Origin: an uncultured Cloacibacillus sp.
GTDB taxonomy: Bacteria; Synergistota; Synergistia; Synergistales; Synergistaceae
NCBI GenBank assembly: GCA_937934445.1
Contig: CALGZM010000066.1
Coordinates: 152,335 to 216,334 of the forward strand
Length of the DNA stretch: 64,000 bases
Direction: 5' to 3'
Positions 1 to 64,000 of the stretch are shown here, in pieces (within the stretch, counting starts at the first letter, position 1; each line of letters begins with the position of its first letter). Below the pieces are notes generated by a model that saw nothing but the letters and a program-made list of their open reading frames with translations, was not told the origin of the DNA and did not search any database. Position numbers and translations under genes: made by a program.

Positions 1-193
1 TATCGCGTCCATCATAATCTCCCCTTTGTTCCGCAAAGTTTATCGCGCCTCGCCGCGGCCTCCGACACGCGGCACGCTCTGTATTGCTGAATGAATTTAT
101 AAAGTCCGGCCCAAAATACCGCCTCGCGATTTTTTATGGGCGACGTGTTGATTTTACCGCATTGCGCGATCCTTGTGCGTTTTTGCTCGTTTA

Positions 194-236
194 AGAAAAA
201 GCCGCCGCCCTTCGCCTTTCGGCTGGGGACGGCGGC
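194..236 (-). terminator. Rho-independent terminator after the PP2C/HydS operon. On the minus strand a GC stem (GCCGCCG...CGGCGGC) is followed by a U-run.
   Basis: Inverted repeat gccgccgccc...ggcggc at 201-236, immediately followed (minus-strand sense) by TTTTTC. Confidence 0.55.
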
Positions 237-261
237 AGTTCGAGGCCGTTTTGCGCCGAGT

Positions 262-1452
262 TTAATAATATTTCTTCTCTACGCAGCGCCCGAGTTTTTC
301 CATTGACTCCGCGAGGTCGTCGAGCAGGCGGAACTTCACGCGCAGCTCGGTGGGGAAGTCCGCGTTTTGGTGCGCCGTGTTGACGGCCTTGCCTATGAAG
401 AGCTTCAGGTGCGTACACTGCTCTATGAGCATTTTCGCAAGCTTTGCCGCTCCGTTCCCGCTGTCGAGCTCCGCCGTCATTTCTGGCACGGCGGGGCGCG
501 TGCGGTATTCCTCGACGAGCTCTATGGCGCGCTTAAGTGTCAGCACGCCCTCTGTGACAAGGTCGATGCCGTCTATCGTCGCAGTCGGAGGGATGTCCGC
601 GTCGGTGTAGTCGATGTTGACGCGCAAGGGCCGCTTGAGCTCGCGCGAGAGGATCTCGGAGCTGGTGCCGCCGCTGACGACGTGCAGCCCCGGCGTCTCC
701 ATGTATTCGCGCACGAGCCGCGAGTCGTCCTCGGGGTTCTTCGGCGGGCCGGAGAAGAGGCTGACAGTCTGCGGCGTCATGATGTGCGCTATCGAGACTG
801 TCGTGTCGTCTCCGGGCTTGCCGAGATAGAGGTCCTTTGCAACATCCAGCACGCGCTCGATGACGCGCGGCGCGGACAGTTTCTCGCCGCACGGGCCGCA
901 GAGAAATTCGGCGACTTCGTCGCAGCCCCAGCCGAAGGCGAGCGTCTCGCCCATCCCAGCCTGCGTCACGCCGTCGCTGACTATGACGAAATAGTCGCCC
1001 GGCTTCGCCGTGAAACGGCTCTCGCGCACAAGCTTGCCCTCTATCGTCTTTTCCTCGTAGTCGAACGGGACGTGCCGCCCGTCGCGTATCAGCATGCAGG
1101 GCGGGTTGTCGTACTCCACAAGGTAGCCTTTGCCGTCTTTGCTTATATGCAGGATCATGAAGGTGGAATAGGCGATCCCGCGCACCTTGCAGACGGGCAG
1201 GGTGTGGGCTATCGTGTCTACCGTGTCCTCGATGGATGCGCCGCGGCTTATCATCGTCGAGATTATCTTCGACGTGAGCGTTGAAAGTATGTTCGCCTTA
1301 ACGCCGCTGCCGAGACCGTCGGAAAGGACGAGCAGCATGCTCTCGGGCGTGTTTATGACTTCGACCCGGTCGCCGCAGAGCTCCTCGTTCTTTTTCAGCA
1401 GGCTGTTATAGCATGCGTCTATGCAGAGGCTTTCATTCGTTGTTTCCATCAT
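262..1452 (-). CDS. PPM/PP2C (SpoIIE-type) serine phosphatase with a C-terminal domain of unknown function. Analogous to hfsC of the sensory-hydrogenase module.
   Basis: DGLGSGVKA and GDYFVIVSDGVTQ metal-binding motifs typical of SpoIIE/PP2C. Overlaps the upstream HydS gene by 20 nt. Confidence 0.72.
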   Translation of the reverse strand: MMETTNESLCIDACYNSLLKKNEELCGDRVEVINTPESMLLVLSDGLGSGVKANILSTLTSKIISTMISRGASIEDTVDTIAHTLPVCKVRGIAYSTFMILHISKDGKGYLVEYDNPPCMLIRDGRHVPFDYEEKTIEGKLVRESRFTAKPGDYFVIVSDGVTQAGMGETLAFGWGCDEVAEFLCGPCGEKLSAPRVIERVLDVAKDLYLGKPGDDTTVSIAHIMTPQTVSLFSGPPKNPEDDSRLVREYMETPGLHVVSGGTSSEILSRELKRPLRVNIDYTDADIPPTATIDGIDLVTEGVLTLKRAIELVEEYRTRPAVPEMTAELDSGNGAAKLAKMLIEQCTHLKLFIGKAVNTAHQNADFPTELRVKFRLLDDLAESMEKLGRCVEKKYY

Positions 1453-3157
1453 AGACTATCAGGTCCTTGAGCTTCGTCAGCGTCACTTTCGTCTCGGCCG
1501 TCGTCTCTCCAAGCAGGCTCGCTATTTCCTGCGCTACTGTCATCTGTTTGTCGATGACGTTCTGCGCCATCTCCATAGTCTCCAGCTTGAGCTTGTTGAC
1601 CGCCTCGGCCTCCGCCTCCTGTTTTGTAACGTCATGGAGGAAGGCTATAGCAAGCCCTTGCTCCGGTATGTAGACGACCGTTTGATTGACTATTATGCCG
1701 CGATCTTCATAGCTGGCCTTATGCAGCGGAATGCTGCGCTCCTCGGCGATCGCCAGCGCGAAATCAACGGGGTCGAGGAACTCTTCGATTCGCCGCCCCG
1801 TAATCTCGCTGCGCGTCACCTTAAGCAGATGCTGCGCCGCAAGGTTGCATTCGCGGACGCGGAGGTCGCGGTCAACTGCTATTATGTAGTCTGGGCTGAC
1901 GGAGAGTGTGACGTTCGCTAGAGTTTCCGATATCTGCGACATATATGGCAGGCACATGTAGAGCTCGGCCTTCCCCTGATATACTGCTATCGCCTTGTCG
2001 CGGCAGGTACGGTAGCCGCAGCTGCCGCAGTTCAGCTCATGCTCCGGCTTCGTCTTGCCTATCTGCGCCAGTATCTCTTTTATCTTCGCCTCGCTCGGTA
2101 TGTCTTCCTTAACCGGCGTCGGGACGATGCGGCGGCTGAGGTCGAGGGCGGAGAAGTCGCCTTCGCGGACGTTCTTTTCGCCTGCTAGGTAGCGCGTCAT
2201 ATTGACGCCCGTGCTTACTGGGCGGTAGTCCATTTCGGGGCGTTCCGGCCCGTTGATGCAGCTCCCGTAGCATGCGCTCGCCTCTATGAAGCAGTCGTGG
2301 ATGTGACCGCCCTCCATCTCCTGCAAAAGCTCGATGAGGTCTTTCGTCCCCTGCACTCCCAAGAAATGGTACCTGCGCAGGGCTTCGGAATCGGGCGAGA
2401 GGTTCGCCGTCACGTCCTTGACTATGCCGTCGAATATCGGATAGACTGCCGAGGCGCTCGGATCGTTGCCGAAATACCCTTCGCCGCATTCTTCGAGGAC
2501 TACGCCCTCCCCGTTGAACCACTCAGCAAGCTGGCGGAAGGTCAGAACGCCGTCGATATAGCGTTTCTCGGATATGCGCGCTTCTTCTATCTTGGATATG
2601 CACGGAGCGAAGAACACCACGAGGGCGTCGTCGCCGTACTTTTCCTTCAATATCTTGCCGTGAGCCTCCATCGGCGACAGCACCGGCGCGAGCTGAGGCG
2701 TGAGGTTGGGGAAATATTTTTGCACTAGGAAGACGACAGTGGGGCAGCAGGTGGTGATGAAATTGTCCATAGCCCCTTTCTCAAGCAGCTCGGCGTATTT
2801 CTTCGTCACGGCGTGCGCGCCGACCGACGTTTCCTCGACGGCGTCGAAGCCGAGCCTGCGGAGGGCCTCCGCCATCTTCATACGGTTCTCGGGCTTGAAT
2901 GAGGCAATATAGGACGGGGCGAGCGCCGCGACTTTTTTGCGCGCGCTCGAGCGCACGGCCTGTTTTATCCCGCTCACGTCGTGGACGAGCGACTTCGCGT
3001 GCTGCGGGCAGTTACGTATGCAGCGGCCGCAGAGCACGCATTCGCCCTCTAGGACTTCGACGTGGTTGTCGCTGTATTTTATCGACTTGACGGGACATAC
3101 CTTCAGGCATTTGTAGCAGTTCTTACAGTTGGCTTCCGCGACGTTGATATACTTCAT
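1433..3157 (-). CDS. hydS: Sensory [FeFe]-hydrogenase-like protein (HydS-type, analogous to hfsB): two 4Fe-4S ferredoxin motifs, an H-cluster domain and a C-terminal PAS domain.
   Basis: N-terminal CKNCYKCLKVCP and CVLCGRCIRNCP motifs; TTCCP and APCISK H-cluster-like motifs; C-terminal PAS-like region. The ORF-track start at 3262 is a spurious extension. The likely start is the ATG at 3157 (MKYINV...), which overlaps the upstream gene's stop as ATGA. Confidence 0.82.
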   Translation of the reverse strand: MKYINVAEANCKNCYKCLKVCPVKSIKYSDNHVEVLEGECVLCGRCIRNCPQHAKSLVHDVSGIKQAVRSSARKKVAALAPSYIASFKPENRMKMAEALRRLGFDAVEETSVGAHAVTKKYAELLEKGAMDNFITTCCPTVVFLVQKYFPNLTPQLAPVLSPMEAHGKILKEKYGDDALVVFFAPCISKIEEARISEKRYIDGVLTFRQLAEWFNGEGVVLEECGEGYFGNDPSASAVYPIFDGIVKDVTANLSPDSEALRRYHFLGVQGTKDLIELLQEMEGGHIHDCFIEASACYGSCINGPERPEMDYRPVSTGVNMTRYLAGEKNVREGDFSALDLSRRIVPTPVKEDIPSEAKIKEILAQIGKTKPEHELNCGSCGYRTCRDKAIAVYQGKAELYMCLPYMSQISETLANVTLSVSPDYIIAVDRDLRVRECNLAAQHLLKVTRSEITGRRIEEFLDPVDFALAIAEERSIPLHKASYEDRGIIVNQTVVYIPEQGLAIAFLHDVTKQEAEAEAVNKLKLETMEMAQNVIDKQMTVAQEIASLLGETTAETKVTLTKLKDLIVYDGNNE

Positions 3158-3402
3158 TTCCAGCTCCCCATGACTACGTCTCTGAAAAACTCCTCGACAT
3201 GATCCGGATCGACGAAATGTATTTCTCCGTCGACCTTTACCGAGACGCCGTGTTCTTCGCACCGTCCCATGCAGAACGAGCCGGAGAGCTTGATCAGCTC
3301 GGACATGCCGCTCTCATTTACGAGCTTCGTCAGCCCCTCTACGACACGGCGCGCGCCCTTTATATGGCAGGAACTTCCGACGCAGATTACGACTTCTGTC
3401 AA
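3154..3402 (-). CDS. Thioredoxin-like [2Fe-2S] ferredoxin (NuoE/HndA-like, analogous to hfsA).
   Basis: 82 aa with CxxxxC...CxxxC cysteine pattern (CVGSSC, CMGRC). It is the first gene of the operon and is followed by an AT-rich promoter region at 3403-3500. Confidence 0.68.
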   Translation of the reverse strand: MTEVVICVGSSCHIKGARRVVEGLTKLVNESGMSELIKLSGSFCMGRCEEHGVSVKVDGEIHFVDPDHVEEFFRDVVMGSWK

Positions 3403-3499
3403 ACCGTTTCACCCCGCAATGAAAATAATGTACTCCATCTATATTTTATCAGAAAAAACATATTTGTTATTAAATTCACAGAGAAAGGCGCAGTCGGCC

Positions 3500-4084
3500 C
3501 TAAAGGCGGTCGAACGCTCCAGCGGAAAGGAAGAAAAACCACGGGGCGGTGACGGCGGCGAGCGCGAGCGAGGCGCAGCGGCGCTGCTTGTCCGTCAGTT
3601 CCGCGCGCCGGAAGCAGACATTATAATTCTTCCGGTAAATGACGAATGCCGAAAGGGCGATTGAGGCCAGCGTCCACGGCATGGAGGAGAGGCTCCCGGC
3701 GGGGGTTACCGTCAAGTCGCGCGCAAGGCAGTCGAGCCAGACCCTAAACGGCCCGCCGTCGCAGAAAGAACGGGCCAGCTCCGGCGCGAGCATCATCGCC
3801 GCCCCGGCGAAATCCGCGGCGAAGCCCCATAGCCACGTCTGTACGATTGAAGTCTTGAGCGCCTTTTTAATTTCCCGCGCCCCGGAGAGGCGCAGTGCGA
3901 CCGCGGATACAGTCAGATCCACGATGAAATTCGCCGGAAGCGTGAACAGCCAAAGCAGCGACGGCATCATCCACAGCAGCCACAGCGGAAGTATAAGGTT
4001 ATAAAGCTTCGTCCCGCGCCTCATCGCACGCGCCTCCTTCGCACAGACTGCGCATATTATCCTATGCGCGCGCCGCGGACGCAA
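3500..4084 (-). CDS. Hypothetical integral membrane protein with about 4-5 TM helices. The start may be the internal Met at about 4024.
   Basis: Hydrophobic segments (LILPLWLLWMMPSLLWLF, WLWGFAADFAGAAMMLAP, LASIALSAFVIY). It lies just downstream of the tpsA terminator. Confidence 0.4.
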   Translation of the reverse strand: MRPRRAHRIICAVCAKEARAMRRGTKLYNLILPLWLLWMMPSLLWLFTLPANFIVDLTVSAVALRLSGAREIKKALKTSIVQTWLWGFAADFAGAAMMLAPELARSFCDGGPFRVWLDCLARDLTVTPAGSLSSMPWTLASIALSAFVIYRKNYNVCFRRAELTDKQRRCASLALAAVTAPWFFFLSAGAFDRL

Positions 4085-4162
4085 CGGCGGAACGCAGACG
4101 GTATTCTGGCGTGGCGCGCAATCTGGCGCAGAACGCGGCAGTGATTCTTCGCCAGACGATAC

Positions 4163-4198
4163 AAAAATTCCCGACGCCGGAACTTGCCGGAGTCGGGA
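4163..4198 (-). terminator. Rho-independent terminator downstream of tpsA.
   Basis: CCCGAC-GCCGG-aactt-GCCGG-aGTCGGG hairpin followed (minus sense) by AATTTTTG. Confidence 0.55.
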
Positions 4199-4220
4199 AG
4201 CTGATGCTCCGCCTGACGTT

Positions 4221-7200
4221 TTACATGTTTTCGTTGTATTCCATGCCGCCGTCCTGGAAGTATATCTCAGCCTTGCGCTCGCGGAAGTTCCACTTGCGGC
4301 TGTACGGCGCGTCGTCGTACAGCCAGCCGTAGTTGAACGATGAGTCCGGAACCGGTACGAAGACGTGCAGGCTGCCGGTTGCGACGTTTACGTTGTAATT
4401 CGCGAAAACGCCGTGGTGGCCGCTCCAGTCGTGCGTGCCGTCGTAGTAGTACAGGCCGTCGACGACGACGCCTATCTTGCCAGGGTAATGTCCGGCGTTG
4501 TTCAGCATCTCTGCATCTTCAATGCCAAAGGCGTGCATGAAACCTGACAGGTCATCTCCGTTTACGAGGCTGCCGTTGAGCTCGTCGTATGTCGTCCCCG
4601 TGTACTCGGGCTCGCGGCCTACCCTAGTCAGCTTGTCGTGCGCAGTGATGAAAAGGTCGGCCTTCTCGACGGTCGCCATCCCCTCATTAACCGCTTCGAT
4701 CTCGTAGTTGCCGAGCTCTATGCCGAAGAGGTTTGTCAGTATCGACAGGACGCCGCTCACACCCGCATTGCCCGTAACTCTGTCTCCGCCGTCCTCTATC
4801 GCGGCGGTGTTATCATAGACGACGTCGCCGATCTGCGCCTTGATTTCGGAGTCAGAGTCGCCGTTTGTAACGCCTACGAGGTCGTAGTAATACTTGCCCT
4901 TGTCGAACCGTGTGCCGTAGGTGGTCTCTACATTACCGGCGTTGACTGTAAGCTTCGCCTTATTGACTATCGAGCTTCCCGTGGCGATCTCATTGATGTC
5001 GTAGTTATGTGCGAGCGCTGCGGCGTCTATCTTTGCAGACCACGAATGTCCTCCTGCGTTATTCGTATATTCGCCGATTACGGCTTCGTCGCCGATAAAC
5101 TCGGAAATGCTGATTTCATCTCCGGTATAGATAAGCTTGTCTCCGTTGACTAGTTTGTGCAGCCAATTCGTATCGACTGAATAAGCGCCGTCCGTCAGCG
5201 TTGTGTCGCCGTAGGTGCGGCTCACTCCGTTGAGCGAGACCGTCAACGCCGCCTGCGTCACCTCTATGCTGCCGTGGGCGTCAGTATCCGCCAACGTGTA
5301 GTTGCCGGCGTCTTGGCCAGTGAGAACGAGACCGTCCGCTTTAAGGCTGTTCTCGTACCTTCCGACGTCAGCCGTTGTGCGTGCGCCTCTGTTCTCTTCA
5401 TACGCGCCAGTTACAGAATACGTCCCATCGAAATTAAGTTCCACATTGTCGCCGTACACGATGCTTCCTCCTGTAAGGCTAGCCTCTTCGTTCACTGTCA
5501 GCCCCTTGCCGCCCTGGTCGCCGTAGACGATGGTCGCCCATAGTTCTCCCATCCTGACAGGTTTCTTTTTTACATGCGATTCTCCACCGGTGAAAGTAAT
5601 AGCATAGTTTTTATTCACGTTGTCCACGCCGTCCAGCACGCCGCTCCATTCATATTTGCCAACGTCTCTTGTGCGTGTCTCATCGGAGGCCGACTCCAGG
5701 GCGCCGTCGGCTATATTGCCGATGGTCAAATCGTTTTCATCGTCTCCGTTAGTCATGTCCGTAACTGAGGTTATTTTGTAGCTGCCTTCCGCCGGTTTTA
5801 ACGTACCGTAGATCCTTGTAACTTCGTCGAGCGTTACTTCAAGACTCGCCTTATCAACCTGAATGCTTCCGGTATTGTCGCTGTTGAGCTCGTAGTTGCC
5901 TGCGTCGCCGCCGCCGAGGGCGAGGCCCGTTACGTTCAGGCTGTTTTCATAAAGGCCCGTGTCCGCCGTATCTCTGTCGCCTTTGTTAGTCTCGTATGCG
6001 CTTCCTCCGATTACGTTTAGCGAGGCGTTCGCTGTCTCCAGTGTTACGATGTCGTCATCGTACGCTACACCTTCAAGCGCCGCGCTGCCTTTCAGTTTCA
6101 GTTCTTCTTTGCTTCCGTAAACGATGCCTGCAATGAGGTCGGTTACGGAAAGATTGCGCTTATTAACTGACGACTTGCCCGTGTTAATAACGGTAACATT
6201 GTAGTTTTGCGTAAGGTTTTCGACGCCGGTAAGATCTGTGGCTGCTATCTTCCACGTATAACCGCCCTCTTTTACGTCGTTCGTCTTGCCTCCCAACACG
6301 GCATCGTCAGTCACGGCCTTTGTATTAACTGACAGCCCTTCGTCGCCGTTGACGAGCGTTGTCCCCTCGGCGTAATCGAACGTGTAGCCGCCTTTTGTAA
6401 TCTTTGTATCTCCGTATGTGCGTTCCACGTCGCCGAGCGCGATTTTCAATTCCGCAGGATTGACTGTAATTTTGCCGCTGATTGTGTCTGTGTACGTATC
6501 GGTTCCTTCGACGAAGGTATAGTTGTTTTTGTCAGATCCGCCGAGGGATACCTCTATGGAGACGGCATTCTCGTAGGCGATAATATTGCCATTTTGATCA
6601 CGCTTCACGTCGGCGGTGTTACGGTTGCCTTTGTTACTCGCGTATTCGCCGTTTAGATTATCGTTGATCATGGGAGCGATATCCACTATCTTCTGACCAT
6701 TATAAGCCAGATAGATGTCATCACCTTCGACTACGTTTATCAGCAATGTACCGTCTTCTCCGATTGTGACGTCATCAAACTTTGTTCCGCCATATATGAT
6801 GTCTGCGGCAATATCGCTGATGTCGATGGTGCGGCGCTGAACGCCGGCTGTCAAGCTGATGTCATAGCCGAGGTTGTTCGGGGTGAACGATGCACCGTCA
6901 CTGCTTCCGGCTATCTGGGCAGAGGCGAGCCAGTTGCTGTAACTGTTGGCGTTTATCTGTCCTTCCGTGTTGAAGATCATGGCGCTGTCGCCTGTCGGGC
7001 TGGATGCATTTGTTGTGTTGTTATGCGCTAAGAAAGCGTCAGTCCATCCATTGGGGCCGGTGATGAACCCTTTTTCTATCATCTCACCGATGTAGAGGTT
7101 CTGCTCCTTCCCGTTGTAGACGAGATTTTCTTTCAGATAGTCTGCAAGCGATGCTCCATCTTTTCCTATATCGTTGAATTTCAGGTCGGTCAGGAATACG

Positions 7201-10200
7201 TCGAGCATCGGTGTGCTGCTGCCGTCGTAATTTTTCCATTCCGAGTTGAAGCCGTTGTAGCTCTCGCTGAGTTTCTGCTTGTCGTCTTCGATTTTTGTCG
7301 CAGAGTCGTCGTCTGCCGCAAAGGTATATACGTTCGTCACGTTTTCTTCGCTGGCGTTGTTCTCGCCTATCAAATTGCCGTCGGCGTTCGTCGCGTAGAC
7401 GTTGGAGATTCTCCCGTCTGCTGCGTTGTTTCCTATGGCGTTGCCAAAGGTCGCCGTCCCTATTACGTAGGTAGTGTTGTATGCTTTGGAGAGCTTGCCG
7501 CTGTTCATGCCTATGAGGCCGCCGACGTTGTTTCCGGTTCCCGTTACCTTCGCTTCTACTGTGGCGAAGAGCGACGAGTTCTTGAAGTCTCCGCTGTTGC
7601 TGCCGAAGAGACCGCCGACGTCGCCCGCGCCGTTTACCGTGCCACTGTTGGTTAAGACGGAGTTTTCGGCGCTTCCGCTGTTGACGCCGAAGATGCCGCC
7701 TGTGTCTGACTGGCTGCCTCCGTCTACCGTGCCGCTGTTGACGAGTTTGACCCAGTTCATAGCGTCCTTATTTTCGTAGAATATGCCTCCTGCGCTGCCG
7801 TCCGTAGCTTTTACTACTCCGGCGTTCGAGAGGGTGAGTTTGTCGTTTTCATCCTTGCGTTGCAGCAATATGCTGTTCTGATTGATTCCCGCGATGCCGC
7901 CGACGTTGCTCTCGCCGACGACGTTACCGGCGTTGATTATTTCTCCGGTGAGGTTGCCTATGCCTTCTTGTACACTATCCTCCGTGCCGTTCATGCCGAC
8001 TATGCCGCCGACGTAGGAGGCGCCCTCTGCCGTTATGTTTCCGGTGTTGGATGCGTCGGTTATCGTACCTTTGTTCTGTCCCGCGACGCCGCCGAAGTAT
8101 TTAGCGTCGCTGTCTTTAGCATACAGGGTCATGTCTGTGTTGGTATTCTCTATTTTACCGGTCAGCTCGTTGATGCCGGCAATGCCGCCTACGAACTGCT
8201 GCCCGTAGATTTTGCCGTAATTGATTAGGTTGTCGCTTCCGCTGATTGTCCCTGCGTTGTCGCCCGCGATGCCGCCGACGTAGTTTTCGCCGGTGATGGC
8301 GGCGAATACGGAGTTTACAAGGTTGGATATCACCGAGCTTGCTCCGTTGTTGCCGACCATGCCGCCGACGTAGTTTCCGCCGTTTATTGTGCCTGCGTTG
8401 CGTCCGCTGTCGATTTCACCGCTGTTCGTGCCGGCGATGCCTCCGACGTTGCTGCCTGCGGCGGTTATTGCGGTGGTGTTGACGGCGTTGTTCATCTCGC
8501 CGTCGTTTGCCCCTGCGACGCCGCCGACGTTGTTGCGGCCGGAGACGATGCTTTCGTTGTAGAGGCTGCTCATCGTGCCATGGTTTTGCCCCGCGATACC
8601 GCCGACGTTGTCGACGGCGGTTCCGCCGTTTGTTACGCCGAGGCTGTTGGCAAGGTACACGTTGCCGCTTTCTTCGTTTACGCCGACGATGCCGCCGAGT
8701 GCGGTGTTTGTGGTATCGGCGTTAGTAGCAGAGGTGACGGCGCTCTCAGAGGTTATAAAAGAATCTTCTCCGCCGCTCTGCGCTTCGCCTATTGTGCCGG
8801 CGTTGGAGCCTGCGACGCCTCCGGCCGCGCCGTTGTTGGCTATTACGGAATCTGATGCTGCGCTGTCGGTTATCGTGCCTGCGTTGGTTCCGGCAATGCC
8901 GCCCGCGTTGCCGCCAGCGCCCGCTTCGACATGGTTGCCGAAAGTCGTCACGCCGGTGATTTCGGCATTTTTATCAGTGACGGCTGCTATCGCGCCTACG
9001 TTTCCGTTTCCTTCGGTGTTGCCGAAGAACTTCGAAGCGTAGACGCGGAGGTCTTTGACCGTGCCGCTGAGTTTGCTGAATATTCCTTCGCTCGCGCTGT
9101 TGTTGTCCTGCGCATCGCTGTTGAGCCCGATGATGCGGAAATCGCGCCCGTCAAACGTGCCGGAGTAGCCCGCGTCGCCGCCGATGGCGTCGTAATCCGT
9201 CAGCTCAGTCGCGTCGATATTGCCCTTGAGCGCGAAGTTGTAGCCGAGGATGCCGCTCTCTTCGTGCATATCCTTGTACAGTTGTATCCCTTTTAGCTGA
9301 TCTGCGTCGCTTATCCAAATATGGGTTTTACCGGCGAGATCATCTCCCAGCCCCTTGATTGCATCAGAGAAGGTTGTGCCCGTTATGTTAAATTTGTCGA
9401 GGGTAAAACTGTCCTCTTCCCACATGTCCACGGCGAGTATTGCGTCGTCGTTCTTACTCGTTAGTTTTATGCCGTTGCCGCTGTCTTGTTTATGGTTCGC
9501 GAGGAATTCGATTAGCCTCTTTGCGCCGTATTGGTCGTCTTGCGCCTCTCCCGCTGCGGCTATGTTGGAAATATCGAACAGCGCTTCGCCGTCTGCCGTG
9601 AGCGAAATGCCGCCTTTCACGCCGCCTAGGTCGCTGTCGACGTAGACGCTGCCGTTTTCAGATGTAACGGAGAACGCGCTGCCCGAAACCACGCTCCCGG
9701 TCGCTAGGTTGCCGTAGAGTATATCGGCGTTGCCGGAGGCAGTGACGGTAATGGCTCCGTCGGTTTTCGCCTTGCCGGTTGTGCGGGCGTACGCGTCGGA
9801 GACGGTCGAGACGGCTTCCTTTGGATTTGAGAGTTTGGTAAAGAAGCCTGTGAGGTCATCCGCCATCTTTTTCGCGATATTTTTTACCGACTTTTCGCCA
9901 TCTTGAACGGATGATTCCAGCTTCCCGATGATTTCTATATCATCGCCATTTATGAAGAGGCCGCCGTTGGTCGACGTGACGTTGCCGTATATCACCGCAT
10001 CGCCGTTTGCGTCGATTTCTACATTCGTGCCGTAGAGCTTAGCGCTGCTTCCGAGCTGGAATGCCTCGTCCACCGCACCATTTATTGCAAGTTCGCCGTC
10101 CGCATAGAGCGTGCCTCTGTAATACCCGACGTCTGTGCCGAAGTGATTAAGCGTCAGGCCGCCGCCGTAGACCGCGAAGCTCGCGTTGCCGGAGCTGGTT

Positions 10201-17842: not shown

Positions 17843-19036
17843 ATGGCAAGATTCACATTACCTCGCGATATTTACCACGGAAAGGGCGCTCTTGCGGAGC
17901 TTCGCACGCTTCGCGGCAAAAAGGCCTTCGTAGTGGTTGGGGGCGGAAGCATGAAGCGTTTCGGCTTCCTTGATAAAGTCGAGCAGTATTTGCGGGAAGC
18001 CGGCATGGAGGTGCGCCTTTTCGAGGGCGTAGAACCGGACCCGTCGGTCGAGACGGTTATGCGCGGCGCGGCTGCGATGCGTGAGTTCCAGCCTGACTGG
18101 ATAGTTTCAATCGGCGGCGGCTCGCCGATAGATGCGGCGAAGGCGATGTGGGTATTCTACGAATATCCTGAGACGACCTTTGATGAGCTTTGCGTGCCGT
18201 TCCACTTCCCGACGCTGCGCACGAAGGCGCGCTTCTGCGCAATACCGTCGACTTCGGGGACGGCGACTGAGGTGACGGCTTTCTCCGTCATCACCGACGA
18301 CTCAAAGGGCGTCAAGTATCCGCTGGCTGACTTCAACATCACGCCGGACGTCGCCATCGTCGATCCGGAGTTGGCCGAGACGATGCCGAAGAAGCTGACT
18401 GCGAACACCGGTATGGACGCTCTGACGCACGCGATAGAGGCCTACGTCTCGACTCTGCATTGCGAGTACACAGATCCGCTCGCGCTGCACGCGATAGAAC
18501 TGATCAGCGCGAACCTCGTCCCGTCATATAACGGAGATATGGCCGCGCGCGATAAGATGCACGACGCGCAGTGCCTTGCCGGTATGGCTTTCTCGAACGC
18601 CCTGCTCGGCATAACGCATTCGATGGCGCATAAGACGGGCGCGGCTTTCAGCGGAGGGCACATAGTCCACGGCGCGGCGAACGCGATGTACCTGCCGAAG
18701 GTCATCCGTTTCAACGCTGCGGAGCCTGAGGCCGCAGAGCGGTATGCGCAGATAGCGCGCTTCATTCATCTAAAGGGCGAGACGACGGCCGAGCTGGTTG
18801 AAGCTCTCGTCAATCGCGTCAACGAGATGAACGCGGAGCTTAATATACCGTCGCGCATAAAGGATTACGAGGGCGGCATAATCGACGAGAAGGAATTCAT
18901 GGAGAAGCTGCCGCACGTGGCTGAGCTGGCCGTAGGCGACGCCTGTACCGGCTCGAACCCGCGTAAGATCACGCCTGCGCAGATGGCCGAACTTCTGAAA
19001 AGCTGCTACTTCGACAAAGAAACTATGAAAAAATAA
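17843..19036 (+). CDS. Iron-containing (group III) alcohol dehydrogenase.
   Basis: GGGSPIDAAK dinucleotide motif and His-rich metal-site region (HAIEAY, HSMAHK, HGAANA); about 397 aa. Confidence 0.88.
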   Translation: MARFTLPRDIYHGKGALAELRTLRGKKAFVVVGGGSMKRFGFLDKVEQYLREAGMEVRLFEGVEPDPSVETVMRGAAAMREFQPDWIVSIGGGSPIDAAKAMWVFYEYPETTFDELCVPFHFPTLRTKARFCAIPSTSGTATEVTAFSVITDDSKGVKYPLADFNITPDVAIVDPELAETMPKKLTANTGMDALTHAIEAYVSTLHCEYTDPLALHAIELISANLVPSYNGDMAARDKMHDAQCLAGMAFSNALLGITHSMAHKTGAAFSGGHIVHGAANAMYLPKVIRFNAAEPEAAERYAQIARFIHLKGETTAELVEALVNRVNEMNAELNIPSRIKDYEGGIIDEKEFMEKLPHVAELAVGDACTGSNPRKITPAQMAELLKSCYFDKETMKK

Positions 19037-19315
19037 CAGCTTGAATAAGGCGTTCGCATAAACATTTTCCCAACAGAACCGCGGCGGAAGCCGCAGAAGC
19101 AAGGCCGGAGCCCACGCTCCGGCTTTTGCTTGCCGGCATACGGAATGCTCCATACCGCTCTGGGACTCCGCGCTGATGCAGTAAGGAAATACGCAGACCG
19201 TATCGATGTGCGTGGGGAAGGGAGGATTCTATGCCGTTAAGATATGGTATATAATTTTTTAGACGCGCGCGGACGCGCGGCGAATTTTTTGATATCTGCG
19301 TAAGGGGATGAGGCG

Positions 19316-20236
19316 ATGGGAACGCCGCTTGAGAGGGCCGCGGCCTCCGTCTTTATGATACTTCTGGGTTACGCGCTGAAACGCGCGGGATTTTTTTCAA
19401 AGAGCGACGCGGACACTGTCGCGAAGCTCTGTTTGAACATCACGCTGCCCGCCGCTATTATCACCGGCTTCGGCAGCTATAAGCAGGATTTTTCACTTTT
19501 TGCCGTGATAGCGCTCGGCGCTGTGTGCAACGCCGTCGTTCTGGGCGTGTCGTGGTTCATGTCGGTCCGCTCGACGCGGCGCGATAAAATTTTCCACATG
19601 TTCGCGCTGCCGGGCTACCAGATAGGGACCTTCACGCTGCCTTACATCGGCAGCGCGCTCGGCCCGTACGGCGTCCTCGTCACCTGCATGTTCGACATGG
19701 GCAACGCGCTCTTCGCCTGCGGCGGGACTTACGCGCTCGTCTCCGCTTTGCCGTCGCTCGGCGGCGGGGCGCGCCCGACGCTGAAAGAATTCGTGAAGCG
19801 CGTTTTTTCGACGGCGCCTTTCGTCGTCTATATTGTGGCGCTAGTATGGGTGAATTTCATCGGCGGCGTGCCGCGCTGCATCGTCGCGCTAGCAGCGCCG
19901 ATAGGCGCGGCGAACTCGTTCGCGGCGATGTTCATGATAGGACTGATGATCGAGATTAAGAAGCACGGCGCGGAGCTATGGACCGTCTTCTCCACGCTTG
20001 CGGTGCGCTACGCTGCATCCGCCGCGCTCGCGCTGCTTTTCTATTTCTATACGCCGTTCCCGCTCATCACGCGGCAGATTCTCGCGCTGGTCGTTTTCTC
20101 GCCGGTCTCGGCGCTCTGCCCAATCTTTACAGAAAAATGCGGCGGCGACACAGGCATGGCGGGCTTCGCGGGCTCTATCTCCATCGTCATAAGCGTGATA
20201 GCGATGACGGCCTGTATGGCGGTCATGGGGATTTAG
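19316..20236 (+). CDS. AEC-family (auxin-efflux-carrier / malate-permease-like) membrane transporter.
   Basis: About 10 TM helices, 306 aa, typical AEC architecture. Terminator hairpin at about 20343-20385. Confidence 0.7.
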   Translation: MGTPLERAAASVFMILLGYALKRAGFFSKSDADTVAKLCLNITLPAAIITGFGSYKQDFSLFAVIALGAVCNAVVLGVSWFMSVRSTRRDKIFHMFALPGYQIGTFTLPYIGSALGPYGVLVTCMFDMGNALFACGGTYALVSALPSLGGGARPTLKEFVKRVFSTAPFVVYIVALVWVNFIGGVPRCIVALAAPIGAANSFAAMFMIGLMIEIKKHGAELWTVFSTLAVRYAASAALALLFYFYTPFPLITRQILALVVFSPVSALCPIFTEKCGGDTGMAGFAGSISIVISVIAMTACMAVMGI

Positions 20237-20592
20237 CGCCGGAGGGTAAATCCGGCGCGCCAGCACAGAGCTGCGGCAAGCGCGTTGTCTTATTAAGCGG
20301 CGCTTGAATATAAATTCCAGCATTCCCGGCGGCGAGCCGGACAGAGGGACGCGGCGGAGCCGCAGCGTCCCTCACGCTTTTTCTGACCCCGCACCCTGCA
20401 CCGGCCCCGGTGTTTTCGGAAGGCTTTCACGAACGTTATAAATTTCCGCAAAAATCATTTTTGCGCATGTTTTTATTCCGTTAAATACGGCTTTTCGTTG
20501 ATTTATATCGTTTTTGTTTGCTTGAAAGGATCAGAGTGCGGTGTTATATTTTTATTGCAATTAAGTTGTAATAAAGTTTTAGGAGGTTTCGT

Positions 20593-22224
20593 ATGAACAA
20601 CGCGCTTTTCAGATTCAGGAGGCCGGAGAACGAACATTCTATGAGCTACGCGCCTGGGTGCCCGGAGCGCGCGCTGCTACGCGAGGCGATAAAGCAGATA
20701 GAATCGGAGACGGTGGAGATCCCGCTCGTCATCGGGGGCGAAGAGGTATATACGGGAGACACGGGGCTCGTCGTAATGCCGCACGACCACGCGCATACGC
20801 TGGCCGTCTATCACAAGGCCGGCGCGAAGGAGATGGAGCGCGCGATAAAGGCTGCGACGGCGGCGCACGAGCGCTGGGCCGCGACGCCGTGGACGGAGCG
20901 CGCGGCGATTTCTCTGAAAATCGCGGAGCTCATCGACAAGAAGTACCGTTACCTGCTGAACGCCGCGACGATGCTCGGGCAGAGCAAAACGGTGTGGCAG
21001 GCGGAGATCGAGGCGGCTAGCGAGACTATAGACTATTTCCGCTTCACGGTGCACTGCATGGACGAACTTTACGGAGACCAGCCCGCTTCGGAGGAGGGCG
21101 TAATAAATTCGCTCGAATACAGGCCGCTGGAGGGCTTCGTCTACGCCGTGACGCCGTTCAACTTTACGGCGATCGCCGCGAATCTTCCGATGGCTCCGGT
21201 CATTATGGGGAACACCGTCGTTTGGAAGCCCGCGACCACGTCGCTGCTTTCGAGCTGGTATCTGATGAAAATTTTCATGGAGGCGGGCGTTCCCGCCGGA
21301 GTGCTGAACTTCATGCCGGGGCCTGGCTCGGTGGGCAGCCGCGTCGTGCTGAACCACAAGGACCTTGCCGGCATCCACTTCACCGGCTCGACGCAGGTTT
21401 TCAACAGCCTGTGGCGCGGCGTGGCGGAGAACCTTAATAAGTATGTCTCGTACCCGCGGCTCGTCGGCGAGACGGGCGGCAAGGATTTTCTCGTGATGCA
21501 TGCCTCTGCCGACGCCAAGGCCGTCGCCGCAGCGTTGGTGCGCGGCGCGTTCGAATACCAGGGGCAGAAGTGCTCCGCGACGTCGCGCGCATACATACCG
21601 GCGAGCCGCTGGGAGGAGCTGAACGCAGAGCTCGGCGCGATGCTCGCCGAGACGCGCACGGGCGACCCGCGCGATTTCCGCAATTTCGTCTGCGCGGTCA
21701 TCGACGAGGCGTCATTCGACAACTGCATGGATTATATAAATTACGCTAAAAGTGCGCCCGACGCGGAAATTCTCTATGGGGGCACGGGCGATAAGAGCGT
21801 CGGCTATTTCGTCCAACCGACTGTGATTAAGACAGACGATCCGCATTTCCGCTCGATGGAGGAAGAGATTTTCGGCCCAATACTGACGGTCTACGTTTAC
21901 GACGATTCACGGTGGACGGAGACACTGCGCCTCTGCGACGGGACTTCGCCCTACGGGCTGACGGGCTCCGTTTTTGCGGCGGACCGCGCGGCGATTGAGG
22001 AGGCGAAACGCATCCTGCGTTACGCGGCTGGGAACTTCTATATCAACGACAAGACGACGGCGGCGAGCGTCGGGCTACAGCCCTTCGGCGGCTCGCGGGC
22101 GTCCGGCACTAACGACAAGGCCGGGACGCGGCTGAACCTTAGCCGCTGGGTCTCGCCGCGGACTATAAAAGAAAATCTGCTGCCTCCTCGCGATTTCAAG
22201 TATCCATATATGCAGGAAGATTAG
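20593..22224 (+). CDS. L-glutamate-gamma-semialdehyde (1-pyrroline-5-carboxylate) dehydrogenase, PruA/RocA type.
   Basis: N-terminal ...PENEHSMSYAPGCPER signature of group-1 P5CDH; aldehyde-DH catalytic Cys (GQKCSA) and Glu (ETGGKD); AGGAGG RBS. Confidence 0.83.
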   Translation: MNNALFRFRRPENEHSMSYAPGCPERALLREAIKQIESETVEIPLVIGGEEVYTGDTGLVVMPHDHAHTLAVYHKAGAKEMERAIKAATAAHERWAATPWTERAAISLKIAELIDKKYRYLLNAATMLGQSKTVWQAEIEAASETIDYFRFTVHCMDELYGDQPASEEGVINSLEYRPLEGFVYAVTPFNFTAIAANLPMAPVIMGNTVVWKPATTSLLSSWYLMKIFMEAGVPAGVLNFMPGPGSVGSRVVLNHKDLAGIHFTGSTQVFNSLWRGVAENLNKYVSYPRLVGETGGKDFLVMHASADAKAVAAALVRGAFEYQGQKCSATSRAYIPASRWEELNAELGAMLAETRTGDPRDFRNFVCAVIDEASFDNCMDYINYAKSAPDAEILYGGTGDKSVGYFVQPTVIKTDDPHFRSMEEEIFGPILTVYVYDDSRWTETLRLCDGTSPYGLTGSVFAADRAAIEEAKRILRYAAGNFYINDKTTAASVGLQPFGGSRASGTNDKAGTRLNLSRWVSPRTIKENLLPPRDFKYPYMQED

Positions 22225-22379
22225 CTTCCCCGCCTTATCTCGTAGGATGCCTTCTTGAAATCTCTCCATAAACTCTCCCCGCCGCCGCGCCGTTCGCGAC
22301 GCGGCGGCATACGAAAAGTCGGCGCTTGTGCGCCGGCTTTTTTATCTCTATTACGCTGTCGCTGTATTTTAGCAGAGAG

Positions 22380-22979
22380 CTATTTTTTAGGCAGGCGCCC
22401 TTCTTTAGGCAGGTGCTTCATTGGGTCGAGCGGCGTCCCTTTCGAGTTGCGTATTTCGAAGTGCAGGTGGTTGCCGGTCGCGCGCCCAGTACGGCCCACG
22501 GCCGCTATCTTGTCCCCCTGTTTCACCCTCTGCCCGACTTTTACGTAGTTGGCCGAGTTATGCGAGTAGAGCGACCATAGTTTACCTCCGTGGTTTATGA
22601 CTATGACGCGCCCGTAACCGCGGAATCCGGGGCCGTTGTTCGAAACGACTTCTACTATCCCGTCGAGAATGGCGTATATAGGCGTTCCTTTTGGTGCGCT
22701 CATATCGACGCCGTCGTGCTGCCCGCGCCCGGTACGCTTGAGGCCGCGCCCCAAAAAGCCGGTTCGCAGAGGCCAAATCGCTTCCTGTATAAATTCTGGC
22801 GCGCCGCCGGAGAGCATTTCTTCCATGTCCCATGCGGCTTTGTCCGGCACCGCTAATTTGCGTATAGCGGTCTCCAGCGGATCTTCCTGAAATTCCTGGT
22901 AGTCTATGTCGGCGGCATAAGCCGCCGAGGCGAGCGCCGCTGCTGCAATCGCCGCGGCCGCTATAATTTTCAGTTTCAT
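22380..22979 (-). CDS. Secreted M23-family (lysostaphin-like) metallo-endopeptidase.
   Basis: Signal peptide; HxxxD (HDGVD) and HNSANY...GNHLHFE M23 motifs. Confidence 0.85.
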   Translation of the reverse strand: MKLKIIAAAAIAAAALASAAYAADIDYQEFQEDPLETAIRKLAVPDKAAWDMEEMLSGGAPEFIQEAIWPLRTGFLGRGLKRTGRGQHDGVDMSAPKGTPIYAILDGIVEVVSNNGPGFRGYGRVIVINHGGKLWSLYSHNSANYVKVGQRVKQGDKIAAVGRTGRATGNHLHFEIRNSKGTPLDPMKHLPKEGRLPKK

Positions 22980-23743
22980 ATTCCGTCCATAAGGGAGAGC
23001 ATTTCCTCCATTATGCTGGGGTCGTATTTTCCGCCGCGTATTTTGAACGAGTGGTCGGCCCCGTCTATAACGAAGAATTTTTTCCGGCTCTCCGGTATCT
23101 TTACAGCGCCGAGAAGCGAGCGGCAGGCTTCTTCTGAGAATACCGCGTCTTCCGTCCCGCGGAAAGCGAACATTTCTCCTGCCCGCACGTCGTCGACCAT
23201 ATCCGCCGCCACTGTGGAGCGCAATGTTGAAAGCACAGGCATCGGCATCATAACTTTTTCGACTTCAGGCATAGAGACGAGGGCGGTTCCAGAGAGTATC
23301 AGCCTGTCTACGCGCACGTCGCCTATGCGTGCGAGGAGAAGCGCGATTATGCCGCCGAGCGAAAAACCCCATATCCAAAGCGAGCGGGGATTTTCTTCCA
23401 TAACGAGCCGAAGCGCGGACAGGCAGTCGTCGTGCTCTTCTCCGAAGGTTTTGCCGCCGAAAGATTCTTCTATCCAGGCGAGCGGTTCGTCCCCGCATTC
23501 TTCACGGCTTACGGCTACGCGGCTCGTCTCGCAGAGCCACGGCGTGACGCCGCGCCGCGCAAGTATCTCGGCGAGGTGGCGGAATTTGTTTCTATGCCCA
23601 AGGTTGGCGCTGCTGTGCACCCCATGGAGCAACAGCGCGTGCGTGCCGTTCGGCGCGGGCGGGAAGAGCCGGCTCACACGCACGCCGGTATCGCCGAAAG
23701 GCGATGGAAGCACCGTTATTTCGTTTCTGTATTCGCAGTCCAT
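22976..23743 (-). CDS. Alpha/beta-hydrolase fold protein (esterase or lipase-like).
   Basis: GFSLGG nucleophile elbow (GxSxG); about 255 aa; 4-nt overlap with the downstream gene. Confidence 0.68.
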   Translation of the reverse strand: MDCEYRNEITVLPSPFGDTGVRVSRLFPPAPNGTHALLLHGVHSSANLGHRNKFRHLAEILARRGVTPWLCETSRVAVSREECGDEPLAWIEESFGGKTFGEEHDDCLSALRLVMEENPRSLWIWGFSLGGIIALLLARIGDVRVDRLILSGTALVSMPEVEKVMMPMPVLSTLRSTVAADMVDDVRAGEMFAFRGTEDAVFSEEACRSLLGAVKIPESRKKFFVIDGADHSFKIRGGKYDPSIMEEMLSLMDGI

Positions 23744-23795
23744 AATAAAAAACGAAGAAGGGGTGAAAGCCCCCTTCTTCGAGCGGTCGTCTCTG

Positions 23796-24716
23796 TTACT
23801 TGCCCTGGTGCGCGGCGAGGGCGCAAGCGGTGGCGATTGAGAGAAGCTTCGTCTCGGGCGAGTCGGCGCGGCTCGTGAGGATGACGGGCGCCTTGGCTCC
23901 GAGGACGATGGCTGCGGTCTTGTTCTCCGCGAAGTAGACTATCGACTTCGCGAGGATGTTGCCGGATTCGATGTTCGGAACATGAAGGATGTCCGCGTAG
24001 CCGGCGACTTCTGACTTGATGCCCTTGTGCTGCGCCGAATGCGGCGAGACGGCGTTGTCGAGCGCGAGCGGGCCGTCGATTACGCAGCCCTTGATCTGTC
24101 CGCGGCGGTTCATCTGCGTCAGGAGCGCGGCGTCGATGGTCGGCGGCATGTCTGGGTTGACTACTTCGACGGCGGCAAGGGCGGCGACTTTCGGGCAGGC
24201 GACGCCGAATGCGTGAGCGAGTTCGACGACGTTCTTGACGATGTCGACTTTTACCTTGATGTCGGGATACATATTGAATGCGGGGTCGGAGACGAAGAAA
24301 ATGCGGTCATAACCCTTGACCTGATGGATGTAGACGTGCGAGAGCGTCTTGCCGCTGCGGAGGCCCTTTTCTTTATTGAGGACGCCGCGCAGGAAGTTCG
24401 CCGTAGCGACCATGCCCTTCATGACGATCTGCGCCTGGCCGGTCGATACGAGCTCGACAGCCTTGAGCGCCGCTGCGGCTTCCCCGCCCTTCTCGTCGAC
24501 TATCTCGTAGTTGGCGAGGTCGACGCCGAGCTGGGCGGCGACTTCCTTAATCTTGTCCTCGTCGCCTACTAGGACGGCGTTGGCTATCCCGGCCTTGCGG
24601 GCGTTTTCGACCGCCTCCATGACCTCGGCGTCTTCGGCGCGCGCGACGCTGATCTTCTTCGGCCCTACCGCTCTCGCGTACTCGAGAAGCTGATCAAGAT
24701 TGCGAATCTGTTCCAT
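23796..24716 (-). CDS. ptb: Phosphate butyryltransferase / phosphotransacylase-family protein (paralog 1, no adjacent kinase).
   Basis: 306 aa, Ptb/Pta-family length and conserved blocks (VLVGDEDKI..., GCVIDGPLALDNA). Confidence 0.78.
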   Translation of the reverse strand: MEQIRNLDQLLEYARAVGPKKISVARAEDAEVMEAVENARKAGIANAVLVGDEDKIKEVAAQLGVDLANYEIVDEKGGEAAAALKAVELVSTGQAQIVMKGMVATANFLRGVLNKEKGLRSGKTLSHVYIHQVKGYDRIFFVSDPAFNMYPDIKVKVDIVKNVVELAHAFGVACPKVAALAAVEVVNPDMPPTIDAALLTQMNRRGQIKGCVIDGPLALDNAVSPHSAQHKGIKSEVAGYADILHVPNIESGNILAKSIVYFAENKTAAIVLGAKAPVILTSRADSPETKLLSIATACALAAHQGK

Positions 24717-24828
24717 ATCAATAATGACCTCCCTATGGTTTTACGCCCCCGCCGGGGGCTGTGTTTATCTGTTCCCCCTGCAATTATACACGGAATTTTC
24801 GATTTGCCGCGTTTTTTTACGCAATTTC

Positions 24829-25434
24829 CTACGATTTTACTCCAAGTGAAATTATCAACGTAAAGGCCTTCTCCGGCGGAATGTCGAGATATTCGATATC
24901 CTTTTCGTCGAAGAACAGCACGAAGCCCGTCGTCGGGTTGGGCGAGGTCGGTACAAAGACAGTCACGCGCGCCGAGCCGTCCGGCATTTCCTCGCGCTTG
25001 GAGACGAAGGCGATGACGTAGCCCTTGCCTACGGGGATCTTTACAGTGCCGAGATAGCCTACGCCGCCGCTCGCGGTGAAGGTCTGCAATATGTCGCGGA
25101 AGGTGGCGTACCAGCCGCCGATCACGGGGATCTTCGTAATGACGAGCTGCTCCAGAAGGCTCAGCAGCGAGCGCTCGCGGCGCCGCAGCTTGCGCCCGAT
25201 GTAGACGAGCAGGCAGACGAGGAAGACGATGATGAGCGCCGTCGAGCGGCGCGACTGCGTGAAGCCGAAGATGAGCGAGCCGAACATTTCACAGAGGTAA
25301 ATAAGATAATAAAAGACGAACACGAAGAGCGCGAGCGGCAGCAGCGCGATGCAGCCGAGGAAAAAGTCGCGTCCCAGCGTCCGCAGGAAGCCAGAGCCTC
25401 CGCCTTTTTTAGTATTTTCACCATGCTCGCCCAT
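24829..25434 (-). CDS. DUF502-family membrane protein.
   Basis: Two N-terminal TM helices followed by a conserved soluble domain (...KIPVIGGWY...). Confidence 0.55.
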   Translation of the reverse strand: MGEHGENTKKGGGSGFLRTLGRDFFLGCIALLPLALFVFVFYYLIYLCEMFGSLIFGFTQSRRSTALIIVFLVCLLVYIGRKLRRRERSLLSLLEQLVITKIPVIGGWYATFRDILQTFTASGGVGYLGTVKIPVGKGYVIAFVSKREEMPDGSARVTVFVPTSPNPTTGFVLFFDEKDIEYLDIPPEKAFTLIISLGVKS

Positions 25435-25510
25435 GACGCACCTCCGGCGCTTGTCAACCGCCCCCCTGCGCGTTATCCTATCGGAAGTAACGCTTTAGGA
25501 GGAAGCAGAA

Positions 25511-26185
25511 ATGAAGTCGGACAGAAACTGGGTATATTCCATCACCCGAATTATCGTCATGATATATTTTACACTCTATCACCGCCTCTCGGTATACGGC
25601 AAAGAGAAGATACCGAAGGACCGTCCAGTCATAGTCGCGTCGAATCACGCGAGCTACCTCGACCCGCCGGTCGTCGGGTATGCGTTCTTTCCAGGCTACC
25701 TAAAATTTATCGCGTGGGACAAGCTGTTTTCATTCCCGCTCTTTGGCGCCTATCTGCGCGCGATGGGCTCCGTCCCTGTATCGCAGGACGACAAGAACAG
25801 TTCCGCGGGACTGCTGCGTTTAGTCATGGGATTTATCAAGGAAGGCTACAACGTATTTATCTGCCCCGAAGGGCACAGGACTGAAGACGGCAGGCTTCAG
25901 CCGCTTGAGGGCGGCGTCGCGATAATGGCGCTGAAAACCGGCGCGCCCGTCATACCGACCTACGCGGCGGGCACGTGGCGCGCGCTAGCGCCGCACATGC
26001 GCTTCCCGCGCCCGTGCAAGCTTACTGTAACCTTCGGCGACCCTATAGACCCGGAGAAGCTTCCGGAAGGGTTGAACGAGAAGGAGAAGCGCCGCTATAT
26101 CCTCGCGAAAATTGAGGAATTCTACAAAGAACAGGACGCGCTGGATAAGGCGAAGCACCCGTTGCCTGCTTGTAACGCGGCGTAA
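25511..26185 (+). CDS. plsC: 1-acyl-sn-glycerol-3-phosphate acyltransferase.
   Basis: NHASYLD (HX4D) and FICPEGHRTEDG acyltransferase motifs. Confidence 0.82.
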   Translation: MKSDRNWVYSITRIIVMIYFTLYHRLSVYGKEKIPKDRPVIVASNHASYLDPPVVGYAFFPGYLKFIAWDKLFSFPLFGAYLRAMGSVPVSQDDKNSSAGLLRLVMGFIKEGYNVFICPEGHRTEDGRLQPLEGGVAIMALKTGAPVIPTYAAGTWRALAPHMRFPRPCKLTVTFGDPIDPEKLPEGLNEKEKRRYILAKIEEFYKEQDALDKAKHPLPACNAA

Positions 26186-26326
26186 AAACGCGCGGTGGGT
26201 TATAATTAACGCAGCGGCATTCCGTTCCCGGGGAAACTTCCGCGGGCAGGGAAAAGCACGGCACAGCATTGAACGGGCCTTTTCTCTGAGAGGGAAGGCC
26301 CGTTTTATATTCCGGGGGATGATCTT

Positions 26327-26575
26327 ATGGAGGAAAACAGAATCGGCGTCGCAGCAATCATCATCGAAAATCCTGACAGCGTTCAGGAGGTCAACGAAGC
26401 GCTCCACAAATTCAGCCGCCTCATCGTCGGGCGCCTCGGCATTCCATACCGTGAGCGCGGCGTCGCCGTAATATCGGTCATCCTCGACGGCACGACCGAC
26501 GATATCAGCGCTCTCACCGGCAAACTCGGAAAAATCAGCGGCGTCACCGTAAAGGCCGCGGTTTCAAAAAAATAA
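26327..26575 (+). CDS. Small ACT/NikR-C-like protein of the TM1266 family (putative iron-only-hydrogenase-system regulator).
   Basis: 82 aa; pattern RIGVAAIIIEN...GRLGIPYRERGVAVISV; immediately upstream of hydF. Confidence 0.5.
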   Translation: MEENRIGVAAIIIENPDSVQEVNEALHKFSRLIVGRLGIPYRERGVAVISVILDGTTDDISALTGKLGKISGVTVKAAVSKK

Positions 26576-26589
26576 AGGAGGCTGCAAAA

Positions 26590-27807
26590 ATGGCGCTTAC
26601 AGACACGCCGCGCTCTAACAGGCTGCATATAGCTTTCTACGGACGGCGTAACGCCGGCAAATCAAGCCTCATCAACCTCGTCACTGGCCAGCAGACGGCG
26701 CTCGTCTCCGAACACGCAGGCACGACCACCGACCCCGTCATAAAAAGCATGGAACTGCTGCCGCTCGGCCCTATCGCCGTGATAGACACGGCAGGGCTAG
26801 ACGACGAAGGCGACCTCGGCGCGCTGCGCATAGGGCGCTCGAAAGAGATGATGGATAGGACGGACCTCGCAGTCCTCGTCGTCTCCGCCGAGACCGCCAG
26901 CGACACGTCGCGCGAACGCGAATGGCTAGCCGAGCTGCGCGCGGGCAAAACCGCCGTAATAGGCGCGCTCAACAAAACCGACAAACTTACGCCGGAGGAA
27001 GCCGAAGCTCTGCGCGCGAAGCTCGAAGCTGAACTCGGCATCCCGTTCGTCGCCCTGTCTGCAAACGACAAAGGCGACCGCGCGAAGCTGCTCTCCGCGA
27101 TAGTCAAAAACGCGCCTTCCGACTTTGAAGCCCCGGCGCTTACCGGAGACCTCTACGCTCCCGGTGCGAAAATCGTCCTCGTCGCGCCGCAGGACATACA
27201 GGCTCCCAAAGGCCGCCTCATACTGCCGCAGGTTCAGGTAATCCGCGACATCCTAGACAACGGCGGCAGCGCATTCGTATGCACCGCGGACCGTTTCCGC
27301 GAGACGCTCGGCGCGCTCAAAGAGCCTCCCGCGCTTGTAATCACTGACTCGCAGGTATTCAAGCTCGTCGACGAAATCCTGCCGCGCGAGGTGCCGCTCA
27401 CTTCGTTCTCGATAATAATGGCGCGCGCCAAAGGCGAGCTTTCCGTCTTCATCGACGGCGCAAAAGCTATAGAAAAACTCGGCCAGCACGACAAGGTGCT
27501 CATAGCCGAAGCCTGCACCCACGCTCCGCTGAACGAAGATATAGGCCGCGAAAAACTCCCGCGCTGGCTGCGTCAAAAAGCAGGCGAAACGCTCTCTGTT
27601 GAAATATGCGCCGGCCAGGATTTTCCAAAGAATTTAAGCGAATACTCCCTTATCCTCCACTGCGGAGGCTGTATGTTCACGCGCAAGCAGCTCATGTCCC
27701 GCATAATCGAAGCCAGAGAGGCGGGCGTCCCGATCACCAATTACGGCGTAGCGATAGCCCAGCTCAACGGTATACTCGACAGGGTGACGGAAGTTTTCAG
27801 AAAATAG
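26590..27807 (+). CDS. hydF: [FeFe]-hydrogenase H-cluster maturation GTPase HydF.
   Basis: N-terminal GTPase motifs (GRRNAGKSS, DTAGLDD, NKTD). C-terminal CxH...HCGGC FeS-binding motif (ACTHAP...LHCGGC). Confidence 0.85.
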   Translation: MALTDTPRSNRLHIAFYGRRNAGKSSLINLVTGQQTALVSEHAGTTTDPVIKSMELLPLGPIAVIDTAGLDDEGDLGALRIGRSKEMMDRTDLAVLVVSAETASDTSREREWLAELRAGKTAVIGALNKTDKLTPEEAEALRAKLEAELGIPFVALSANDKGDRAKLLSAIVKNAPSDFEAPALTGDLYAPGAKIVLVAPQDIQAPKGRLILPQVQVIRDILDNGGSAFVCTADRFRETLGALKEPPALVITDSQVFKLVDEILPREVPLTSFSIIMARAKGELSVFIDGAKAIEKLGQHDKVLIAEACTHAPLNEDIGREKLPRWLRQKAGETLSVEICAGQDFPKNLSEYSLILHCGGCMFTRKQLMSRIIEAREAGVPITNYGVAIAQLNGILDRVTEVFRK

Positions 27808-27866
27808 GGCGCTCGGCGCTGTTATAATAACGTCGGTATAATTTATTAAAGAGTGGAGGAAACAAA

Positions 27867-29093
27867 ATGGCGGGAGAATTTAATTTCAGATACCAGCTCA
27901 GTACGATGGCGAAAGAAAGACTGGATCCGACCGAAATAGGGATAATGATAAAACTCGCGATACAGCACAACGCCATATCGCTGACCGCCGGAGAGCCGTC
28001 GGCAGATCTTTATCCGACTGAGGAACTCAAGAAAGCGTTCTCCACGATGTTCGACGACCTTACGCTGCTCGGCTACGCCAAGGAGGACTACGGCCTCCGC
28101 GAACTGCGCGACTGGATAACCGACAGAATGCGCGCCGACGGCATGATCCCAGACTGGGTGACAAGCGACAACATACTTCTGACAAACGGAGCGGGTGAGG
28201 CGATAGAGCTCGTCGCCGAGACGCTCATCGACCCTGGATGCACGGTGCTCGTAGAAGCGCCGACGTTCACAGAGACGCTGCTGACATTCCGCAAGCAGGG
28301 CGCGAACTGTGTCGGCGTACCATCGGACGACGACGGCATAATCCCGGAAGAATTTGAAAAGCTGCTTCGCTCGCGCAGTGTACGTTTCCTGTACACGATA
28401 CCGAACTTCCAGAACCCGAGCGGGCGCACGTCGCCGCTCGAACGCCGCAAGGCGATACTCGACATCGCGCGTCGGTACGACGTGCCGATATTCGAGGACG
28501 ACCCGTATCATTATTTGAGCTACGACGGAGAGCCACCGGCAACCTACATAAAGCTTGCGGGCGAAGACAGGCGCGTGCTGCACTCAAACAGCTTTTCAAA
28601 GCTCGTAGCGCCTGGTGTCCGCTGCGGCTGGCTTGTCGTGCCGAACGCGATAATACCTCACCTGAACGCGTTCCGCGTAAGCGCCGGGCTGACGCGCCCC
28701 GCAATTTTGCAGAAAGGGCTGCACTCATACCTTTCCGCTACAGATTTCGGAAAGCGCGTCGAATTCCTGCGCGCCGCCTACCGCGAACGCCGCGACGGCA
28801 TGATGCGCGCGATAGAAAAACACCTTGCGCCTCTCGGCGTGCGCACGAACTTCCCTAAAGGCGGCTTCTTCATCTGGTGCGAGGCCGGCTTCATCGACGA
28901 CATGGCCTCATTCGCGCGTTTTGCAGTTGAGCAGAAAAAAGTCGGAATCATCCCCGGCAGCGCCTTTTACACGATCGACGAGGCGAAGAACGACCGCCAC
29001 TCCTTCCGCCTATCGTTCGCAAAGGTCGCGCCTGAGACCGCCGACGAAGGCCTGAGAAGGCTCGCGGAGGCGTTCAGAGAGTACAAATCTTAA
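27867..29093 (+). CDS. PLP-dependent aminotransferase (class I/II, Aro8/MocR-like fold).
   Basis: NSFSKLVAPGVRCGW (PLP-lysine region); 408 aa. Followed by a terminator hairpin at 29106-29150. Confidence 0.78.
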   Translation: MAGEFNFRYQLSTMAKERLDPTEIGIMIKLAIQHNAISLTAGEPSADLYPTEELKKAFSTMFDDLTLLGYAKEDYGLRELRDWITDRMRADGMIPDWVTSDNILLTNGAGEAIELVAETLIDPGCTVLVEAPTFTETLLTFRKQGANCVGVPSDDDGIIPEEFEKLLRSRSVRFLYTIPNFQNPSGRTSPLERRKAILDIARRYDVPIFEDDPYHYLSYDGEPPATYIKLAGEDRRVLHSNSFSKLVAPGVRCGWLVVPNAIIPHLNAFRVSAGLTRPAILQKGLHSYLSATDFGKRVEFLRAAYRERRDGMMRAIEKHLAPLGVRTNFPKGGFFIWCEAGFIDDMASFARFAVEQKKVGIIPGSAFYTIDEAKNDRHSFRLSFAKVAPETADEGLRRLAEAFREYKS

Positions 29094-29218
29094 TTCGCAA
29101 TATAATGGCTTATGAAAACTAATGTGTTTCATAAGCCATTTGTTTTTTGTATGTCAAGGATAAAAGTGTATAATACCACAAAGTATGTAATATTAATCTC
29201 CAACAGGAGCAGTCAGCA

Positions 29219-29935
29219 ATGGCGATAAAAACTTCCGCACAGGATGCGGCTATAGAACAAATATTGATTGCAATTCAGCATAAAGAGATTTTCCCTTGCG
29301 CCAAGCTTTTTGAAACGGATCTTGAAAAGTCGTTATGTATGAGCAGAACCCCCATACGTGCGGCTCTTGATCAATTAGTCTTGGATGGAATACTCGAGAA
29401 GAGACAAAATCAGAGAGGGTATATATTTCCCAAGCTGTCACTCTCTGATCTGTTTCATGTATATACACTTCGTGAACGGCTTGAAACTGCATCAGTCGCT
29501 TTAGCATGCCTGCAATGGGATTCCCAAGCCCAAAAGAAAATTGATTGTGCTATAAACTCTGAAATTGAAATAAGCGAGACACAAATCTCAGATAAATATA
29601 AAGATTTAAGTAACGGCTTTCATATAACGCTTGCATCAATTTCGGGGAACGCATACCTAGTGAACTCGCTAAAACGAGCATATCTGCGTATATGTATGTA
29701 CGAACTATTTTACGGTGCAGGCAAATATAGATTAAACAGAGACATAAATCAACATAAAGATTTTAATGATCTGATGATAGACCAGCATAGAGATATCATT
29801 TTCAGTGTCGCTAAAAAAGATCCCGCGGCAGCAACGAAAAAAGTCGTCGCCCATCTTAGGAACACTATAATCGCAACTGACTATGTAACATCGTATCCAG
29901 AATGGAAAGAGTACGAAACACTCTTTCCCCTATGA
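29219..29935 (+). CDS. GntR-family transcriptional regulator (FadR/FCD C-terminal domain). First gene of the low-GC island.
   Basis: N-terminal wHTH (LCMSRTPIRAALDQLVLDGIL) plus an alpha-helical C-terminal domain; about 40% GC. Confidence 0.72.
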   Translation: MAIKTSAQDAAIEQILIAIQHKEIFPCAKLFETDLEKSLCMSRTPIRAALDQLVLDGILEKRQNQRGYIFPKLSLSDLFHVYTLRERLETASVALACLQWDSQAQKKIDCAINSEIEISETQISDKYKDLSNGFHITLASISGNAYLVNSLKRAYLRICMYELFYGAGKYRLNRDINQHKDFNDLMIDQHRDIIFSVAKKDPAAATKKVVAHLRNTIIATDYVTSYPEWKEYETLFPL

Positions 29936-30202
29936 AATTCCTTAATTGTTAATATCGCGGAGCACGGAAGGCGAGAGAATAAAATTCTCCCTTCCGTGTT
30001 TTTTATACTGGCACAAACAATCTTGTAAATTATCAATTTTTATTTATAAAATATTTATAAACATTTCAAGCCAACATCTTATTATTAAATTCTTGACAAA
30101 GCATAAAAAGGCCATATAATGAGTTCATATAACGTATACGTTAAATGAACTCATTAATATCATGCGTTGTTTGCATTCTTTGCGATAGGAGTGAAAATAA
30201 TC

Positions 30203-31300
30203 ATGGAAGTTGCCGTTTTCGGCGCAGGCAACGGTGCCAGCGCATTAGCGTGTGATTTAAGTTTACGCGGCCATAGCGTCAGATTGTGGGAGAATCCATC
30301 CTTCAGCGCTAATATAGAATATCTGCGCGCCAACGGACGTATAGTAACAGCGACTGGGGCGGTCTCGGGAAAAGCCCAGTTGTCGTGCGTAACGACAAGC
30401 GCGAAAGAAGCGATGGACGGTGCTGAGACGATTTTCGTCATCATGCCTTCGTTTGGGCAGGAAGCGGCTTTTAACTATATGATCCCCCATGTAAAAGCAG
30501 GACAGGCTATCTTCATAATGCCGGGTAATTTCGGCTCCATATCGTTGTACTCCAAGCTGAAGGCAAACTACAACGCCGACGGCGTATTGATAGGCGAGGC
30601 GGACACTATTCCATACGCCGCACGTTTGAACGCGGATAAAATCTGCAACGTCTTTGGAGTAAAAGGAAGTATGGCTATGTCCGCGATCCCATCCGACGGT
30701 ATCGATACGCTGCGTGAGAAACTGCAACAATTGCTTCCATTACGTTTATCAACGCTGCCAAGCGTAATGGCGGTGGGGCTGGCAAATACCAATATGATAA
30801 TACATTGTCCAACGATGATAATGAATGCCGGACGCATCGAAAGCGGGGAACGCTTTAGCTTTTACACCGACGGCATGACATCATCAGTTTGTAAAGTCAT
30901 GGAAAAGATGGATGAAGAACGTTTAGCCGTCGCCGCAGCGTTTGGTTATAAGCTTGTAACGGAGTTCGAGGATGCGCTTTCAAATTATGACCTCGATGGT
31001 TCGCGATACTCATGCTTGCACGATATTTTCAGCACTCACCCCGTGTACAGCAAGATGGGGAAAGATTCTCCGCAGAGCCTGACGCACAGATATCTAACTG
31101 AGGATGTACCGTATTTGCTGGTTCCGCTTGCTGAATTAGGCGACATCGCAGGGATTCCTACGCCTACAATCGATTCCATCATAGAGTTGGCCGGTATTCT
31201 CAACGGCACAGACTTCATGTGCTCCGGGCGTGGAATCAGATCTATAGGGATTAAAGCCCCGTCTGTTACCAGCATAATAAAAATGCTAAAAGGGGAGTAA
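30203..31300 (+). CDS. NAD(P)-dependent opine-dehydrogenase-family oxidoreductase (octopine/nopaline DH fold).
   Basis: N-terminal Rossmann motif AVFGAGNGASALA. The length and domain order match the Octopine_DH family. The start is the internal ATG at 30203 (MEVAVFG...). Confidence 0.6.
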   Translation: MEVAVFGAGNGASALACDLSLRGHSVRLWENPSFSANIEYLRANGRIVTATGAVSGKAQLSCVTTSAKEAMDGAETIFVIMPSFGQEAAFNYMIPHVKAGQAIFIMPGNFGSISLYSKLKANYNADGVLIGEADTIPYAARLNADKICNVFGVKGSMAMSAIPSDGIDTLREKLQQLLPLRLSTLPSVMAVGLANTNMIIHCPTMIMNAGRIESGERFSFYTDGMTSSVCKVMEKMDEERLAVAAAFGYKLVTEFEDALSNYDLDGSRYSCLHDIFSTHPVYSKMGKDSPQSLTHRYLTEDVPYLLVPLAELGDIAGIPTPTIDSIIELAGILNGTDFMCSGRGIRSIGIKAPSVTSIIKMLKGE

Positions 31301-31326
31301 TGGCAATTCAAAGGAGGCAGTAAAAG

Positions 31327-32718
31327 ATGTCACGGCTTAAAATTCAAAAAGTACCGCATACTTATGTTCTAATAGCAATACTTATAGTGCTTGCCGCAAT
31401 CGGTACATATCTCATCCCCGCCGGTGAATTTAACCGTGTTACAGACGAACAAACCGGTCGTACACTCGTTATACCTGGTACGTTCCATAAAGTTGAGCAA
31501 ACTCCGGTGAGCTTTTTCGATACTTTTCTGGCTCTGCCGCAAGGCTTGGACGCTGCACGCGATATAGTATTTTTCGTATTGCTGATAGGCTCCGTCTTCC
31601 ATATCATTAATGCAACTGGAACGATTAACAGGATAATCAATCGAGCCATAACCAAGCTTAACGGCAGAGAACACCTGCTTATTCCGGCAACCATGCTCGT
31701 AATTTCAATATGCAGCGCAACTTTTGGCGCGGCTGAGGAGACATTGATTTTTATTCCAATAGCCGTAGCTATTGCAAAGGGTGTCGGGTACGATGCGGTG
31801 GTTGGCGCGGCGATGGTATACCTTGGGGCGTATACGGGATATACGGCTGGCCCCATGAATCCATTTAATACAGGTGTTGCTCAGGGCATCGCAGAGCTAC
31901 CGCTTTTCTCAGGAATTGAATTCCGTTTTGCATGTATGCTTTTATTCTACATTCTAGTATGGTGGTGGATCATGCGTTATGCAAAAAAAGTGAAACACGA
32001 CCCCACCCAAAGTGTTGTGTACGGTTTGGATGTGGACAATCTAGATATTACATTCGACGATTCACCATTAACATCACGTGATAAGGCGATATTAGTAGTA
32101 ATTGTTGTTGGATTTGCATATCTAGTATACGGCGTACTTGCAAAAGGATATTACCTTTACGAAATAATAACGATATTCCTTATTATTGGGCTGATATGCG
32201 GGATCATAGGAAAACTAAGCGCGGAAGAAATTGCGGACAACTTTGTCCTAGGCGCAAAAGAGATGTGCTTCACCGCCGTATGCATCGGATTGGCGAGGGC
32301 TATCGTAGTGGTGCTTGACGAAGGGCACATAATGGACTCTGTCATCAATGCCCTTGCGTTTGTGGTCGGATGGCTGCCTGCAAGCATATCAGCAGTCGGT
32401 ATGCTTATAGTACAAACCATATTGAATTTTATATTCGCCTCCGGCTCCGGTCAGGCTGCGACGACAATGCCGATTCTCGCTCCTCTCGGAGATATACTGG
32501 GAGTTACAAGACAAGTTACAGTTTTAGCCTTCCAGTTTGGAGACGGTATCACAAATTCTATATCACCGATCCAGCCGTCGCTTATAGCAGCAATCGGCCT
32601 TGCAGGCGTGCCTTATGAGAAGTGGTTCAAGTTTGTATGGCCGCTGATGTTGATGTGGACGTTACTAGCCGCAGGATTACTGATTGTCGCCACAGTAATT
32701 AAGCTAGGGCCGTTTTAG
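31327..32718 (+). CDS. YfcC/DcuC-superfamily membrane transporter (putative amino-acid or organic-anion carrier).
   Basis: 463 aa with more than 10 TM helices. N-terminal MSRLKIQKVPHTYVLIAILIVLAAIGTYLIPAGEF is typical of the YfcC family. Confidence 0.6.
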   Translation: MSRLKIQKVPHTYVLIAILIVLAAIGTYLIPAGEFNRVTDEQTGRTLVIPGTFHKVEQTPVSFFDTFLALPQGLDAARDIVFFVLLIGSVFHIINATGTINRIINRAITKLNGREHLLIPATMLVISICSATFGAAEETLIFIPIAVAIAKGVGYDAVVGAAMVYLGAYTGYTAGPMNPFNTGVAQGIAELPLFSGIEFRFACMLLFYILVWWWIMRYAKKVKHDPTQSVVYGLDVDNLDITFDDSPLTSRDKAILVVIVVGFAYLVYGVLAKGYYLYEIITIFLIIGLICGIIGKLSAEEIADNFVLGAKEMCFTAVCIGLARAIVVVLDEGHIMDSVINALAFVVGWLPASISAVGMLIVQTILNFIFASGSGQAATTMPILAPLGDILGVTRQVTVLAFQFGDGITNSISPIQPSLIAAIGLAGVPYEKWFKFVWPLMLMWTLLAAGLLIVATVIKLGPF

Positions 32719-32799
32719 GATTCATACGGCGCAATAATCTCGCTCTTGCAGCGATGTTGTTGAAATAAAGAAATTATATTTGAACGGAGGAAATTTCAA

Positions 32800-33819
32800 A
32801 TGACTTGCAAACTTATCGACGCTGACATCGTTAACGAACTGCTGACTATGAAAGATACAGTAGATGCCTGCGAAATTGCTTTTCGCGACTGGGGAAACGG
32901 AGAAGTCGTCTGCCCAACGAAGGTGACGCTTGAGCTTGGCGAGGACGCAGAGTGGCCGCCTTATAAAAACGGCCTGAACGGTATGCCGGCATACATCCAC
33001 AGTATGAAGAGCGCCGGAATCAAATGCGTTACCGGTTCGCTGAACAATCCTTCATGGGGACTTCCGTACATCATCGCGCTGATATCTCTTTTCGATCCAG
33101 AAACTGGCGTTTTTCGCTGCGTTATGGACGGAGAACAGATCACTAACTACCGTACCGGCGCCCAGGCTGCCGTTGCCGCAAAATACATGGTCAACAAAAA
33201 GAAAATCAAGCTCGGAATCAGCGGAGCGGGCGCGCAGGGGCGCACGCAACTCCTCGCTTTTGCTGAAGTGTTTGAAATAGAAGAGGCAAAGGTATACGAT
33301 ATAAGCTCACAAGCCCTTGAAAAGTATGTTGAGGAGATGGCGCCGCTGACAAAGATAAACATCACGCCCGTCACTTCACCAGAGGCTATATTCGACGACA
33401 CCGACGTAATAGTTTCTGTTACTCACGCGAAAAACAAATTCATCAAGAACGAATGGTTCAAGCCTGGCCAGATAATATTCCCAATGGGGTCGTTCACAGA
33501 ATGCGAGGATGCGCTGCTTTTGTCCGCGGATAGAGTATTCGTCGACTCAATCGGGCAGACTATGCACAGGGGCGCGCTCAAGAGCGTTGTAGATACCAAA
33601 CAGTTCACCGAAGATATGTTGACCGGCACGATAGGCGAACTGGTAGCCGGCAAGAAGGACGGTCACATCAAGGATGGAGAGAGAATAGTCTGCATCCCGA
33701 TAGGGACCGGTGCTATGGACGTAGCCGTAGCGACAAAGGTATACGAAAAAGCGCTCGAGCTCGGCCTTGGAGAATCCTACGTATTCAATAAAAAGACGGA
33801 AGTCGAGCCCAAGAAATAA
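32800..33819 (+). CDS. Ornithine cyclodeaminase / mu-crystallin family enzyme (cyclodeaminase or ketimine/imine reductase).
   Basis: Rossmann motif GISGAGAQG in the middle of a roughly 339-aa protein; OCD/mu-crystallin family topology. Confidence 0.72.
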   Translation: MTCKLIDADIVNELLTMKDTVDACEIAFRDWGNGEVVCPTKVTLELGEDAEWPPYKNGLNGMPAYIHSMKSAGIKCVTGSLNNPSWGLPYIIALISLFDPETGVFRCVMDGEQITNYRTGAQAAVAAKYMVNKKKIKLGISGAGAQGRTQLLAFAEVFEIEEAKVYDISSQALEKYVEEMAPLTKINITPVTSPEAIFDDTDVIVSVTHAKNKFIKNEWFKPGQIIFPMGSFTECEDALLLSADRVFVDSIGQTMHRGALKSVVDTKQFTEDMLTGTIGELVAGKKDGHIKDGERIVCIPIGTGAMDVAVATKVYEKALELGLGESYVFNKKTEVEPKK

Positions 33820-33847
33820 ACTGAGCACCGCTCATTTATAGTATGCA

Positions 33848-33945
33848 CGACAAGAAGCGCGGCGTACAATCTCGCCGCGCTTCTTGTCGTACACAGAAAA
33901 CTCCCGAGCCGGATGTCGTCGGCATACGGCTCGGGGAAGGTTATG
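33848..33945. terminator. Two consecutive strong hairpins acting as bidirectional terminators at the right edge of the low-GC island.
   Basis: GACAAGAAGCGCGGCG-tacaatctc-GCCGCGCTTCTTGTC (15-bp stem), then CCCGAGCCG-N15-CGGCTCGGG. Confidence 0.65.
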
Positions 33946-34094
33946 ATTCTAGCGTGCCGGGCTGCATCTGCAACGCGGCCTGGTCGGAACGTCATGATAC
34001 TTATACCGGTTCTGTGGTCTGGAACGGCTGCACATAATCTGGACCGGCCGCCCTTGCTGGGCGCTTTCCTGCGCCGTTTTGCGCATGCCTCCTT

Positions 34095-35642
34095 TTACTT
34101 TTTCAGCTGCCTTATCACGTCTATCACTGTGCCGTCGCGCCATTCGACTACGCCGACTATTCTGTCGGTGGTGGCTACGGGGTCGGTGGGGCCGGACATT
34201 TTTCTGGCGCGCGCGGCGAGCTCGTCCATCGTGACGACGGGGAGGCCCTTGACTTCGCTGACGGCGTCGAGCAGGTCTTTGCGGCGCGGGTTTATCGTTA
34301 TGCCGTATTCGGTGACTATCGCGTCGATTACCTCGCCGGGGGTCGTGACGCTGTAAACCTTGTCGGTGACGCAGGGGATGCGCCCGCGGAGCAGAGGCTG
34401 CGCTATTATCGTGAGCTTCGCGCCCGCCGCCGTGTCCTGATGTCCGCCTGTGCCGTGGAGTAGAGCGCCGTCCGCTTCTGTGTTGACGTTTGCGTTGAAG
34501 TCGGTGTCGACCTCCGTCGCGCCGAGTATTACGACGTCGAGCATGTTTACGGCCGCGCCGCAGTTCCACGGGTTCGCGTACCAGTCAGCTGAGATTTCTA
34601 TGTGGTTCGGGTTTTCTGCTATCGAGCGCACTGCGTCGAGGTCGAAGGACTGCACGTCCATAAGTTTGCCGACGAGCCCTTCTTTGAGCAGCTCGACGAA
34701 GTAGCCCGTTATGCCTCCGAGGCCGAAGCCGCCCTTTATGCCTTTGCGCAGCATCGCCTGTTTCATGAAGGCGGTGACGGCGAGCGGTATGCCGCCAGCG
34801 CCAGTCTGGAACGATATGCCGTCTTTGAAGTATGGGCTTGCCTCGATCAGCTGCGCCGCGTATTTAGATATAAGGAGGCGCAGCGGGTCGCGCGTGACCT
34901 TCGTCGTTCCGGAGACGATACCCGCCGGGTCGCCTATCGACGGAACTTCAACGACTATGTCGGCTTTGGTCTGCGGTATCGAGACTGGGGCGGCGGGGTA
35001 GGCGACGAGGTTGTCAGTGACGGCTATCACGGTGTCGGCGTAGTCGGCGTCTGTGTAGGCGTAGCCGAGGGAACCGCAGGCAGATTTGCCGACCGTGCCG
35101 CAGATATTGCCGCAGCAGTCGGCCGTCGGCGCGGCTATGAAGGCCACGTCGATGTGGACGTCGCCTGCCATGACGGCGCGCGGCCGTCCGCCGTGGCTGC
35201 GCAGGACGACTGGCACGCCCATGCCGCCCTCGGAGACGAGCTGGCCGATCGGGCCGTTGACGGAGCCCATTATTTTTGTGACGACTCCGCTCTTTATGTG
35301 GTCGATGACCTTTTTGTGTACGCCGAAGAGCGCCGTAGGAAAGAGCGTGAGATCTTTGATTCCTAGCTCGGCGCAGGCGTCGAGCACCATGTTGACGACA
35401 TAGTCGCCGTTTCTGAGATGGTGGTGGAACGATATCGTCATTCCGCTCTTTAGGCCGCTTGCCTTAATTGCGTCTTTGAGCGAAGGTGCTACCTTGTTCA
35501 CTCGGTCGTTGTTGAAGCAGCGTAGCTTCGCGCCGGCTATACGCCCTTCGGGCTTTTTAGCGAAGGCTCCTTCGAAGTGGCGGACCTTGCCGTAGCCTTC
35601 TATGTAGTCGGGTATCTCGCGTTTTACTGCGTTGACGGTCAT
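34095..35642 (-). CDS. citF: Citrate lyase alpha subunit / citrate CoA-transferase (CitF-like; could be a citramalate-lyase alpha subunit).
   Basis: 515 aa CitF-family protein; last gene of a citD-citE-citF operon. Confidence 0.8.
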   Translation of the reverse strand: MTVNAVKREIPDYIEGYGKVRHFEGAFAKKPEGRIAGAKLRCFNNDRVNKVAPSLKDAIKASGLKSGMTISFHHHLRNGDYVVNMVLDACAELGIKDLTLFPTALFGVHKKVIDHIKSGVVTKIMGSVNGPIGQLVSEGGMGVPVVLRSHGGRPRAVMAGDVHIDVAFIAAPTADCCGNICGTVGKSACGSLGYAYTDADYADTVIAVTDNLVAYPAAPVSIPQTKADIVVEVPSIGDPAGIVSGTTKVTRDPLRLLISKYAAQLIEASPYFKDGISFQTGAGGIPLAVTAFMKQAMLRKGIKGGFGLGGITGYFVELLKEGLVGKLMDVQSFDLDAVRSIAENPNHIEISADWYANPWNCGAAVNMLDVVILGATEVDTDFNANVNTEADGALLHGTGGHQDTAAGAKLTIIAQPLLRGRIPCVTDKVYSVTTPGEVIDAIVTEYGITINPRRKDLLDAVSEVKGLPVVTMDELAARARKMSGPTDPVATTDRIVGVVEWRDGTVIDVIRQLKK

Positions 35643-35655
35643 TGCTGCAAACCTC

Positions 35656-36516
35656 CTATGCGAGTCCCGCGCGTATGAGCGTGTATTCCGCTCTCTTGAC
35701 TACGGGGACGTCGACCATTTTGCCGTCGACGGAGACGGCACCCTGTCCGCGCGCAGCGGCTTCCTTCGCTGCGGCGATTATCTTCTGGGCCTTGGCTATC
35801 TCGGCTTTGGTTGGGTTGAAGACGTCGTGTACTATAGCTATCTGGTTTGGATGGATTACGGATTTGCCAGCGAATCCGAGCTGTTTTATGAATTCCGCCT
35901 CGCGGCGCAGCCCGTCGTCGTCGGTGACGCGCGCGTAAACTGTGTCGAGCGGGTCGACCCCAGCGGCGCGCGCGGCGAATACGAGCATGCGGCGTGCCCA
36001 TTCCAGCTCTGTGCCGCTGTCTGAACGTTCGGTGCGCAGGTCGGCGCGGAGGTCTTCGCCGCCGGGGATTATCGCGGCGACTCTCGGAGAGGCGGCCGCA
36101 ATGTCGTATGCGTTCCATATCCCTTTCGCGGTCTCAAGCAGGCAGAAAAGCTTGAGCTTGCCCTGCGGGATTCCGTTTTTGTCTTCAAGTATCGAGAGTT
36201 CCTCGTCGAGTATTTTCACGGTCTCGGGGCCGTCAACCTTAGGCGCGCGGATTCCGTCGAGGCGCTTCATCGGGACTACCGCGGCAAGGTCGTCGCGCCA
36301 ATATTCCGTGTCTACGCCGTTGATTCTGACGGTCACCTCGCAGTTCCCGAATTCGCCCTGTTCCAGGTATCTAGAGACCAGGATGCGAGCGGTGTCCTTC
36401 TCGGACATCGCGACGGCGTCTTCAAGGTCGAGTATCACGCCGTCGGAGCCGAAGAGCCAGCCGCGCGTCAGCATGTTAGGATTGTTGCCAGGCAGGTAGA
36501 GCATAGTGCGGCGCAT
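35656..36516 (-). CDS. citE: Citrate lyase beta subunit / citryl-CoA lyase (CitE-like, HpcH/HpaI aldolase fold).
   Basis: 286 aa with GxDLEDAV and EDLRADL motifs. Confidence 0.82.
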   Translation of the reverse strand: MRRTMLYLPGNNPNMLTRGWLFGSDGVILDLEDAVAMSEKDTARILVSRYLEQGEFGNCEVTVRINGVDTEYWRDDLAAVVPMKRLDGIRAPKVDGPETVKILDEELSILEDKNGIPQGKLKLFCLLETAKGIWNAYDIAAASPRVAAIIPGGEDLRADLRTERSDSGTELEWARRMLVFAARAAGVDPLDTVYARVTDDDGLRREAEFIKQLGFAGKSVIHPNQIAIVHDVFNPTKAEIAKAQKIIAAAKEAAARGQGAVSVDGKMVDVPVVKRAEYTLIRAGLA

Positions 36517-36780
36517 TTATTTCGCCTCCTTCAGCCTTTTGTAAGCGGCTTCGACGCGAGCGCCGAGGACTATGTCAAGCGCGCCGTTGTCCTGCACGGT
36601 GACGTTGAGGCCCGTCGCTCCGAGTGAGGCCAGCGTCTCGTTTATTTTCTTTTCCATCGCGCTTTTGAAGCGCACTGCGCTCGCCCCGCTTATTTCTATA
36701 TTCACTCCGGCGCCCGGCGCCTCTTCAAGCGTCACGAGGCAGTCCATCGATTCAAGGGTTCCCGCCTGCGATGTCTTCAT
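36517..36780 (-). CDS. citD: Citrate lyase acyl-carrier protein (gamma subunit, CitD-like).
   Basis: 87 aa. Begins MKTSQAGTLESMDCLVTLEEAPGAGVNIEI with the conserved Ser for the prosthetic group. Its stop abuts the citE start. Confidence 0.75.
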   Translation of the reverse strand: MKTSQAGTLESMDCLVTLEEAPGAGVNIEISGASAVRFKSAMEKKINETLASLGATGLNVTVQDNGALDIVLGARVEAAYKRLKEAK

Positions 36781-36885
36781 TTTTTTCGATTCCTCCTTAC
36801 GATGTAAAAACGGCCCGCCGATCCCGGATTGGTGGAAGGCGCGCCGCTTCGCTTATTTATCCGTTATTCTGCGCGCTTGCGCCGG

Positions 36886-38157
36886 TTAGTCGTCGAAGCC
36901 TACGAGCGACGCCTCGTCCCACGCGCACATCTCGTGGACTTTTTTCTTTGCCGCTTCGAGCTTTTCTCCGGTGAACTCAGGGTTGATCTTCTGTGCAATC
37001 GCCGCGGCCATGTCTATAGTGGAAGCGGCGTTCTTCTCCCAGTCGGGGTCTCCGCGGAAGTCGCGCAGCACGTCGTAGGTGAGCGTGCCGGGCTTGCTTT
37101 CGACGAGCACTTCGCCGAGGGCCTTTTCTATCTTCTGTGCAGCTTCGTCTAGGCCGAGGTATTCGAGCATCATCTTGCAGGTGAGGATCATCGCGCTCGG
37201 GTTGACCTTGTACTGGTGCGCGTATTTCGGTACGGAACCGCTCGACGGCTCAAAGAGCGCTGCGTTCTTTCCTATGTTGCCGGAGGGAGCGAAGCCGAGG
37301 CCGCCGGTGAGCTGCGACGCTTCGTCGGAGAGTATGTCGCCGAATACGTTCGAGGCGACGACCACGCTGTAGTCCTGCGGGTTCTTAATGAGCCACATAG
37401 CCGTCGCATCGGCGTTCTCTTCGATGCCTTTGATGCCGTACTGTTCGTATTCTTTTGCGATTTCGAGGAATATGCGCTTCATCATGCCGTCTGTCTGGCG
37501 GATGACGTTCGCTTTGTTGCAGCAGTGGACGGTCTTGCGGCCCGTCGCCTTCGCATATTCGAAGGCGGCGCGGATGATGCGCGTGCAGCCCTCTTCGGAG
37601 AATACACGCCACGAAACCGCTATCTCGCCCTTGCCCTCGCGGAAACGGTCCATGCCTTTGTGTAGGTCGAACATCTCTTTCGGAAGCGGGAAGAACTCGA
37701 CGGCGGCGTAGAGGTCTTCAGTGTTCTCACGGAACATCACGATGTCTATGTCGGGGTTCTTTGCGAGCGGCGTTCCGATACCGGGCAGCGTTTTCGCCGG
37801 GCGCAGATTTATATAGAGGTCGAAAAGCTGGCGCATCTGGAGTATCGCGGACTTGAAGCCTTTGACCCCGGCTTTCGAGGTGATTGCGGCCATGATCGTC
37901 GCGTCGGTCTCTTCTATTGCTTTTATCGTCTCCGGCGGGACGGTGTTGCAGCGCGGGTCGCCCTCGCCGAATTTTTTATTCGACTTCTCCCACATGCACC
38001 AGCCGAGGTCGGCGCGGCGCCAGTTGATCGGCAGATCGAGAGATTCGAGGACGAGCAGAGCGCCCTCCATCATATCGAAGCCGGAATCGTCGCCGGCCAT
38101 GTAGGTTACGTCGTAGCGGTCTTTCTTTGCCTTTACTCTCATAATGTTCTCTGACAT
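36886..38157 (-). CDS. Isocitrate / isopropylmalate dehydrogenase-family beta-decarboxylating dehydrogenase (423 aa, closer to IDH length).
   Basis: GDILSDEASQLTGGLGFAPSGNIG signature of the IDH/IMDH family. Confidence 0.75.
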   Translation of the reverse strand: MSENIMRVKAKKDRYDVTYMAGDDSGFDMMEGALLVLESLDLPINWRRADLGWCMWEKSNKKFGEGDPRCNTVPPETIKAIEETDATIMAAITSKAGVKGFKSAILQMRQLFDLYINLRPAKTLPGIGTPLAKNPDIDIVMFRENTEDLYAAVEFFPLPKEMFDLHKGMDRFREGKGEIAVSWRVFSEEGCTRIIRAAFEYAKATGRKTVHCCNKANVIRQTDGMMKRIFLEIAKEYEQYGIKGIEENADATAMWLIKNPQDYSVVVASNVFGDILSDEASQLTGGLGFAPSGNIGKNAALFEPSSGSVPKYAHQYKVNPSAMILTCKMMLEYLGLDEAAQKIEKALGEVLVESKPGTLTYDVLRDFRGDPDWEKNAASTIDMAAAIAQKINPEFTGEKLEAAKKKVHEMCAWDEASLVGFDD

Positions 38158-38230
38158 CTCTGTTCCTCCTGCATTTTTATGTTTTTCTAAAGCGCGCCGT
38201 CTGTACCGGCGGCGCGCGCCGCTGCCTTTT

Positions 38231-38725
38231 CTACGCCAAGCCGAGCTCTTTCTTCACATGCGGTATGAGCCCGCCGTCGTTGATCAGCCCCTGTACGAAC
38301 TCGGGATAGGGCGGGAATGGGTATTCCTTGCCGTTCGCGATGATGACGCCGCGCTTGAAGTCGACTTCGACTTCATCGCCGGCCTGTATCGCGTCCACTG
38401 CGTCGGGGCAGATGATGATGGGAAGCCCTTCGTTGAAGCAGTTACGATAGTATATACGCGCGAAACTCTTTGCTATTATTGCGGCGATTCCGCGCTCCTT
38501 AAGGCAGCTGACCGCCTGCTCGCGGCTTGAACCGCAGCCCCAGTTCTTTCCGCCGACGATGATATCTCCGGCCTTCGCGTTCTTAGTGAATTCAGGATCG
38601 AGATCCTCGCAGGCGACCTTCGCCATCTCGGAACGTTCCTTGATGGTGTATGTATATTTTCCAGGGAATATTACGTCTGTGTTGACGTCGTCTCCGTATT
38701 TCCAGACTTTGCCTTTTACCGACAT
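38231..38725 (-). CDS. Aconitase-family hydro-lyase small subunit (LeuD-like, archaeal type), pair A.
   Basis: 164 aa, LeuD/HACN small-subunit homology (...GDNIDTD-like VNTDVIFPGKY). Confidence 0.78.
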   Translation of the reverse strand: MSVKGKVWKYGDDVNTDVIFPGKYTYTIKERSEMAKVACEDLDPEFTKNAKAGDIIVGGKNWGCGSSREQAVSCLKERGIAAIIAKSFARIYYRNCFNEGLPIIICPDAVDAIQAGDEVEVDFKRGVIIANGKEYPFPPYPEFVQGLINDGGLIPHVKKELGLA

Positions 38726-38726
38726 A

Positions 38727-39983
38727 TTAAAGCGCCTCCCTCGGGTCAGCTATTTCGCCCTTTATCGCCGAAGCCGCGACGGTCATCGGGCTGGCGAGGT
38801 AGATGAAGCTTTCCTTGTCTCCCATACGTCCTTTGAAGTTTCTGTTCGCAGTGCTTATCGCCGTTTCACCAGGGGCGAGTATTCCTTCGTGGTTGCCCAT
38901 GCAGGGGCCGCAGCCTGGGTTACATATTACGCATCCCGCGTCGAGGAAGATGTCGAAAAGTCCTTCCTTCATTGCCTGACGGTAGACTATCCACGAAGCC
39001 GGTATGACGACCGTGCGGACGGCGACTTTCTTCCCCTTGAGGATTCCAGCGGCGAGGCGCAGGTCTTCGATACGTCCATTCGTGCAGGAACCGAGGAACG
39101 CTTCATGTATCTTAGTACCCTTGACCTCTTCGATAGGAGCATAGTTGTCGACTTTGTGCGGCTTCGCAACGCCCGGCTCGATGTCGCCGAGATCATAATG
39201 GAATTCTTTTGCATAGACAGCGTCTTCGTCTGCCCAGATACACTCCCAGCGGTCGCACTTTTCTTTGCCTTTTATCGCGTCGAGCACCTTCTGGTCCGGT
39301 TTGCAGACAGCGTTCTTCGCGCCGAACTCGATGCCCATGTTGCATAGAGTCATGCGCTCGGCTATGCTCATGTTATCGATGCCTTCGCCGTGGAACTCAA
39401 CGCTCATGTAATCGGCTCCGTCGGCGCGCACGTCTCCGATGAATTTAAGGATGAAGTCCTTCGCAGAGACGCCTGGCTTGAATTTGCCGGTGACGACGAC
39501 CTTCATGCTTTCCGGCACCTTGAACCAGATTTTGCCGGTCGCCCAGACCGCAGCCATCTCGCTGCGTCCGATCCCGGTCGAGAAGGCTCCGTAAGCCCCA
39601 TAGGTGCATGTATGGCTGTCGCTGCCGACCATCACAAGACCGGGGAGTGCGTAGCCCTCTTCGCACATCTTCTGGTGGCAGACGCCGCCTTCGCTCTTCA
39701 CGTCGTAGAAGTTCGGAATGCCCTGCTCCGCTACGAACATGCGCACTTCTTTGTGGTTGACCGCGTGGTCGCTCGAAGGAGCGGGGACTGCGTGGTCGAG
39801 TATGAAGCATATACGCTCTGGATACTTAACATGCTCGACGCCGATTTTCTTAAAGGTTCTTGCAATCGGAGCGCCGTTGTCGTGGCTCATGCACCAGTCC
39901 GGTTCAACAGTAACGACCTGGTTCGCAGTCACTTCATATCCCGCGGCTCTGCCGAGGACCTTTTCAGCGAATGTCTTCCCCAT
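38727..39983 (-). CDS. Aconitase-family hydro-lyase large subunit (LeuC-like, archaeal type), pair A.
   Basis: 418 aa with three Fe-S ligand Cys (GSDSHTCT..., ...NPGCGPCMG). Confidence 0.8.
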   Translation of the reverse strand: MGKTFAEKVLGRAAGYEVTANQVVTVEPDWCMSHDNGAPIARTFKKIGVEHVKYPERICFILDHAVPAPSSDHAVNHKEVRMFVAEQGIPNFYDVKSEGGVCHQKMCEEGYALPGLVMVGSDSHTCTYGAYGAFSTGIGRSEMAAVWATGKIWFKVPESMKVVVTGKFKPGVSAKDFILKFIGDVRADGADYMSVEFHGEGIDNMSIAERMTLCNMGIEFGAKNAVCKPDQKVLDAIKGKEKCDRWECIWADEDAVYAKEFHYDLGDIEPGVAKPHKVDNYAPIEEVKGTKIHEAFLGSCTNGRIEDLRLAAGILKGKKVAVRTVVIPASWIVYRQAMKEGLFDIFLDAGCVICNPGCGPCMGNHEGILAPGETAISTANRNFKGRMGDKESFIYLASPMTVAASAIKGEIADPREAL

Positions 39984-40007
39984 TTTTGGTATCCTCCTTC
40001 AGCGCGG

Positions 40008-40535
40008 CTATTTCTCCGCCGCTACCTTGGCCTTCATGTAGTTCATGAGGCCGCCCGCTTTCATTATGTCGTTTTCGAGGTCGCTCACGGCGTCTCCGTG
40101 GAAGGTCTCGCCGTTCGTTGCGTCCTTTATCGTTCCGGTCGAGAGTTCGACTTCAAGCTGGTCTCCGTCCTTGATTTTCCCGGCCTTTATCGCGTCTGAG
40201 AGTCCCTTGACGAAGAGCACGGGGTAGCCGTTGTTTATCGCGTTTCTGTAATAGATGCGGCTGCACGTCTCGGCGAGGACGCAGGGGACGCCCGCGTACT
40301 CGATACAGTAGACGGCGTGCTCGCGGCTGGAGCCGCAGCCGAAGTTCTTGCCGGCGACGACGAAGTCGCCGGGCTTCACTTCCTTCGCGAAGTTTTCCTT
40401 GCCGGGATAGTACTCGAAAGCGTACTGCGGCATATTCTTCGGGTCAGTTTCTGCAAGATATTTATTGTGATAGATGAGGTCGGTATCAACGTCGTCGCTG
40501 AACACCCACGCTCTGCCTTTGAGAATTTCGCCCAT
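40008..40535 (-). CDS. Aconitase-family hydro-lyase small subunit (LeuD-like), pair B.
   Basis: 175 aa paralog of 38231-38725. Confidence 0.78.
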   Translation of the reverse strand: MGEILKGRAWVFSDDVDTDLIYHNKYLAETDPKNMPQYAFEYYPGKENFAKEVKPGDFVVAGKNFGCGSSREHAVYCIEYAGVPCVLAETCSRIYYRNAINNGYPVLFVKGLSDAIKAGKIKDGDQLEVELSTGTIKDATNGETFHGDAVSDLENDIMKAGGLMNYMKAKVAAEK

Positions 40536-40550
40536 AGCGCTCTTCCTCCT

Positions 40551-41831
40551 CTACTTGAGTATCTCTCTCGGGTCGGTGATGCAGCCTTTGACCGCCGTCG
40601 CCATCGCCGTCATCGGGCTCATAAGGTACGTGTGGCTTCCCTTGCCGACTTTGCCGATGAAGTTGCGGTTCGTCGTCGAGCAGCCGACGTCGCCCGACGG
40701 CATTGCACCGTAGTGCTCCGCGGTGCAGAGCGAACAGGTCGGGTTTGTGAAGACTATTCCGGCCTTCAGGAAATCTGCCGCCATGCCCTCTTCGACGCAG
40801 CGCAGCTGGACTTCGGTCGTCGACGGGGTGATTATCGTGCGCACCGTCGGGCTGACCTTGCCGCCGCCCGCCATCAGGACGTCGTGCGCCGCCTTTATGT
40901 CCTCGTAGCGTCCGTTCGAGCATGAGCCTATATGCACCTGGTCGACGTGCGTACCGGCTATTTCGCGCACCGGCTTCACGTTGTCCGGCGCGTCGGGGCA
41001 GGAGGCCATCGGCTCAAGCTCGTTCACGTCGTAATGCAGCACGCGGCAGTATTCGGCGTCCGGATCGGCCTTGAGCTCTTCGGCGAGCTTCGCAACTTCC
41101 GGTCCGGCACGTTCGACGAGCCACTTGAGCACTTCGCCGTTCGGCATGATGAGAGGAACCTTGCCGCTCATTTCGGTGACCATCGAGCAGAGCGTGATAC
41201 GTTCGGCGAGCGTCGCGTTCTCTATCGTGTCGCCGGTAAATTCGACTGCGAGGAAGTCCATGCCGCCGGCGCCCAAGTCGCCGACGATCTTAGTCAGAAG
41301 GTCTCTCATGCAGACGCCCTTCGCGAACTTGCCGGTCACTTCGATTTTCATCGTTTCGGGGACGCGGAACCAGTTGACGCCAGCGATGTACGAGGCTGCG
41401 ATGTCGGAGTTGCCGACGCCGGTCGCAAACGCCCCGACCGCGCCGAGCAGGTTCATATGGCTGTCGGTGCCGAGTACGACGTCGCCGGGCTTGATCATTC
41501 CGGCTTCGAGCATGACGTGCTGACCTATTCCGTGGTTTATGTCGAAGAGGCGCGTGACGCCCTGGCGCTTGCAGAACTCGCGGATTATCTTCTGGTTCGT
41601 GGCTACCTTCTCGGAGTGCGCCGGAGCCTGAAGGTCGAAGGTGAAGGCGAGCTTGTCGGGATCCCAGACCTTCGCTTCCTTGCCCATCTCTTTTTCAAAC
41701 TGGAGCACGACGTTCGCGCCGCCGAAGTCGCGGCAAGTCGCCCAGTCGATTTTGCACCAGACGCGGTCTCCGACCTTCACGGGATGGCCCGATGCGCGCT
41801 CCATGATTTTCATTATCGATGTCTTGCCCAT
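40551..41831 (-). CDS. Aconitase-family hydro-lyase large subunit (LeuC-like), pair B.
   Basis: 426 aa with Fe-S ligand Cys (GTDSHMN..., NPTCSLCTA). Confidence 0.8.
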   Translation of the reverse strand: MGKTSIMKIMERASGHPVKVGDRVWCKIDWATCRDFGGANVVLQFEKEMGKEAKVWDPDKLAFTFDLQAPAHSEKVATNQKIIREFCKRQGVTRLFDINHGIGQHVMLEAGMIKPGDVVLGTDSHMNLLGAVGAFATGVGNSDIAASYIAGVNWFRVPETMKIEVTGKFAKGVCMRDLLTKIVGDLGAGGMDFLAVEFTGDTIENATLAERITLCSMVTEMSGKVPLIMPNGEVLKWLVERAGPEVAKLAEELKADPDAEYCRVLHYDVNELEPMASCPDAPDNVKPVREIAGTHVDQVHIGSCSNGRYEDIKAAHDVLMAGGGKVSPTVRTIITPSTTEVQLRCVEEGMAADFLKAGIVFTNPTCSLCTAEHYGAMPSGDVGCSTTNRNFIGKVGKGSHTYLMSPMTAMATAVKGCITDPREILK

Positions 41832-41868
41832 TGAAAAAATCCCCTTTCGCAGGCTCGTCCGAAATTTT

Positions 41869-42429
41869 CTATTTCATACCGAGGAACGACTTTATCGACT
41901 CGAAGTTGATGAAGTCCGCCTTGTTTACGACGACGGCCTCGGGGCTGCGCAGCGTGCCGTCGCCCTCATGCGCGTGGTTCGCAATGATGTGCCCCACCTC
42001 GTCTGGCAGGCCGTTGCGCAGCGCGATGACCGTACCGGAGAACGGATGGCGCAGATTCTTTCCGCAGCGCGACTTCACAGTCTCGCCGGCGCCGTTCTTC
42101 TCGTACTCGACCAGCTTGCCGACGTCGTGCAGAAGAGCTCCCGCGACGAGCAGGTCGTTGTCCATTTTGAATTTCTCGTCCTTCGCCGCATAAATGGCGT
42201 TGAACTCGTCCATAGCGAGCTTAGCTATGCGCGTCACGCCGCGCACATGATCGAGGTAGCTGAACGGGCAGTTCGGAATAAGAAGAGTAAACGGAATCTT
42301 CCCCATATCCTCCGGCTCCCAGCCGCCGGCTTTCAGCGCGTCCTTGATAGCCGCGACGACCTTGTCGCGCATCTCTTCGTCATGAATCCATTCGATTTCC
42401 GGGAACAGCTCCCTGATTTTCTCTTTCAT
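41869..42429 (-). CDS. HD-domain metal-dependent phosphohydrolase.
   Basis: H...HD motif (LLHDVGK) and a later HAHEGDG motif. Confidence 0.62.
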   Translation of the reverse strand: MKEKIRELFPEIEWIHDEEMRDKVVAAIKDALKAGGWEPEDMGKIPFTLLIPNCPFSYLDHVRGVTRIAKLAMDEFNAIYAAKDEKFKMDNDLLVAGALLHDVGKLVEYEKNGAGETVKSRCGKNLRHPFSGTVIALRNGLPDEVGHIIANHAHEGDGTLRSPEAVVVNKADFINFESIKSFLGMK

Positions 42430-42468
42430 CGTTTCATCCTCCCGCGCAGTCTCTTTTATTTTTTTATT

Positions 42469-43179
42469 TCATTCGCCCGCCGCGATGCCCCTGTGCAGCG
42501 TGCGGTAAATCCTGTCTATGTGGCGCGACGCAGCCTCCCGAGCCTTCTCCGCGTCGTGGTCGAGTATCGCGTCGTACATCTCGCGGTGCTCGTTGAGAAA
42601 CGCGCCCTTGTCGTCGAGCAGGTTGTAAATCCTGTCGTGCGTTGCGAGAATGAGGTCGAAATTCATGCGTGTGATGTTGACGAATACGAAGTTGTGCGTC
42701 GCCTCAGCGAGCACGAGATGGAAGTCGAAGTCTGCCTGCGCGCGGTCGCGCGGCAGCGCCAAGTGCTCCTCCGTCGCCGTGATTACGCGCAGCAGCCGCA
42801 TGAGGTCCGACGGGGTCGCGCGCATCGCGCTCTCGCCCGCGATCGCCGGGTCGAGGATGCGCCGCGCCTCCATAAGTTCGAGGATGGCCGAGTCTTCGAG
42901 CTGGATGCCGCGCTTCCGGTCCTCGGATATCTCGCGCGGCTGGCGCACGAAACGCCCCTTGCCGGCTATCGACTCTATGAGGCCGAGCAGCTCCATAACG
43001 CGGAACGCCTCGCGCAGCGAGCTGCGGCTCACGCCGAAGGTCTCCATAAGCTGACGCTCGGAGGGCAGCGGGTCGCCAGGCAGCAGGCGTCCGTCTGCGA
43101 TTTCCTCTTTCAGCTTTTCCACTACTTTTTCATATATTCTCGCAGTCTTTGAAACCGGCGATTCTATCATTGTGAACAA
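42469..43179 (-). CDS. GntR/FadR-family transcriptional regulator heading the tricarboxylate cluster.
   Basis: wHTH (SERQLMETFGVSRSSLREAFRVMELLGLI) plus FCD domain. Divergent from the radical-SAM gene. Confidence 0.75.
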   Translation of the reverse strand: MFTMIESPVSKTARIYEKVVEKLKEEIADGRLLPGDPLPSERQLMETFGVSRSSLREAFRVMELLGLIESIAGKGRFVRQPREISEDRKRGIQLEDSAILELMEARRILDPAIAGESAMRATPSDLMRLLRVITATEEHLALPRDRAQADFDFHLVLAEATHNFVFVNITRMNFDLILATHDRIYNLLDDKGAFLNEHREMYDAILDHDAEKAREAASRHIDRIYRTLHRGIAAGE

Positions 43180-43580
43180 ACCTCCTAACTGGGTTGCCCA
43201 GTCTACTATATACTACTTTACAAGCGGCTTGACAAGCGATTATTAAAACTCTAAATTATCCAAAAATTCAACGATGTTTCACGTGAATAATGAATCTTAG
43301 GATTTGTGAATATGCTGTATATTTGCGCTATTACCGGTTTTATCATGCTTGGATAAAAAATTTTGCGCCATGCCGCACACCGCTGTGAAGCGCGAGGATT
43401 ATGTGCCGCGCTAATGTATATTTTTTCACATATTGTCAGACCAGTCTTAATTTCTGCATGTGTTTCGCGATTTTGCGCGCGGGCGCTGGATTTAGCGGCG
43501 CGCGCGGTGTAGTATGGAGCGGCAGCGCGCGCAGTGCCGCGGGCGATGTTTGATTACAGAAGAGGGAACGGGAGATATCT

Positions 43581-44918
43581 ATGAAATTTTATGTCAGAAC
43601 CGATAAATCAGCGGACGCGCCCTCAGCCTTCGTTACGCAGGAAGATATACTCGCTCTGCGCGGCGCGCGCGTCCTCGGCATCAATCCTCCGGTTCGCGAC
43701 TTCGCCTTCATGGATTTGTGGTCGAAGCCGCTCGGCTTGCTCTACTTACTCCAGAGCCTGCGAGCGGAAAACTCTGTCGCACTTCTCGACTGCGTATGGG
43801 AGGCGCGCTCGGGGCTGAAAACCTACGGGCGGCAGAACACCGCGAAGCTCGAGATAGAAAAGCCAGCCCAATACGCCGCCGTGCGCCGCAGGTACTTCCA
43901 CTTCGGCCCCGCACGCGTGGAAATCGCCGCGAAGCTCGCGCTAATGGAAGCGCCCGACGTTATACTCGTAACCTCCGTGATGACCTATTGGTATTTGGGT
44001 GTGAAGTGGATTATAGAGCTGCTGCGCGAAATATTCCCGCAGAGCGCGATAGTGCTCGGCGGCGTTTACGCTTCGCTCTGTCCTGGGCACGCCTCGCGCC
44101 TCGGCGCTGATTACGTCGTGCGCGGACGCGCAGAGCCAGCCGCGCCGTACCCGGCGATGGATTTATACGGTGCGATCAATTACGGCGTCTCTATGACTTC
44201 TTTCGGCTGCCCCTTCTCGTGCGGCTACTGCGCATCGGGAATTTTATGGCCGCGCTACCGTCGCCGCCCTCTCGCCGAAGCGCTTGCTGAGATAGATTAT
44301 CAGGCGGCGCTCGGCGCGCGCGACGTCGCCTTTTACGACGACGCGCTGCTGCTCGGAAAAAATGAATTTTTCTATCCGCTCTGCCGCGAACTGACGGCGC
44401 GGTACGGCTGCGCGCTGCGCCTACACACTCCGAACGGGCTCCACGTGCGCCAGATCGACGAACGATGCGCGCTGACGCTCGCCGAAAGCAATTTCAGGAC
44501 GATACGCCTCTCGCTCGAAAGCGTCGACCCAAAAATCGCGCACGAAAGCTCCGGCAAGGTCGCGCGCGAGGAATACGCATCCGCCGTAAAGAACCTCCGC
44601 GCCGCCGGCTACGCGCCAGAGGACTGTGAAACCTACGTCCTCGCGGGACTTCCTGGACAAGACATAAAATCGGTGAAGGAAACGATAAACTTCGTATGGG
44701 ACAATGGCGGAGTGCCGAAACTTGCTGAGTTCTCCCCGATACCGGGAACGCCGCTCTTCGATGCCGCGGCGCTAAAGCTCCCCGCGCTGCGCACGGAGCC
44801 GCTGCTTCAAAACAACTCAGTCTACTGCTCCTATTTTTCGAAAGACATAACGCCGGAAGAGCTTCAGGAACTCAAGGACATGACGAAGCGCCGGACGCAG
44901 CCGCACGCGGCGGATTGA
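43581..44918 (+). CDS. B12-binding-domain radical SAM enzyme (class B).
   Basis: N-terminal cobalamin-binding-like Rossmann region. CPFSCGYC (CxxxCxxC) 4Fe-4S motif at about residue 205. Confidence 0.72.
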   Translation: MKFYVRTDKSADAPSAFVTQEDILALRGARVLGINPPVRDFAFMDLWSKPLGLLYLLQSLRAENSVALLDCVWEARSGLKTYGRQNTAKLEIEKPAQYAAVRRRYFHFGPARVEIAAKLALMEAPDVILVTSVMTYWYLGVKWIIELLREIFPQSAIVLGGVYASLCPGHASRLGADYVVRGRAEPAAPYPAMDLYGAINYGVSMTSFGCPFSCGYCASGILWPRYRRRPLAEALAEIDYQAALGARDVAFYDDALLLGKNEFFYPLCRELTARYGCALRLHTPNGLHVRQIDERCALTLAESNFRTIRLSLESVDPKIAHESSGKVAREEYASAVKNLRAAGYAPEDCETYVLAGLPGQDIKSVKETINFVWDNGGVPKLAEFSPIPGTPLFDAAALKLPALRTEPLLQNNSVYCSYFSKDITPEELQELKDMTKRRTQPHAAD

Positions 44919-45004
44919 CTTTTCGAGCGATACGCCGCGCGCTAATGACAACGAATTGACGTCCAAGCAATATATAAACTGCCTTGCGGAGCCGCAATAA
45001 AAAA

Positions 45005-45890
45005 CGCGCCCTTCCGTTATAGGAAAGGCGCGCCGTGCGTTTAGCGCTGTTTGTGTGCGCGTGTTACTGTTTTGCCTTGCCCTGGTTGGCGACAGCCGCC
45101 TGCGCCGCCGCTATAGCCTCGGCGTCCCCAAGGTAGTAATGCTTTATAGGCTTCAGCCCATCGTCCAGCTCATAGACGAGCGGCACGCCGGTCGGTATAT
45201 TCAGCTCCACGATATCCTGCTCCGACACGCCGTCGAGATACTTGACAAGCGCGCGCAGGCTGTTGCCGTGCGCGGCGATGATGATGCGCTTACCCGCGCG
45301 GATATCCGGCGCTATGGCCTCCTCCCAGTAAGGGACGACGCGCGCGACCGTATCTGCAAGGCACTCGCCTAGCGACAGCTCGTCAGGCGCAATGCCCGCG
45401 TAACGCGCCTCATGCCCAGGCCAGCGCTCGTCCCCCCGTTCAAGCAGAGGAGGACGCGTCGCGTAACTGCGCCGCCAGATCTTCACCTGTGCGTCGCCGT
45501 ACTTAGCAGCAGTCTCCGCCTTATTAAGCCCCTGCAAAGCGCCGTAATGGCGTTCGTTTAACTTCCACGACTTCTCGACAGGGATCCACATCAAATCAGT
45601 CTCTTCCAGCACGCACCATAGAGTTTTGATAGCGCGCCGCAGCACAGAAGTAAACGCCTTATCGAAAACATACCCCTCGTCCCTAAGCAGCCCGCCCGCG
45701 GCCTTAGCCTCTGCGAGCCCCTTGTCGGAAAGCGGCACATCCTGCCACCCCGTAAAACGGTTCTCCTTATTCCACGAACTCTCCCCGTGTCTGATCAGCA
45801 CAAGCTTATACATAGAGGCACCTCCGCGTCGAGTGAAATAAATCGTTTCCCACGCCGCTTCAAATTGTCCGACTGTGATGACTGCTTGTC
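45005..45890. repeat. 0.9-kb near-identical direct duplication (copy 2) containing gpmA.
   Basis: About 99% identical to 16805-17690. Confidence 0.9.
45064..45813 (-). CDS. gpmA: 2,3-bisphosphoglycerate-dependent phosphoglycerate mutase (copy 2, amino-acid sequence identical to copy 1).
   Basis: Identical 249-aa translation to copy 1; about 8 synonymous differences at the DNA level. Confidence 0.9.
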
Positions 45891-46157
45891 AAGGCGGCGC
45901 GGAGTTGGAACAACGGAGCGCGTCTGCAAAATATGCTCCCGACGGCGCCGCAGCTGGGCAGTTGGTTGGAGCGTTTTATGCTTTTTTATTAACCGAGTGT
46001 AACCGTAATGCTTTGCACACAGAGGCGCTCACTTTTTATTGCGAAAATATGTTGCGCCGAACAAATAAATTTTTTTATGTTTTATGCGTAATTACTTACA
46101 TATTTTTAGGTATAATTACGATAGTAGATTGTTGTGATATAGAGGAGGAACTCAATC

Positions 46158-47372
46158 GTGATCAAAAAATTTCTCGCTGGTCTAATTGTTTCGTGCTGCG
46201 CGGCTGCGCTGTGCGCGAGCGCGGCTCTTGCGGAGCCGGCGTTCCGTATCGGTATAGCGACGCCGACCGTGTCGCAGTCAGAGGACGCATATCGCGGAGC
46301 TGAGAGGATCATCGCGGAGTACGGCGACGCCTCTGACGGCGGAATGATAAAGCACGTCACTTTTCCCGACAACTTCATGCAGGAAATGGAGACGACGATA
46401 TCGCAGATAGTCGGCCTCGCCGACGACCCGAAGGTCAAGGTCGTCGTGGTCAACGACGCCGTCCCAGGTACGACGGAGGCTTTTCGCAGAATTAAGGAGA
46501 AGAGGAGCGACGTTATATGTCTCTCCGGCTCGCCGCATGAGGATCCGAACGTCATCTCTTCGATATCGGACTTTAGCGCCGTTGGCGACAGCATCTCGCG
46601 CGGATATCTCATCGTGCATACAGCGAAGGAGCTAGGCGCGAAGAATTTCGTAATGATCTCTTTCCCGCGCCATCAGAGCTACGAGCTTCAGGCGCGCAAG
46701 CGCGCGATAATGGAGGCGGCGTGCAAAGACCTCGGCTTGAAGTTCTCGTTTGAAACCGCTCCGGACCCCGTGAGCGACGTAGGCGTCGCCGGAGCGCAGC
46801 AGTTCATACTTGAAAAGGTTCCGGCATGGCTTGAGAAGTATGGAAAAGCGACCGCGTTTTACTGCACGAACGACGCGCAGACGGAACCTCTGCTGAGGCA
46901 GATAGCGAAGCACGGCGGCCTTTTTATAGAGCAGGACGACCCATCGCCGATACTTGGATATCCCGGCGCTTTCGGCATAGACCTCAAGAAAGAGTCTGGC
47001 AACTGGCCCGCAATAATGAAGAAGATTGAGAAGACCGTAATCGGCGCAGGCGGCGGCGGACGCATGGGAACGTGGAGCGCCTCTGTGCCGTGGAGCATGA
47101 GCTGCGCGATGGTGGAGTACGGCAAGAGAATCGTCGAGAACAAGGCAAAACTTGGCAACGTCAAGGATTTCGTCGGCTGCTTTGAGAAGTACACGCCCGG
47201 CGTAAAATGGCACGGCAAGAGATATCTCGACCTCGGCACCGGCGTCAGGAACAGAAAATATATAATGCTCTATCAGGACACGTATATTTTCGGCAAAGGT
47301 TTCATGCACACGACCGACATACAGATTCCGGACAAGTACGAGAGGATAACAAGCGCCCAAATCAGCAAGTAA
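46158..47372 (+). CDS. Secreted protein or lipoprotein of unknown function (periplasmic-binding-protein-like; DUF3798-like).
   Basis: Signal peptide with lipobox-like LIVSCC; 404 aa. Confidence 0.42.
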   Translation: MIKKFLAGLIVSCCAAALCASAALAEPAFRIGIATPTVSQSEDAYRGAERIIAEYGDASDGGMIKHVTFPDNFMQEMETTISQIVGLADDPKVKVVVVNDAVPGTTEAFRRIKEKRSDVICLSGSPHEDPNVISSISDFSAVGDSISRGYLIVHTAKELGAKNFVMISFPRHQSYELQARKRAIMEAACKDLGLKFSFETAPDPVSDVGVAGAQQFILEKVPAWLEKYGKATAFYCTNDAQTEPLLRQIAKHGGLFIEQDDPSPILGYPGAFGIDLKKESGNWPAIMKKIEKTVIGAGGGGRMGTWSASVPWSMSCAMVEYGKRIVENKAKLGNVKDFVGCFEKYTPGVKWHGKRYLDLGTGVRNRKYIMLYQDTYIFGKGFMHTTDIQIPDKYERITSAQISK

Positions 47373-47464
47373 CACTTTGTAAAATTTGATTTCGTTTTCA
47401 CAATGGTGCCGCGGTCCACACAGGACCGTGGTATCTTCTTTTACAGCGGACGGAGGATGATATT

Positions 47465-48220
47465 ATGAGACCGTTGGTAGGCGTGGCGTCGTCCGCGTTT
47501 TACGATTCTTTCACGGACACCTTGTTCGGCGACGCGGAGCGCGGCGTAGTCGAGACCTGTTGGCAGCGCCTTTGCCTCACGGGTAAGATGATGCGCCATA
47601 TCCGGCTGGCAGGCGGCGCAGCGGAGCTGCTGTCGGTTAAAAGCTGCGCCGAAGAGATAGAGACGGACGCGTCAAAATACGACGCATTCCTGTTCTGCGG
47701 CGGCGCGGACATAGACCCGGCGCTGTACGGCGAGGCGCCGGACGGCAGCCTTGATATAGATAAGTTGAGAGACGGGTTCGAGTACGCTCTTATGAAAAAG
47801 GCTTACGAAAAAGGCAAAACTATTTTCGGGATATGCCGCGGACAGCAGATGATGAACGTCGTCTTCGGCGGCACTGTCTGCCAGGACATCAACAGGCTGA
47901 ATCCTAAATGGAAGCTGCATCAGACTCCGTATCCGATGGACACGTATGCGCATACCGTGCTGATACTTGAGCCGCGGTTTCTTCCGCAGTCGGAGCTGGC
48001 CGAAGTGCAGGTTAATTCCGCGCATCATCAGGCGGTAGGCAGGCTGGCGGACGGCTTTGTCGTTACAGCCGCGACGGACGACGGGGTTGTCGAGGGCATA
48101 GCGATGCCGGGCTATGAAAAAGGGCTTATCGGCGTGCAGTGGCACCCCGAATCCCTAGCGGACAAAGACTCTTTCCATCACGGCTTCTTCGAAATGCTTG
48201 TAGAATACGCGCGCCGCTGA
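47465..48220 (+). CDS. Class-I glutamine-amidotransferase-like hydrolase (peptidase C26 / gamma-glutamyl-GABA hydrolase PuuD-like).
   Basis: GICRGQQ nucleophile elbow and VQWHPE motif. Confidence 0.72.
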   Translation: MRPLVGVASSAFYDSFTDTLFGDAERGVVETCWQRLCLTGKMMRHIRLAGGAAELLSVKSCAEEIETDASKYDAFLFCGGADIDPALYGEAPDGSLDIDKLRDGFEYALMKKAYEKGKTIFGICRGQQMMNVVFGGTVCQDINRLNPKWKLHQTPYPMDTYAHTVLILEPRFLPQSELAEVQVNSAHHQAVGRLADGFVVTAATDDGVVEGIAMPGYEKGLIGVQWHPESLADKDSFHHGFFEMLVEYARR

Positions 48221-48345
48221 AAGGCGCGGCGCGCAGAACGTTCAAGCGCTGGGCGAAAAGGCTGAAAGCCGCCGCCCGCGCTTTTTTATTTTTTGCGCGG
48301 TGAGCTTTGCCGTGATTTTTCTCGCTTTCCCGCAGAGGCGGCGCT

Positions 48346-49014
48346 TCAGACTTTTTCACGGAACATCAGGACGAAAACCGCGGCGAGCAGTGCGGCGGGG
48401 ATCAGCGCCGCTTTTATAGAGAGCGCTGTAGTAATGAGCGCGCCTGCAGCGGCACCTAATATGAAGAAGAGGATTATTCCAAAATATTCGACGCTCGAAC
48501 GAAGCTGCTCGCGGTCGCCGGTGCTGCGGTATTTGTAGAGGGTTTCCGTCGCGCTGCGCAGGTTGCCGGTACACATCGTCGTCGCGTAGGCGCGGCCGTG
48601 TACTTTGCGGAAGGCTTCGACCTGTAACGAGCAGATGAAGGAGACGACTACGTTCGCGCACATGTCTGGAATTTCGCCGTTTGGGACGAAGGCGACGGCC
48701 GTAAGCGCCGCCACCTCCGCGGCTATTATCACCTGCCGCCAATGGATGAACCGGCTGCCGCGCATGGATTCTTTGACGAGTTCGGCGAGCAGGACGCCGA
48801 AAAAGAAGGCCGCTATCGGCATAAGGTAGTAGCCGGCGCCGCCGAGGTTGCCGCGTGCCAAGCTCACGCCGAAGAGGACGATGTTGCCGGTCTGCGCGTT
48901 CGCAAAAACGTGGCCGCGGCATACGAATGTGTATGCGTCAAGGAAGCCGCCCGCAGCTGCGAGCAATATTCCTACGCGGTAGGTTTCGGATGTCTGCCGT
49001 TTCCATTCCGCCAT
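48346..49014 (-). CDS. YoaK/DUF1275-family membrane protein.
   Basis: 222 aa with six TM helices; N-terminal LLAAAGGFLDAYTF motif. Confidence 0.58.
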   Translation of the reverse strand: MAEWKRQTSETYRVGILLAAAGGFLDAYTFVCRGHVFANAQTGNIVLFGVSLARGNLGGAGYYLMPIAAFFFGVLLAELVKESMRGSRFIHWRQVIIAAEVAALTAVAFVPNGEIPDMCANVVVSFICSLQVEAFRKVHGRAYATTMCTGNLRSATETLYKYRSTGDREQLRSSVEYFGIILFFILGAAAGALITTALSIKAALIPAALLAAVFVLMFREKV

Positions 49015-49021
49015 GACAAGG

Positions 49022-50188
49022 TCAATTCCTTACGGTCACGGACTCTCCGTCGCGCAGGTTGTTACCGCCGAAGATTATCACTTCGTCGCCCTCTGTGAGC
49101 CCTTCGAGAAGCTGGATGCGGCCGCCTTCCTGTATGCCGGTCTTAACGTCGCGCCGTACGGCTTTGCCGTCGCGGACGACGTAGACGTAATGCCCTTTCT
49201 CGCTCGCGTGCAGGGCTCCCTCAGGTATCGTGAGCGAGTTTGTGTAGGCCTTCTCGACTATCGCAGCCTGTCCGAACATGCCGGGGCGCAGCCGTCCGCC
49301 GGCCTGTTTCTCGTTGTCGAGCACTATTTCGACGTTGCTTGTGCGCGTCGATGGGTCCACGTACTGGTCTATGCGCGTGACGCTGCCGTCGAAGCTCTCG
49401 CCGGGCAGCGCGTCGAAGCGCAGCGTAACGGGCATCCCGACTGCGACGCTGAATATTTTAAGCTCGGGGACGCGCAGCGTCGCCTTGAGCTTGCGCGGGT
49501 CGGCGATGTCGAGCAGCGGCGACGACGGAGAAATCATAGCGCCAGCAGTCAGCGAGTAGTCGTTGAGCACTATTCCGTCTATCGGCGCACGTATGATGTA
49601 GTCGTTTTTTTCGGACTTCACGCGCTTCTCTTCGGCTTCGTACTGTTTCTCTTTTGCGAGCGCGGCGCGGTATGAGGCTTCGGCGCTGGTGTATTCGGTC
49701 TGTATCGCGTCGTATTGCTGCTGCGTGCTGAAGCCCTCTTTCACAAGGCGGCTGTAGCGGTCGAGGTCGGTCTTCGCGTTGAGCATTTCGGCGCGCGCTT
49801 TTTCCGTGTCGGCGCGCGCGGAGGCGGCCTGTGCTATCGTCGAGAGTATCAGCGCGTCCTGCTGTTCGTGCTCGAGCGTCGCGACTACCTGCCCTTTTTT
49901 GACTCTGTCGCCCTGTTTGACGTGGAGCTCGAGGAGGCGGCCCGTAACGCGCGGCAGAAGCTCGACGCGGTCCACGGAGTCAACCTGCATATTCTGGACG
50001 ATGCGGCTTGAAATCGTGCTGTCAGCTCTGATTATCTCCGTCCTGACTATCGGCGTGAGCAGCGACGGGTCTGTCGGCTTGTCGAAGAGCGTCTCCCTCC
50101 GCGCGTAGACCCATGTCCCAGCCGCCAAGGCGACGAGCGCGATTACAAATATAGCCTTACCGAAGCGCGGGCGTCTCTGTATCTTCAT
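49022..50188 (-). CDS. RND efflux periplasmic adaptor (membrane-fusion protein, HlyD/AcrA family).
   Basis: N-terminal TM anchor, coiled-coil region, and lipoyl/beta-barrel hairpin architecture. Confidence 0.8.
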   Translation of the reverse strand: MKIQRRPRFGKAIFVIALVALAAGTWVYARRETLFDKPTDPSLLTPIVRTEIIRADSTISSRIVQNMQVDSVDRVELLPRVTGRLLELHVKQGDRVKKGQVVATLEHEQQDALILSTIAQAASARADTEKARAEMLNAKTDLDRYSRLVKEGFSTQQQYDAIQTEYTSAEASYRAALAKEKQYEAEEKRVKSEKNDYIIRAPIDGIVLNDYSLTAGAMISPSSPLLDIADPRKLKATLRVPELKIFSVAVGMPVTLRFDALPGESFDGSVTRIDQYVDPSTRTSNVEIVLDNEKQAGGRLRPGMFGQAAIVEKAYTNSLTIPEGALHASEKGHYVYVVRDGKAVRRDVKTGIQEGGRIQLLEGLTEGDEVIIFGGNNLRDGESVTVRN

Positions 50189-50189
50189 C

Positions 50190-51488
50190 TCATATGCTCT
50201 CCCCGTTCCATGTCGTTATCGTTCCCTCCGTCATTTTGAGCGCGACGGCGGCTATTATACAGTTGTACTGCGAGCGGTTATATTCGAGCTGCGCGGCGGT
50301 GAGGTCGGACTGCGCCGTCAGCAGGTCGAGCTGCGGCGTGACGCCCTCGCGGTAGCCCACCTCCGCGAGACGCAGCGATTCGCGCGCGAGGCGCAGTGCC
50401 TCGGCTGATGCGGCGAGGTTTTCGCGGTTCGTCTCGATTTCGGTCCACGCCGTCTCTACTTCTGATTTTATGTCGAGCTCCTTCTGTTCGAGCGCGATTT
50501 TATCCTGTTCGCGCACGGCTTTCGCCTCCATTACGGCGCGGCGTGTGACATTGCGGTCGAATATCGGTATCGAAAGGCGTACCTCGGCGCGCCACGTGTC
50601 TGAGCTCTCGTCGCGCTGGCGGTACGGGCTGAGCCATCCAGCAGACAGCCCCGCCGATAGCTGCGGTAGCATTTCGCTGCGTTCTATCTTTATCTGGTTC
50701 GTCTGGTAATTTATCTGCTCTTCCAGCTGGCGGCGGTCGGCGCGGAATTTGGAGGCGAGCGCAAGAGACTCGGCGCGGCTGCCCTTTATAGCGGGTTCGT
50801 AGAGTTCTCCTTCGACGGCGCGGCGCGCGTCCGGCTCTATGCCCATATAGTTCATCAGCGAAATTTCGGCGGCTTCGAACGCTCCTTGCGCAGTCGCGAG
50901 AGCCGCGCGGTTTTCAGCGAGCTGCTGCTGCGCGCGTATCACTTCTAGCTTATTAGCCAGGCCGACGTCGCACATACGCGAGACCTCGCGGAGGTGGAGC
51001 TCGGAGGTCTTCACAGCGTCCTGCTCGGCCTCAATGTATTTCTTCTGGAGCAGCACGTTGTAGAATCGCGCGAAGAGCTCGCCGACGGCGCCGTTTTCGC
51101 CGTCGGCTATCGCCATTTCGGCGATCGTTCGCACCTGCGGCGACTGCGCGCGCATCGCGCTGTTGCGCCCGCCGGAGTAGAGGATCTGTTCGAGCGATGC
51201 TTCGGCGCTGCGGTCGTCGTCGCGATCTCCGTCGTCCGTCTGCGGCTCGCGCTGCCAGCCAGCCGTGCCGCTCGCGGAGACCGATGGCAGCAATGTGCCG
51301 TCGGCTGCGAGTTTGAAGGCCTCGGCTTTGATCAGCTCCTGGCGCAGAGAGCGCAGCTCCGAGTTGTTTTTCAGCGTTATAGAGACGGCTTCATTGATTT
51401 TCAGCGGGGCCATGGCGAAGGACGGAACCGCCGCTGCCGCCGAAATTATGAGCGCCGCCGCGAGTGCCGCGAAAGTTTTATTCATCAT
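50190..51488 (-). CDS. TolC-family outer-membrane efflux channel.
   Basis: Signal peptide plus two tandem OEP repeats; 4-nt overlap with the RND gene. Confidence 0.8.
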   Translation of the reverse strand: MMNKTFAALAAALIISAAAAVPSFAMAPLKINEAVSITLKNNSELRSLRQELIKAEAFKLAADGTLLPSVSASGTAGWQREPQTDDGDRDDDRSAEASLEQILYSGGRNSAMRAQSPQVRTIAEMAIADGENGAVGELFARFYNVLLQKKYIEAEQDAVKTSELHLREVSRMCDVGLANKLEVIRAQQQLAENRAALATAQGAFEAAEISLMNYMGIEPDARRAVEGELYEPAIKGSRAESLALASKFRADRRQLEEQINYQTNQIKIERSEMLPQLSAGLSAGWLSPYRQRDESSDTWRAEVRLSIPIFDRNVTRRAVMEAKAVREQDKIALEQKELDIKSEVETAWTEIETNRENLAASAEALRLARESLRLAEVGYREGVTPQLDLLTAQSDLTAAQLEYNRSQYNCIIAAVALKMTEGTITTWNGESI

Positions 51489-54400
51489 GCGCCCCTCCCT
51501 TGGCTTTTGAGACGCCTATATGCGTTTAAGCGCCTTACGGAAGCTTTCACCCTGTCTGTGAGGTCGTCGAATATCAGATAAACTACCGGGATGACAAGAA
51601 GCGTCAGCAGCGTCGAGGTCGCAAGCCCCCCGATGACGGCGACCGACATCGGCTGGCGCGTTTCGCCGCCCTCGGAAAGCGCGAGAGCGACCGGCAGAGT
51701 GCCTATCAGAGTCGAGACCGTCGTCATCATTATCGCGCGCAGGCGCAGAGGCCCGGCTTTGAGCACCGCCGTTATCTTGTCGTCGCCCGCGGCGCGCAGC
51801 TGGTTTATTACGTCGACGAGCAGAATTGCGTTGTTGACGACGACGCCTACGAGCAGGATTATCCCCATAAAGCTCATGACCGACAGGCGCAGGCCGCCGA
51901 GCGCAAGAAGCCCGAAGGAGCCCGCCGTCATAAGCGGTAGCGAGAACATGACTGTCAGAGGATGGATGAACGACTCGAACTGTATCGCCATCACCATATA
52001 TACGAGCATTATCGCAAATATGAGCGCGACTGTCATGTAACGGAAGCTTTCGCGCATATCCTCGGAGTCGCCCGTAGGCACCATGCTGTACATGCCGTCC
52101 TGCGGCGCGTATTTTTTGAAGACCTCCTGCATTATCAGGATGCCCTCGCCCGGTGATATGCCGTCGACGTTGGCTTCTATTTCAATTGAGTGCTGGCGGT
52201 TATAACGCGTTATGACGTTCGGGGCCATTCCTATAGAGCTCGTTATGACGCCCTCGGCCGGTATCGTCTCGCCGCTCTGCGTCGTTATGAGCGTCTTTAA
52301 GACCTTTTCGGGGTCGTCGCGCCCGCCGGCCTCCGAGCGCAGGCGTATGTCGTAACGGTAGCCGCGGTCGTTGAAGGTGCCGGCGTCGTCGCCGCCGAAC
52401 CATGTCAGCATTTCGTCGGAGAGGTCGCGTATGCTGACGTTCAGGTCGTCGGCAAGGCTGCGGTTCAGCGCAAGGTTGATGCGCGGCTTGTTCATCTGAA
52501 GATCCGTCGTTATATCGACGAGGCCGCGCGCGTTCTCCGTGAGGTCCTTTTTGATGAGGTCGCCGAGAACCGCGAGCTCTTCGCTGGTGGGCCCCATTAC
52601 TACGAGCGATATGTCGGAGCCGCCCCACGTGCCCATCTTTATATCGGCGTCGCGGTAACGGGAAAGCTCCTCTCGCAGCCCGCGCATTATGACCGAGGCG
52701 CGCGGGCGCAGGGCGCGGTCTATCAGCTCAATGTTTATCGTCGATTTGTAAACCTCCTCGCCGCGGCCGCTGCCTATTTCTCCGTAGGTGTACGCTACGA
52801 ATTTATTCTGCTGGATCAGATCCACCATTTCTTTGGTGACGTCGGTAGTCACTTCAAGCGAAGTGTCGGCCGGGAGCTCAAGTTCGACGCGCAGGCGTCC
52901 TTGGTCTTCGGTCGGGAAGAACTCGGTGCCTAGGTTGGCTGCGATGACCATTCCCAGTGCGAACAGCGCTAGTCCCGACGAAAGCACCAGCGCTCGGTGG
53001 CGCACGGCGAAGCCGAGCGCGCGCTCGTACTGCTCTTCCAGGCGCAGGAACGGCTGTTCGAGCGCAATTTCGAGCTTCGTCGGTTTATGCGAGCGTCCCA
53101 TGATGCGAGAGCAGAGGAAGGGCGTCAGCGTGACCGCGATGACGAGCGAAATGGCTATGGTCGTAGAGACCGTGACGCCGAATGCGTTGAAGTAGCGCCC
53201 CATCATCCCGCCCATGAAGGCGACCGGGACGAAGACGGCCAGCGTCGTAGCCGCGCCTGCGACGACGGCAAAGGCTATCTCGTTCGTGCCGTCTTCCGAT
53301 GCGCGGAATGAGCTCTTGCCCATCGACTTGTGACGCGAAATGTTCTCCATAATGACCGTCGTCGCATCGACGACCATGCCGACGGCGAGCGAAATGCCCA
53401 TCATCGACATGTTGTTTATGGTTATTCCCATCAGATAAAGCACGGACATGCTGCCCAGAAGGCAGACTGGTATGCTTATGCAGGCGATTATAGTAGCGCG
53501 TATCGTGCGCAGGAAGACGAACATGATGAGCGCCGTCAGGATGATCGAGGCTACGATGTCGCCAAAGACGCCTTTCATCGAGCGCATGATGAACCGCGCG
53601 TTGTCTGAAACTACGACGAGCGTCGTCCCGGCGGGCGCGGTCTTGTTGAGCTCCGCTATGCGCTCGTGCATGAGGCGCGACAGCGCCACTTCATTAGCGC
53701 CGCGCTGCTTGCGGATACTGACCATTATCGACGGCTTGCCTTCGTATATTGAAGAGCTGCGCGCGTCCTCAAGGCCGTCCTCGATGCGCGCCACGTCGCG
53801 CAGCCTGATGACCGCGCCGTCGCGCACCGCGATGGGCAGATATTCGAGCTCCGCGGCGGAGGCGTACTCGCCGATGATGCGGATGCCGTACTCCTTTGTC
53901 CCCGTCTCGACGCGCCCCGCAGGCAGCTCGACGTGCTTGTTGTATATCGCGTCCTTGATTTCCTTCGTCGTTATGCGGTAGCCCTCGAGCGCTTCGGGGT
54001 TGAGCCAGACGCGCATCTCGCGCTCGCGGAAGCCGGGGAGCTGCACGCCGCCGACGCCGCGCACTGTCTGCAAACGTTCCTGCACGACTTGGTCGACGTA
54101 GCGCGAGAGCGTCTTCATGTCGGTGCGTCCGTCGTTCTTGACCGCGACGCGCATGATCGGCCTGTCGCTTGGGTCGAACTTGTCTATCTCCGGCTCGTCG
54201 CAGTCGTCTGGCAGAGAACCTAGCGCGCGGCTCACCTTGTTGCGCACGTCGGCGGTCGCGAAGTCGATGTCGCGGTCGAGCTCGAATTCTACGACGATGA
54301 CGGAGCGCCCCTCGTAGCTGCTCGAGCTCATGCTTTTGATCCCTTCTATTGTATTGATGCGCGACTCGAGTACGTCGGTAACGTCGTTGTCGATGATCGC

Positions 54401-54568
54401 TGGGCTTGCGCCCTCGAGCGTCGTGCGCACGACGACGATCGGAAACTCGACGTTCGGCATTCTCTCGACACCCATATTCATGTATGAATATACGCCGAAT
54501 ATGACCGTGGCTATCGTGATGATGAGGACCGTCACCGGCCTGCGCAGAGAAATTTCTGTGATTTTCAT
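51485..54568 (-). CDS. RND multidrug efflux permease (AcrB/AcrD/AcrF family).
   Basis: 1027 aa with 12 TM helices and two large periplasmic loops; conserved AcrB blocks. Confidence 0.9.
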   Translation of the reverse strand: MKITEISLRRPVTVLIITIATVIFGVYSYMNMGVERMPNVEFPIVVVRTTLEGASPAIIDNDVTDVLESRINTIEGIKSMSSSSYEGRSVIVVEFELDRDIDFATADVRNKVSRALGSLPDDCDEPEIDKFDPSDRPIMRVAVKNDGRTDMKTLSRYVDQVVQERLQTVRGVGGVQLPGFREREMRVWLNPEALEGYRITTKEIKDAIYNKHVELPAGRVETGTKEYGIRIIGEYASAAELEYLPIAVRDGAVIRLRDVARIEDGLEDARSSSIYEGKPSIMVSIRKQRGANEVALSRLMHERIAELNKTAPAGTTLVVVSDNARFIMRSMKGVFGDIVASIILTALIMFVFLRTIRATIIACISIPVCLLGSMSVLYLMGITINNMSMMGISLAVGMVVDATTVIMENISRHKSMGKSSFRASEDGTNEIAFAVVAGAATTLAVFVPVAFMGGMMGRYFNAFGVTVSTTIAISLVIAVTLTPFLCSRIMGRSHKPTKLEIALEQPFLRLEEQYERALGFAVRHRALVLSSGLALFALGMVIAANLGTEFFPTEDQGRLRVELELPADTSLEVTTDVTKEMVDLIQQNKFVAYTYGEIGSGRGEEVYKSTINIELIDRALRPRASVIMRGLREELSRYRDADIKMGTWGGSDISLVVMGPTSEELAVLGDLIKKDLTENARGLVDITTDLQMNKPRINLALNRSLADDLNVSIRDLSDEMLTWFGGDDAGTFNDRGYRYDIRLRSEAGGRDDPEKVLKTLITTQSGETIPAEGVITSSIGMAPNVITRYNRQHSIEIEANVDGISPGEGILIMQEVFKKYAPQDGMYSMVPTGDSEDMRESFRYMTVALIFAIMLVYMVMAIQFESFIHPLTVMFSLPLMTAGSFGLLALGGLRLSVMSFMGIILLVGVVVNNAILLVDVINQLRAAGDDKITAVLKAGPLRLRAIMMTTVSTLIGTLPVALALSEGGETRQPMSVAVIGGLATSTLLTLLVIPVVYLIFDDLTDRVKASVRRLNAYRRLKSQGRGA

Positions 54569-54893
54569 GAAGCGAGCTCACCCTGTACAGTCTATATCTT
54601 TTTCCACACTTAACGATTATACATCTTCGATGTGGAGATTTTATGATTGGACGCAGATCTTTAGCGAATGGGACAAAACCGCGCCGACTTTGCGTGCCGG
54701 TGGCGAATCTGCGGCGCGGGCGCGGAGCCAGCGAAACTACGCAAAAGCTGCGCGGATGCGGCGCTGGCGCGAAGGCGGCATGAAACGAGCGTGATTCCGT
54801 CAAACGCGCTGAAAGTCCGCCGCCTCGGCGCGCGGGCGCAAAAAAGCGGCGAGGGAAATTTTCCCGCCGCCGCGCGTTTCACATTCTCTTCGT

Positions 54894-56123
54894 TTAATAT
54901 CTGTTGTCTATGACGCGCTGCGTCTTTTTCTCGCTGCGCGGAAGCTCGCCGATCTTTTTCACGTCTGGAATGATGCGGATGCCGAGACCGGATTTGCATT
55001 CGCGTACGAGCTCTTCCGCAAGGCGCTCCGTGTCAGCGCCTTCTTTCATTTCGGCCTGCACGATCATGCGGTCGCGGAGGTCTTTGTTTTCGAGGATGAT
55101 GCGGTACTCGCTCGAGAAGCCGTCGATGTTCTTGAGTATCTCCTCGACCTGCGCGGGGTAGATGTTCGTACCCTTGACTTTTATCATGTCGTCGCTGCGC
55201 CCGACGATTCTGTCGAGGCGTGGGAACGGAGAGCCGCACGGGCATTCGCCGGGGATTATGCGCGAGATGTCGCGCGTGCGGTAGCGGATGAGCGGCGCGG
55301 CCTCCTTGCGGAAGGTCGTGATGACTATCTCGCCCTGCTCGCCGTCGGGCAGCACCTTGCCTGTGACCGGGTCGATGATTTCGCAGTAGATGTAGTCGTT
55401 GAAGTAGTGCATGCCGGTGTGCTTCTCGCAGTCTATCGCGATGCCAGGGCCGTAGATTTCAGTCAGTCCGTAGATATCGAAGAACTCTATACCGAGCGTC
55501 TCGTGGATGCGTTCGCGTATCTTGTCGCCCCAGCGCTCCGAGCCGAATATCCCGCGTTTGAGGCGAATCTGGTCTTTCATGCCGCGCTTGTCCACTTCTT
55601 CCGCTATGACGAGCGCGTAGGAGGACGTGCTGCAAAGCACGGTCGCGCCCAAGTCGCGCATGAGCTGGAGCTGGCGGTCTGTGTTGCCCGCGCCGGTCGG
55701 TATTACCATCGCGCCGAGGCGCTCCGCTCCGGCCTGAAAGCCGAGGCCCGCTGTCCAGAGTCCGAAGCCCGGGGTTATCTGCACGCGGTCCTCTGGCGTG
55801 ACGCCCGCGAACTGGTAGCAGCGCTCGAACATGACGGCCCAATCCTCGATGTCCTGAGCGCTGTAGGGCATGATGACCGGCGTTCCCGTCGTTCCGGAGG
55901 ACGAGTGGACACGGACTATTTTATCGTTCGGCACGCACTGCATACCCATCGGGTAGGCGTCGCGCAGATCCTGCTTCGTAGTGAAGGGCAGCGTCTCGAA
56001 CTGCTCGCGCGTCATCATCGTGTTGACCGGTATATCCTTGAATTTCTCGCGGTACATCGGGCTCTCTTTGGCGACGCGGCGCACCTGCGCGAAACACTGG
56101 CTCATTATCGTAAGTTCGTTCAT
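54894..56123 (-). CDS. Phenylacetate-CoA ligase family (PaaK / F390-synthetase-like) adenylate-forming enzyme.
   Basis: 409 aa with SSGTTGTP AMP-binding motif; immediately downstream of iorAB. Confidence 0.8.
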   Translation of the reverse strand: MNELTIMSQCFAQVRRVAKESPMYREKFKDIPVNTMMTREQFETLPFTTKQDLRDAYPMGMQCVPNDKIVRVHSSSGTTGTPVIMPYSAQDIEDWAVMFERCYQFAGVTPEDRVQITPGFGLWTAGLGFQAGAERLGAMVIPTGAGNTDRQLQLMRDLGATVLCSTSSYALVIAEEVDKRGMKDQIRLKRGIFGSERWGDKIRERIHETLGIEFFDIYGLTEIYGPGIAIDCEKHTGMHYFNDYIYCEIIDPVTGKVLPDGEQGEIVITTFRKEAAPLIRYRTRDISRIIPGECPCGSPFPRLDRIVGRSDDMIKVKGTNIYPAQVEEILKNIDGFSSEYRIILENKDLRDRMIVQAEMKEGADTERLAEELVRECKSGLGIRIIPDVKKIGELPRSEKKTQRVIDNRY

Positions 56124-56268
56124 TTTTATTCTCCTTGTCTTGTCTTCGCTAAGTCTGGTCTATTCTGTTGATTCGGTTGCGCGGCCGGGACGGAGGTCCC
56201 GGCCAGTAAATCAGGGGCGGCGATGCGCATCGGGCGTATCGCCGGAAAGTGCCGTCGCTGTTTCACCA

Positions 56269-56856
56269 TCAGCGCGACGCGGCGTCTATCCCGAGCGCGA
56301 ACGCCTTTTCGTTCATCGGCAGGAGCTTCGGTTTGACGCAGCGCGCTATCGCTTCGCGCACCTCTTCGGTCGTGAAGGGGAGCTTTCCCGCCCCGCAGGC
56401 GGCGCCGAGGATCACGACGTTGAGCGTGCGGATGTCTCCCGCTTCGAGCGCGAGCTCCGCGCCATTTAGGAAGAGTGTGTCTGGATAGAGCCGCTTCATC
56501 GTCTCTATGTATTCCTTTCCAAGGTACGCGCCCTTGCCGAGCGCGACGTTGGTTGGGATTATCTCGTCCGTGTTGACGACGCATTTTGCCGCGCTTTTCA
56601 GCTTCGTGATCATGCGCACCGCCTCGGCCGGCTCGAAGGCGAGCAGTACGTCGCCGTGGCGCGCCGGGATTATCGGCGAGACTTCACGCGCGTCTATGCG
56701 CAGGTGGCTTGAAACGGAGCCGCCGCGCTGCGCCATGCCTATAGTCTCCGACGTGCGGACGAAGAGCCCCTTCGCCTGCGCGGCCTCCGCGAGTATGCGC
56801 GAGGCAAGCAGCGTCCCCTGTCCGCCGACTCCGGCTATCACTATGCTGCTAAGCAT
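56269..56856 (-). CDS. iorB: Indolepyruvate:ferredoxin oxidoreductase beta subunit.
   Basis: 195 aa with GVGGQG motif; 8-nt overlap with iorA. Confidence 0.8.
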   Translation of the reverse strand: MLSSIVIAGVGGQGTLLASRILAEAAQAKGLFVRTSETIGMAQRGGSVSSHLRIDAREVSPIIPARHGDVLLAFEPAEAVRMITKLKSAAKCVVNTDEIIPTNVALGKGAYLGKEYIETMKRLYPDTLFLNGAELALEAGDIRTLNVVILGAACGAGKLPFTTEEVREAIARCVKPKLLPMNEKAFALGIDAASR

Positions 56857-58651
56857 GGGCTACGCCCTCCTTTATCGCGTTGACCGGGCAGACGTTGGCG
56901 CAAAGGCCGCAGCCGGTGCAGAGCGACGCGCTGATGACGGCGCGCCCTTCAGCGTCTGGCGTTATCGCGGGGCAGCCTATCTCGCGCACGCATCTGCCGC
57001 ATTTTATACACTTGTCGTTTACGAAGTGCGCCGGCGCTTTTTCCCTGACATTCGCTATGCAGGGCGCTTCGGCTATGACCGCCGAAGGGCCTTTGTAAGC
57101 GACTGCCTCCTTCATCGCTGCGACAGATTTTTCAAAATCGAACGGGTTGACGCGCGCGACGTGTTCGACGCCGCAGGCGCGCAGGATGGTTTCTATATCT
57201 AGCGCTATGCTGTCGCCGCCGAGCGCGCGCTTCCCCGTGCCGGGGTGCGGCTGGTGACCCGTCATCGCAGTCGTGCGGTTGTCGAGGACTATAATCGTAA
57301 TGTCAGTTCCCTGGTAGACCGCGTTGATTACGCCTGGGATTCCGGTGTGGAAGAAGGTCGAGTCGCCGATGAAGGCGAGGCATTTCGCGCCGGGCTCGGT
57401 CAACGCGAGCCCTTGCGCGAGCGTTATGCCCGCGCCCATGCAGAGGCAGGTGTCGACCATGTTGAGCGGTGCGGCGTTGCCGAGCGTGTAGCAACCGATG
57501 TCGCCGCAGTATATGGCTTTTTTGCAGTCCTTTGTCGCAACCTTCGCCTCGTAGAACGAAGCGCGGTGCGGACAGCCTGCGCAGAGGACCGGCGGGCGCA
57601 CTGGAAGCTGCGGGAGCTCGGGCAAGGCCTCCGCTTCGGCGGAGAGGCCGAGATATTTTGCGAGCGCCGCTTTTATGAGTTCGAAAGAATATTCGCCGTT
57701 CCACGGCATGTCGCCGCTGCGCTTGCCGAGCACGGGCACGCGGCCCGCCGCTTCGATAAGAAGCTGCTCCTCGACGACTGGGTCGAGCTCTTCGAGTACG
57801 AGCACGGAATCCGCGCCCGCGAGGAAATCGCGGGTGAGCTTCTCGGGCATCGGGTAGGGCGTGCCGACTTTGTATAGCGTTGCACATGCGCCGAGTTCGT
57901 TGAGCGCCTCCTTCGCGTAGAGGTATGATATGCCGGAGGCGGCTATCGCGCGGCGGCTGCCGGCTCCGTATTTTTCTATCCTGTTGTAGGGCATTTCGTC
58001 GAAAGCCCGCGCCATTTCGCGCTGTTTGACTTCGAGCTCGCCGTGCTTTCGGTAGGAGAGGGCGGGGAAGATGCACCACTCGGGGCGGCGCTCGAAGCCG
58101 CCGGCTTCTTTGACCGGCGACGGCTCGCGCAGCTCGACCTCCGCGCTCGCGTGGCATACGCGCGTCGTCGGGCGCAGAAATACGGGAAGCTCAAATTTTT
58201 CGGAGAAGTCGAAGGCCGTCTGGACCATCTCATAGGCTTCCTCGGGCGACGACGGGTCGAAGACGGGGAGGTTGGCGTGCTTTGCGAAATTGCGCGTGTC
58301 CTGCTCGGTCTGCGACGACCACGGCCCAGGGTCGTCCGCGACGGCGACCACCATTCCGCCCTTGACGCCGATGTAGGCAAGGCTCATCAGAGGATCGGAT
58401 GCGACGTTGAGGCCGACCTGCTTCATCGTACACATCGTACGCGCGCCGGCATATGCGCCGCCAGCCGCAACTTCGAGCGCGGCCTTCTCGTTGACGGACC
58501 ACTGTACGTCCACCCCGGCGCGATGCTCGCGCACGAGAGTCTCGATGATTTCAGTCGAAGGAGTGCCGGGATATCCGGCGGCGAGCTTGAGCCCAGCGGC
58601 GAGCGCGCCGAGCGCTATCGCCTCGTTTCCCATACAGACCTTACGGACCAT
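56849..58651 (-). CDS. iorA: Indolepyruvate:ferredoxin oxidoreductase alpha subunit (TPP-dependent, C-terminal 2x[4Fe-4S]).
   Basis: 600 aa with TPP-binding GDIGCY...GDS...N region. C-terminal CIKCGRCVREIGCP and CTGCGLCANVCP motifs. Confidence 0.88.
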   Translation of the reverse strand: MVRKVCMGNEAIALGALAAGLKLAAGYPGTPSTEIIETLVREHRAGVDVQWSVNEKAALEVAAGGAYAGARTMCTMKQVGLNVASDPLMSLAYIGVKGGMVVAVADDPGPWSSQTEQDTRNFAKHANLPVFDPSSPEEAYEMVQTAFDFSEKFELPVFLRPTTRVCHASAEVELREPSPVKEAGGFERRPEWCIFPALSYRKHGELEVKQREMARAFDEMPYNRIEKYGAGSRRAIAASGISYLYAKEALNELGACATLYKVGTPYPMPEKLTRDFLAGADSVLVLEELDPVVEEQLLIEAAGRVPVLGKRSGDMPWNGEYSFELIKAALAKYLGLSAEAEALPELPQLPVRPPVLCAGCPHRASFYEAKVATKDCKKAIYCGDIGCYTLGNAAPLNMVDTCLCMGAGITLAQGLALTEPGAKCLAFIGDSTFFHTGIPGVINAVYQGTDITIIVLDNRTTAMTGHQPHPGTGKRALGGDSIALDIETILRACGVEHVARVNPFDFEKSVAAMKEAVAYKGPSAVIAEAPCIANVREKAPAHFVNDKCIKCGRCVREIGCPAITPDAEGRAVISASLCTGCGLCANVCPVNAIKEGVAHA

Positions 58652-58842
58652 GAAAATTCCCCCAAGCTTTGAAGAAGTATAAAATCATAAAAAAGGCTCC
58701 GCCGCGCACGACAGAGCCTTGAATGTCTAAGCAGTCAACACACTCGTCTAATCTTGCAGCTTGTCTCGTCTTGTCTATTCTCGCGCGAGGAAGGCTACCC
58801 TCCCTCTTCCAGAATAATTTATAACTGCTCGCGCCTGATGTG

Positions 58843-64000: not shown

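What the first reader, a model, noticed from the sequence alone, without database searches (positions are those of the whole stretch)
29100..33830. Low-GC genomic island: GntR regulator, opine-dehydrogenase-family enzyme, YfcC transporter and OCD/mu-crystallin enzyme
GC content drops from about 63% to about 40-45% exactly between the aminotransferase terminator (29106-29150) and a pair of strong bidirectional hairpins (33848-33945). This indicates horizontal acquisition. The four genes form a self-contained cassette of regulator, NAD(P)H opine-type dehydrogenase, secondary transporter and ornithine-cyclodeaminase-family enzyme. Opine dehydrogenases make or cleave N-(carboxyalkyl)-amino acids. 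OCD-family enzymes act on cyclic imino acids and ornithine/lysine (cyclodeaminases, ketimine reductases). The combination suggests uptake and catabolism of an opine-like or imino-acid compound feeding proline/ornithine fermentation. That pathway has not been described for this kind of organism.
Basis: partly seen in the sequence, partly recalled or inferred. Interest (0 to 1): 0.62.

Follow-up and report, generated by a model that had tools for sequence, protein, structure and literature searches.

The report
Low-GC opine-dehydrogenase catabolic gene island
A 4.8-kb stretch of foreign-looking DNA in a gut Cloacibacillus (Synergistota) genome carries a repressor, an opine-type dehydrogenase, a transporter and a second amine dehydrogenase; it probably lets the cell import and split an unusual amino-acid conjugate, and this pathway has not been described although its enzyme families are known.

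Summary
Window 29094-33843 has 44.9% GC, against 57.8 ± 2.0% for the rest of the window. It holds four + strand genes: an FCD-type GntR regulator, an Octopine_DH-family enzyme, a YfcC/DcuC-type transporter and an OCD/mu-crystallin-family enzyme.

It is a true variable island. A longer version (plus OadB and RidA) is present in one metagenome contig and cleanly absent from a 98%-identical one. The same cassette is a low-GC island at other sites in other high-GC hosts.

The dehydrogenase groups with the catabolic NAD+ opine dehydrogenase of Arthrobacter (1BG6, TM 0.9), not with glycerol-3-phosphate dehydrogenases.

The "OCD" is not a cyclodeaminase. It lacks the GGDxPGK segment and sits closest to archaeal alanine dehydrogenase and pyrroline-2-carboxylate reductase. 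The ornithine/proline reading is therefore not supported.

A consensus promoter followed by an invariant AACGTATACGTT palindrome points to repressor control.

ODH+OCD pairing is conserved across Synergistota. Recurrent partners are the neighbouring aminotransferase, OadB, RidA, TRAP transporters, serine dehydratase and a sarcosine-reductase-like selenoprotein.

Best reading: an inducible catabolic operon for an imported opine-type secondary-amine acid. The substrate is unknown. I found no literature on it.

The parts
27867..29093 (+). Class I/II aminotransferase (KAT / 2-aminoadipate / multiple-substrate type) with host-like GC. It lies outside the compositional island but is a probable functional partner.
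   Evidence: Pfam Aminotran_1_2. Nearest PDB entries are PH0207, alanine:glyoxylate AT 2zc0, MsAT and AadAT. Homologs at 62-70% identity sit directly next to ODH in architecture B loci L014-16, L020, L094-96, L104, L105, L108 and L118. A 76% homolog (L110) has no ODH nearby.
29104..29140 (+). AT-rich hairpin followed by a T-run. It is the left edge of the island and acts as a terminator after the aminotransferase gene.
   Evidence: Inverted repeat I9, 14-nt arms, 100% complementary. Sequence read.
29219..29935 (+). GntR-family regulator with an FCD ligand-binding domain. This is the lowest-GC gene of the island.
   Evidence: Pfam FCD 51.2 bits and GntR 29.4 bits. GC 0.39, GC3 0.35.
29963..30005 (+). 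Hairpin (CACGGAAGG ... CCTTCCGTG) followed by a T-run: terminator after the regulator gene.
   Evidence: Read from the sequence. Conserved in L008 (alignment A2).
30093..30120 (+). Consensus sigma-70 promoter, TTGACA-16-TATAAT, for the ODH-YfcC-OCD operon.
   Evidence: 12 of 12 matches. Both hexamers are conserved in five divergent cassettes (A2).
30117..30156 (.). 40-bp palindrome with the core AACGTATACGTT (30131-30142), directly after the -10 box. Candidate operator of the GntR/FCD repressor.
   Evidence: Inverted repeat I2, 20-nt arms, 95% complementary, no spacer. The core is invariant in the window, L008, L019, L100 and L102, while the surrounding DNA is about 60% identical. The exact core occurs once in the window and once at this promoter in every locus that carries this gene order and includes the ODH upstream region; one further copy lies in the unrelated locus L040.
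30203..31300 (+). NAD-dependent opine-dehydrogenase-family enzyme (ODH), 365 aa.
   Evidence: Pfam Octopine_DH 160.9 bits. PDB 1bg6 E 8.6e-46, against G3PDH E 0.007. AF2 model pLDDT 95, and Foldseek finds 1bg6 at TM 0.88-0.92. H201, R296 and D301 are invariant in 41 homologs. The start at ATG 30203 is the one used by the gene callers.
31327..32718 (+). YfcC/DcuC-family secondary transporter, 463 aa.
   Evidence: Pfam DcuC 322.6 bits. NCBIfam 'putative basic amino acid antiporter YfcC' scores 335 bits, below its cutoff of 500.
32800..33819 (+). OCD/mu-crystallin-family NAD dehydrogenase of a distinct clade. It is not a cyclodeaminase.
   Evidence: Pfam 194.7 bits. PDB 1omo E 1.8e-43, 6t3e E 1e-39, SbnB E 5e-25. 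Foldseek ranks 6t3e, 1omo, SbnB and BhcD first. It has PMG----SFTECED where the Agrobacterium OCD has GVGGDCPGKTE. The clade signature is conserved in most of 59 locus-encoded homologs.
33844..33893 (.). GC-rich hairpin at the right edge of the island. It is shared with sister species L008 and is probably the displaced native terminator of the aminotransferase gene.
   Evidence: Inverted repeat I1, 21-nt arms, 95% complementary. Homology with L008 ends at 33890. By analogy, in the L113/L114 pair the island sits between the AT stop codon and a GC-rich hairpin.

Best explanation
The region is a horizontally acquired, strain-variable catabolic cassette in a Cloacibacillus chromosome. It sits between the stop codon of an aminotransferase gene and what is probably that gene's original terminator.

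Proposed mechanism. Steps 1-4 below are inferred, not shown.
1. The FCD-type GntR protein represses a consensus sigma-70 promoter by binding the AACGTATACGTT palindrome that overlaps the transcription start. An imported ligand releases it.
2. The YfcC-type carrier takes up an amino-acid-like anionic compound.
3. The NAD+-dependent opine dehydrogenase oxidises a secondary amine of the N-(1-carboxyalkyl)-amino-acid (opine) type to an imine. The imine hydrolyses to an L-amino acid plus a 2-oxo acid.
4. The OCD-family enzyme is an alanine-dehydrogenase / ketimine-reductase-like NAD dehydrogenase. It either deaminates the released amino acid or attacks the L-configured side of the same secondary amine, as SbnB does.
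5. The neighbouring aminotransferase funnels products into central metabolism. In longer versions of the island, RidA (imine hydrolysis) and OadB (Na+-pumping decarboxylase subunit) would also do so.

Shown: the composition, the indel polymorphism, the family and fold memberships, conservation of catalytic residues, conserved linkage of the genes, purifying selection, and the conserved promoter and palindrome.

The substrate is not identified.
For: Island and horizontal transfer:
- GC and GC3 deviations.
- L113 carries a 6.6-kb low-GC island (GntR-ODH-YfcC-OCD-OadB-RidA). It is missing from L114, which is 97.8-98.5% identical on both flanks.
- The same gene order forms low-GC islands at other sites in other high-GC hosts (L100, L102/L103).
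- Three species share the site after the AT gene.

The genes are functional: dN/dS is 0.02-0.06 between the window and L008.

ODH is of the opine-dehydrogenase type:
- Pfam 160.9 bits.
- 1bg6 E 8.6e-46, with His/Arg/Asp aligned.
- Invariant H201, R296 and D301.
- Fold ranking is CENDH, then octopine DH, then CntM-type, then ketopantoate reductases.
- 26-31% identity to Ti-plasmid Octopine_DH-family proteins.

Catabolic direction:
- There is an acidic residue at the end of Rossmann strand beta-2 in both enzymes (E30 nearly invariant; D167 invariant). By the usual rule this indicates NAD rather than NADP.
- The closest characterised enzyme is the inducible NAD+ enzyme of an Arthrobacter strain that was isolated on an opine as carbon source (PMC4575208, read).
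- Distant versions of the module use TRAP transporters with binding proteins, which are importers.
- Control by an FCD-GntR repressor.

Functional coupling:
- OCD lies next to ODH in about 32 of 40 loci where ODH is at least 39% identical, but in only 3 of 40 more distant loci.
- Gene order is shuffled between lineages while gene content is kept.
- The OCD/mu-crystallin family (PF02423) itself contains opine dehydrogenases, from sponges (PMC4575208). SbnB, which cleaves an opine-like compound, is a close structural match.
Against: - No enzyme activity, ligand or transcript was measured.
- The substrate is unknown, and no abundant natural opine is known in guts or digesters.
- The OCD clade also occurs without ODH, next to a GntR gene and a Na+ symporter in Vescimonas. 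It may therefore act on an imported compound of its own.
- The aminotransferase linkage is frequent but not obligatory. In the window a terminator separates the aminotransferase from the cassette.
- No integrase, transposase or flanking direct repeats explain how the cassette moves.
- No native low-GC genome with the same gene order was found, so no donor can be named.
- Octopine_DH-family members could reduce other imines or 2-oxo acids.
Confidence: 0.5

Rival explanations
1. Ti-plasmid-like opine pathway. The dehydrogenase releases arginine or ornithine from an octopine-type opine, and the OCD-family enzyme cyclises ornithine to proline for Stickland-type fermentation.
For: On pTi_CFBP2177 the genes for arginase, an Octopine_DH-family protein and ornithine cyclodeaminase are adjacent. 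NCBIfam names the transporter family a putative basic-amino-acid antiporter.
Against: The window's OCD-family protein has a 4-residue deletion that removes the GGDxPGK segment present in the Agrobacterium cyclodeaminase. It is only 21% identical to that enzyme. It ranks with AlaDH, Pyr2C reductase, SbnB and BhcD ahead of the true cyclodeaminases 1x7d, 1u7h and 5gzj. No arginase, proline reductase or ornithine genes are present in the window or in the 30 or more related loci examined.
Confidence: 0.08
2. A cyclic imino-acid or lysine-derived pathway, not opines. The OCD-family enzyme acts as a pyrroline-2-carboxylate / piperideine-2-carboxylate reductase or dehydrogenase together with the aminotransferase (as ALD1 and SARD4 do in plants). 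The Octopine_DH-family enzyme acts on a related imine or a saccharopine-like intermediate.
For: The best structural match is T. litoralis Pyr2C reductase 6t3e. The aminotransferase belongs to the 2-aminoadipate / kynurenine type. RidA, an imine deaminase, is present in longer versions of the island. The transporter family is linked to basic amino acids.
Against: ODH retains the full His/Arg/Asp set of opine dehydrogenases and is closest to an acyclic-opine enzyme. No proline racemase-like, hydroxyproline or lysine-fermentation genes are linked in any locus examined.
Confidence: 0.17
3. A specific version of the best explanation: the cassette cleaves dietary glycation products such as N-epsilon-carboxymethyl- or carboxyethyl-lysine into lysine plus glyoxylate or pyruvate. 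The aminotransferase then converts glyoxylate to glycine.
For: Cloacibacillus evryensis is a reported carboxymethyllysine degrader whose enzymes are unknown (PMC9501902 and bioRxiv 10.64898/2026.06.11.731642). A close PDB relative of the aminotransferase is an alanine:glyoxylate transaminase. The transporter is of the basic-amino-acid type. Distant ODH-OCD clusters sit next to sarcosine-reductase-like (N-substituted-glycine) selenoprotein B genes.
Against: The metabolites reported for Cloacibacillus keep the carboxymethyl group, for example carboxymethyl-cadaverine. That argues against cleavage as the main route. The module also occurs in oil-field and digester Synergistota such as Thermovirga and Acetomicrobium, where dietary glycation products are not expected. 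No paper links the two.
Confidence: 0.1
4. Biosynthetic or redox-sink role. The OCD-type enzyme makes alanine, the ODH condenses it with pyruvate to an alanopine-like opine, and YfcC exports it. This would dispose of NADH and ammonia during amino-acid fermentation.
For: Opine dehydrogenases serve this role in marine invertebrates, and the reactions are reversible (PMC4575208). The OCD-family protein is closest to alanine dehydrogenase.
Against: Related clusters use binding-protein-dependent TRAP importers. Both enzymes look NAD- rather than NADPH-specific. A dedicated FCD-GntR repressor with a strong promoter is typical of substrate-induced catabolism. A strain-variable accessory island is unlikely to carry a core redox valve.
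Confidence: 0.07
5. Not horizontal transfer: a native region whose low GC reflects local mutational or expression effects.
For: The cassette sits at the same site in at least three related species. The nearest ODH relatives are other Cloacibacillus-like copies.
Against: GC3 is 0.35-0.59 against 0.74 ± 0.06 for the background. The cassette is cleanly absent from a 98%-identical contig. Other high-GC hosts show the same contrast at unrelated sites. In several other Synergistota the module has the host's GC. dS between the sister species is 2-5 times higher in the island than in the backbone genes.
Confidence: 0.03

Closest known systems
Opine dehydrogenase of Arthrobacter sp. 1C (CENDH, N-(1-D-carboxyethyl)-L-norvaline dehydrogenase, EC 1.5.1.28, PDB 1BG6)
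   Same: Same Pfam family and the same two-domain fold (TM 0.88-0.92, 28% identity). The His/Arg/Asp active-site residues align. There is an acidic residue for NAD specificity. It has a catabolic role in a bacterium that grows on an opine (PMC4575208).
   Different: Only about 28-33% identical. The host here is a strict anaerobe of another phylum. The gene is embedded in a regulator-transporter-OCD cassette. The substrate is unknown.
Ti-plasmid nopaline/octopine catabolic regions (noc/occ) of Agrobacterium
   Same: Accessory, horizontally mobile opine-utilisation genes. An Octopine_DH-family gene and an OCD-family gene are adjacent there too (arginase, ODH-family gene, ocd on pTi_CFBP2177). 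Both systems have a dedicated regulator and transporter.
   Different: In Agrobacterium the catabolic cleavage is assigned to the flavoproteins NoxAB/OoxAB, and uptake is by ABC permeases (PMC4575208). The Agrobacterium OCD is a true cyclodeaminase with GGDCPGK, which is missing here. ODH identity is only 26%. The present cassette has no arginase.
SbnB (with SbnA) of staphyloferrin B biosynthesis, and CmnK
   Same: OCD-family NAD+ enzymes that oxidatively cleave an opine-like N-(carboxyalkyl) amino acid on its L-glutamate side. They are strong structural matches (TM 0.86-0.88).
   Different: About 25% identity. They work in a biosynthetic context with a PLP synthase. No SbnA-like gene is present in the window's cassette.
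Archaeal alanine dehydrogenase AF1665 (1OMO) and Thermococcus litoralis pyrroline-2-carboxylate reductase (6T3E)
   Same: Nearest solved relatives of the OCD-family protein (E 1.8e-43 and 1e-39; TM 0.87-0.88). The Lys41/Lys75/Arg118 carboxylate-binding positions and the NAD-binding Rossmann motif are conserved.
   Different: 30-34% identity. The score is below the NCBIfam equivalog cutoff (219 against 409 bits). The clade has its own PMGS[FY]xEC.D, HRGAL and IPIGTGAMD signatures.
Metallophore opine dehydrogenases (CntM: staphylopine, pseudopaline and yersinopine dehydrogenases)
   Same: Same superfamily and fold (TM about 0.72).
   Different: 14-15% identity, with no phmmer match at E <= 0.01. 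Those enzymes use NADPH and are biosynthetic. No CntL-like nicotianamine-synthase gene is present here.
Sponge tauropine and strombine dehydrogenases (OCD/mu-crystallin family)
   Same: They show that PF02423 enzymes can themselves be opine dehydrogenases (PMC4575208). The cassette may therefore hold two unrelated opine-type dehydrogenases.
   Different: They are animal enzymes with a redox-sink role. Their sequences were not compared here.

Membership tests
Octopine_DH family / NAD(P) opine dehydrogenases (PF02317) | C-terminal Octopine_DH helical domain scoring above the Pfam gathering score | tested here: met
   160.9 bits against a cutoff of 30, covering profile positions 2-148 of 150.
Octopine_DH family / NAD(P) opine dehydrogenases (PF02317) | N-terminal Rossmann dinucleotide-binding domain with a GxGxxG/A motif | tested here: met
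   The motif reads VFGAGNGA; G7, G9 and G11 are nearly invariant. The NAD_Gly3P_dh_N domain hit scores 29.5 bits. The model has a beta-alpha-beta start.
Octopine_DH family / NAD(P) opine dehydrogenases (PF02317) | Conserved His / Arg / Asp active-site residues. That these form the catalytic set in CENDH and octopine dehydrogenase is from my memory of the structural papers. | tested here: met
   H201, R296 and D301 are invariant in 41 homologs. They align with H, R and D of 1bg6 in the HCPTM / RYLTEDV segments.
Octopine_DH family / NAD(P) opine dehydrogenases (PF02317) | Overall fold closest to solved opine dehydrogenases rather than to G3PDH or ketopantoate reductases | tested here: met
   Foldseek gives 1bg6 TM 0.88-0.92, octopine DH 0.80, CntM-type about 0.72 and ketopantoate reductase / mandelate DH at most 0.66. 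No G3PDH is in the top 50. By phmmer, G3PDH scores only E 0.007.
Octopine_DH family / NAD(P) opine dehydrogenases (PF02317) | Reversible NAD(P)H-dependent condensation of an amino acid with a 2-oxo acid | not testable with these tools
   Needs an enzyme assay.
Ornithine cyclodeaminase (EC 4.3.1.12), in the strict sense | GGDxPGK(T)E segment carrying the catalytic Asp. Its identity as Asp228 of P. putida OCD is from memory. | tested here: not met
   The Agrobacterium Ti-plasmid OCD has GVGGDCPGKTE. The window protein and its clade have PMG----S[FY]xEC.D (A4).
Ornithine cyclodeaminase (EC 4.3.1.12), in the strict sense | Score above the NCBIfam equivalog cutoffs for OCD | tested here: not met
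   PRK07589 scores 88 bits against a cutoff of 350; PRK06407 scores 81 against 337.
OCD/mu-crystallin superfamily (PF02423) | Pfam domain above threshold, the family fold, and conserved Lys/Arg carboxylate-binding residues | tested here: met
   194.7 bits against a cutoff of 24. TM is 0.8-0.88 to more than 40 family structures. K41, K75 and R118 are invariant.
Archaeal-type alanine dehydrogenase (TIGR02371) | Score above the equivalog cutoff | tested here: not met
   219.4 bits against a cutoff of 409.15. It is the best hit, but below the cutoff. The GaDgPGKqE loop of AF1665 is replaced.
FadR/FCD subfamily of GntR regulators | N-terminal GntR winged-helix domain plus a C-terminal FCD domain | tested here: met
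   GntR 29.4 bits (cutoff 27) and FCD 51.2 bits (cutoff 24.3).
FadR/FCD subfamily of GntR regulators | Palindromic operator with a GT...AC core near the regulated promoter | tested here: inconclusive
   The invariant palindrome AACGTATACGTT overlaps the start of the consensus promoter in five divergent cassettes. Binding was not tested.
Genomic island (horizontally acquired, variable) | Atypical composition relative to the host | tested here: met
   GC 0.449 against 0.578 ± 0.020. GC3 z-scores are -2.5 to -6.6.
Genomic island (horizontally acquired, variable) | Presence/absence polymorphism between close relatives | tested here: met
   L113 (with island) against L114 (without), 98% identical on both flanks. 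AT without the cassette occurs in L112, L121 and L122. This was shown for a related species, not for the window's own species.
Genomic island (horizontally acquired, variable) | Mobility genes, tRNA target or flanking direct repeats | tested here: not met
   No integrase or transposase lies inside or next to the island, and no convincing flanking repeats were found. The nearest recombinase gene is 12 kb away, at 15896-16744.

The most novel reading that the evidence does not exclude
The ODH + OCD-clade pair is the core of an undescribed, Synergistota-wide pathway for N-(carboxyalkyl) amino acids. Two unrelated NAD dehydrogenases attack the D-side and the L-side of one secondary amine. In several lineages the pathway is coupled to a sarcosine-reductase-like selenoprotein B (GrdF/GrdG-like, far below the equivalog cutoffs; L035, L049, L097). 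That would make N-substituted glycines such as strombine, iminodiacetate-type compounds or carboxymethyl-lysine a new class of Stickland substrates. In gut Cloacibacillus the pathway travels as a plug-in island with its own promoter and repressor.
Probability: 0.15. Interest if true: 0.75.

Novelty: new variant of a known kind. Interest (0 to 1): 0.55.

Why it matters
Synergistota are common amino-acid fermenters in guts and digesters and are poorly understood. Opine-type dehydrogenases have essentially been studied in Agrobacterium, soil aerobes, marine invertebrates and metallophore synthesis.

A conserved, regulated ODH-OCD module in strict anaerobes points to an unrecognised class of nitrogenous substrates. 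Candidates include plant or animal opines, saccharopine-like compounds and dietary glycation products.

The module is accessory in Cloacibacillus, and its distant versions are linked to a glycine-reductase-type selenoenzyme.

Natural strain pairs with and without the island, and a sharply defined promoter and operator, make the question directly testable.

Tried and rejected
- Riboswitch or other RNA leader in the 267-nt AT-rich gap before ODH: no Rfam match at E <= 1.
- Mobility signatures: no integrase, transposase, tRNA or flanking direct repeat at the island ends in the window, L100, L102 or L113.
- Plasmid carriage: the best plasmid ODH match is 36% identical, and no cassette was found on a plasmid.
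- Donor lineage: the closest native low-GC genomes (L014-16, L094, L104, L105, L115; GC 0.41-0.45) have a different gene order and only 55-58% ODH identity. No donor can be named.
- Source species in the GTDB representative genomes: the best ODH match was 58%, with a 66% partial match in an uncultured Cloacibacillus. The window's own species is therefore either absent from that collection or its representative lacks the island. This was not resolved.
- Literature: no paper combines opine dehydrogenase with Synergistetes/Synergistota, with glycine reductase or with carboxymethyllysine.
- Second operator copies upstream of gntR or of the aminotransferase: none.
- Link to the adjacent citrate-lyase genes: rejected as coincidental, because the right flank differs in sister species L008 and in L113.
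- The 28-kb segment bounded by 900-bp repeats as a larger mobile element: not followed up. It has host GC and carries housekeeping genes.

Full report
**1. Observation.**

The compositional break is real and sharp.
- The segment 29094-33843 has 44.9% GC. The 5 kb on each side have 57.8% and 58.5%.
- None of 199 other 4750-nt windows falls below 54% (mean 57.8%, sd 2.0) (profiles).
- Four + strand ORFs fill the segment.
- Their GC3 values are 0.35, 0.53, 0.44 and 0.59. For 39 other ORFs of the window GC3 is 0.736 ± 0.058, which gives z-scores of -2.5 to -6.6.

- An AT-rich hairpin with a T-run lies at 29104-29140, directly after the aminotransferase stop codon.
- Two GC-rich hairpins lie at 33844-33893 and 33903-33935.
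- The identical arrangement is present on at least seven independent metagenome contigs, so it is not an assembly chimera.

**2. Host and genes.**

Exact-sequence look-ups place the window in Cloacibacillus (Synergistota).
- The 90% cluster of the OCD-family protein contains WP_087367003.1 of Cloacibacillus sp. An23.
- The citrate-lyase cluster contains a Synergistes MAG protein.

Family assignments:

| Gene | Coordinates | Family | Score |
|---|---|---|---|
| Regulator | 29219-29935 | GntR + FCD | 29.4 and 51.2 bits |
| ODH | 30203-31300 | Octopine_DH | 160.9 bits |
| Transporter | 31327-32718 | DcuC/YfcC | 322.6 bits |
| OCD-family | 32800-33819 | OCD_Mu_crystall | 194.7 bits |

The flanking genes are HydF and a class I/II aminotransferase on the left. 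On the right are citrate lyase CitF/E/D, an isocitrate-dehydrogenase-family gene and aconitases.

**3. Is it a horizontally acquired island?** Yes, but an old and recurrent one.

(a) A sister species (L008; backbone proteins 93-97% identical) has the same four genes at the same left junction, with the same low GC. Its right flank is different.

(b) A third Cloacibacillus-like species (L019/L113) has the cassette after the same aminotransferase, extended by an OadB gene and a RidA gene.
- All six genes have low GC3 (0.46-0.64, against 0.74-0.85 in the flanks).
- Contig L114 is 97.8-98.5% identical to L113 on both sides but has about 49 bp in place of the 6.6-kb island.
- The breakpoints are the last codons of the aminotransferase gene and a GC-rich hairpin.
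- Related contigs L112, L121 and L122 have the aminotransferase without the cassette.

(c) The same gene order (GntR, ODH, YfcC, OCD) is a low-GC island at unrelated sites in other high-GC hosts.
- In L100, cassette GC3 is 0.36-0.45 against 0.77-0.81 in the flanks.
- In L102/L103, cassette GC3 is 0.41-0.45 against 0.79-0.85.

(d) In other Synergistota the module has the host's own GC, whether low (L014-16, L094, L115) or high (L017, L018, L020, L097).

(e) Between the window and L008, dS is 0.40-0.74 for most backbone genes (1.0 for the hydrolase gene) and 1.06 for the aminotransferase.
- For the island genes dS is 1.2-3.3 or saturated.
- dN/dS is low throughout: 0.02-0.06 in the island genes and at most 0.12 elsewhere.
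- The genes are therefore functional.
- The island either coalesces more deeply than the backbone (allelic replacement or separate gains) or is being driven by amelioration. I could not separate these two possibilities.

No integrase, transposase, tRNA or flanking repeat marks the ends. No plasmid copy exists in PLSDB, and no donor lineage can be named.

By analogy with L113/L114, the hairpin at 33844-33893 is probably the aminotransferase gene's original terminator, displaced by the insertion. This is an inference.

**4. The dehydrogenase.**

- phmmer against the PDB gives the Arthrobacter opine dehydrogenase 1bg6 at E 8.6e-46 and scallop octopine dehydrogenase at E 5.5e-9. Glycerol-3-phosphate dehydrogenase reaches only E 0.007.
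- An AF2 model (pLDDT 95.2) matches 1bg6 at TM 0.88-0.92.
- The next matches are octopine dehydrogenase (0.80), staphylopine/pseudopaline/yersinopine dehydrogenases (about 0.72), and ketopantoate reductases and mandelate dehydrogenases (at most 0.66).
- H201, R296 and D301 are invariant in 41 homologs and align with the His, Arg and Asp of 1bg6.
- Identity to Ti-plasmid family members is 26-31%.
- E30 at the end of the second Rossmann strand, nearly invariant, aligns with the Asp of the NAD+-dependent Arthrobacter enzyme. This suggests NAD rather than NADP, by inference from the usual rule.

The protein is an opine-dehydrogenase-family member, nearest the one bacterial enzyme known to act catabolically (PMC4575208).

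**5. The 'OCD'.**

- It is a member of the superfamily: Pfam 194.7 bits, and TM 0.8-0.88 to all family structures.
- Its nearest relatives are archaeal alanine dehydrogenase (1omo, E 1.8e-43), T. litoralis pyrroline-2-carboxylate reductase (6t3e), SbnB and iminosuccinate reductase. These rank ahead of the true cyclodeaminases.
- It scores below every NCBIfam equivalog cutoff.
- Aligned with the annotated Ti-plasmid ornithine cyclodeaminase, it lacks four residues of the GVGGDCPGKTE segment and reads PMG----SFTECED.
- From memory, the Asp in that segment is the catalytic Asp228 of the Pseudomonas enzyme.
- The replacement motif, with HRGAL and IPIGTGAMD, is conserved in most of 59 homologs encoded in the fetched loci and in database homologs.
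- K41, K75, R118 and the NAD-type D167 are invariant.

I conclude that it is an NAD-dependent amino-acid or secondary-amine dehydrogenase of a distinct clade, not a cyclodeaminase.

PF02423 also contains the sponge opine dehydrogenases (PMC4575208), and SbnB cleaves an opine-like compound. The cassette may therefore hold two unrelated opine-type dehydrogenases.

**6. Regulation.**

- A perfect TTGACA-16-TATAAT promoter lies at 30093-30120.
- It is followed at once by a 40-bp palindrome at 30117-30156.
- In an alignment of the ODH upstream regions from five cassettes whose proteins are only 58-88% identical, the two hexamers and the 12-bp core AACGTATACGTT are invariant. The rest is about 60% identical.
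- The exact core occurs once in the 64-kb window. It also occurs once, at this promoter, in every locus that carries this gene order and includes the ODH upstream region. One further copy lies in the unrelated locus L040.
- This is the footprint expected for an operator of the adjacent FCD-type GntR repressor. Binding is inferred, not shown.
- No Rfam family matches the leader.
- The regulator gene has its own terminator at 29963-30005.

**7. Conserved neighbourhood.**

Among 80 genome loci fetched with the ODH profile, an OCD-clade gene lies beside ODH in about 32 of the 40 loci where ODH is at least 39% identical. Nearly all of these are Synergistota, and most exceptions are short contigs. 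Among the 40 more distant loci it does so in only 3.

Three architectures recur.
- **A:** GntR > ODH > YfcC > OCD, with or without OadB and RidA. Where flanking DNA is available for comparison it is a low-GC island in a high-GC host (window, L008, L019/L113, L100, L102).
- **B:** GntR < | OCD > YfcC > ODH > aminotransferase > OadB, with or without RidA and a second OCD (L014-16, L094-96, L104, L105, L108/109, L115).
- **C:** found in Thermovirga, Aminivibrio, 'Bacterium M3-1' and others.
  - TRAP DctPQM or an orphan SBP_bac_3 protein.
  - An iron-sulfur L-serine dehydratase.
  - Two OCD paralogs.
  - Gly_reductase/GRDB genes whose best NCBIfam models are sarcosine reductase GrdG/GrdF, far below cutoff (436 against 780 bits; 395 against 800 bits).

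Gene order is shuffled between lineages while gene content is kept, which argues for functional coupling.

The window's aminotransferase is 62-70% identical to those of architecture B, so the functional unit probably extends beyond the compositional island. A 76% homolog in another Cloacibacillus MAG has no ODH nearby, so the link is frequent but not obligatory.

The OCD clade also occurs without ODH, next to a GntR gene and a Na+ symporter in Vescimonas.

**8. Mechanism and rivals.**

The best-supported reading is an inducible catabolic operon.
- The compound is taken up by YfcC.
- ODH cleaves its secondary amine with NAD+ into an L-amino acid and a 2-oxo acid.
- The product is then dehydrogenated by the OCD-clade enzyme, or that enzyme cleaves the other side of the amine.
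- Transamination follows. In longer versions of the island, RidA hydrolyses the imine and OadB contributes to Na+-coupled decarboxylation.
- The identity of the substrate is open. OadB would fit oxaloacetate or glutaconyl-CoA formation, that is, aspartate- or 2-oxoglutarate-containing conjugates. The Grd-like genes would fit N-substituted glycines.

Rivals considered:
- The Ti-plasmid-like arginine/ornithine/proline route. It is disfavoured by the missing cyclodeaminase segment and by the absence of arginase, proline-reductase and ornithine genes.
- A cyclic imino-acid or lysine-derived route.
- Cleavage of dietary carboxymethyl-lysine. This is attractive because C. evryensis degrades CML by unknown enzymes. 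However, the reported products keep the carboxymethyl group, and the module also occurs in non-gut Synergistota.
- A biosynthetic redox-sink role, disfavoured by the TRAP importers, the NAD-type cofactor sites and the repressor control.

**9. Novelty.**

Every part belongs to a known family. An ODH-family gene next to ocd exists on Ti plasmids.

What is new:
- The combination of ODH with a non-cyclodeaminase OCD clade.
- Its conservation across an anaerobic phylum.
- Its linkage to Stickland-type and Na+-decarboxylase components.
- Its behaviour as a strain-variable, self-regulated island in gut Cloacibacillus.

I found no publication on it. I rate it a new variant of a known kind, of moderate interest (0.55). 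Interest would be higher if the substrate proves to be a dietary glycation product or a new Stickland substrate.

Noticed in passing
window 16805-17697 and 44999-45897: A direct repeat of about 900 bp at 97% identity, 28.2 kb apart. Each copy holds a 249-aa His_Phos_1 (phosphoglycerate-mutase-like) gene with its terminator. A tyrosine recombinase gene (15896-16744, - strand) sits just left of the left copy. The island lies inside this 28-kb segment, which otherwise has host GC and carries housekeeping genes.
   Followed up: partly
window 4221-13613 (-) and 13644-15323 (-): A 3130-aa ORF with many internal repeats of about 80-95 nt lies next to a ShlB/FhaC-type POTRA transporter gene. This looks like a two-partner-secretion adhesin or exoprotein pair.
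   Followed up: no
window 1433-3262 (-) and 262-1452 (-): An [FeFe]-hydrogenase-like protein carrying a PAS domain is followed by a SpoIIE/PP2C phosphatase gene. This is the layout of a sensory (HydS-type) hydrogenase signalling pair. HydF is also in the window, at 26590-27807.
   Followed up: no
window 33890-34095, compared with L008 13686 onward and L113 15834 onward: The DNA to the right of the island differs in each of three related species: citrate lyase, an ABC transporter cluster, and a tRNA-binding protein gene. The site downstream of the aminotransferase is therefore a hot spot for rearrangement.
   Followed up: partly
L035 3558-5979, L049 14772-16130, L097 1976-4879: Glycine-reductase-family protein B genes lie directly beside ODH-OCD clusters in three distant Synergistota. 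Their best models are sarcosine reductase GrdG/GrdF, but they score at about half the equivalog cutoff. This may be a reductase with a new substrate.
   Followed up: partly
L113 14144-15768; L108 9268-10862: A lone Na+-translocating decarboxylase beta-subunit gene (OadB, PF03977) and a RidA gene travel with the cassette. No alpha or gamma subunit gene is nearby.
   Followed up: partly
L100 2180-3568; L018 5985-7331; L118 2553-3902: In some cassettes the transporter slot holds a different YfcC/DcuC subtype, only 39-41% identical to the window's, while the OCD gene stays 65-80% identical. The transporter gene appears to have been swapped within the cassette.
   Followed up: no
L135 (pTi_CFBP2177) 149-2346: On a nopaline-type Ti plasmid an unnamed Octopine_DH-family gene sits between the arginase and ornithine cyclodeaminase genes. 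This ODH-OCD adjacency in a known opine catabolic region is rarely discussed.
   Followed up: partly
L134 (Vescimonas fastidiosa pMM35_01) 5484-8981: A member of the OCD clade (52% identical) is paired with a GntR regulator and a sodium:solute symporter, without any ODH gene, on an 861-kb replicon of a human gut Oscillospiraceae.
   Followed up: no

Follow-up and report, generated by a model that had tools for sequence, protein, structure and literature searches.

What a citrate-lyase-type complex does in the company of two LeuCD-type hydro-lyase pairs and a beta-decarboxylating dehydrogenase is the question raised by a minus-strand block at 34095-43179 of the window, the 64,000-nucleotide stretch of DNA analysed here. 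Ten genes lie there head to tail, separated by gaps of 0-105 nt: a GntR/FCD regulator, an HD hydrolase, LeuC1-LeuD1, LeuC2-LeuD2, a 423-aa Iso_dh-family dehydrogenase and CitD-CitE-CitF. All ten open reading frames were found at the expected coordinates, and the Pfam and NCBIfam profile matches on which the gene assignments are based confirmed the content and order given in the initial annotation, whose judgement that the combination is unusual and its substrate unassigned also stands. Together the ten genes form a single conserved unit of metabolism, hereafter cluster B.

Organization and conservation of the block

The first gene encodes a FadR-subfamily regulator (42469..43179; minus strand, as for every gene of the block) with a winged HTH and an FCD ligand domain (Pfam GntR 68.7 bits, FCD 75.6 bits), whose top NCBIfam match, LldR (133 bits), is under the cut-off. 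A divergent control region with promoter-like sites on both strands (43180..43580) lies between the block and a B12-binding radical SAM gene (43581-44918, plus strand) that holds the same position in closer relatives. The second gene product, a 186-aa HD-domain metal-dependent hydrolase (41869..42429; Pfam HD, NCBIfam HDIG), is a constant member found in all forms of the module, with a mean column identity of 81% and invariant H61, H101-D102, R127-H128, H147, H152 and D172; its AlphaFold model (pLDDT 93) matches generic HD folds only, foremost the YhaM HD domain (TM 0.65). The widest gap in the block, as read from the sequence, is the 105-nt spacer between the dehydrogenase gene and citD (36781..36885, minus strand). 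It contains one weak promoter-like match (36808-36779) and no clear terminator, is spanned by no RNA contig, and is a possible internal promoter site.

The operon is genuine and conserved over much of the amino-acid-fermenting phylum Synergistota. The ten-gene order, with the GntR/FCD regulator at the same position, is shared by five families (f1, f2, f4, f5 and f10). Family f8 has the order CitD-E-F-CitG-HD-LeuC1-D1-C2-D2-DH, with an IclR-type regulator replacing the GntR/FCD protein, and next after the cluster come genes for a putative transporter of the Pfam Na_H_antiporter family and for a class-III aminotransferase; family f13 has a one-pair form, HD-LeuC2-LeuD2-DH-citG, with citX divergent and the HD hydrolase again present. 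Linkage to the lyase system is retained in these three gene orders and in at least seven families, and CitF orthologues, 68-98% identical, travel with the module in most genomes. In a termite-gut clade the module has no adjoining CitDEF, CitF orthologues being located elsewhere in the genome; the dehydrogenase orthologue and CitF are both missing in six genera (g4, g5, g11, g12, g22 and g27) and family f3.

The genome under study, which is 99.9% complete, holds one CitDEF set, one Iso_dh gene and two LeuCD pairs, those of the block alone. No further aconitase-family gene was revealed by tblastn against the genome, nor were a Si-citrate synthase, canonical leuABCD, a second LeuCD or LeuB, or a glutamate mutase or methylaspartase gene found in it. 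As first annotated, leuA and ilv genes are absent from the window; ilvC and ilvD lie on contig C25. The description of the lyase as lacking activation genes holds for the window, where citC, citX and citG are absent, but not for the genome, a search of which found all three elsewhere (citC-citX at C31:22885-24435, citG at C24:11857-12714); in other Synergistota citG or citX is within or beside the cluster. Leucine biosynthesis was rejected as the role of the block: relative G193 has a separate canonical leuA-leuC-leuD-leuB operon besides the cluster, and the distribution of the only LeuA-like gene of the genome under study is unrelated to that of the cluster. The possibility raised earlier that the cit genes merely adjoin a leucine locus finds no flanking leuA, leuB or ilv gene, and the cluster has no acetyl-CoA-dependent synthase as a regular companion.

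Enzymes of the block and their specificity residues

CitD (36517..36780), the acyl carrier protein of the lyase, and CitF (34095..35642), the acetyl-ACP:acid acyl transferase (alpha) subunit, both pass the NCBIfam equivalog level (TIGR01608, 74.5 bits, cut-off 63.5; TIGR01584, 664 bits, cut-off 501), while CitE (35656..36516), the acyl-ACP lyase (beta) subunit, scores 200 bits with Pfam HpcH_HpaI and 320 bits with TIGR01588, under the 443 cut-off. A T-L-E-S motif in CitD aligns with its counterpart in E. coli CitD, where the serine (Ser14) bears the prosthetic group. CitE and CitF are 42% and 47% identical to the E. coli proteins, and 47% and 51% identical to those of a canonical paralogous operon, cluster A, in which CitDEF about 50% identical to that of cluster B accompanies a fused aconitase (958 bits) and an NADP-IDH (652 bits, cut-off 567). 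Cluster A is present in G256, G243 and G193, and one relative bearing it is taken to be Thermanaerovibrio acidaminovorans; in the genome under study only a remnant of cluster A survives, a piece of CitF that shares 70% identity with the cluster-A type. The two CitDEF types are equidistant from E. coli citrate lyase.

All four hydro-lyase subunits score higher against the IPM/citramalate isomerase of M. jannaschii than against its homoaconitase. LeuC1 (40551..41831), the large subunit of [4Fe-4S] pair 1, matches NF001614 (434 bits, cut-off 385) and TIGR01343 (412 bits, cut-off 385.7), gives 345 against 272 bits in the M. jannaschii comparison and forms a separate, long-branched clade; LeuC2 (38727..39983), the large subunit of pair 2, matches NF001614 (556 bits) and TIGR02086 (531 bits, cut-off 410), gives 423.5 against 385 bits and is nearest to canonical archaeal-type LeuC, sharing 47% identity with a relative's leu-operon LeuC, which adjoins the LeuC2 clade in the tree. 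Cluster ligands and catalytic residues are intact in both, LeuC1 retaining its three Cys ligands, D-S-H triad and N-R-N-F motif. The small subunits LeuD1 (40008..40535) and LeuD2 (38231..38725) match TIGR02087 with 165 and 191 bits (cut-off 109) and score 164 against 131 and 150 against 124 bits, respectively. LeuD1 retains a G-S-S-R-E motif and has the substrate loop K-Y-L-A-E; that of LeuD2 is K-Y-T-Y-T, of which Y-T-Y-T is kept in all three aligned genomes, from two families. Pair 2 is the sole pair in the f13 one-pair form.

The NADP-type beta-decarboxylating dehydrogenase (36886..38157; Pfam Iso_dh 258 bits) reaches no NCBIfam equivalog cut-off, its top match being AksF2 homoisocitrate dehydrogenase with 287 bits against 540. 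It keeps the K-Y cofactor pair and intact catalytic Tyr, Lys and Asp residues, and its clade has a sharp edge, with no more than 51% identity to the nearest representatives outside it. Inspection of the pocket did not find IDH-type residues: where IDHs have S-L-N-V-x-x-R, and LeuB and DmlA have L-L, the aligned motif of this enzyme reads K-S-A-I-L-Q-M-R. The S-A-I-[LIV] signature is invariant across eight families, and a near-identical K-S-P-I-L-Q-M is seen in short outgroup representatives. By analogy, the enzyme probably has a hydrophobic gamma-substituent pocket, is not a canonical IDH and is unlikely to use isocitrate.

A candidate alkylmalate route and its alternatives

Most likely, cluster B encodes an undescribed pathway splitting or building 2-oxoacids with acetate. 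The chemistry would be that of 2-oxoacid chain elongation with the lyase substituting for the acetyl-CoA-dependent synthase, which would render the route reversible and free of thioester input. The form that we favor, with a probability of about 0.45, is a reversible shortening of 2-oxoacids on alkylmalates, most likely converting 2-oxobutyrate, CO2 and NADPH to pyruvate and acetate; we infer substrate, direction and the division of labor between the two pairs, and the residues suggest an alkylmalate by analogy. The dehydrogenase would convert a 2-oxoacid, CO2 and NADPH to a 3-substituted malate, which pair 2 would dehydrate to a substituted maleate and pair 1 rehydrate to a 2-substituted malate; CitF would exchange the latter onto acetyl-S-ACP, and CitE would cleave it to acetyl-S-ACP and a 2-oxoacid one carbon shorter, acetate being the free product. 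The substituent would be other than a free carboxylate, and the likeliest series is C5, in which 3-methylmalate, citraconate and citramalate would be the reversibly formed intermediates. Apart from citrate lyase, the CitF transferase class has a single known enzyme, citramalate lyase (PMC8085960).

Against this scheme, the cluster-B lyase bears no mark of citramalate specificity, the HD hydrolase has no step in it, two pairs are sometimes dispensable, as in family f13, and the physiological gain from turning 2-oxobutyrate into pyruvate and acetate is not obvious. Moreover, LeuCD-type enzymes form (R)-citramalate whereas the (S) form is taken by lyases of the CitE type and by the citramalate lyase of clostridia, so that the scheme needs one, hypothetical, hydro-lyase pair of opposite facial selectivity. 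This problem was not considered when a citramalate/methylmalate isomerase coupled to a citramalate-type lyase was initially suggested, although that suggestion fits better than its companion, a split aconitase with IDH.

The latter, acting on free tricarboxylates, would reductively carboxylate 2-oxoglutarate from Glu, His or Arg to isocitrate and on to citrate, which the lyase would split into acetate and oxaloacetate, providing glutamate fermentation with a redox-neutral acetate branch independent of B12, or, in reverse, a branch from citrate to 2-oxoglutarate. It is favored by a CitF above the citrate-lyase equivalog cut-off, by a genome without other aconitase, IDH or Si-citrate synthase in which no glutamate mutase or methylaspartase gene was found, by a glutamate mutase E subunit found in none of five relatives (including the presumed T. 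acidaminovorans) and by cluster A, which shows an Acn-IDH-CitDEF design to occur in the phylum. On glutamate, 2-oxoglutarate or succinate, T. acidaminovorans has citrate lyase but neither methylaspartase nor hydroxyglutarate dehydrogenase; IDH activity, however, was undetected in its extracts (PMC3035242). Should cluster A be silent there, the cluster-B lyase would cleave citrate, contrary to the alkylmalate scheme. We nevertheless consider free-tricarboxylate chemistry unlikely: the Asn through which the gamma-carboxylate of isocitrate is bound is missing from the dehydrogenase, whose LeuB-like Ile-Leu is invariant phylum-wide; both LeuD proteins lack the loop Arg; the scores lean to IPM/citramalate isomerase; clusters A and B together in many genomes would be redundant; and citrate needs one aconitase-type enzyme, not two pairs. 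More doubtful yet is an anabolic use in acetate-rich habitats, with the lyase reversed as a thioester-free enzyme condensing a 2-oxoacid with acetate, and the LeuCD pairs and dehydrogenase finishing elongation to 2-oxobutyrate (isoleucine) or 2-oxoisocaproate (leucine). The presence of ilvC and ilvD without leuABCD, second LeuCD or LeuB, the want of an accompanying synthase, the LeuB- and IPMI-like residues and a lyase reaction near equilibrium at the molar standard state are consistent with it. Yet millimolar metabolite levels favor cleavage, GntR/FCD and IclR regulators are commoner in organic-acid catabolic than in amino-acid biosynthetic operons, the f8 cluster leads into a transporter and an aminotransferase, relatives with a full leuABCD operon retain the cluster, and the citramalate mismatch holds here too.

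Less probable again is a route on ACP-tethered tricarboxylates, in which CitF would attach 2-oxoglutarate by the C5 carboxyl to the thiol of CitD, both hydro-lyases and the dehydrogenase would act on thioester-bound isocitryl, aconityl and citryl groups, and CitE would free oxaloacetate, regenerating acetyl-ACP. The arm of isocitrate bearing the gamma-carboxylate is the one thioester-bound in citryl-ACP, and a neutral thioester would account for hydrophobic pockets in the dehydrogenase and LeuD. Tethering would also account for citrate lyase being active where no dehydrogenase activity on free isocitrate is seen, for the very tight, repeated linkage to CitDEF, CitG and CitX and, since a tethered aconityl group cannot flip in one site, for two hydro-lyases. 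However, we know of no aconitase- or Iso_dh-family enzyme acting on a carrier-bound substrate, and the termite-gut module is not beside CitDEF. That ordinary leucine/isoleucine LeuCD and LeuB genes neighbor an ordinary citrate-fermentation lyase by chance is very improbable. The 105-nt gap with its promoter-like site, unspanned by RNA contigs, and the clade without adjoining CitDEF would allow it; the linkage in three gene orders and at least seven families, the joint absence of module and CitF from several genera, the separate leu operon of a relative and an NADP-type dehydrogenase under every LeuB cut-off argue against it.

Relation to canonical enzymes

The ten-gene block is a LeuCD-type paralogue of the canonical aconitase-IDH-CitDEF operon, cluster A. 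In its dehydrogenase the Asn-Val pair of IDHs is replaced by a LeuB-like Ile-Leu, and whereas the M. jannaschii homoaconitase (Y-L-R-T) and the cluster-A aconitase (P-L-R) have an Arg in the substrate loop, LeuD1 and LeuD2 have none.

Composition and genomic setting of cluster B

Cluster B, the minus-strand block at positions 34095-43179 of the window, encodes, in order, a GntR regulator with an FCD domain, an HD-domain protein, two hydro-lyase pairs (LeuC1-LeuD1 and LeuC2-LeuD2), a 423-residue dehydrogenase of the Iso_dh family (DH) and the CitD, CitE and CitF subunits of a citrate-lyase-type complex. ORF calling and searches of Pfam and NCBIfam bore out the content and order of this ten-gene block as given in the initial annotation. 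Intergenic gaps are 0-73 nt throughout, except for the 105 nt separating DH from citD. The N-terminal GntR winged-helix domain (PF00392, 68.7 bits) and C-terminal FCD domain (PF07729, 75.6 bits) of the regulator place it in the FadR subfamily. CitF reaches equivalog level (TIGR01584, 664.5 bits; cut-off 501) and CitD exceeds its own threshold (TIGR01608, 74.5 bits; cut-off 63.5), its T-L-E-S motif aligning with E. coli CitD and including the serine that we take to carry the phosphoribosyl-dephospho-CoA group. CitE misses equivalog level (TIGR01588, 319.6 bits; cut-off 443.4), as does its paralogue in cluster A, the canonical aconitase-IDH-CitDEF operon of other Synergistota (314 bits), so that this score does not separate the two lyases.

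The hydro-lyases are assigned at subfamily level only, to the archaeal-type isopropylmalate (IPM) isomerase/homoaconitase family: LeuC2 scores 531 bits with TIGR02086 (cut-off 410), LeuC1 434 bits with NF001614 (cut-off 385) and 398 bits, slightly under the cut-off, with TIGR02086, and LeuD1 and LeuD2 165 and 191 bits, respectively, with TIGR02087 (cut-off 109). Neither pair matches the NCBIfam equivalog models for IPM isomerase (LEU2, leud) or HacAB above cut-off. DH likewise reaches no NCBIfam equivalog cut-off, its top model being the methanogen homoisocitrate dehydrogenase AksF2 (287 bits; cut-off 540); the best IDH model, NF006673 (252 bits; cut-off 509), and the LeuB model TIGR00169 (160 bits; cut-off 353) are likewise far from their thresholds. 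Around the cluster, Rfam searches at E <= 1 returned no regulatory RNA (T-box, riboswitch or leader), and scans for promoters and terminators gave no signal above shuffled background.

The window occupies C66:152335-216334 of the source assembly, which has 2.54 Mb and is 99.9% complete. Synergistaceae MAGs from chicken gut, named Candidatus Caccocola, are close relatives by this locus (97-99% identity). Cluster B is the only aconitase-family, Iso_dh-family and CitDEF equipment of this genome, since tblastn against the genome contigs found neither another copy of CitDEF or of an Iso_dh gene nor any further aconitase-family gene; Si-citrate synthase is absent from the genome as well. The lyase had been described as lacking activation genes. 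This is true of the window, which has no citC, citX or citG, and does not extend to the genome, where citG stands alone on contig C24 (230 bits) and citX (113 bits) adjoins citC (264.6 bits; cut-off 262.1) on contig C31, so that the lyase can be activated. A further contig, C3, carries outside the window a C-terminal CitF fragment of 161 residues adjoining an FAH-family gene (8571-9963; locus L008), with a gene for the oxaloacetate decarboxylase alpha subunit nearby (2883-4436). The fragment is 70% identical to the cluster-A type of CitF, which suggests that this lineage lost cluster A; fragment and FAH-family gene together appear to be what is left of a second operon for a citrate lyase.

Several neighboring or related genes were recorded alongside. 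A B12-binding radical SAM gene at window positions 43581-44918 on the plus strand is divergent from the GntR regulator and keeps this position in closer relatives (58-97% identity), not in more distant families; no link between it and the cluster B pathway was found. Directly downstream of citF lies a stretch of low GC content (29100-33830, 45-49%) encoding another GntR regulator, an opine-dehydrogenase family protein, a DcuC-type carrier and an ornithine cyclodeaminase family protein, and a 3130-residue ORF occupies window positions 4221-13613 on the minus strand. The genome contains ilvC and ilvD on contig C25 and four genes of the ILVD_EDD dehydratase family (on C25, on C28, at C66:110097-111038 and at C24:1598-2495), the last of which is broken by a TGA codon.

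The possibility that cluster B is a leucine operon was considered and rejected: a complete genome of the same family (G193) has cluster B plus a separate canonical leuA-leuC-leuD-leuB operon, in which LeuC shares 47% identity with LeuC2 and LeuB shares 31% with DH, and many relatives carry a second, LeuB-sized Iso_dh gene. The sole LeuA-like gene of the present genome (C13:50671-52161; positions 6669-8162 of locus L009, minus strand) encodes 497 residues scoring far under the LeuA cut-offs. It directly adjoins a gene for an 844-residue protein with a fatty-acid-CoA-ligase domain; its spread is limited to part of the Synergistaceae, and several of its orthologues contain in-frame stop codons. 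As a partner of the cluster it was discarded, its orthologues being found in only part of family f1, some of them in genera without the cluster, and being absent from f2, f4, f5 and f10, all of which are cluster-bearing. By orthologue distribution, no acetyl-CoA-dependent synthase (no leuA) travels with the module. Partners from the methylaspartate pathway were also dismissed: no glutamate mutase E subunit was found in this genome, in G243 (a relative's genome discussed below) or in four other relatives, five relatives in all, and no methylaspartase gene in this genome.

Conservation across Synergistota

Orthologues of DH (about 50-99% identity; 68-99% across five families) occur in most Synergistota families, the exceptions being the large f6 as well as f3, f7 and f9. 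Tallies of gene order come from related genomes and, kin not being independent, are to be read as such. The full ten-gene order is found in f1, f2, f4, f5 and f10. Family f8 has the order CitD-CitE-CitF-CitG-HD-LeuC1-LeuD1-LeuC2-LeuD2-DH behind an IclR regulator, with transporter and aminotransferase genes downstream; f13 has HD-LeuC2-LeuD2-DH-citG with a divergent citX and thus a single hydro-lyase pair; and f11 has the module alone. In a termite-gut clade of f1 (loci L028-L040; e.g. L030:2737-11263), class-I fumarase alpha and beta genes precede the module, a PNPOx-like gene is inserted before DH and a malic enzyme gene converges on the module from the far side. No CitDEF adjoins the module in this clade, CitF orthologues of 73-76% identity being located elsewhere in the same genomes; the fumarase alpha ORF, as called, continues from a D-Ala-D-Ala carboxypeptidase-like N-terminus. 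The DH orthologue and CitF are both missing from six genera (g4, g5, g11, g12, g22 and g27) and from f3, and CitF occurs without the module in f6 and f7. The f12 orthologue of DH (L098, 9477-14806; 56% identity, S-A-I-I motif) has no LeuCD genes beside it and sits among unrelated genes for a DUF401 membrane protein, a LarA-like protein of the lactate-racemase family and a topoisomerase.

The HD protein is a constant member of the module, with a mean column identity of 81%; a PDB sequence search, Foldseek with an AlphaFold model and the ESM Atlas returned only generic HD matches for it. A search of the ESM Atlas with DH gave matches at family level only. The wide retention of cluster B within the phylum and the strong conservation of its proteins point to a core pathway. 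Contigs from RNA libraries of two studies cover parts of the cluster, those of one study (97-99% identity) most of it; a single contig of 2201 nt spans LeuD1, LeuC1 and HD, and none bridges the gap between DH and citD. These contigs, from which strand, level and single-transcript structure are not readable and in which DNA carry-over is possible, lend weak support to expression of cluster B in an animal-associated sample.

Active-site residues and the canonical twin operon

In IDH, Ser113 and Asn115 (E. coli numbering) bind the gamma-carboxylate of isocitrate; in Thermus homoisocitrate dehydrogenase the distal carboxylate is held by Arg85. Alignment showed that both Ser and Asn are kept in E. 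coli Icd and three Synergistota IDHs, three of the four reading S-L-N-V; E. coli Icd and two cluster-A IDHs share S-L-N-V-x-x-R, and Thermus thermophilus IDH has S-A-N-V. DH reads K-S-A-I-L-Q-M-R, S-A-I-[LIV] being invariant in eight families. It therefore retains the Ser, replaces the Asn with Ile and has Leu at the next residue, leaving the gamma-carboxylate-binding pair of IDH incomplete. The Ile-Leu of DH aligns with L-L in E. coli LeuB, DmlA and one Synergistota LeuB; T. thermophilus homoisocitrate dehydrogenase has I-R at the same positions. The catalytic Tyr and Lys (Y150 and K215) and the metal-binding Asp residues (D250, D274 and D278) are invariant in DH and shared superfamily-wide. 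A P-K-Y motif is invariant too, its NADP-type K-Y pair standing where NAD-type LeuB has D-I. Most orthologues have G-D-D-S-G in place of G-D-G-I-G, and the protein carries a C-terminal extension of approximately 50 residues. When its clade boundary was searched among 1.84 billion representatives, DH proved sharply bounded, fragments of its own clade scoring 348-702 bits and everything beyond scoring at most 231 bits at no more than 51% identity; the outgroups include both IDH-type S-x-N-V and hydrophobic S-P-[ILV]-[ILV] motifs, one of them reading K-S-P-I-L-Q-M.

The hydro-lyases lead in the same direction. The distal carboxylate of tricarboxylates is bound by Arg580 in aconitase and by the loop Arg in homoaconitase. 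The substrate loops read K-Y-T-Y-T in LeuD2 and K-Y-L-A-E or K-Y-L-A-V in LeuD1, and neither has an Arg equivalent to aconitase Arg580 or to that of Y-L-R-T, the loop of Methanocaldococcus jannaschii homoaconitase. The IPM/citramalate isomerase of that organism reads Y-L-V-Y, the canonical Synergistota LeuD Y-L-V-T and cluster-A aconitase P-L-R. Each of the four LeuC/LeuD subunits gives a better score with the IPM/citramalate isomerase of M. jannaschii than with the homoaconitase of that organism. LeuC1 and LeuC2 both retain their catalytic motifs and the three cysteine ligands of the iron-sulfur cluster; in the tree, the LeuC of a relative's leu operon branches beside the LeuC2 clade, and LeuC1 forms a separate long branch. 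Together, these features point to substrates that carry something other than a free carboxylate as their third substituent.

Cluster A provides the canonical counterpart. In genome G256 (family f10) it is present in addition to cluster B and consists of a GntR regulator, three unassigned genes, a fused PRK07229-type aconitase (958 bits), an NADP-IDH (652 bits; cut-off 567), CitD, CitE, CitF (668 bits) and an FAH-family protein. G243, which is taken to be Thermanaerovibrio acidaminovorans strain Su883, also has both clusters; its DH is 78% identical to the present one, as is the protein named for T. acidaminovorans. In G193 an aconitase, an Iso_dh gene and CitDEF are found together. The CitDEF sets of the two clusters, at about 50% identity, are old paralogues, and E. 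coli CitDEF was abandoned as a yardstick for true citrate lyase, both paralogues being equally distant from it. That one genome holds two operons built on the same plan suggests that they differ in substrate or in role. Literature searches returned no description of either cluster.

A candidate pathway and its relation to known systems

Cluster B would combine the parts of a 2-oxoacid elongation pathway, an isomerase and a beta-decarboxylating dehydrogenase, with an ACP-dependent lyase at the position of the synthase. Such a route would be reversible and need no thioester input; control by GntR or IclR regulators and the transporter and aminotransferase genes downstream of the f8 cluster favor the catabolic direction. 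A 2-oxoacid would then be reductively carboxylated, the resulting 3-substituted malate isomerized to a 2-substituted malate, and the latter cleaved to acetate and a shorter 2-oxoacid. The simplest series would run from 2-oxobutyrate through 3-methylmalate, citraconate and citramalate to pyruvate and acetate. The hydrophobic pockets argue for this C5 series, as does the fact that, apart from citrate lyase, only citramalate lyase is known to have the CitF-type (class II) transferase/lyase design (PMC8085960).

The stereochemistry of the two enzyme families may account for the number of hydro-lyases. Members of the aconitase family act on the arm equivalent to the pro-R arm of citrate, hence on (R)-citramalate, and CitE-type lyases release the pro-S arm, hence act on (S)-citramalate. 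With both arms present in citrate, a single aconitase is enough for cluster A; a 2-alkylmalate is single-armed, so a second hydro-lyase of opposite facial selectivity would be needed. Opposite selectivity may thus be the reason for the two pairs of cluster B, with the one-pair form of f13 as a caveat.

We tentatively propose, at a probability of roughly one in five, that cluster B encodes a reverse citramalate pathway that ends in a lyase and serves as the hydrogen-sparing acetate branch of Synergistota amino-acid fermentation. Propionyl-CoA or 2-oxobutyrate, derived from glutamate via succinyl-CoA or from threonine or methionine, would be reductively carboxylated to 3-methylmalate, which would be isomerized, the two pairs switching the tertiary alcohol between the (R) form of LeuCD-type enzymes and the (S) form of CitE-type lyases, and split into acetate and pyruvate. 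Carbon tracing indicates that this route would put glutamate C2, C3 and C4 in the acetate positions of the methylaspartate pathway; C3 would end up in acetate C2, C1 leaving as CO2, whereas the citrate route would deliver C3 to acetate C1. Glutamate catabolism in T. acidaminovorans, studied by Plugge and colleagues in 2001, reportedly shows 'methylaspartate-like' labeling. This organism converts glutamate to acetate and propionate and citrate to acetate; cells grown on glutamate, 2-oxoglutarate or succinate had citrate lyase, malate dehydrogenase, glutamate dehydrogenase and 2-oxoacid-oxidizing activities, and, according to the summary of the original enzyme work in the genome paper, no IDH, beta-methylaspartase or hydroxyglutarate dehydrogenase activity (PMC3035242). 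Given the carbon tracing, the reverse citramalate route would explain such labeling together with a citrate-lyase-type activity free of mutase, methylaspartase and IDH activity. Cluster A being a tight aconitase-IDH-CitDEF operon in G243, citrate lyase activity unaccompanied by IDH activity suggests, as far as this secondary source goes, that the lyase came from cluster B. The proposal would also account for the replacement of acetate by propionate once H2 is taken up by a methanogen. Aminomonas paucivorans shifts from acetate to propionate in co-culture with a methanogen (PMC3035310).

Other readings of the cluster have to be weighed against this one. A split aconitase and IDH acting on free citrate and isocitrate would agree with the annotation of the lyase and with the physiology; it is doubtful because the pocket residues, the presence of cluster A alongside cluster B and the missing IDH activity all speak against it. 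Those same three observations would be reconciled if the tricarboxylates were processed while tethered to ACP, a route for which we know of no precedent and which we hold to be quite improbable. Operation of the lyase in reverse, supplying isoleucine or leucine precursors in acetate-rich habitats, would draw on the reversibility of the same reactions and runs against the catabolic direction favored by the regulators and the f8 neighbors; we regard it as rather unlikely. That module and lyase adjoin by chance is very improbable indeed, since three independent gene orders place an ACP-lyase component beside the module, arguing for functional coupling.

In guts, digesters and sites of oral disease, Synergistota rank among the major fermenters of amino acids, and most knowledge of their central carbon routes comes from a small number of enzyme assays. 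If correct, this reading of cluster B would represent a thioester-free shortening or lengthening of 2-oxoacids with acetate and would put the rare ACP-dependent lyase design to a third use; the unexplained acetate branch of Thermanaerovibrio glutamate fermentation would gain a specific candidate. It would also serve as a warning to annotators that the labels on these genes signify neither a TCA cycle nor leucine synthesis.

Among known systems, the citrate lyase of E. coli and Klebsiella (EC 4.1.3.6) shares with cluster B three subunits ordered D-E-F, whereas the cluster-B proteins are only 34-47% identical to E. coli CitDEF, with CitE under its cut-off, their activation genes are scattered, and they are joined to a LeuCD/dehydrogenase module in place of a citrate carrier and oxaloacetate decarboxylase. 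The citramalate lyase of glutamate-fermenting clostridia (EC 4.1.3.22), also ACP-containing and three-subunit, yields acetate and pyruvate, products that fit an alkylmalate reading; it follows glutamate mutase, methylaspartase and mesaconase and acts on (S)-citramalate. Compared by description, cluster B differs from it in having no mutase or methylaspartase gene and in its LeuCD-type partners, whose known product is (R)-citramalate. The M. jannaschii pairs MJ0499/MJ1277 (IPM/citramalate isomerase) and MJ1003/MJ1271 (homoaconitase) with LeuB/AksF belong to the same subfamilies (TIGR02086, TIGR02087, LEU3_arch), and the resemblance to IPM isomerase and LeuB extends to hydrophobic pockets and to the retained iron-sulfur ligands and catalytic residues. 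Cluster B departs from these systems in its tandem pairs, in an ACP lyase replacing the LeuA/CimA/AksA-type synthase, in the constant HD protein and in an NADP-type dehydrogenase that, unlike LeuB/AksF, has 423 residues, G-D-D-S-G and a C-terminal extension. Cluster A shares the layout of cluster B: a GntR regulator, a hydro-lyase and a beta-decarboxylating dehydrogenase accompany CitD-E-F in each. The two part ways in that cluster A has a single fused aconitase carrying the loop Arg, a genuine NADP-IDH that reads S-L-N-V and an FAH-family protein, with no HD protein, and cluster B has two split pairs, the hydrophobic pocket and the HD protein. The enzyme families are thus all known, whereas our literature searches turned up no description of their combination, its spread through much of the phylum, its canonical twin or the non-IDH pocket.
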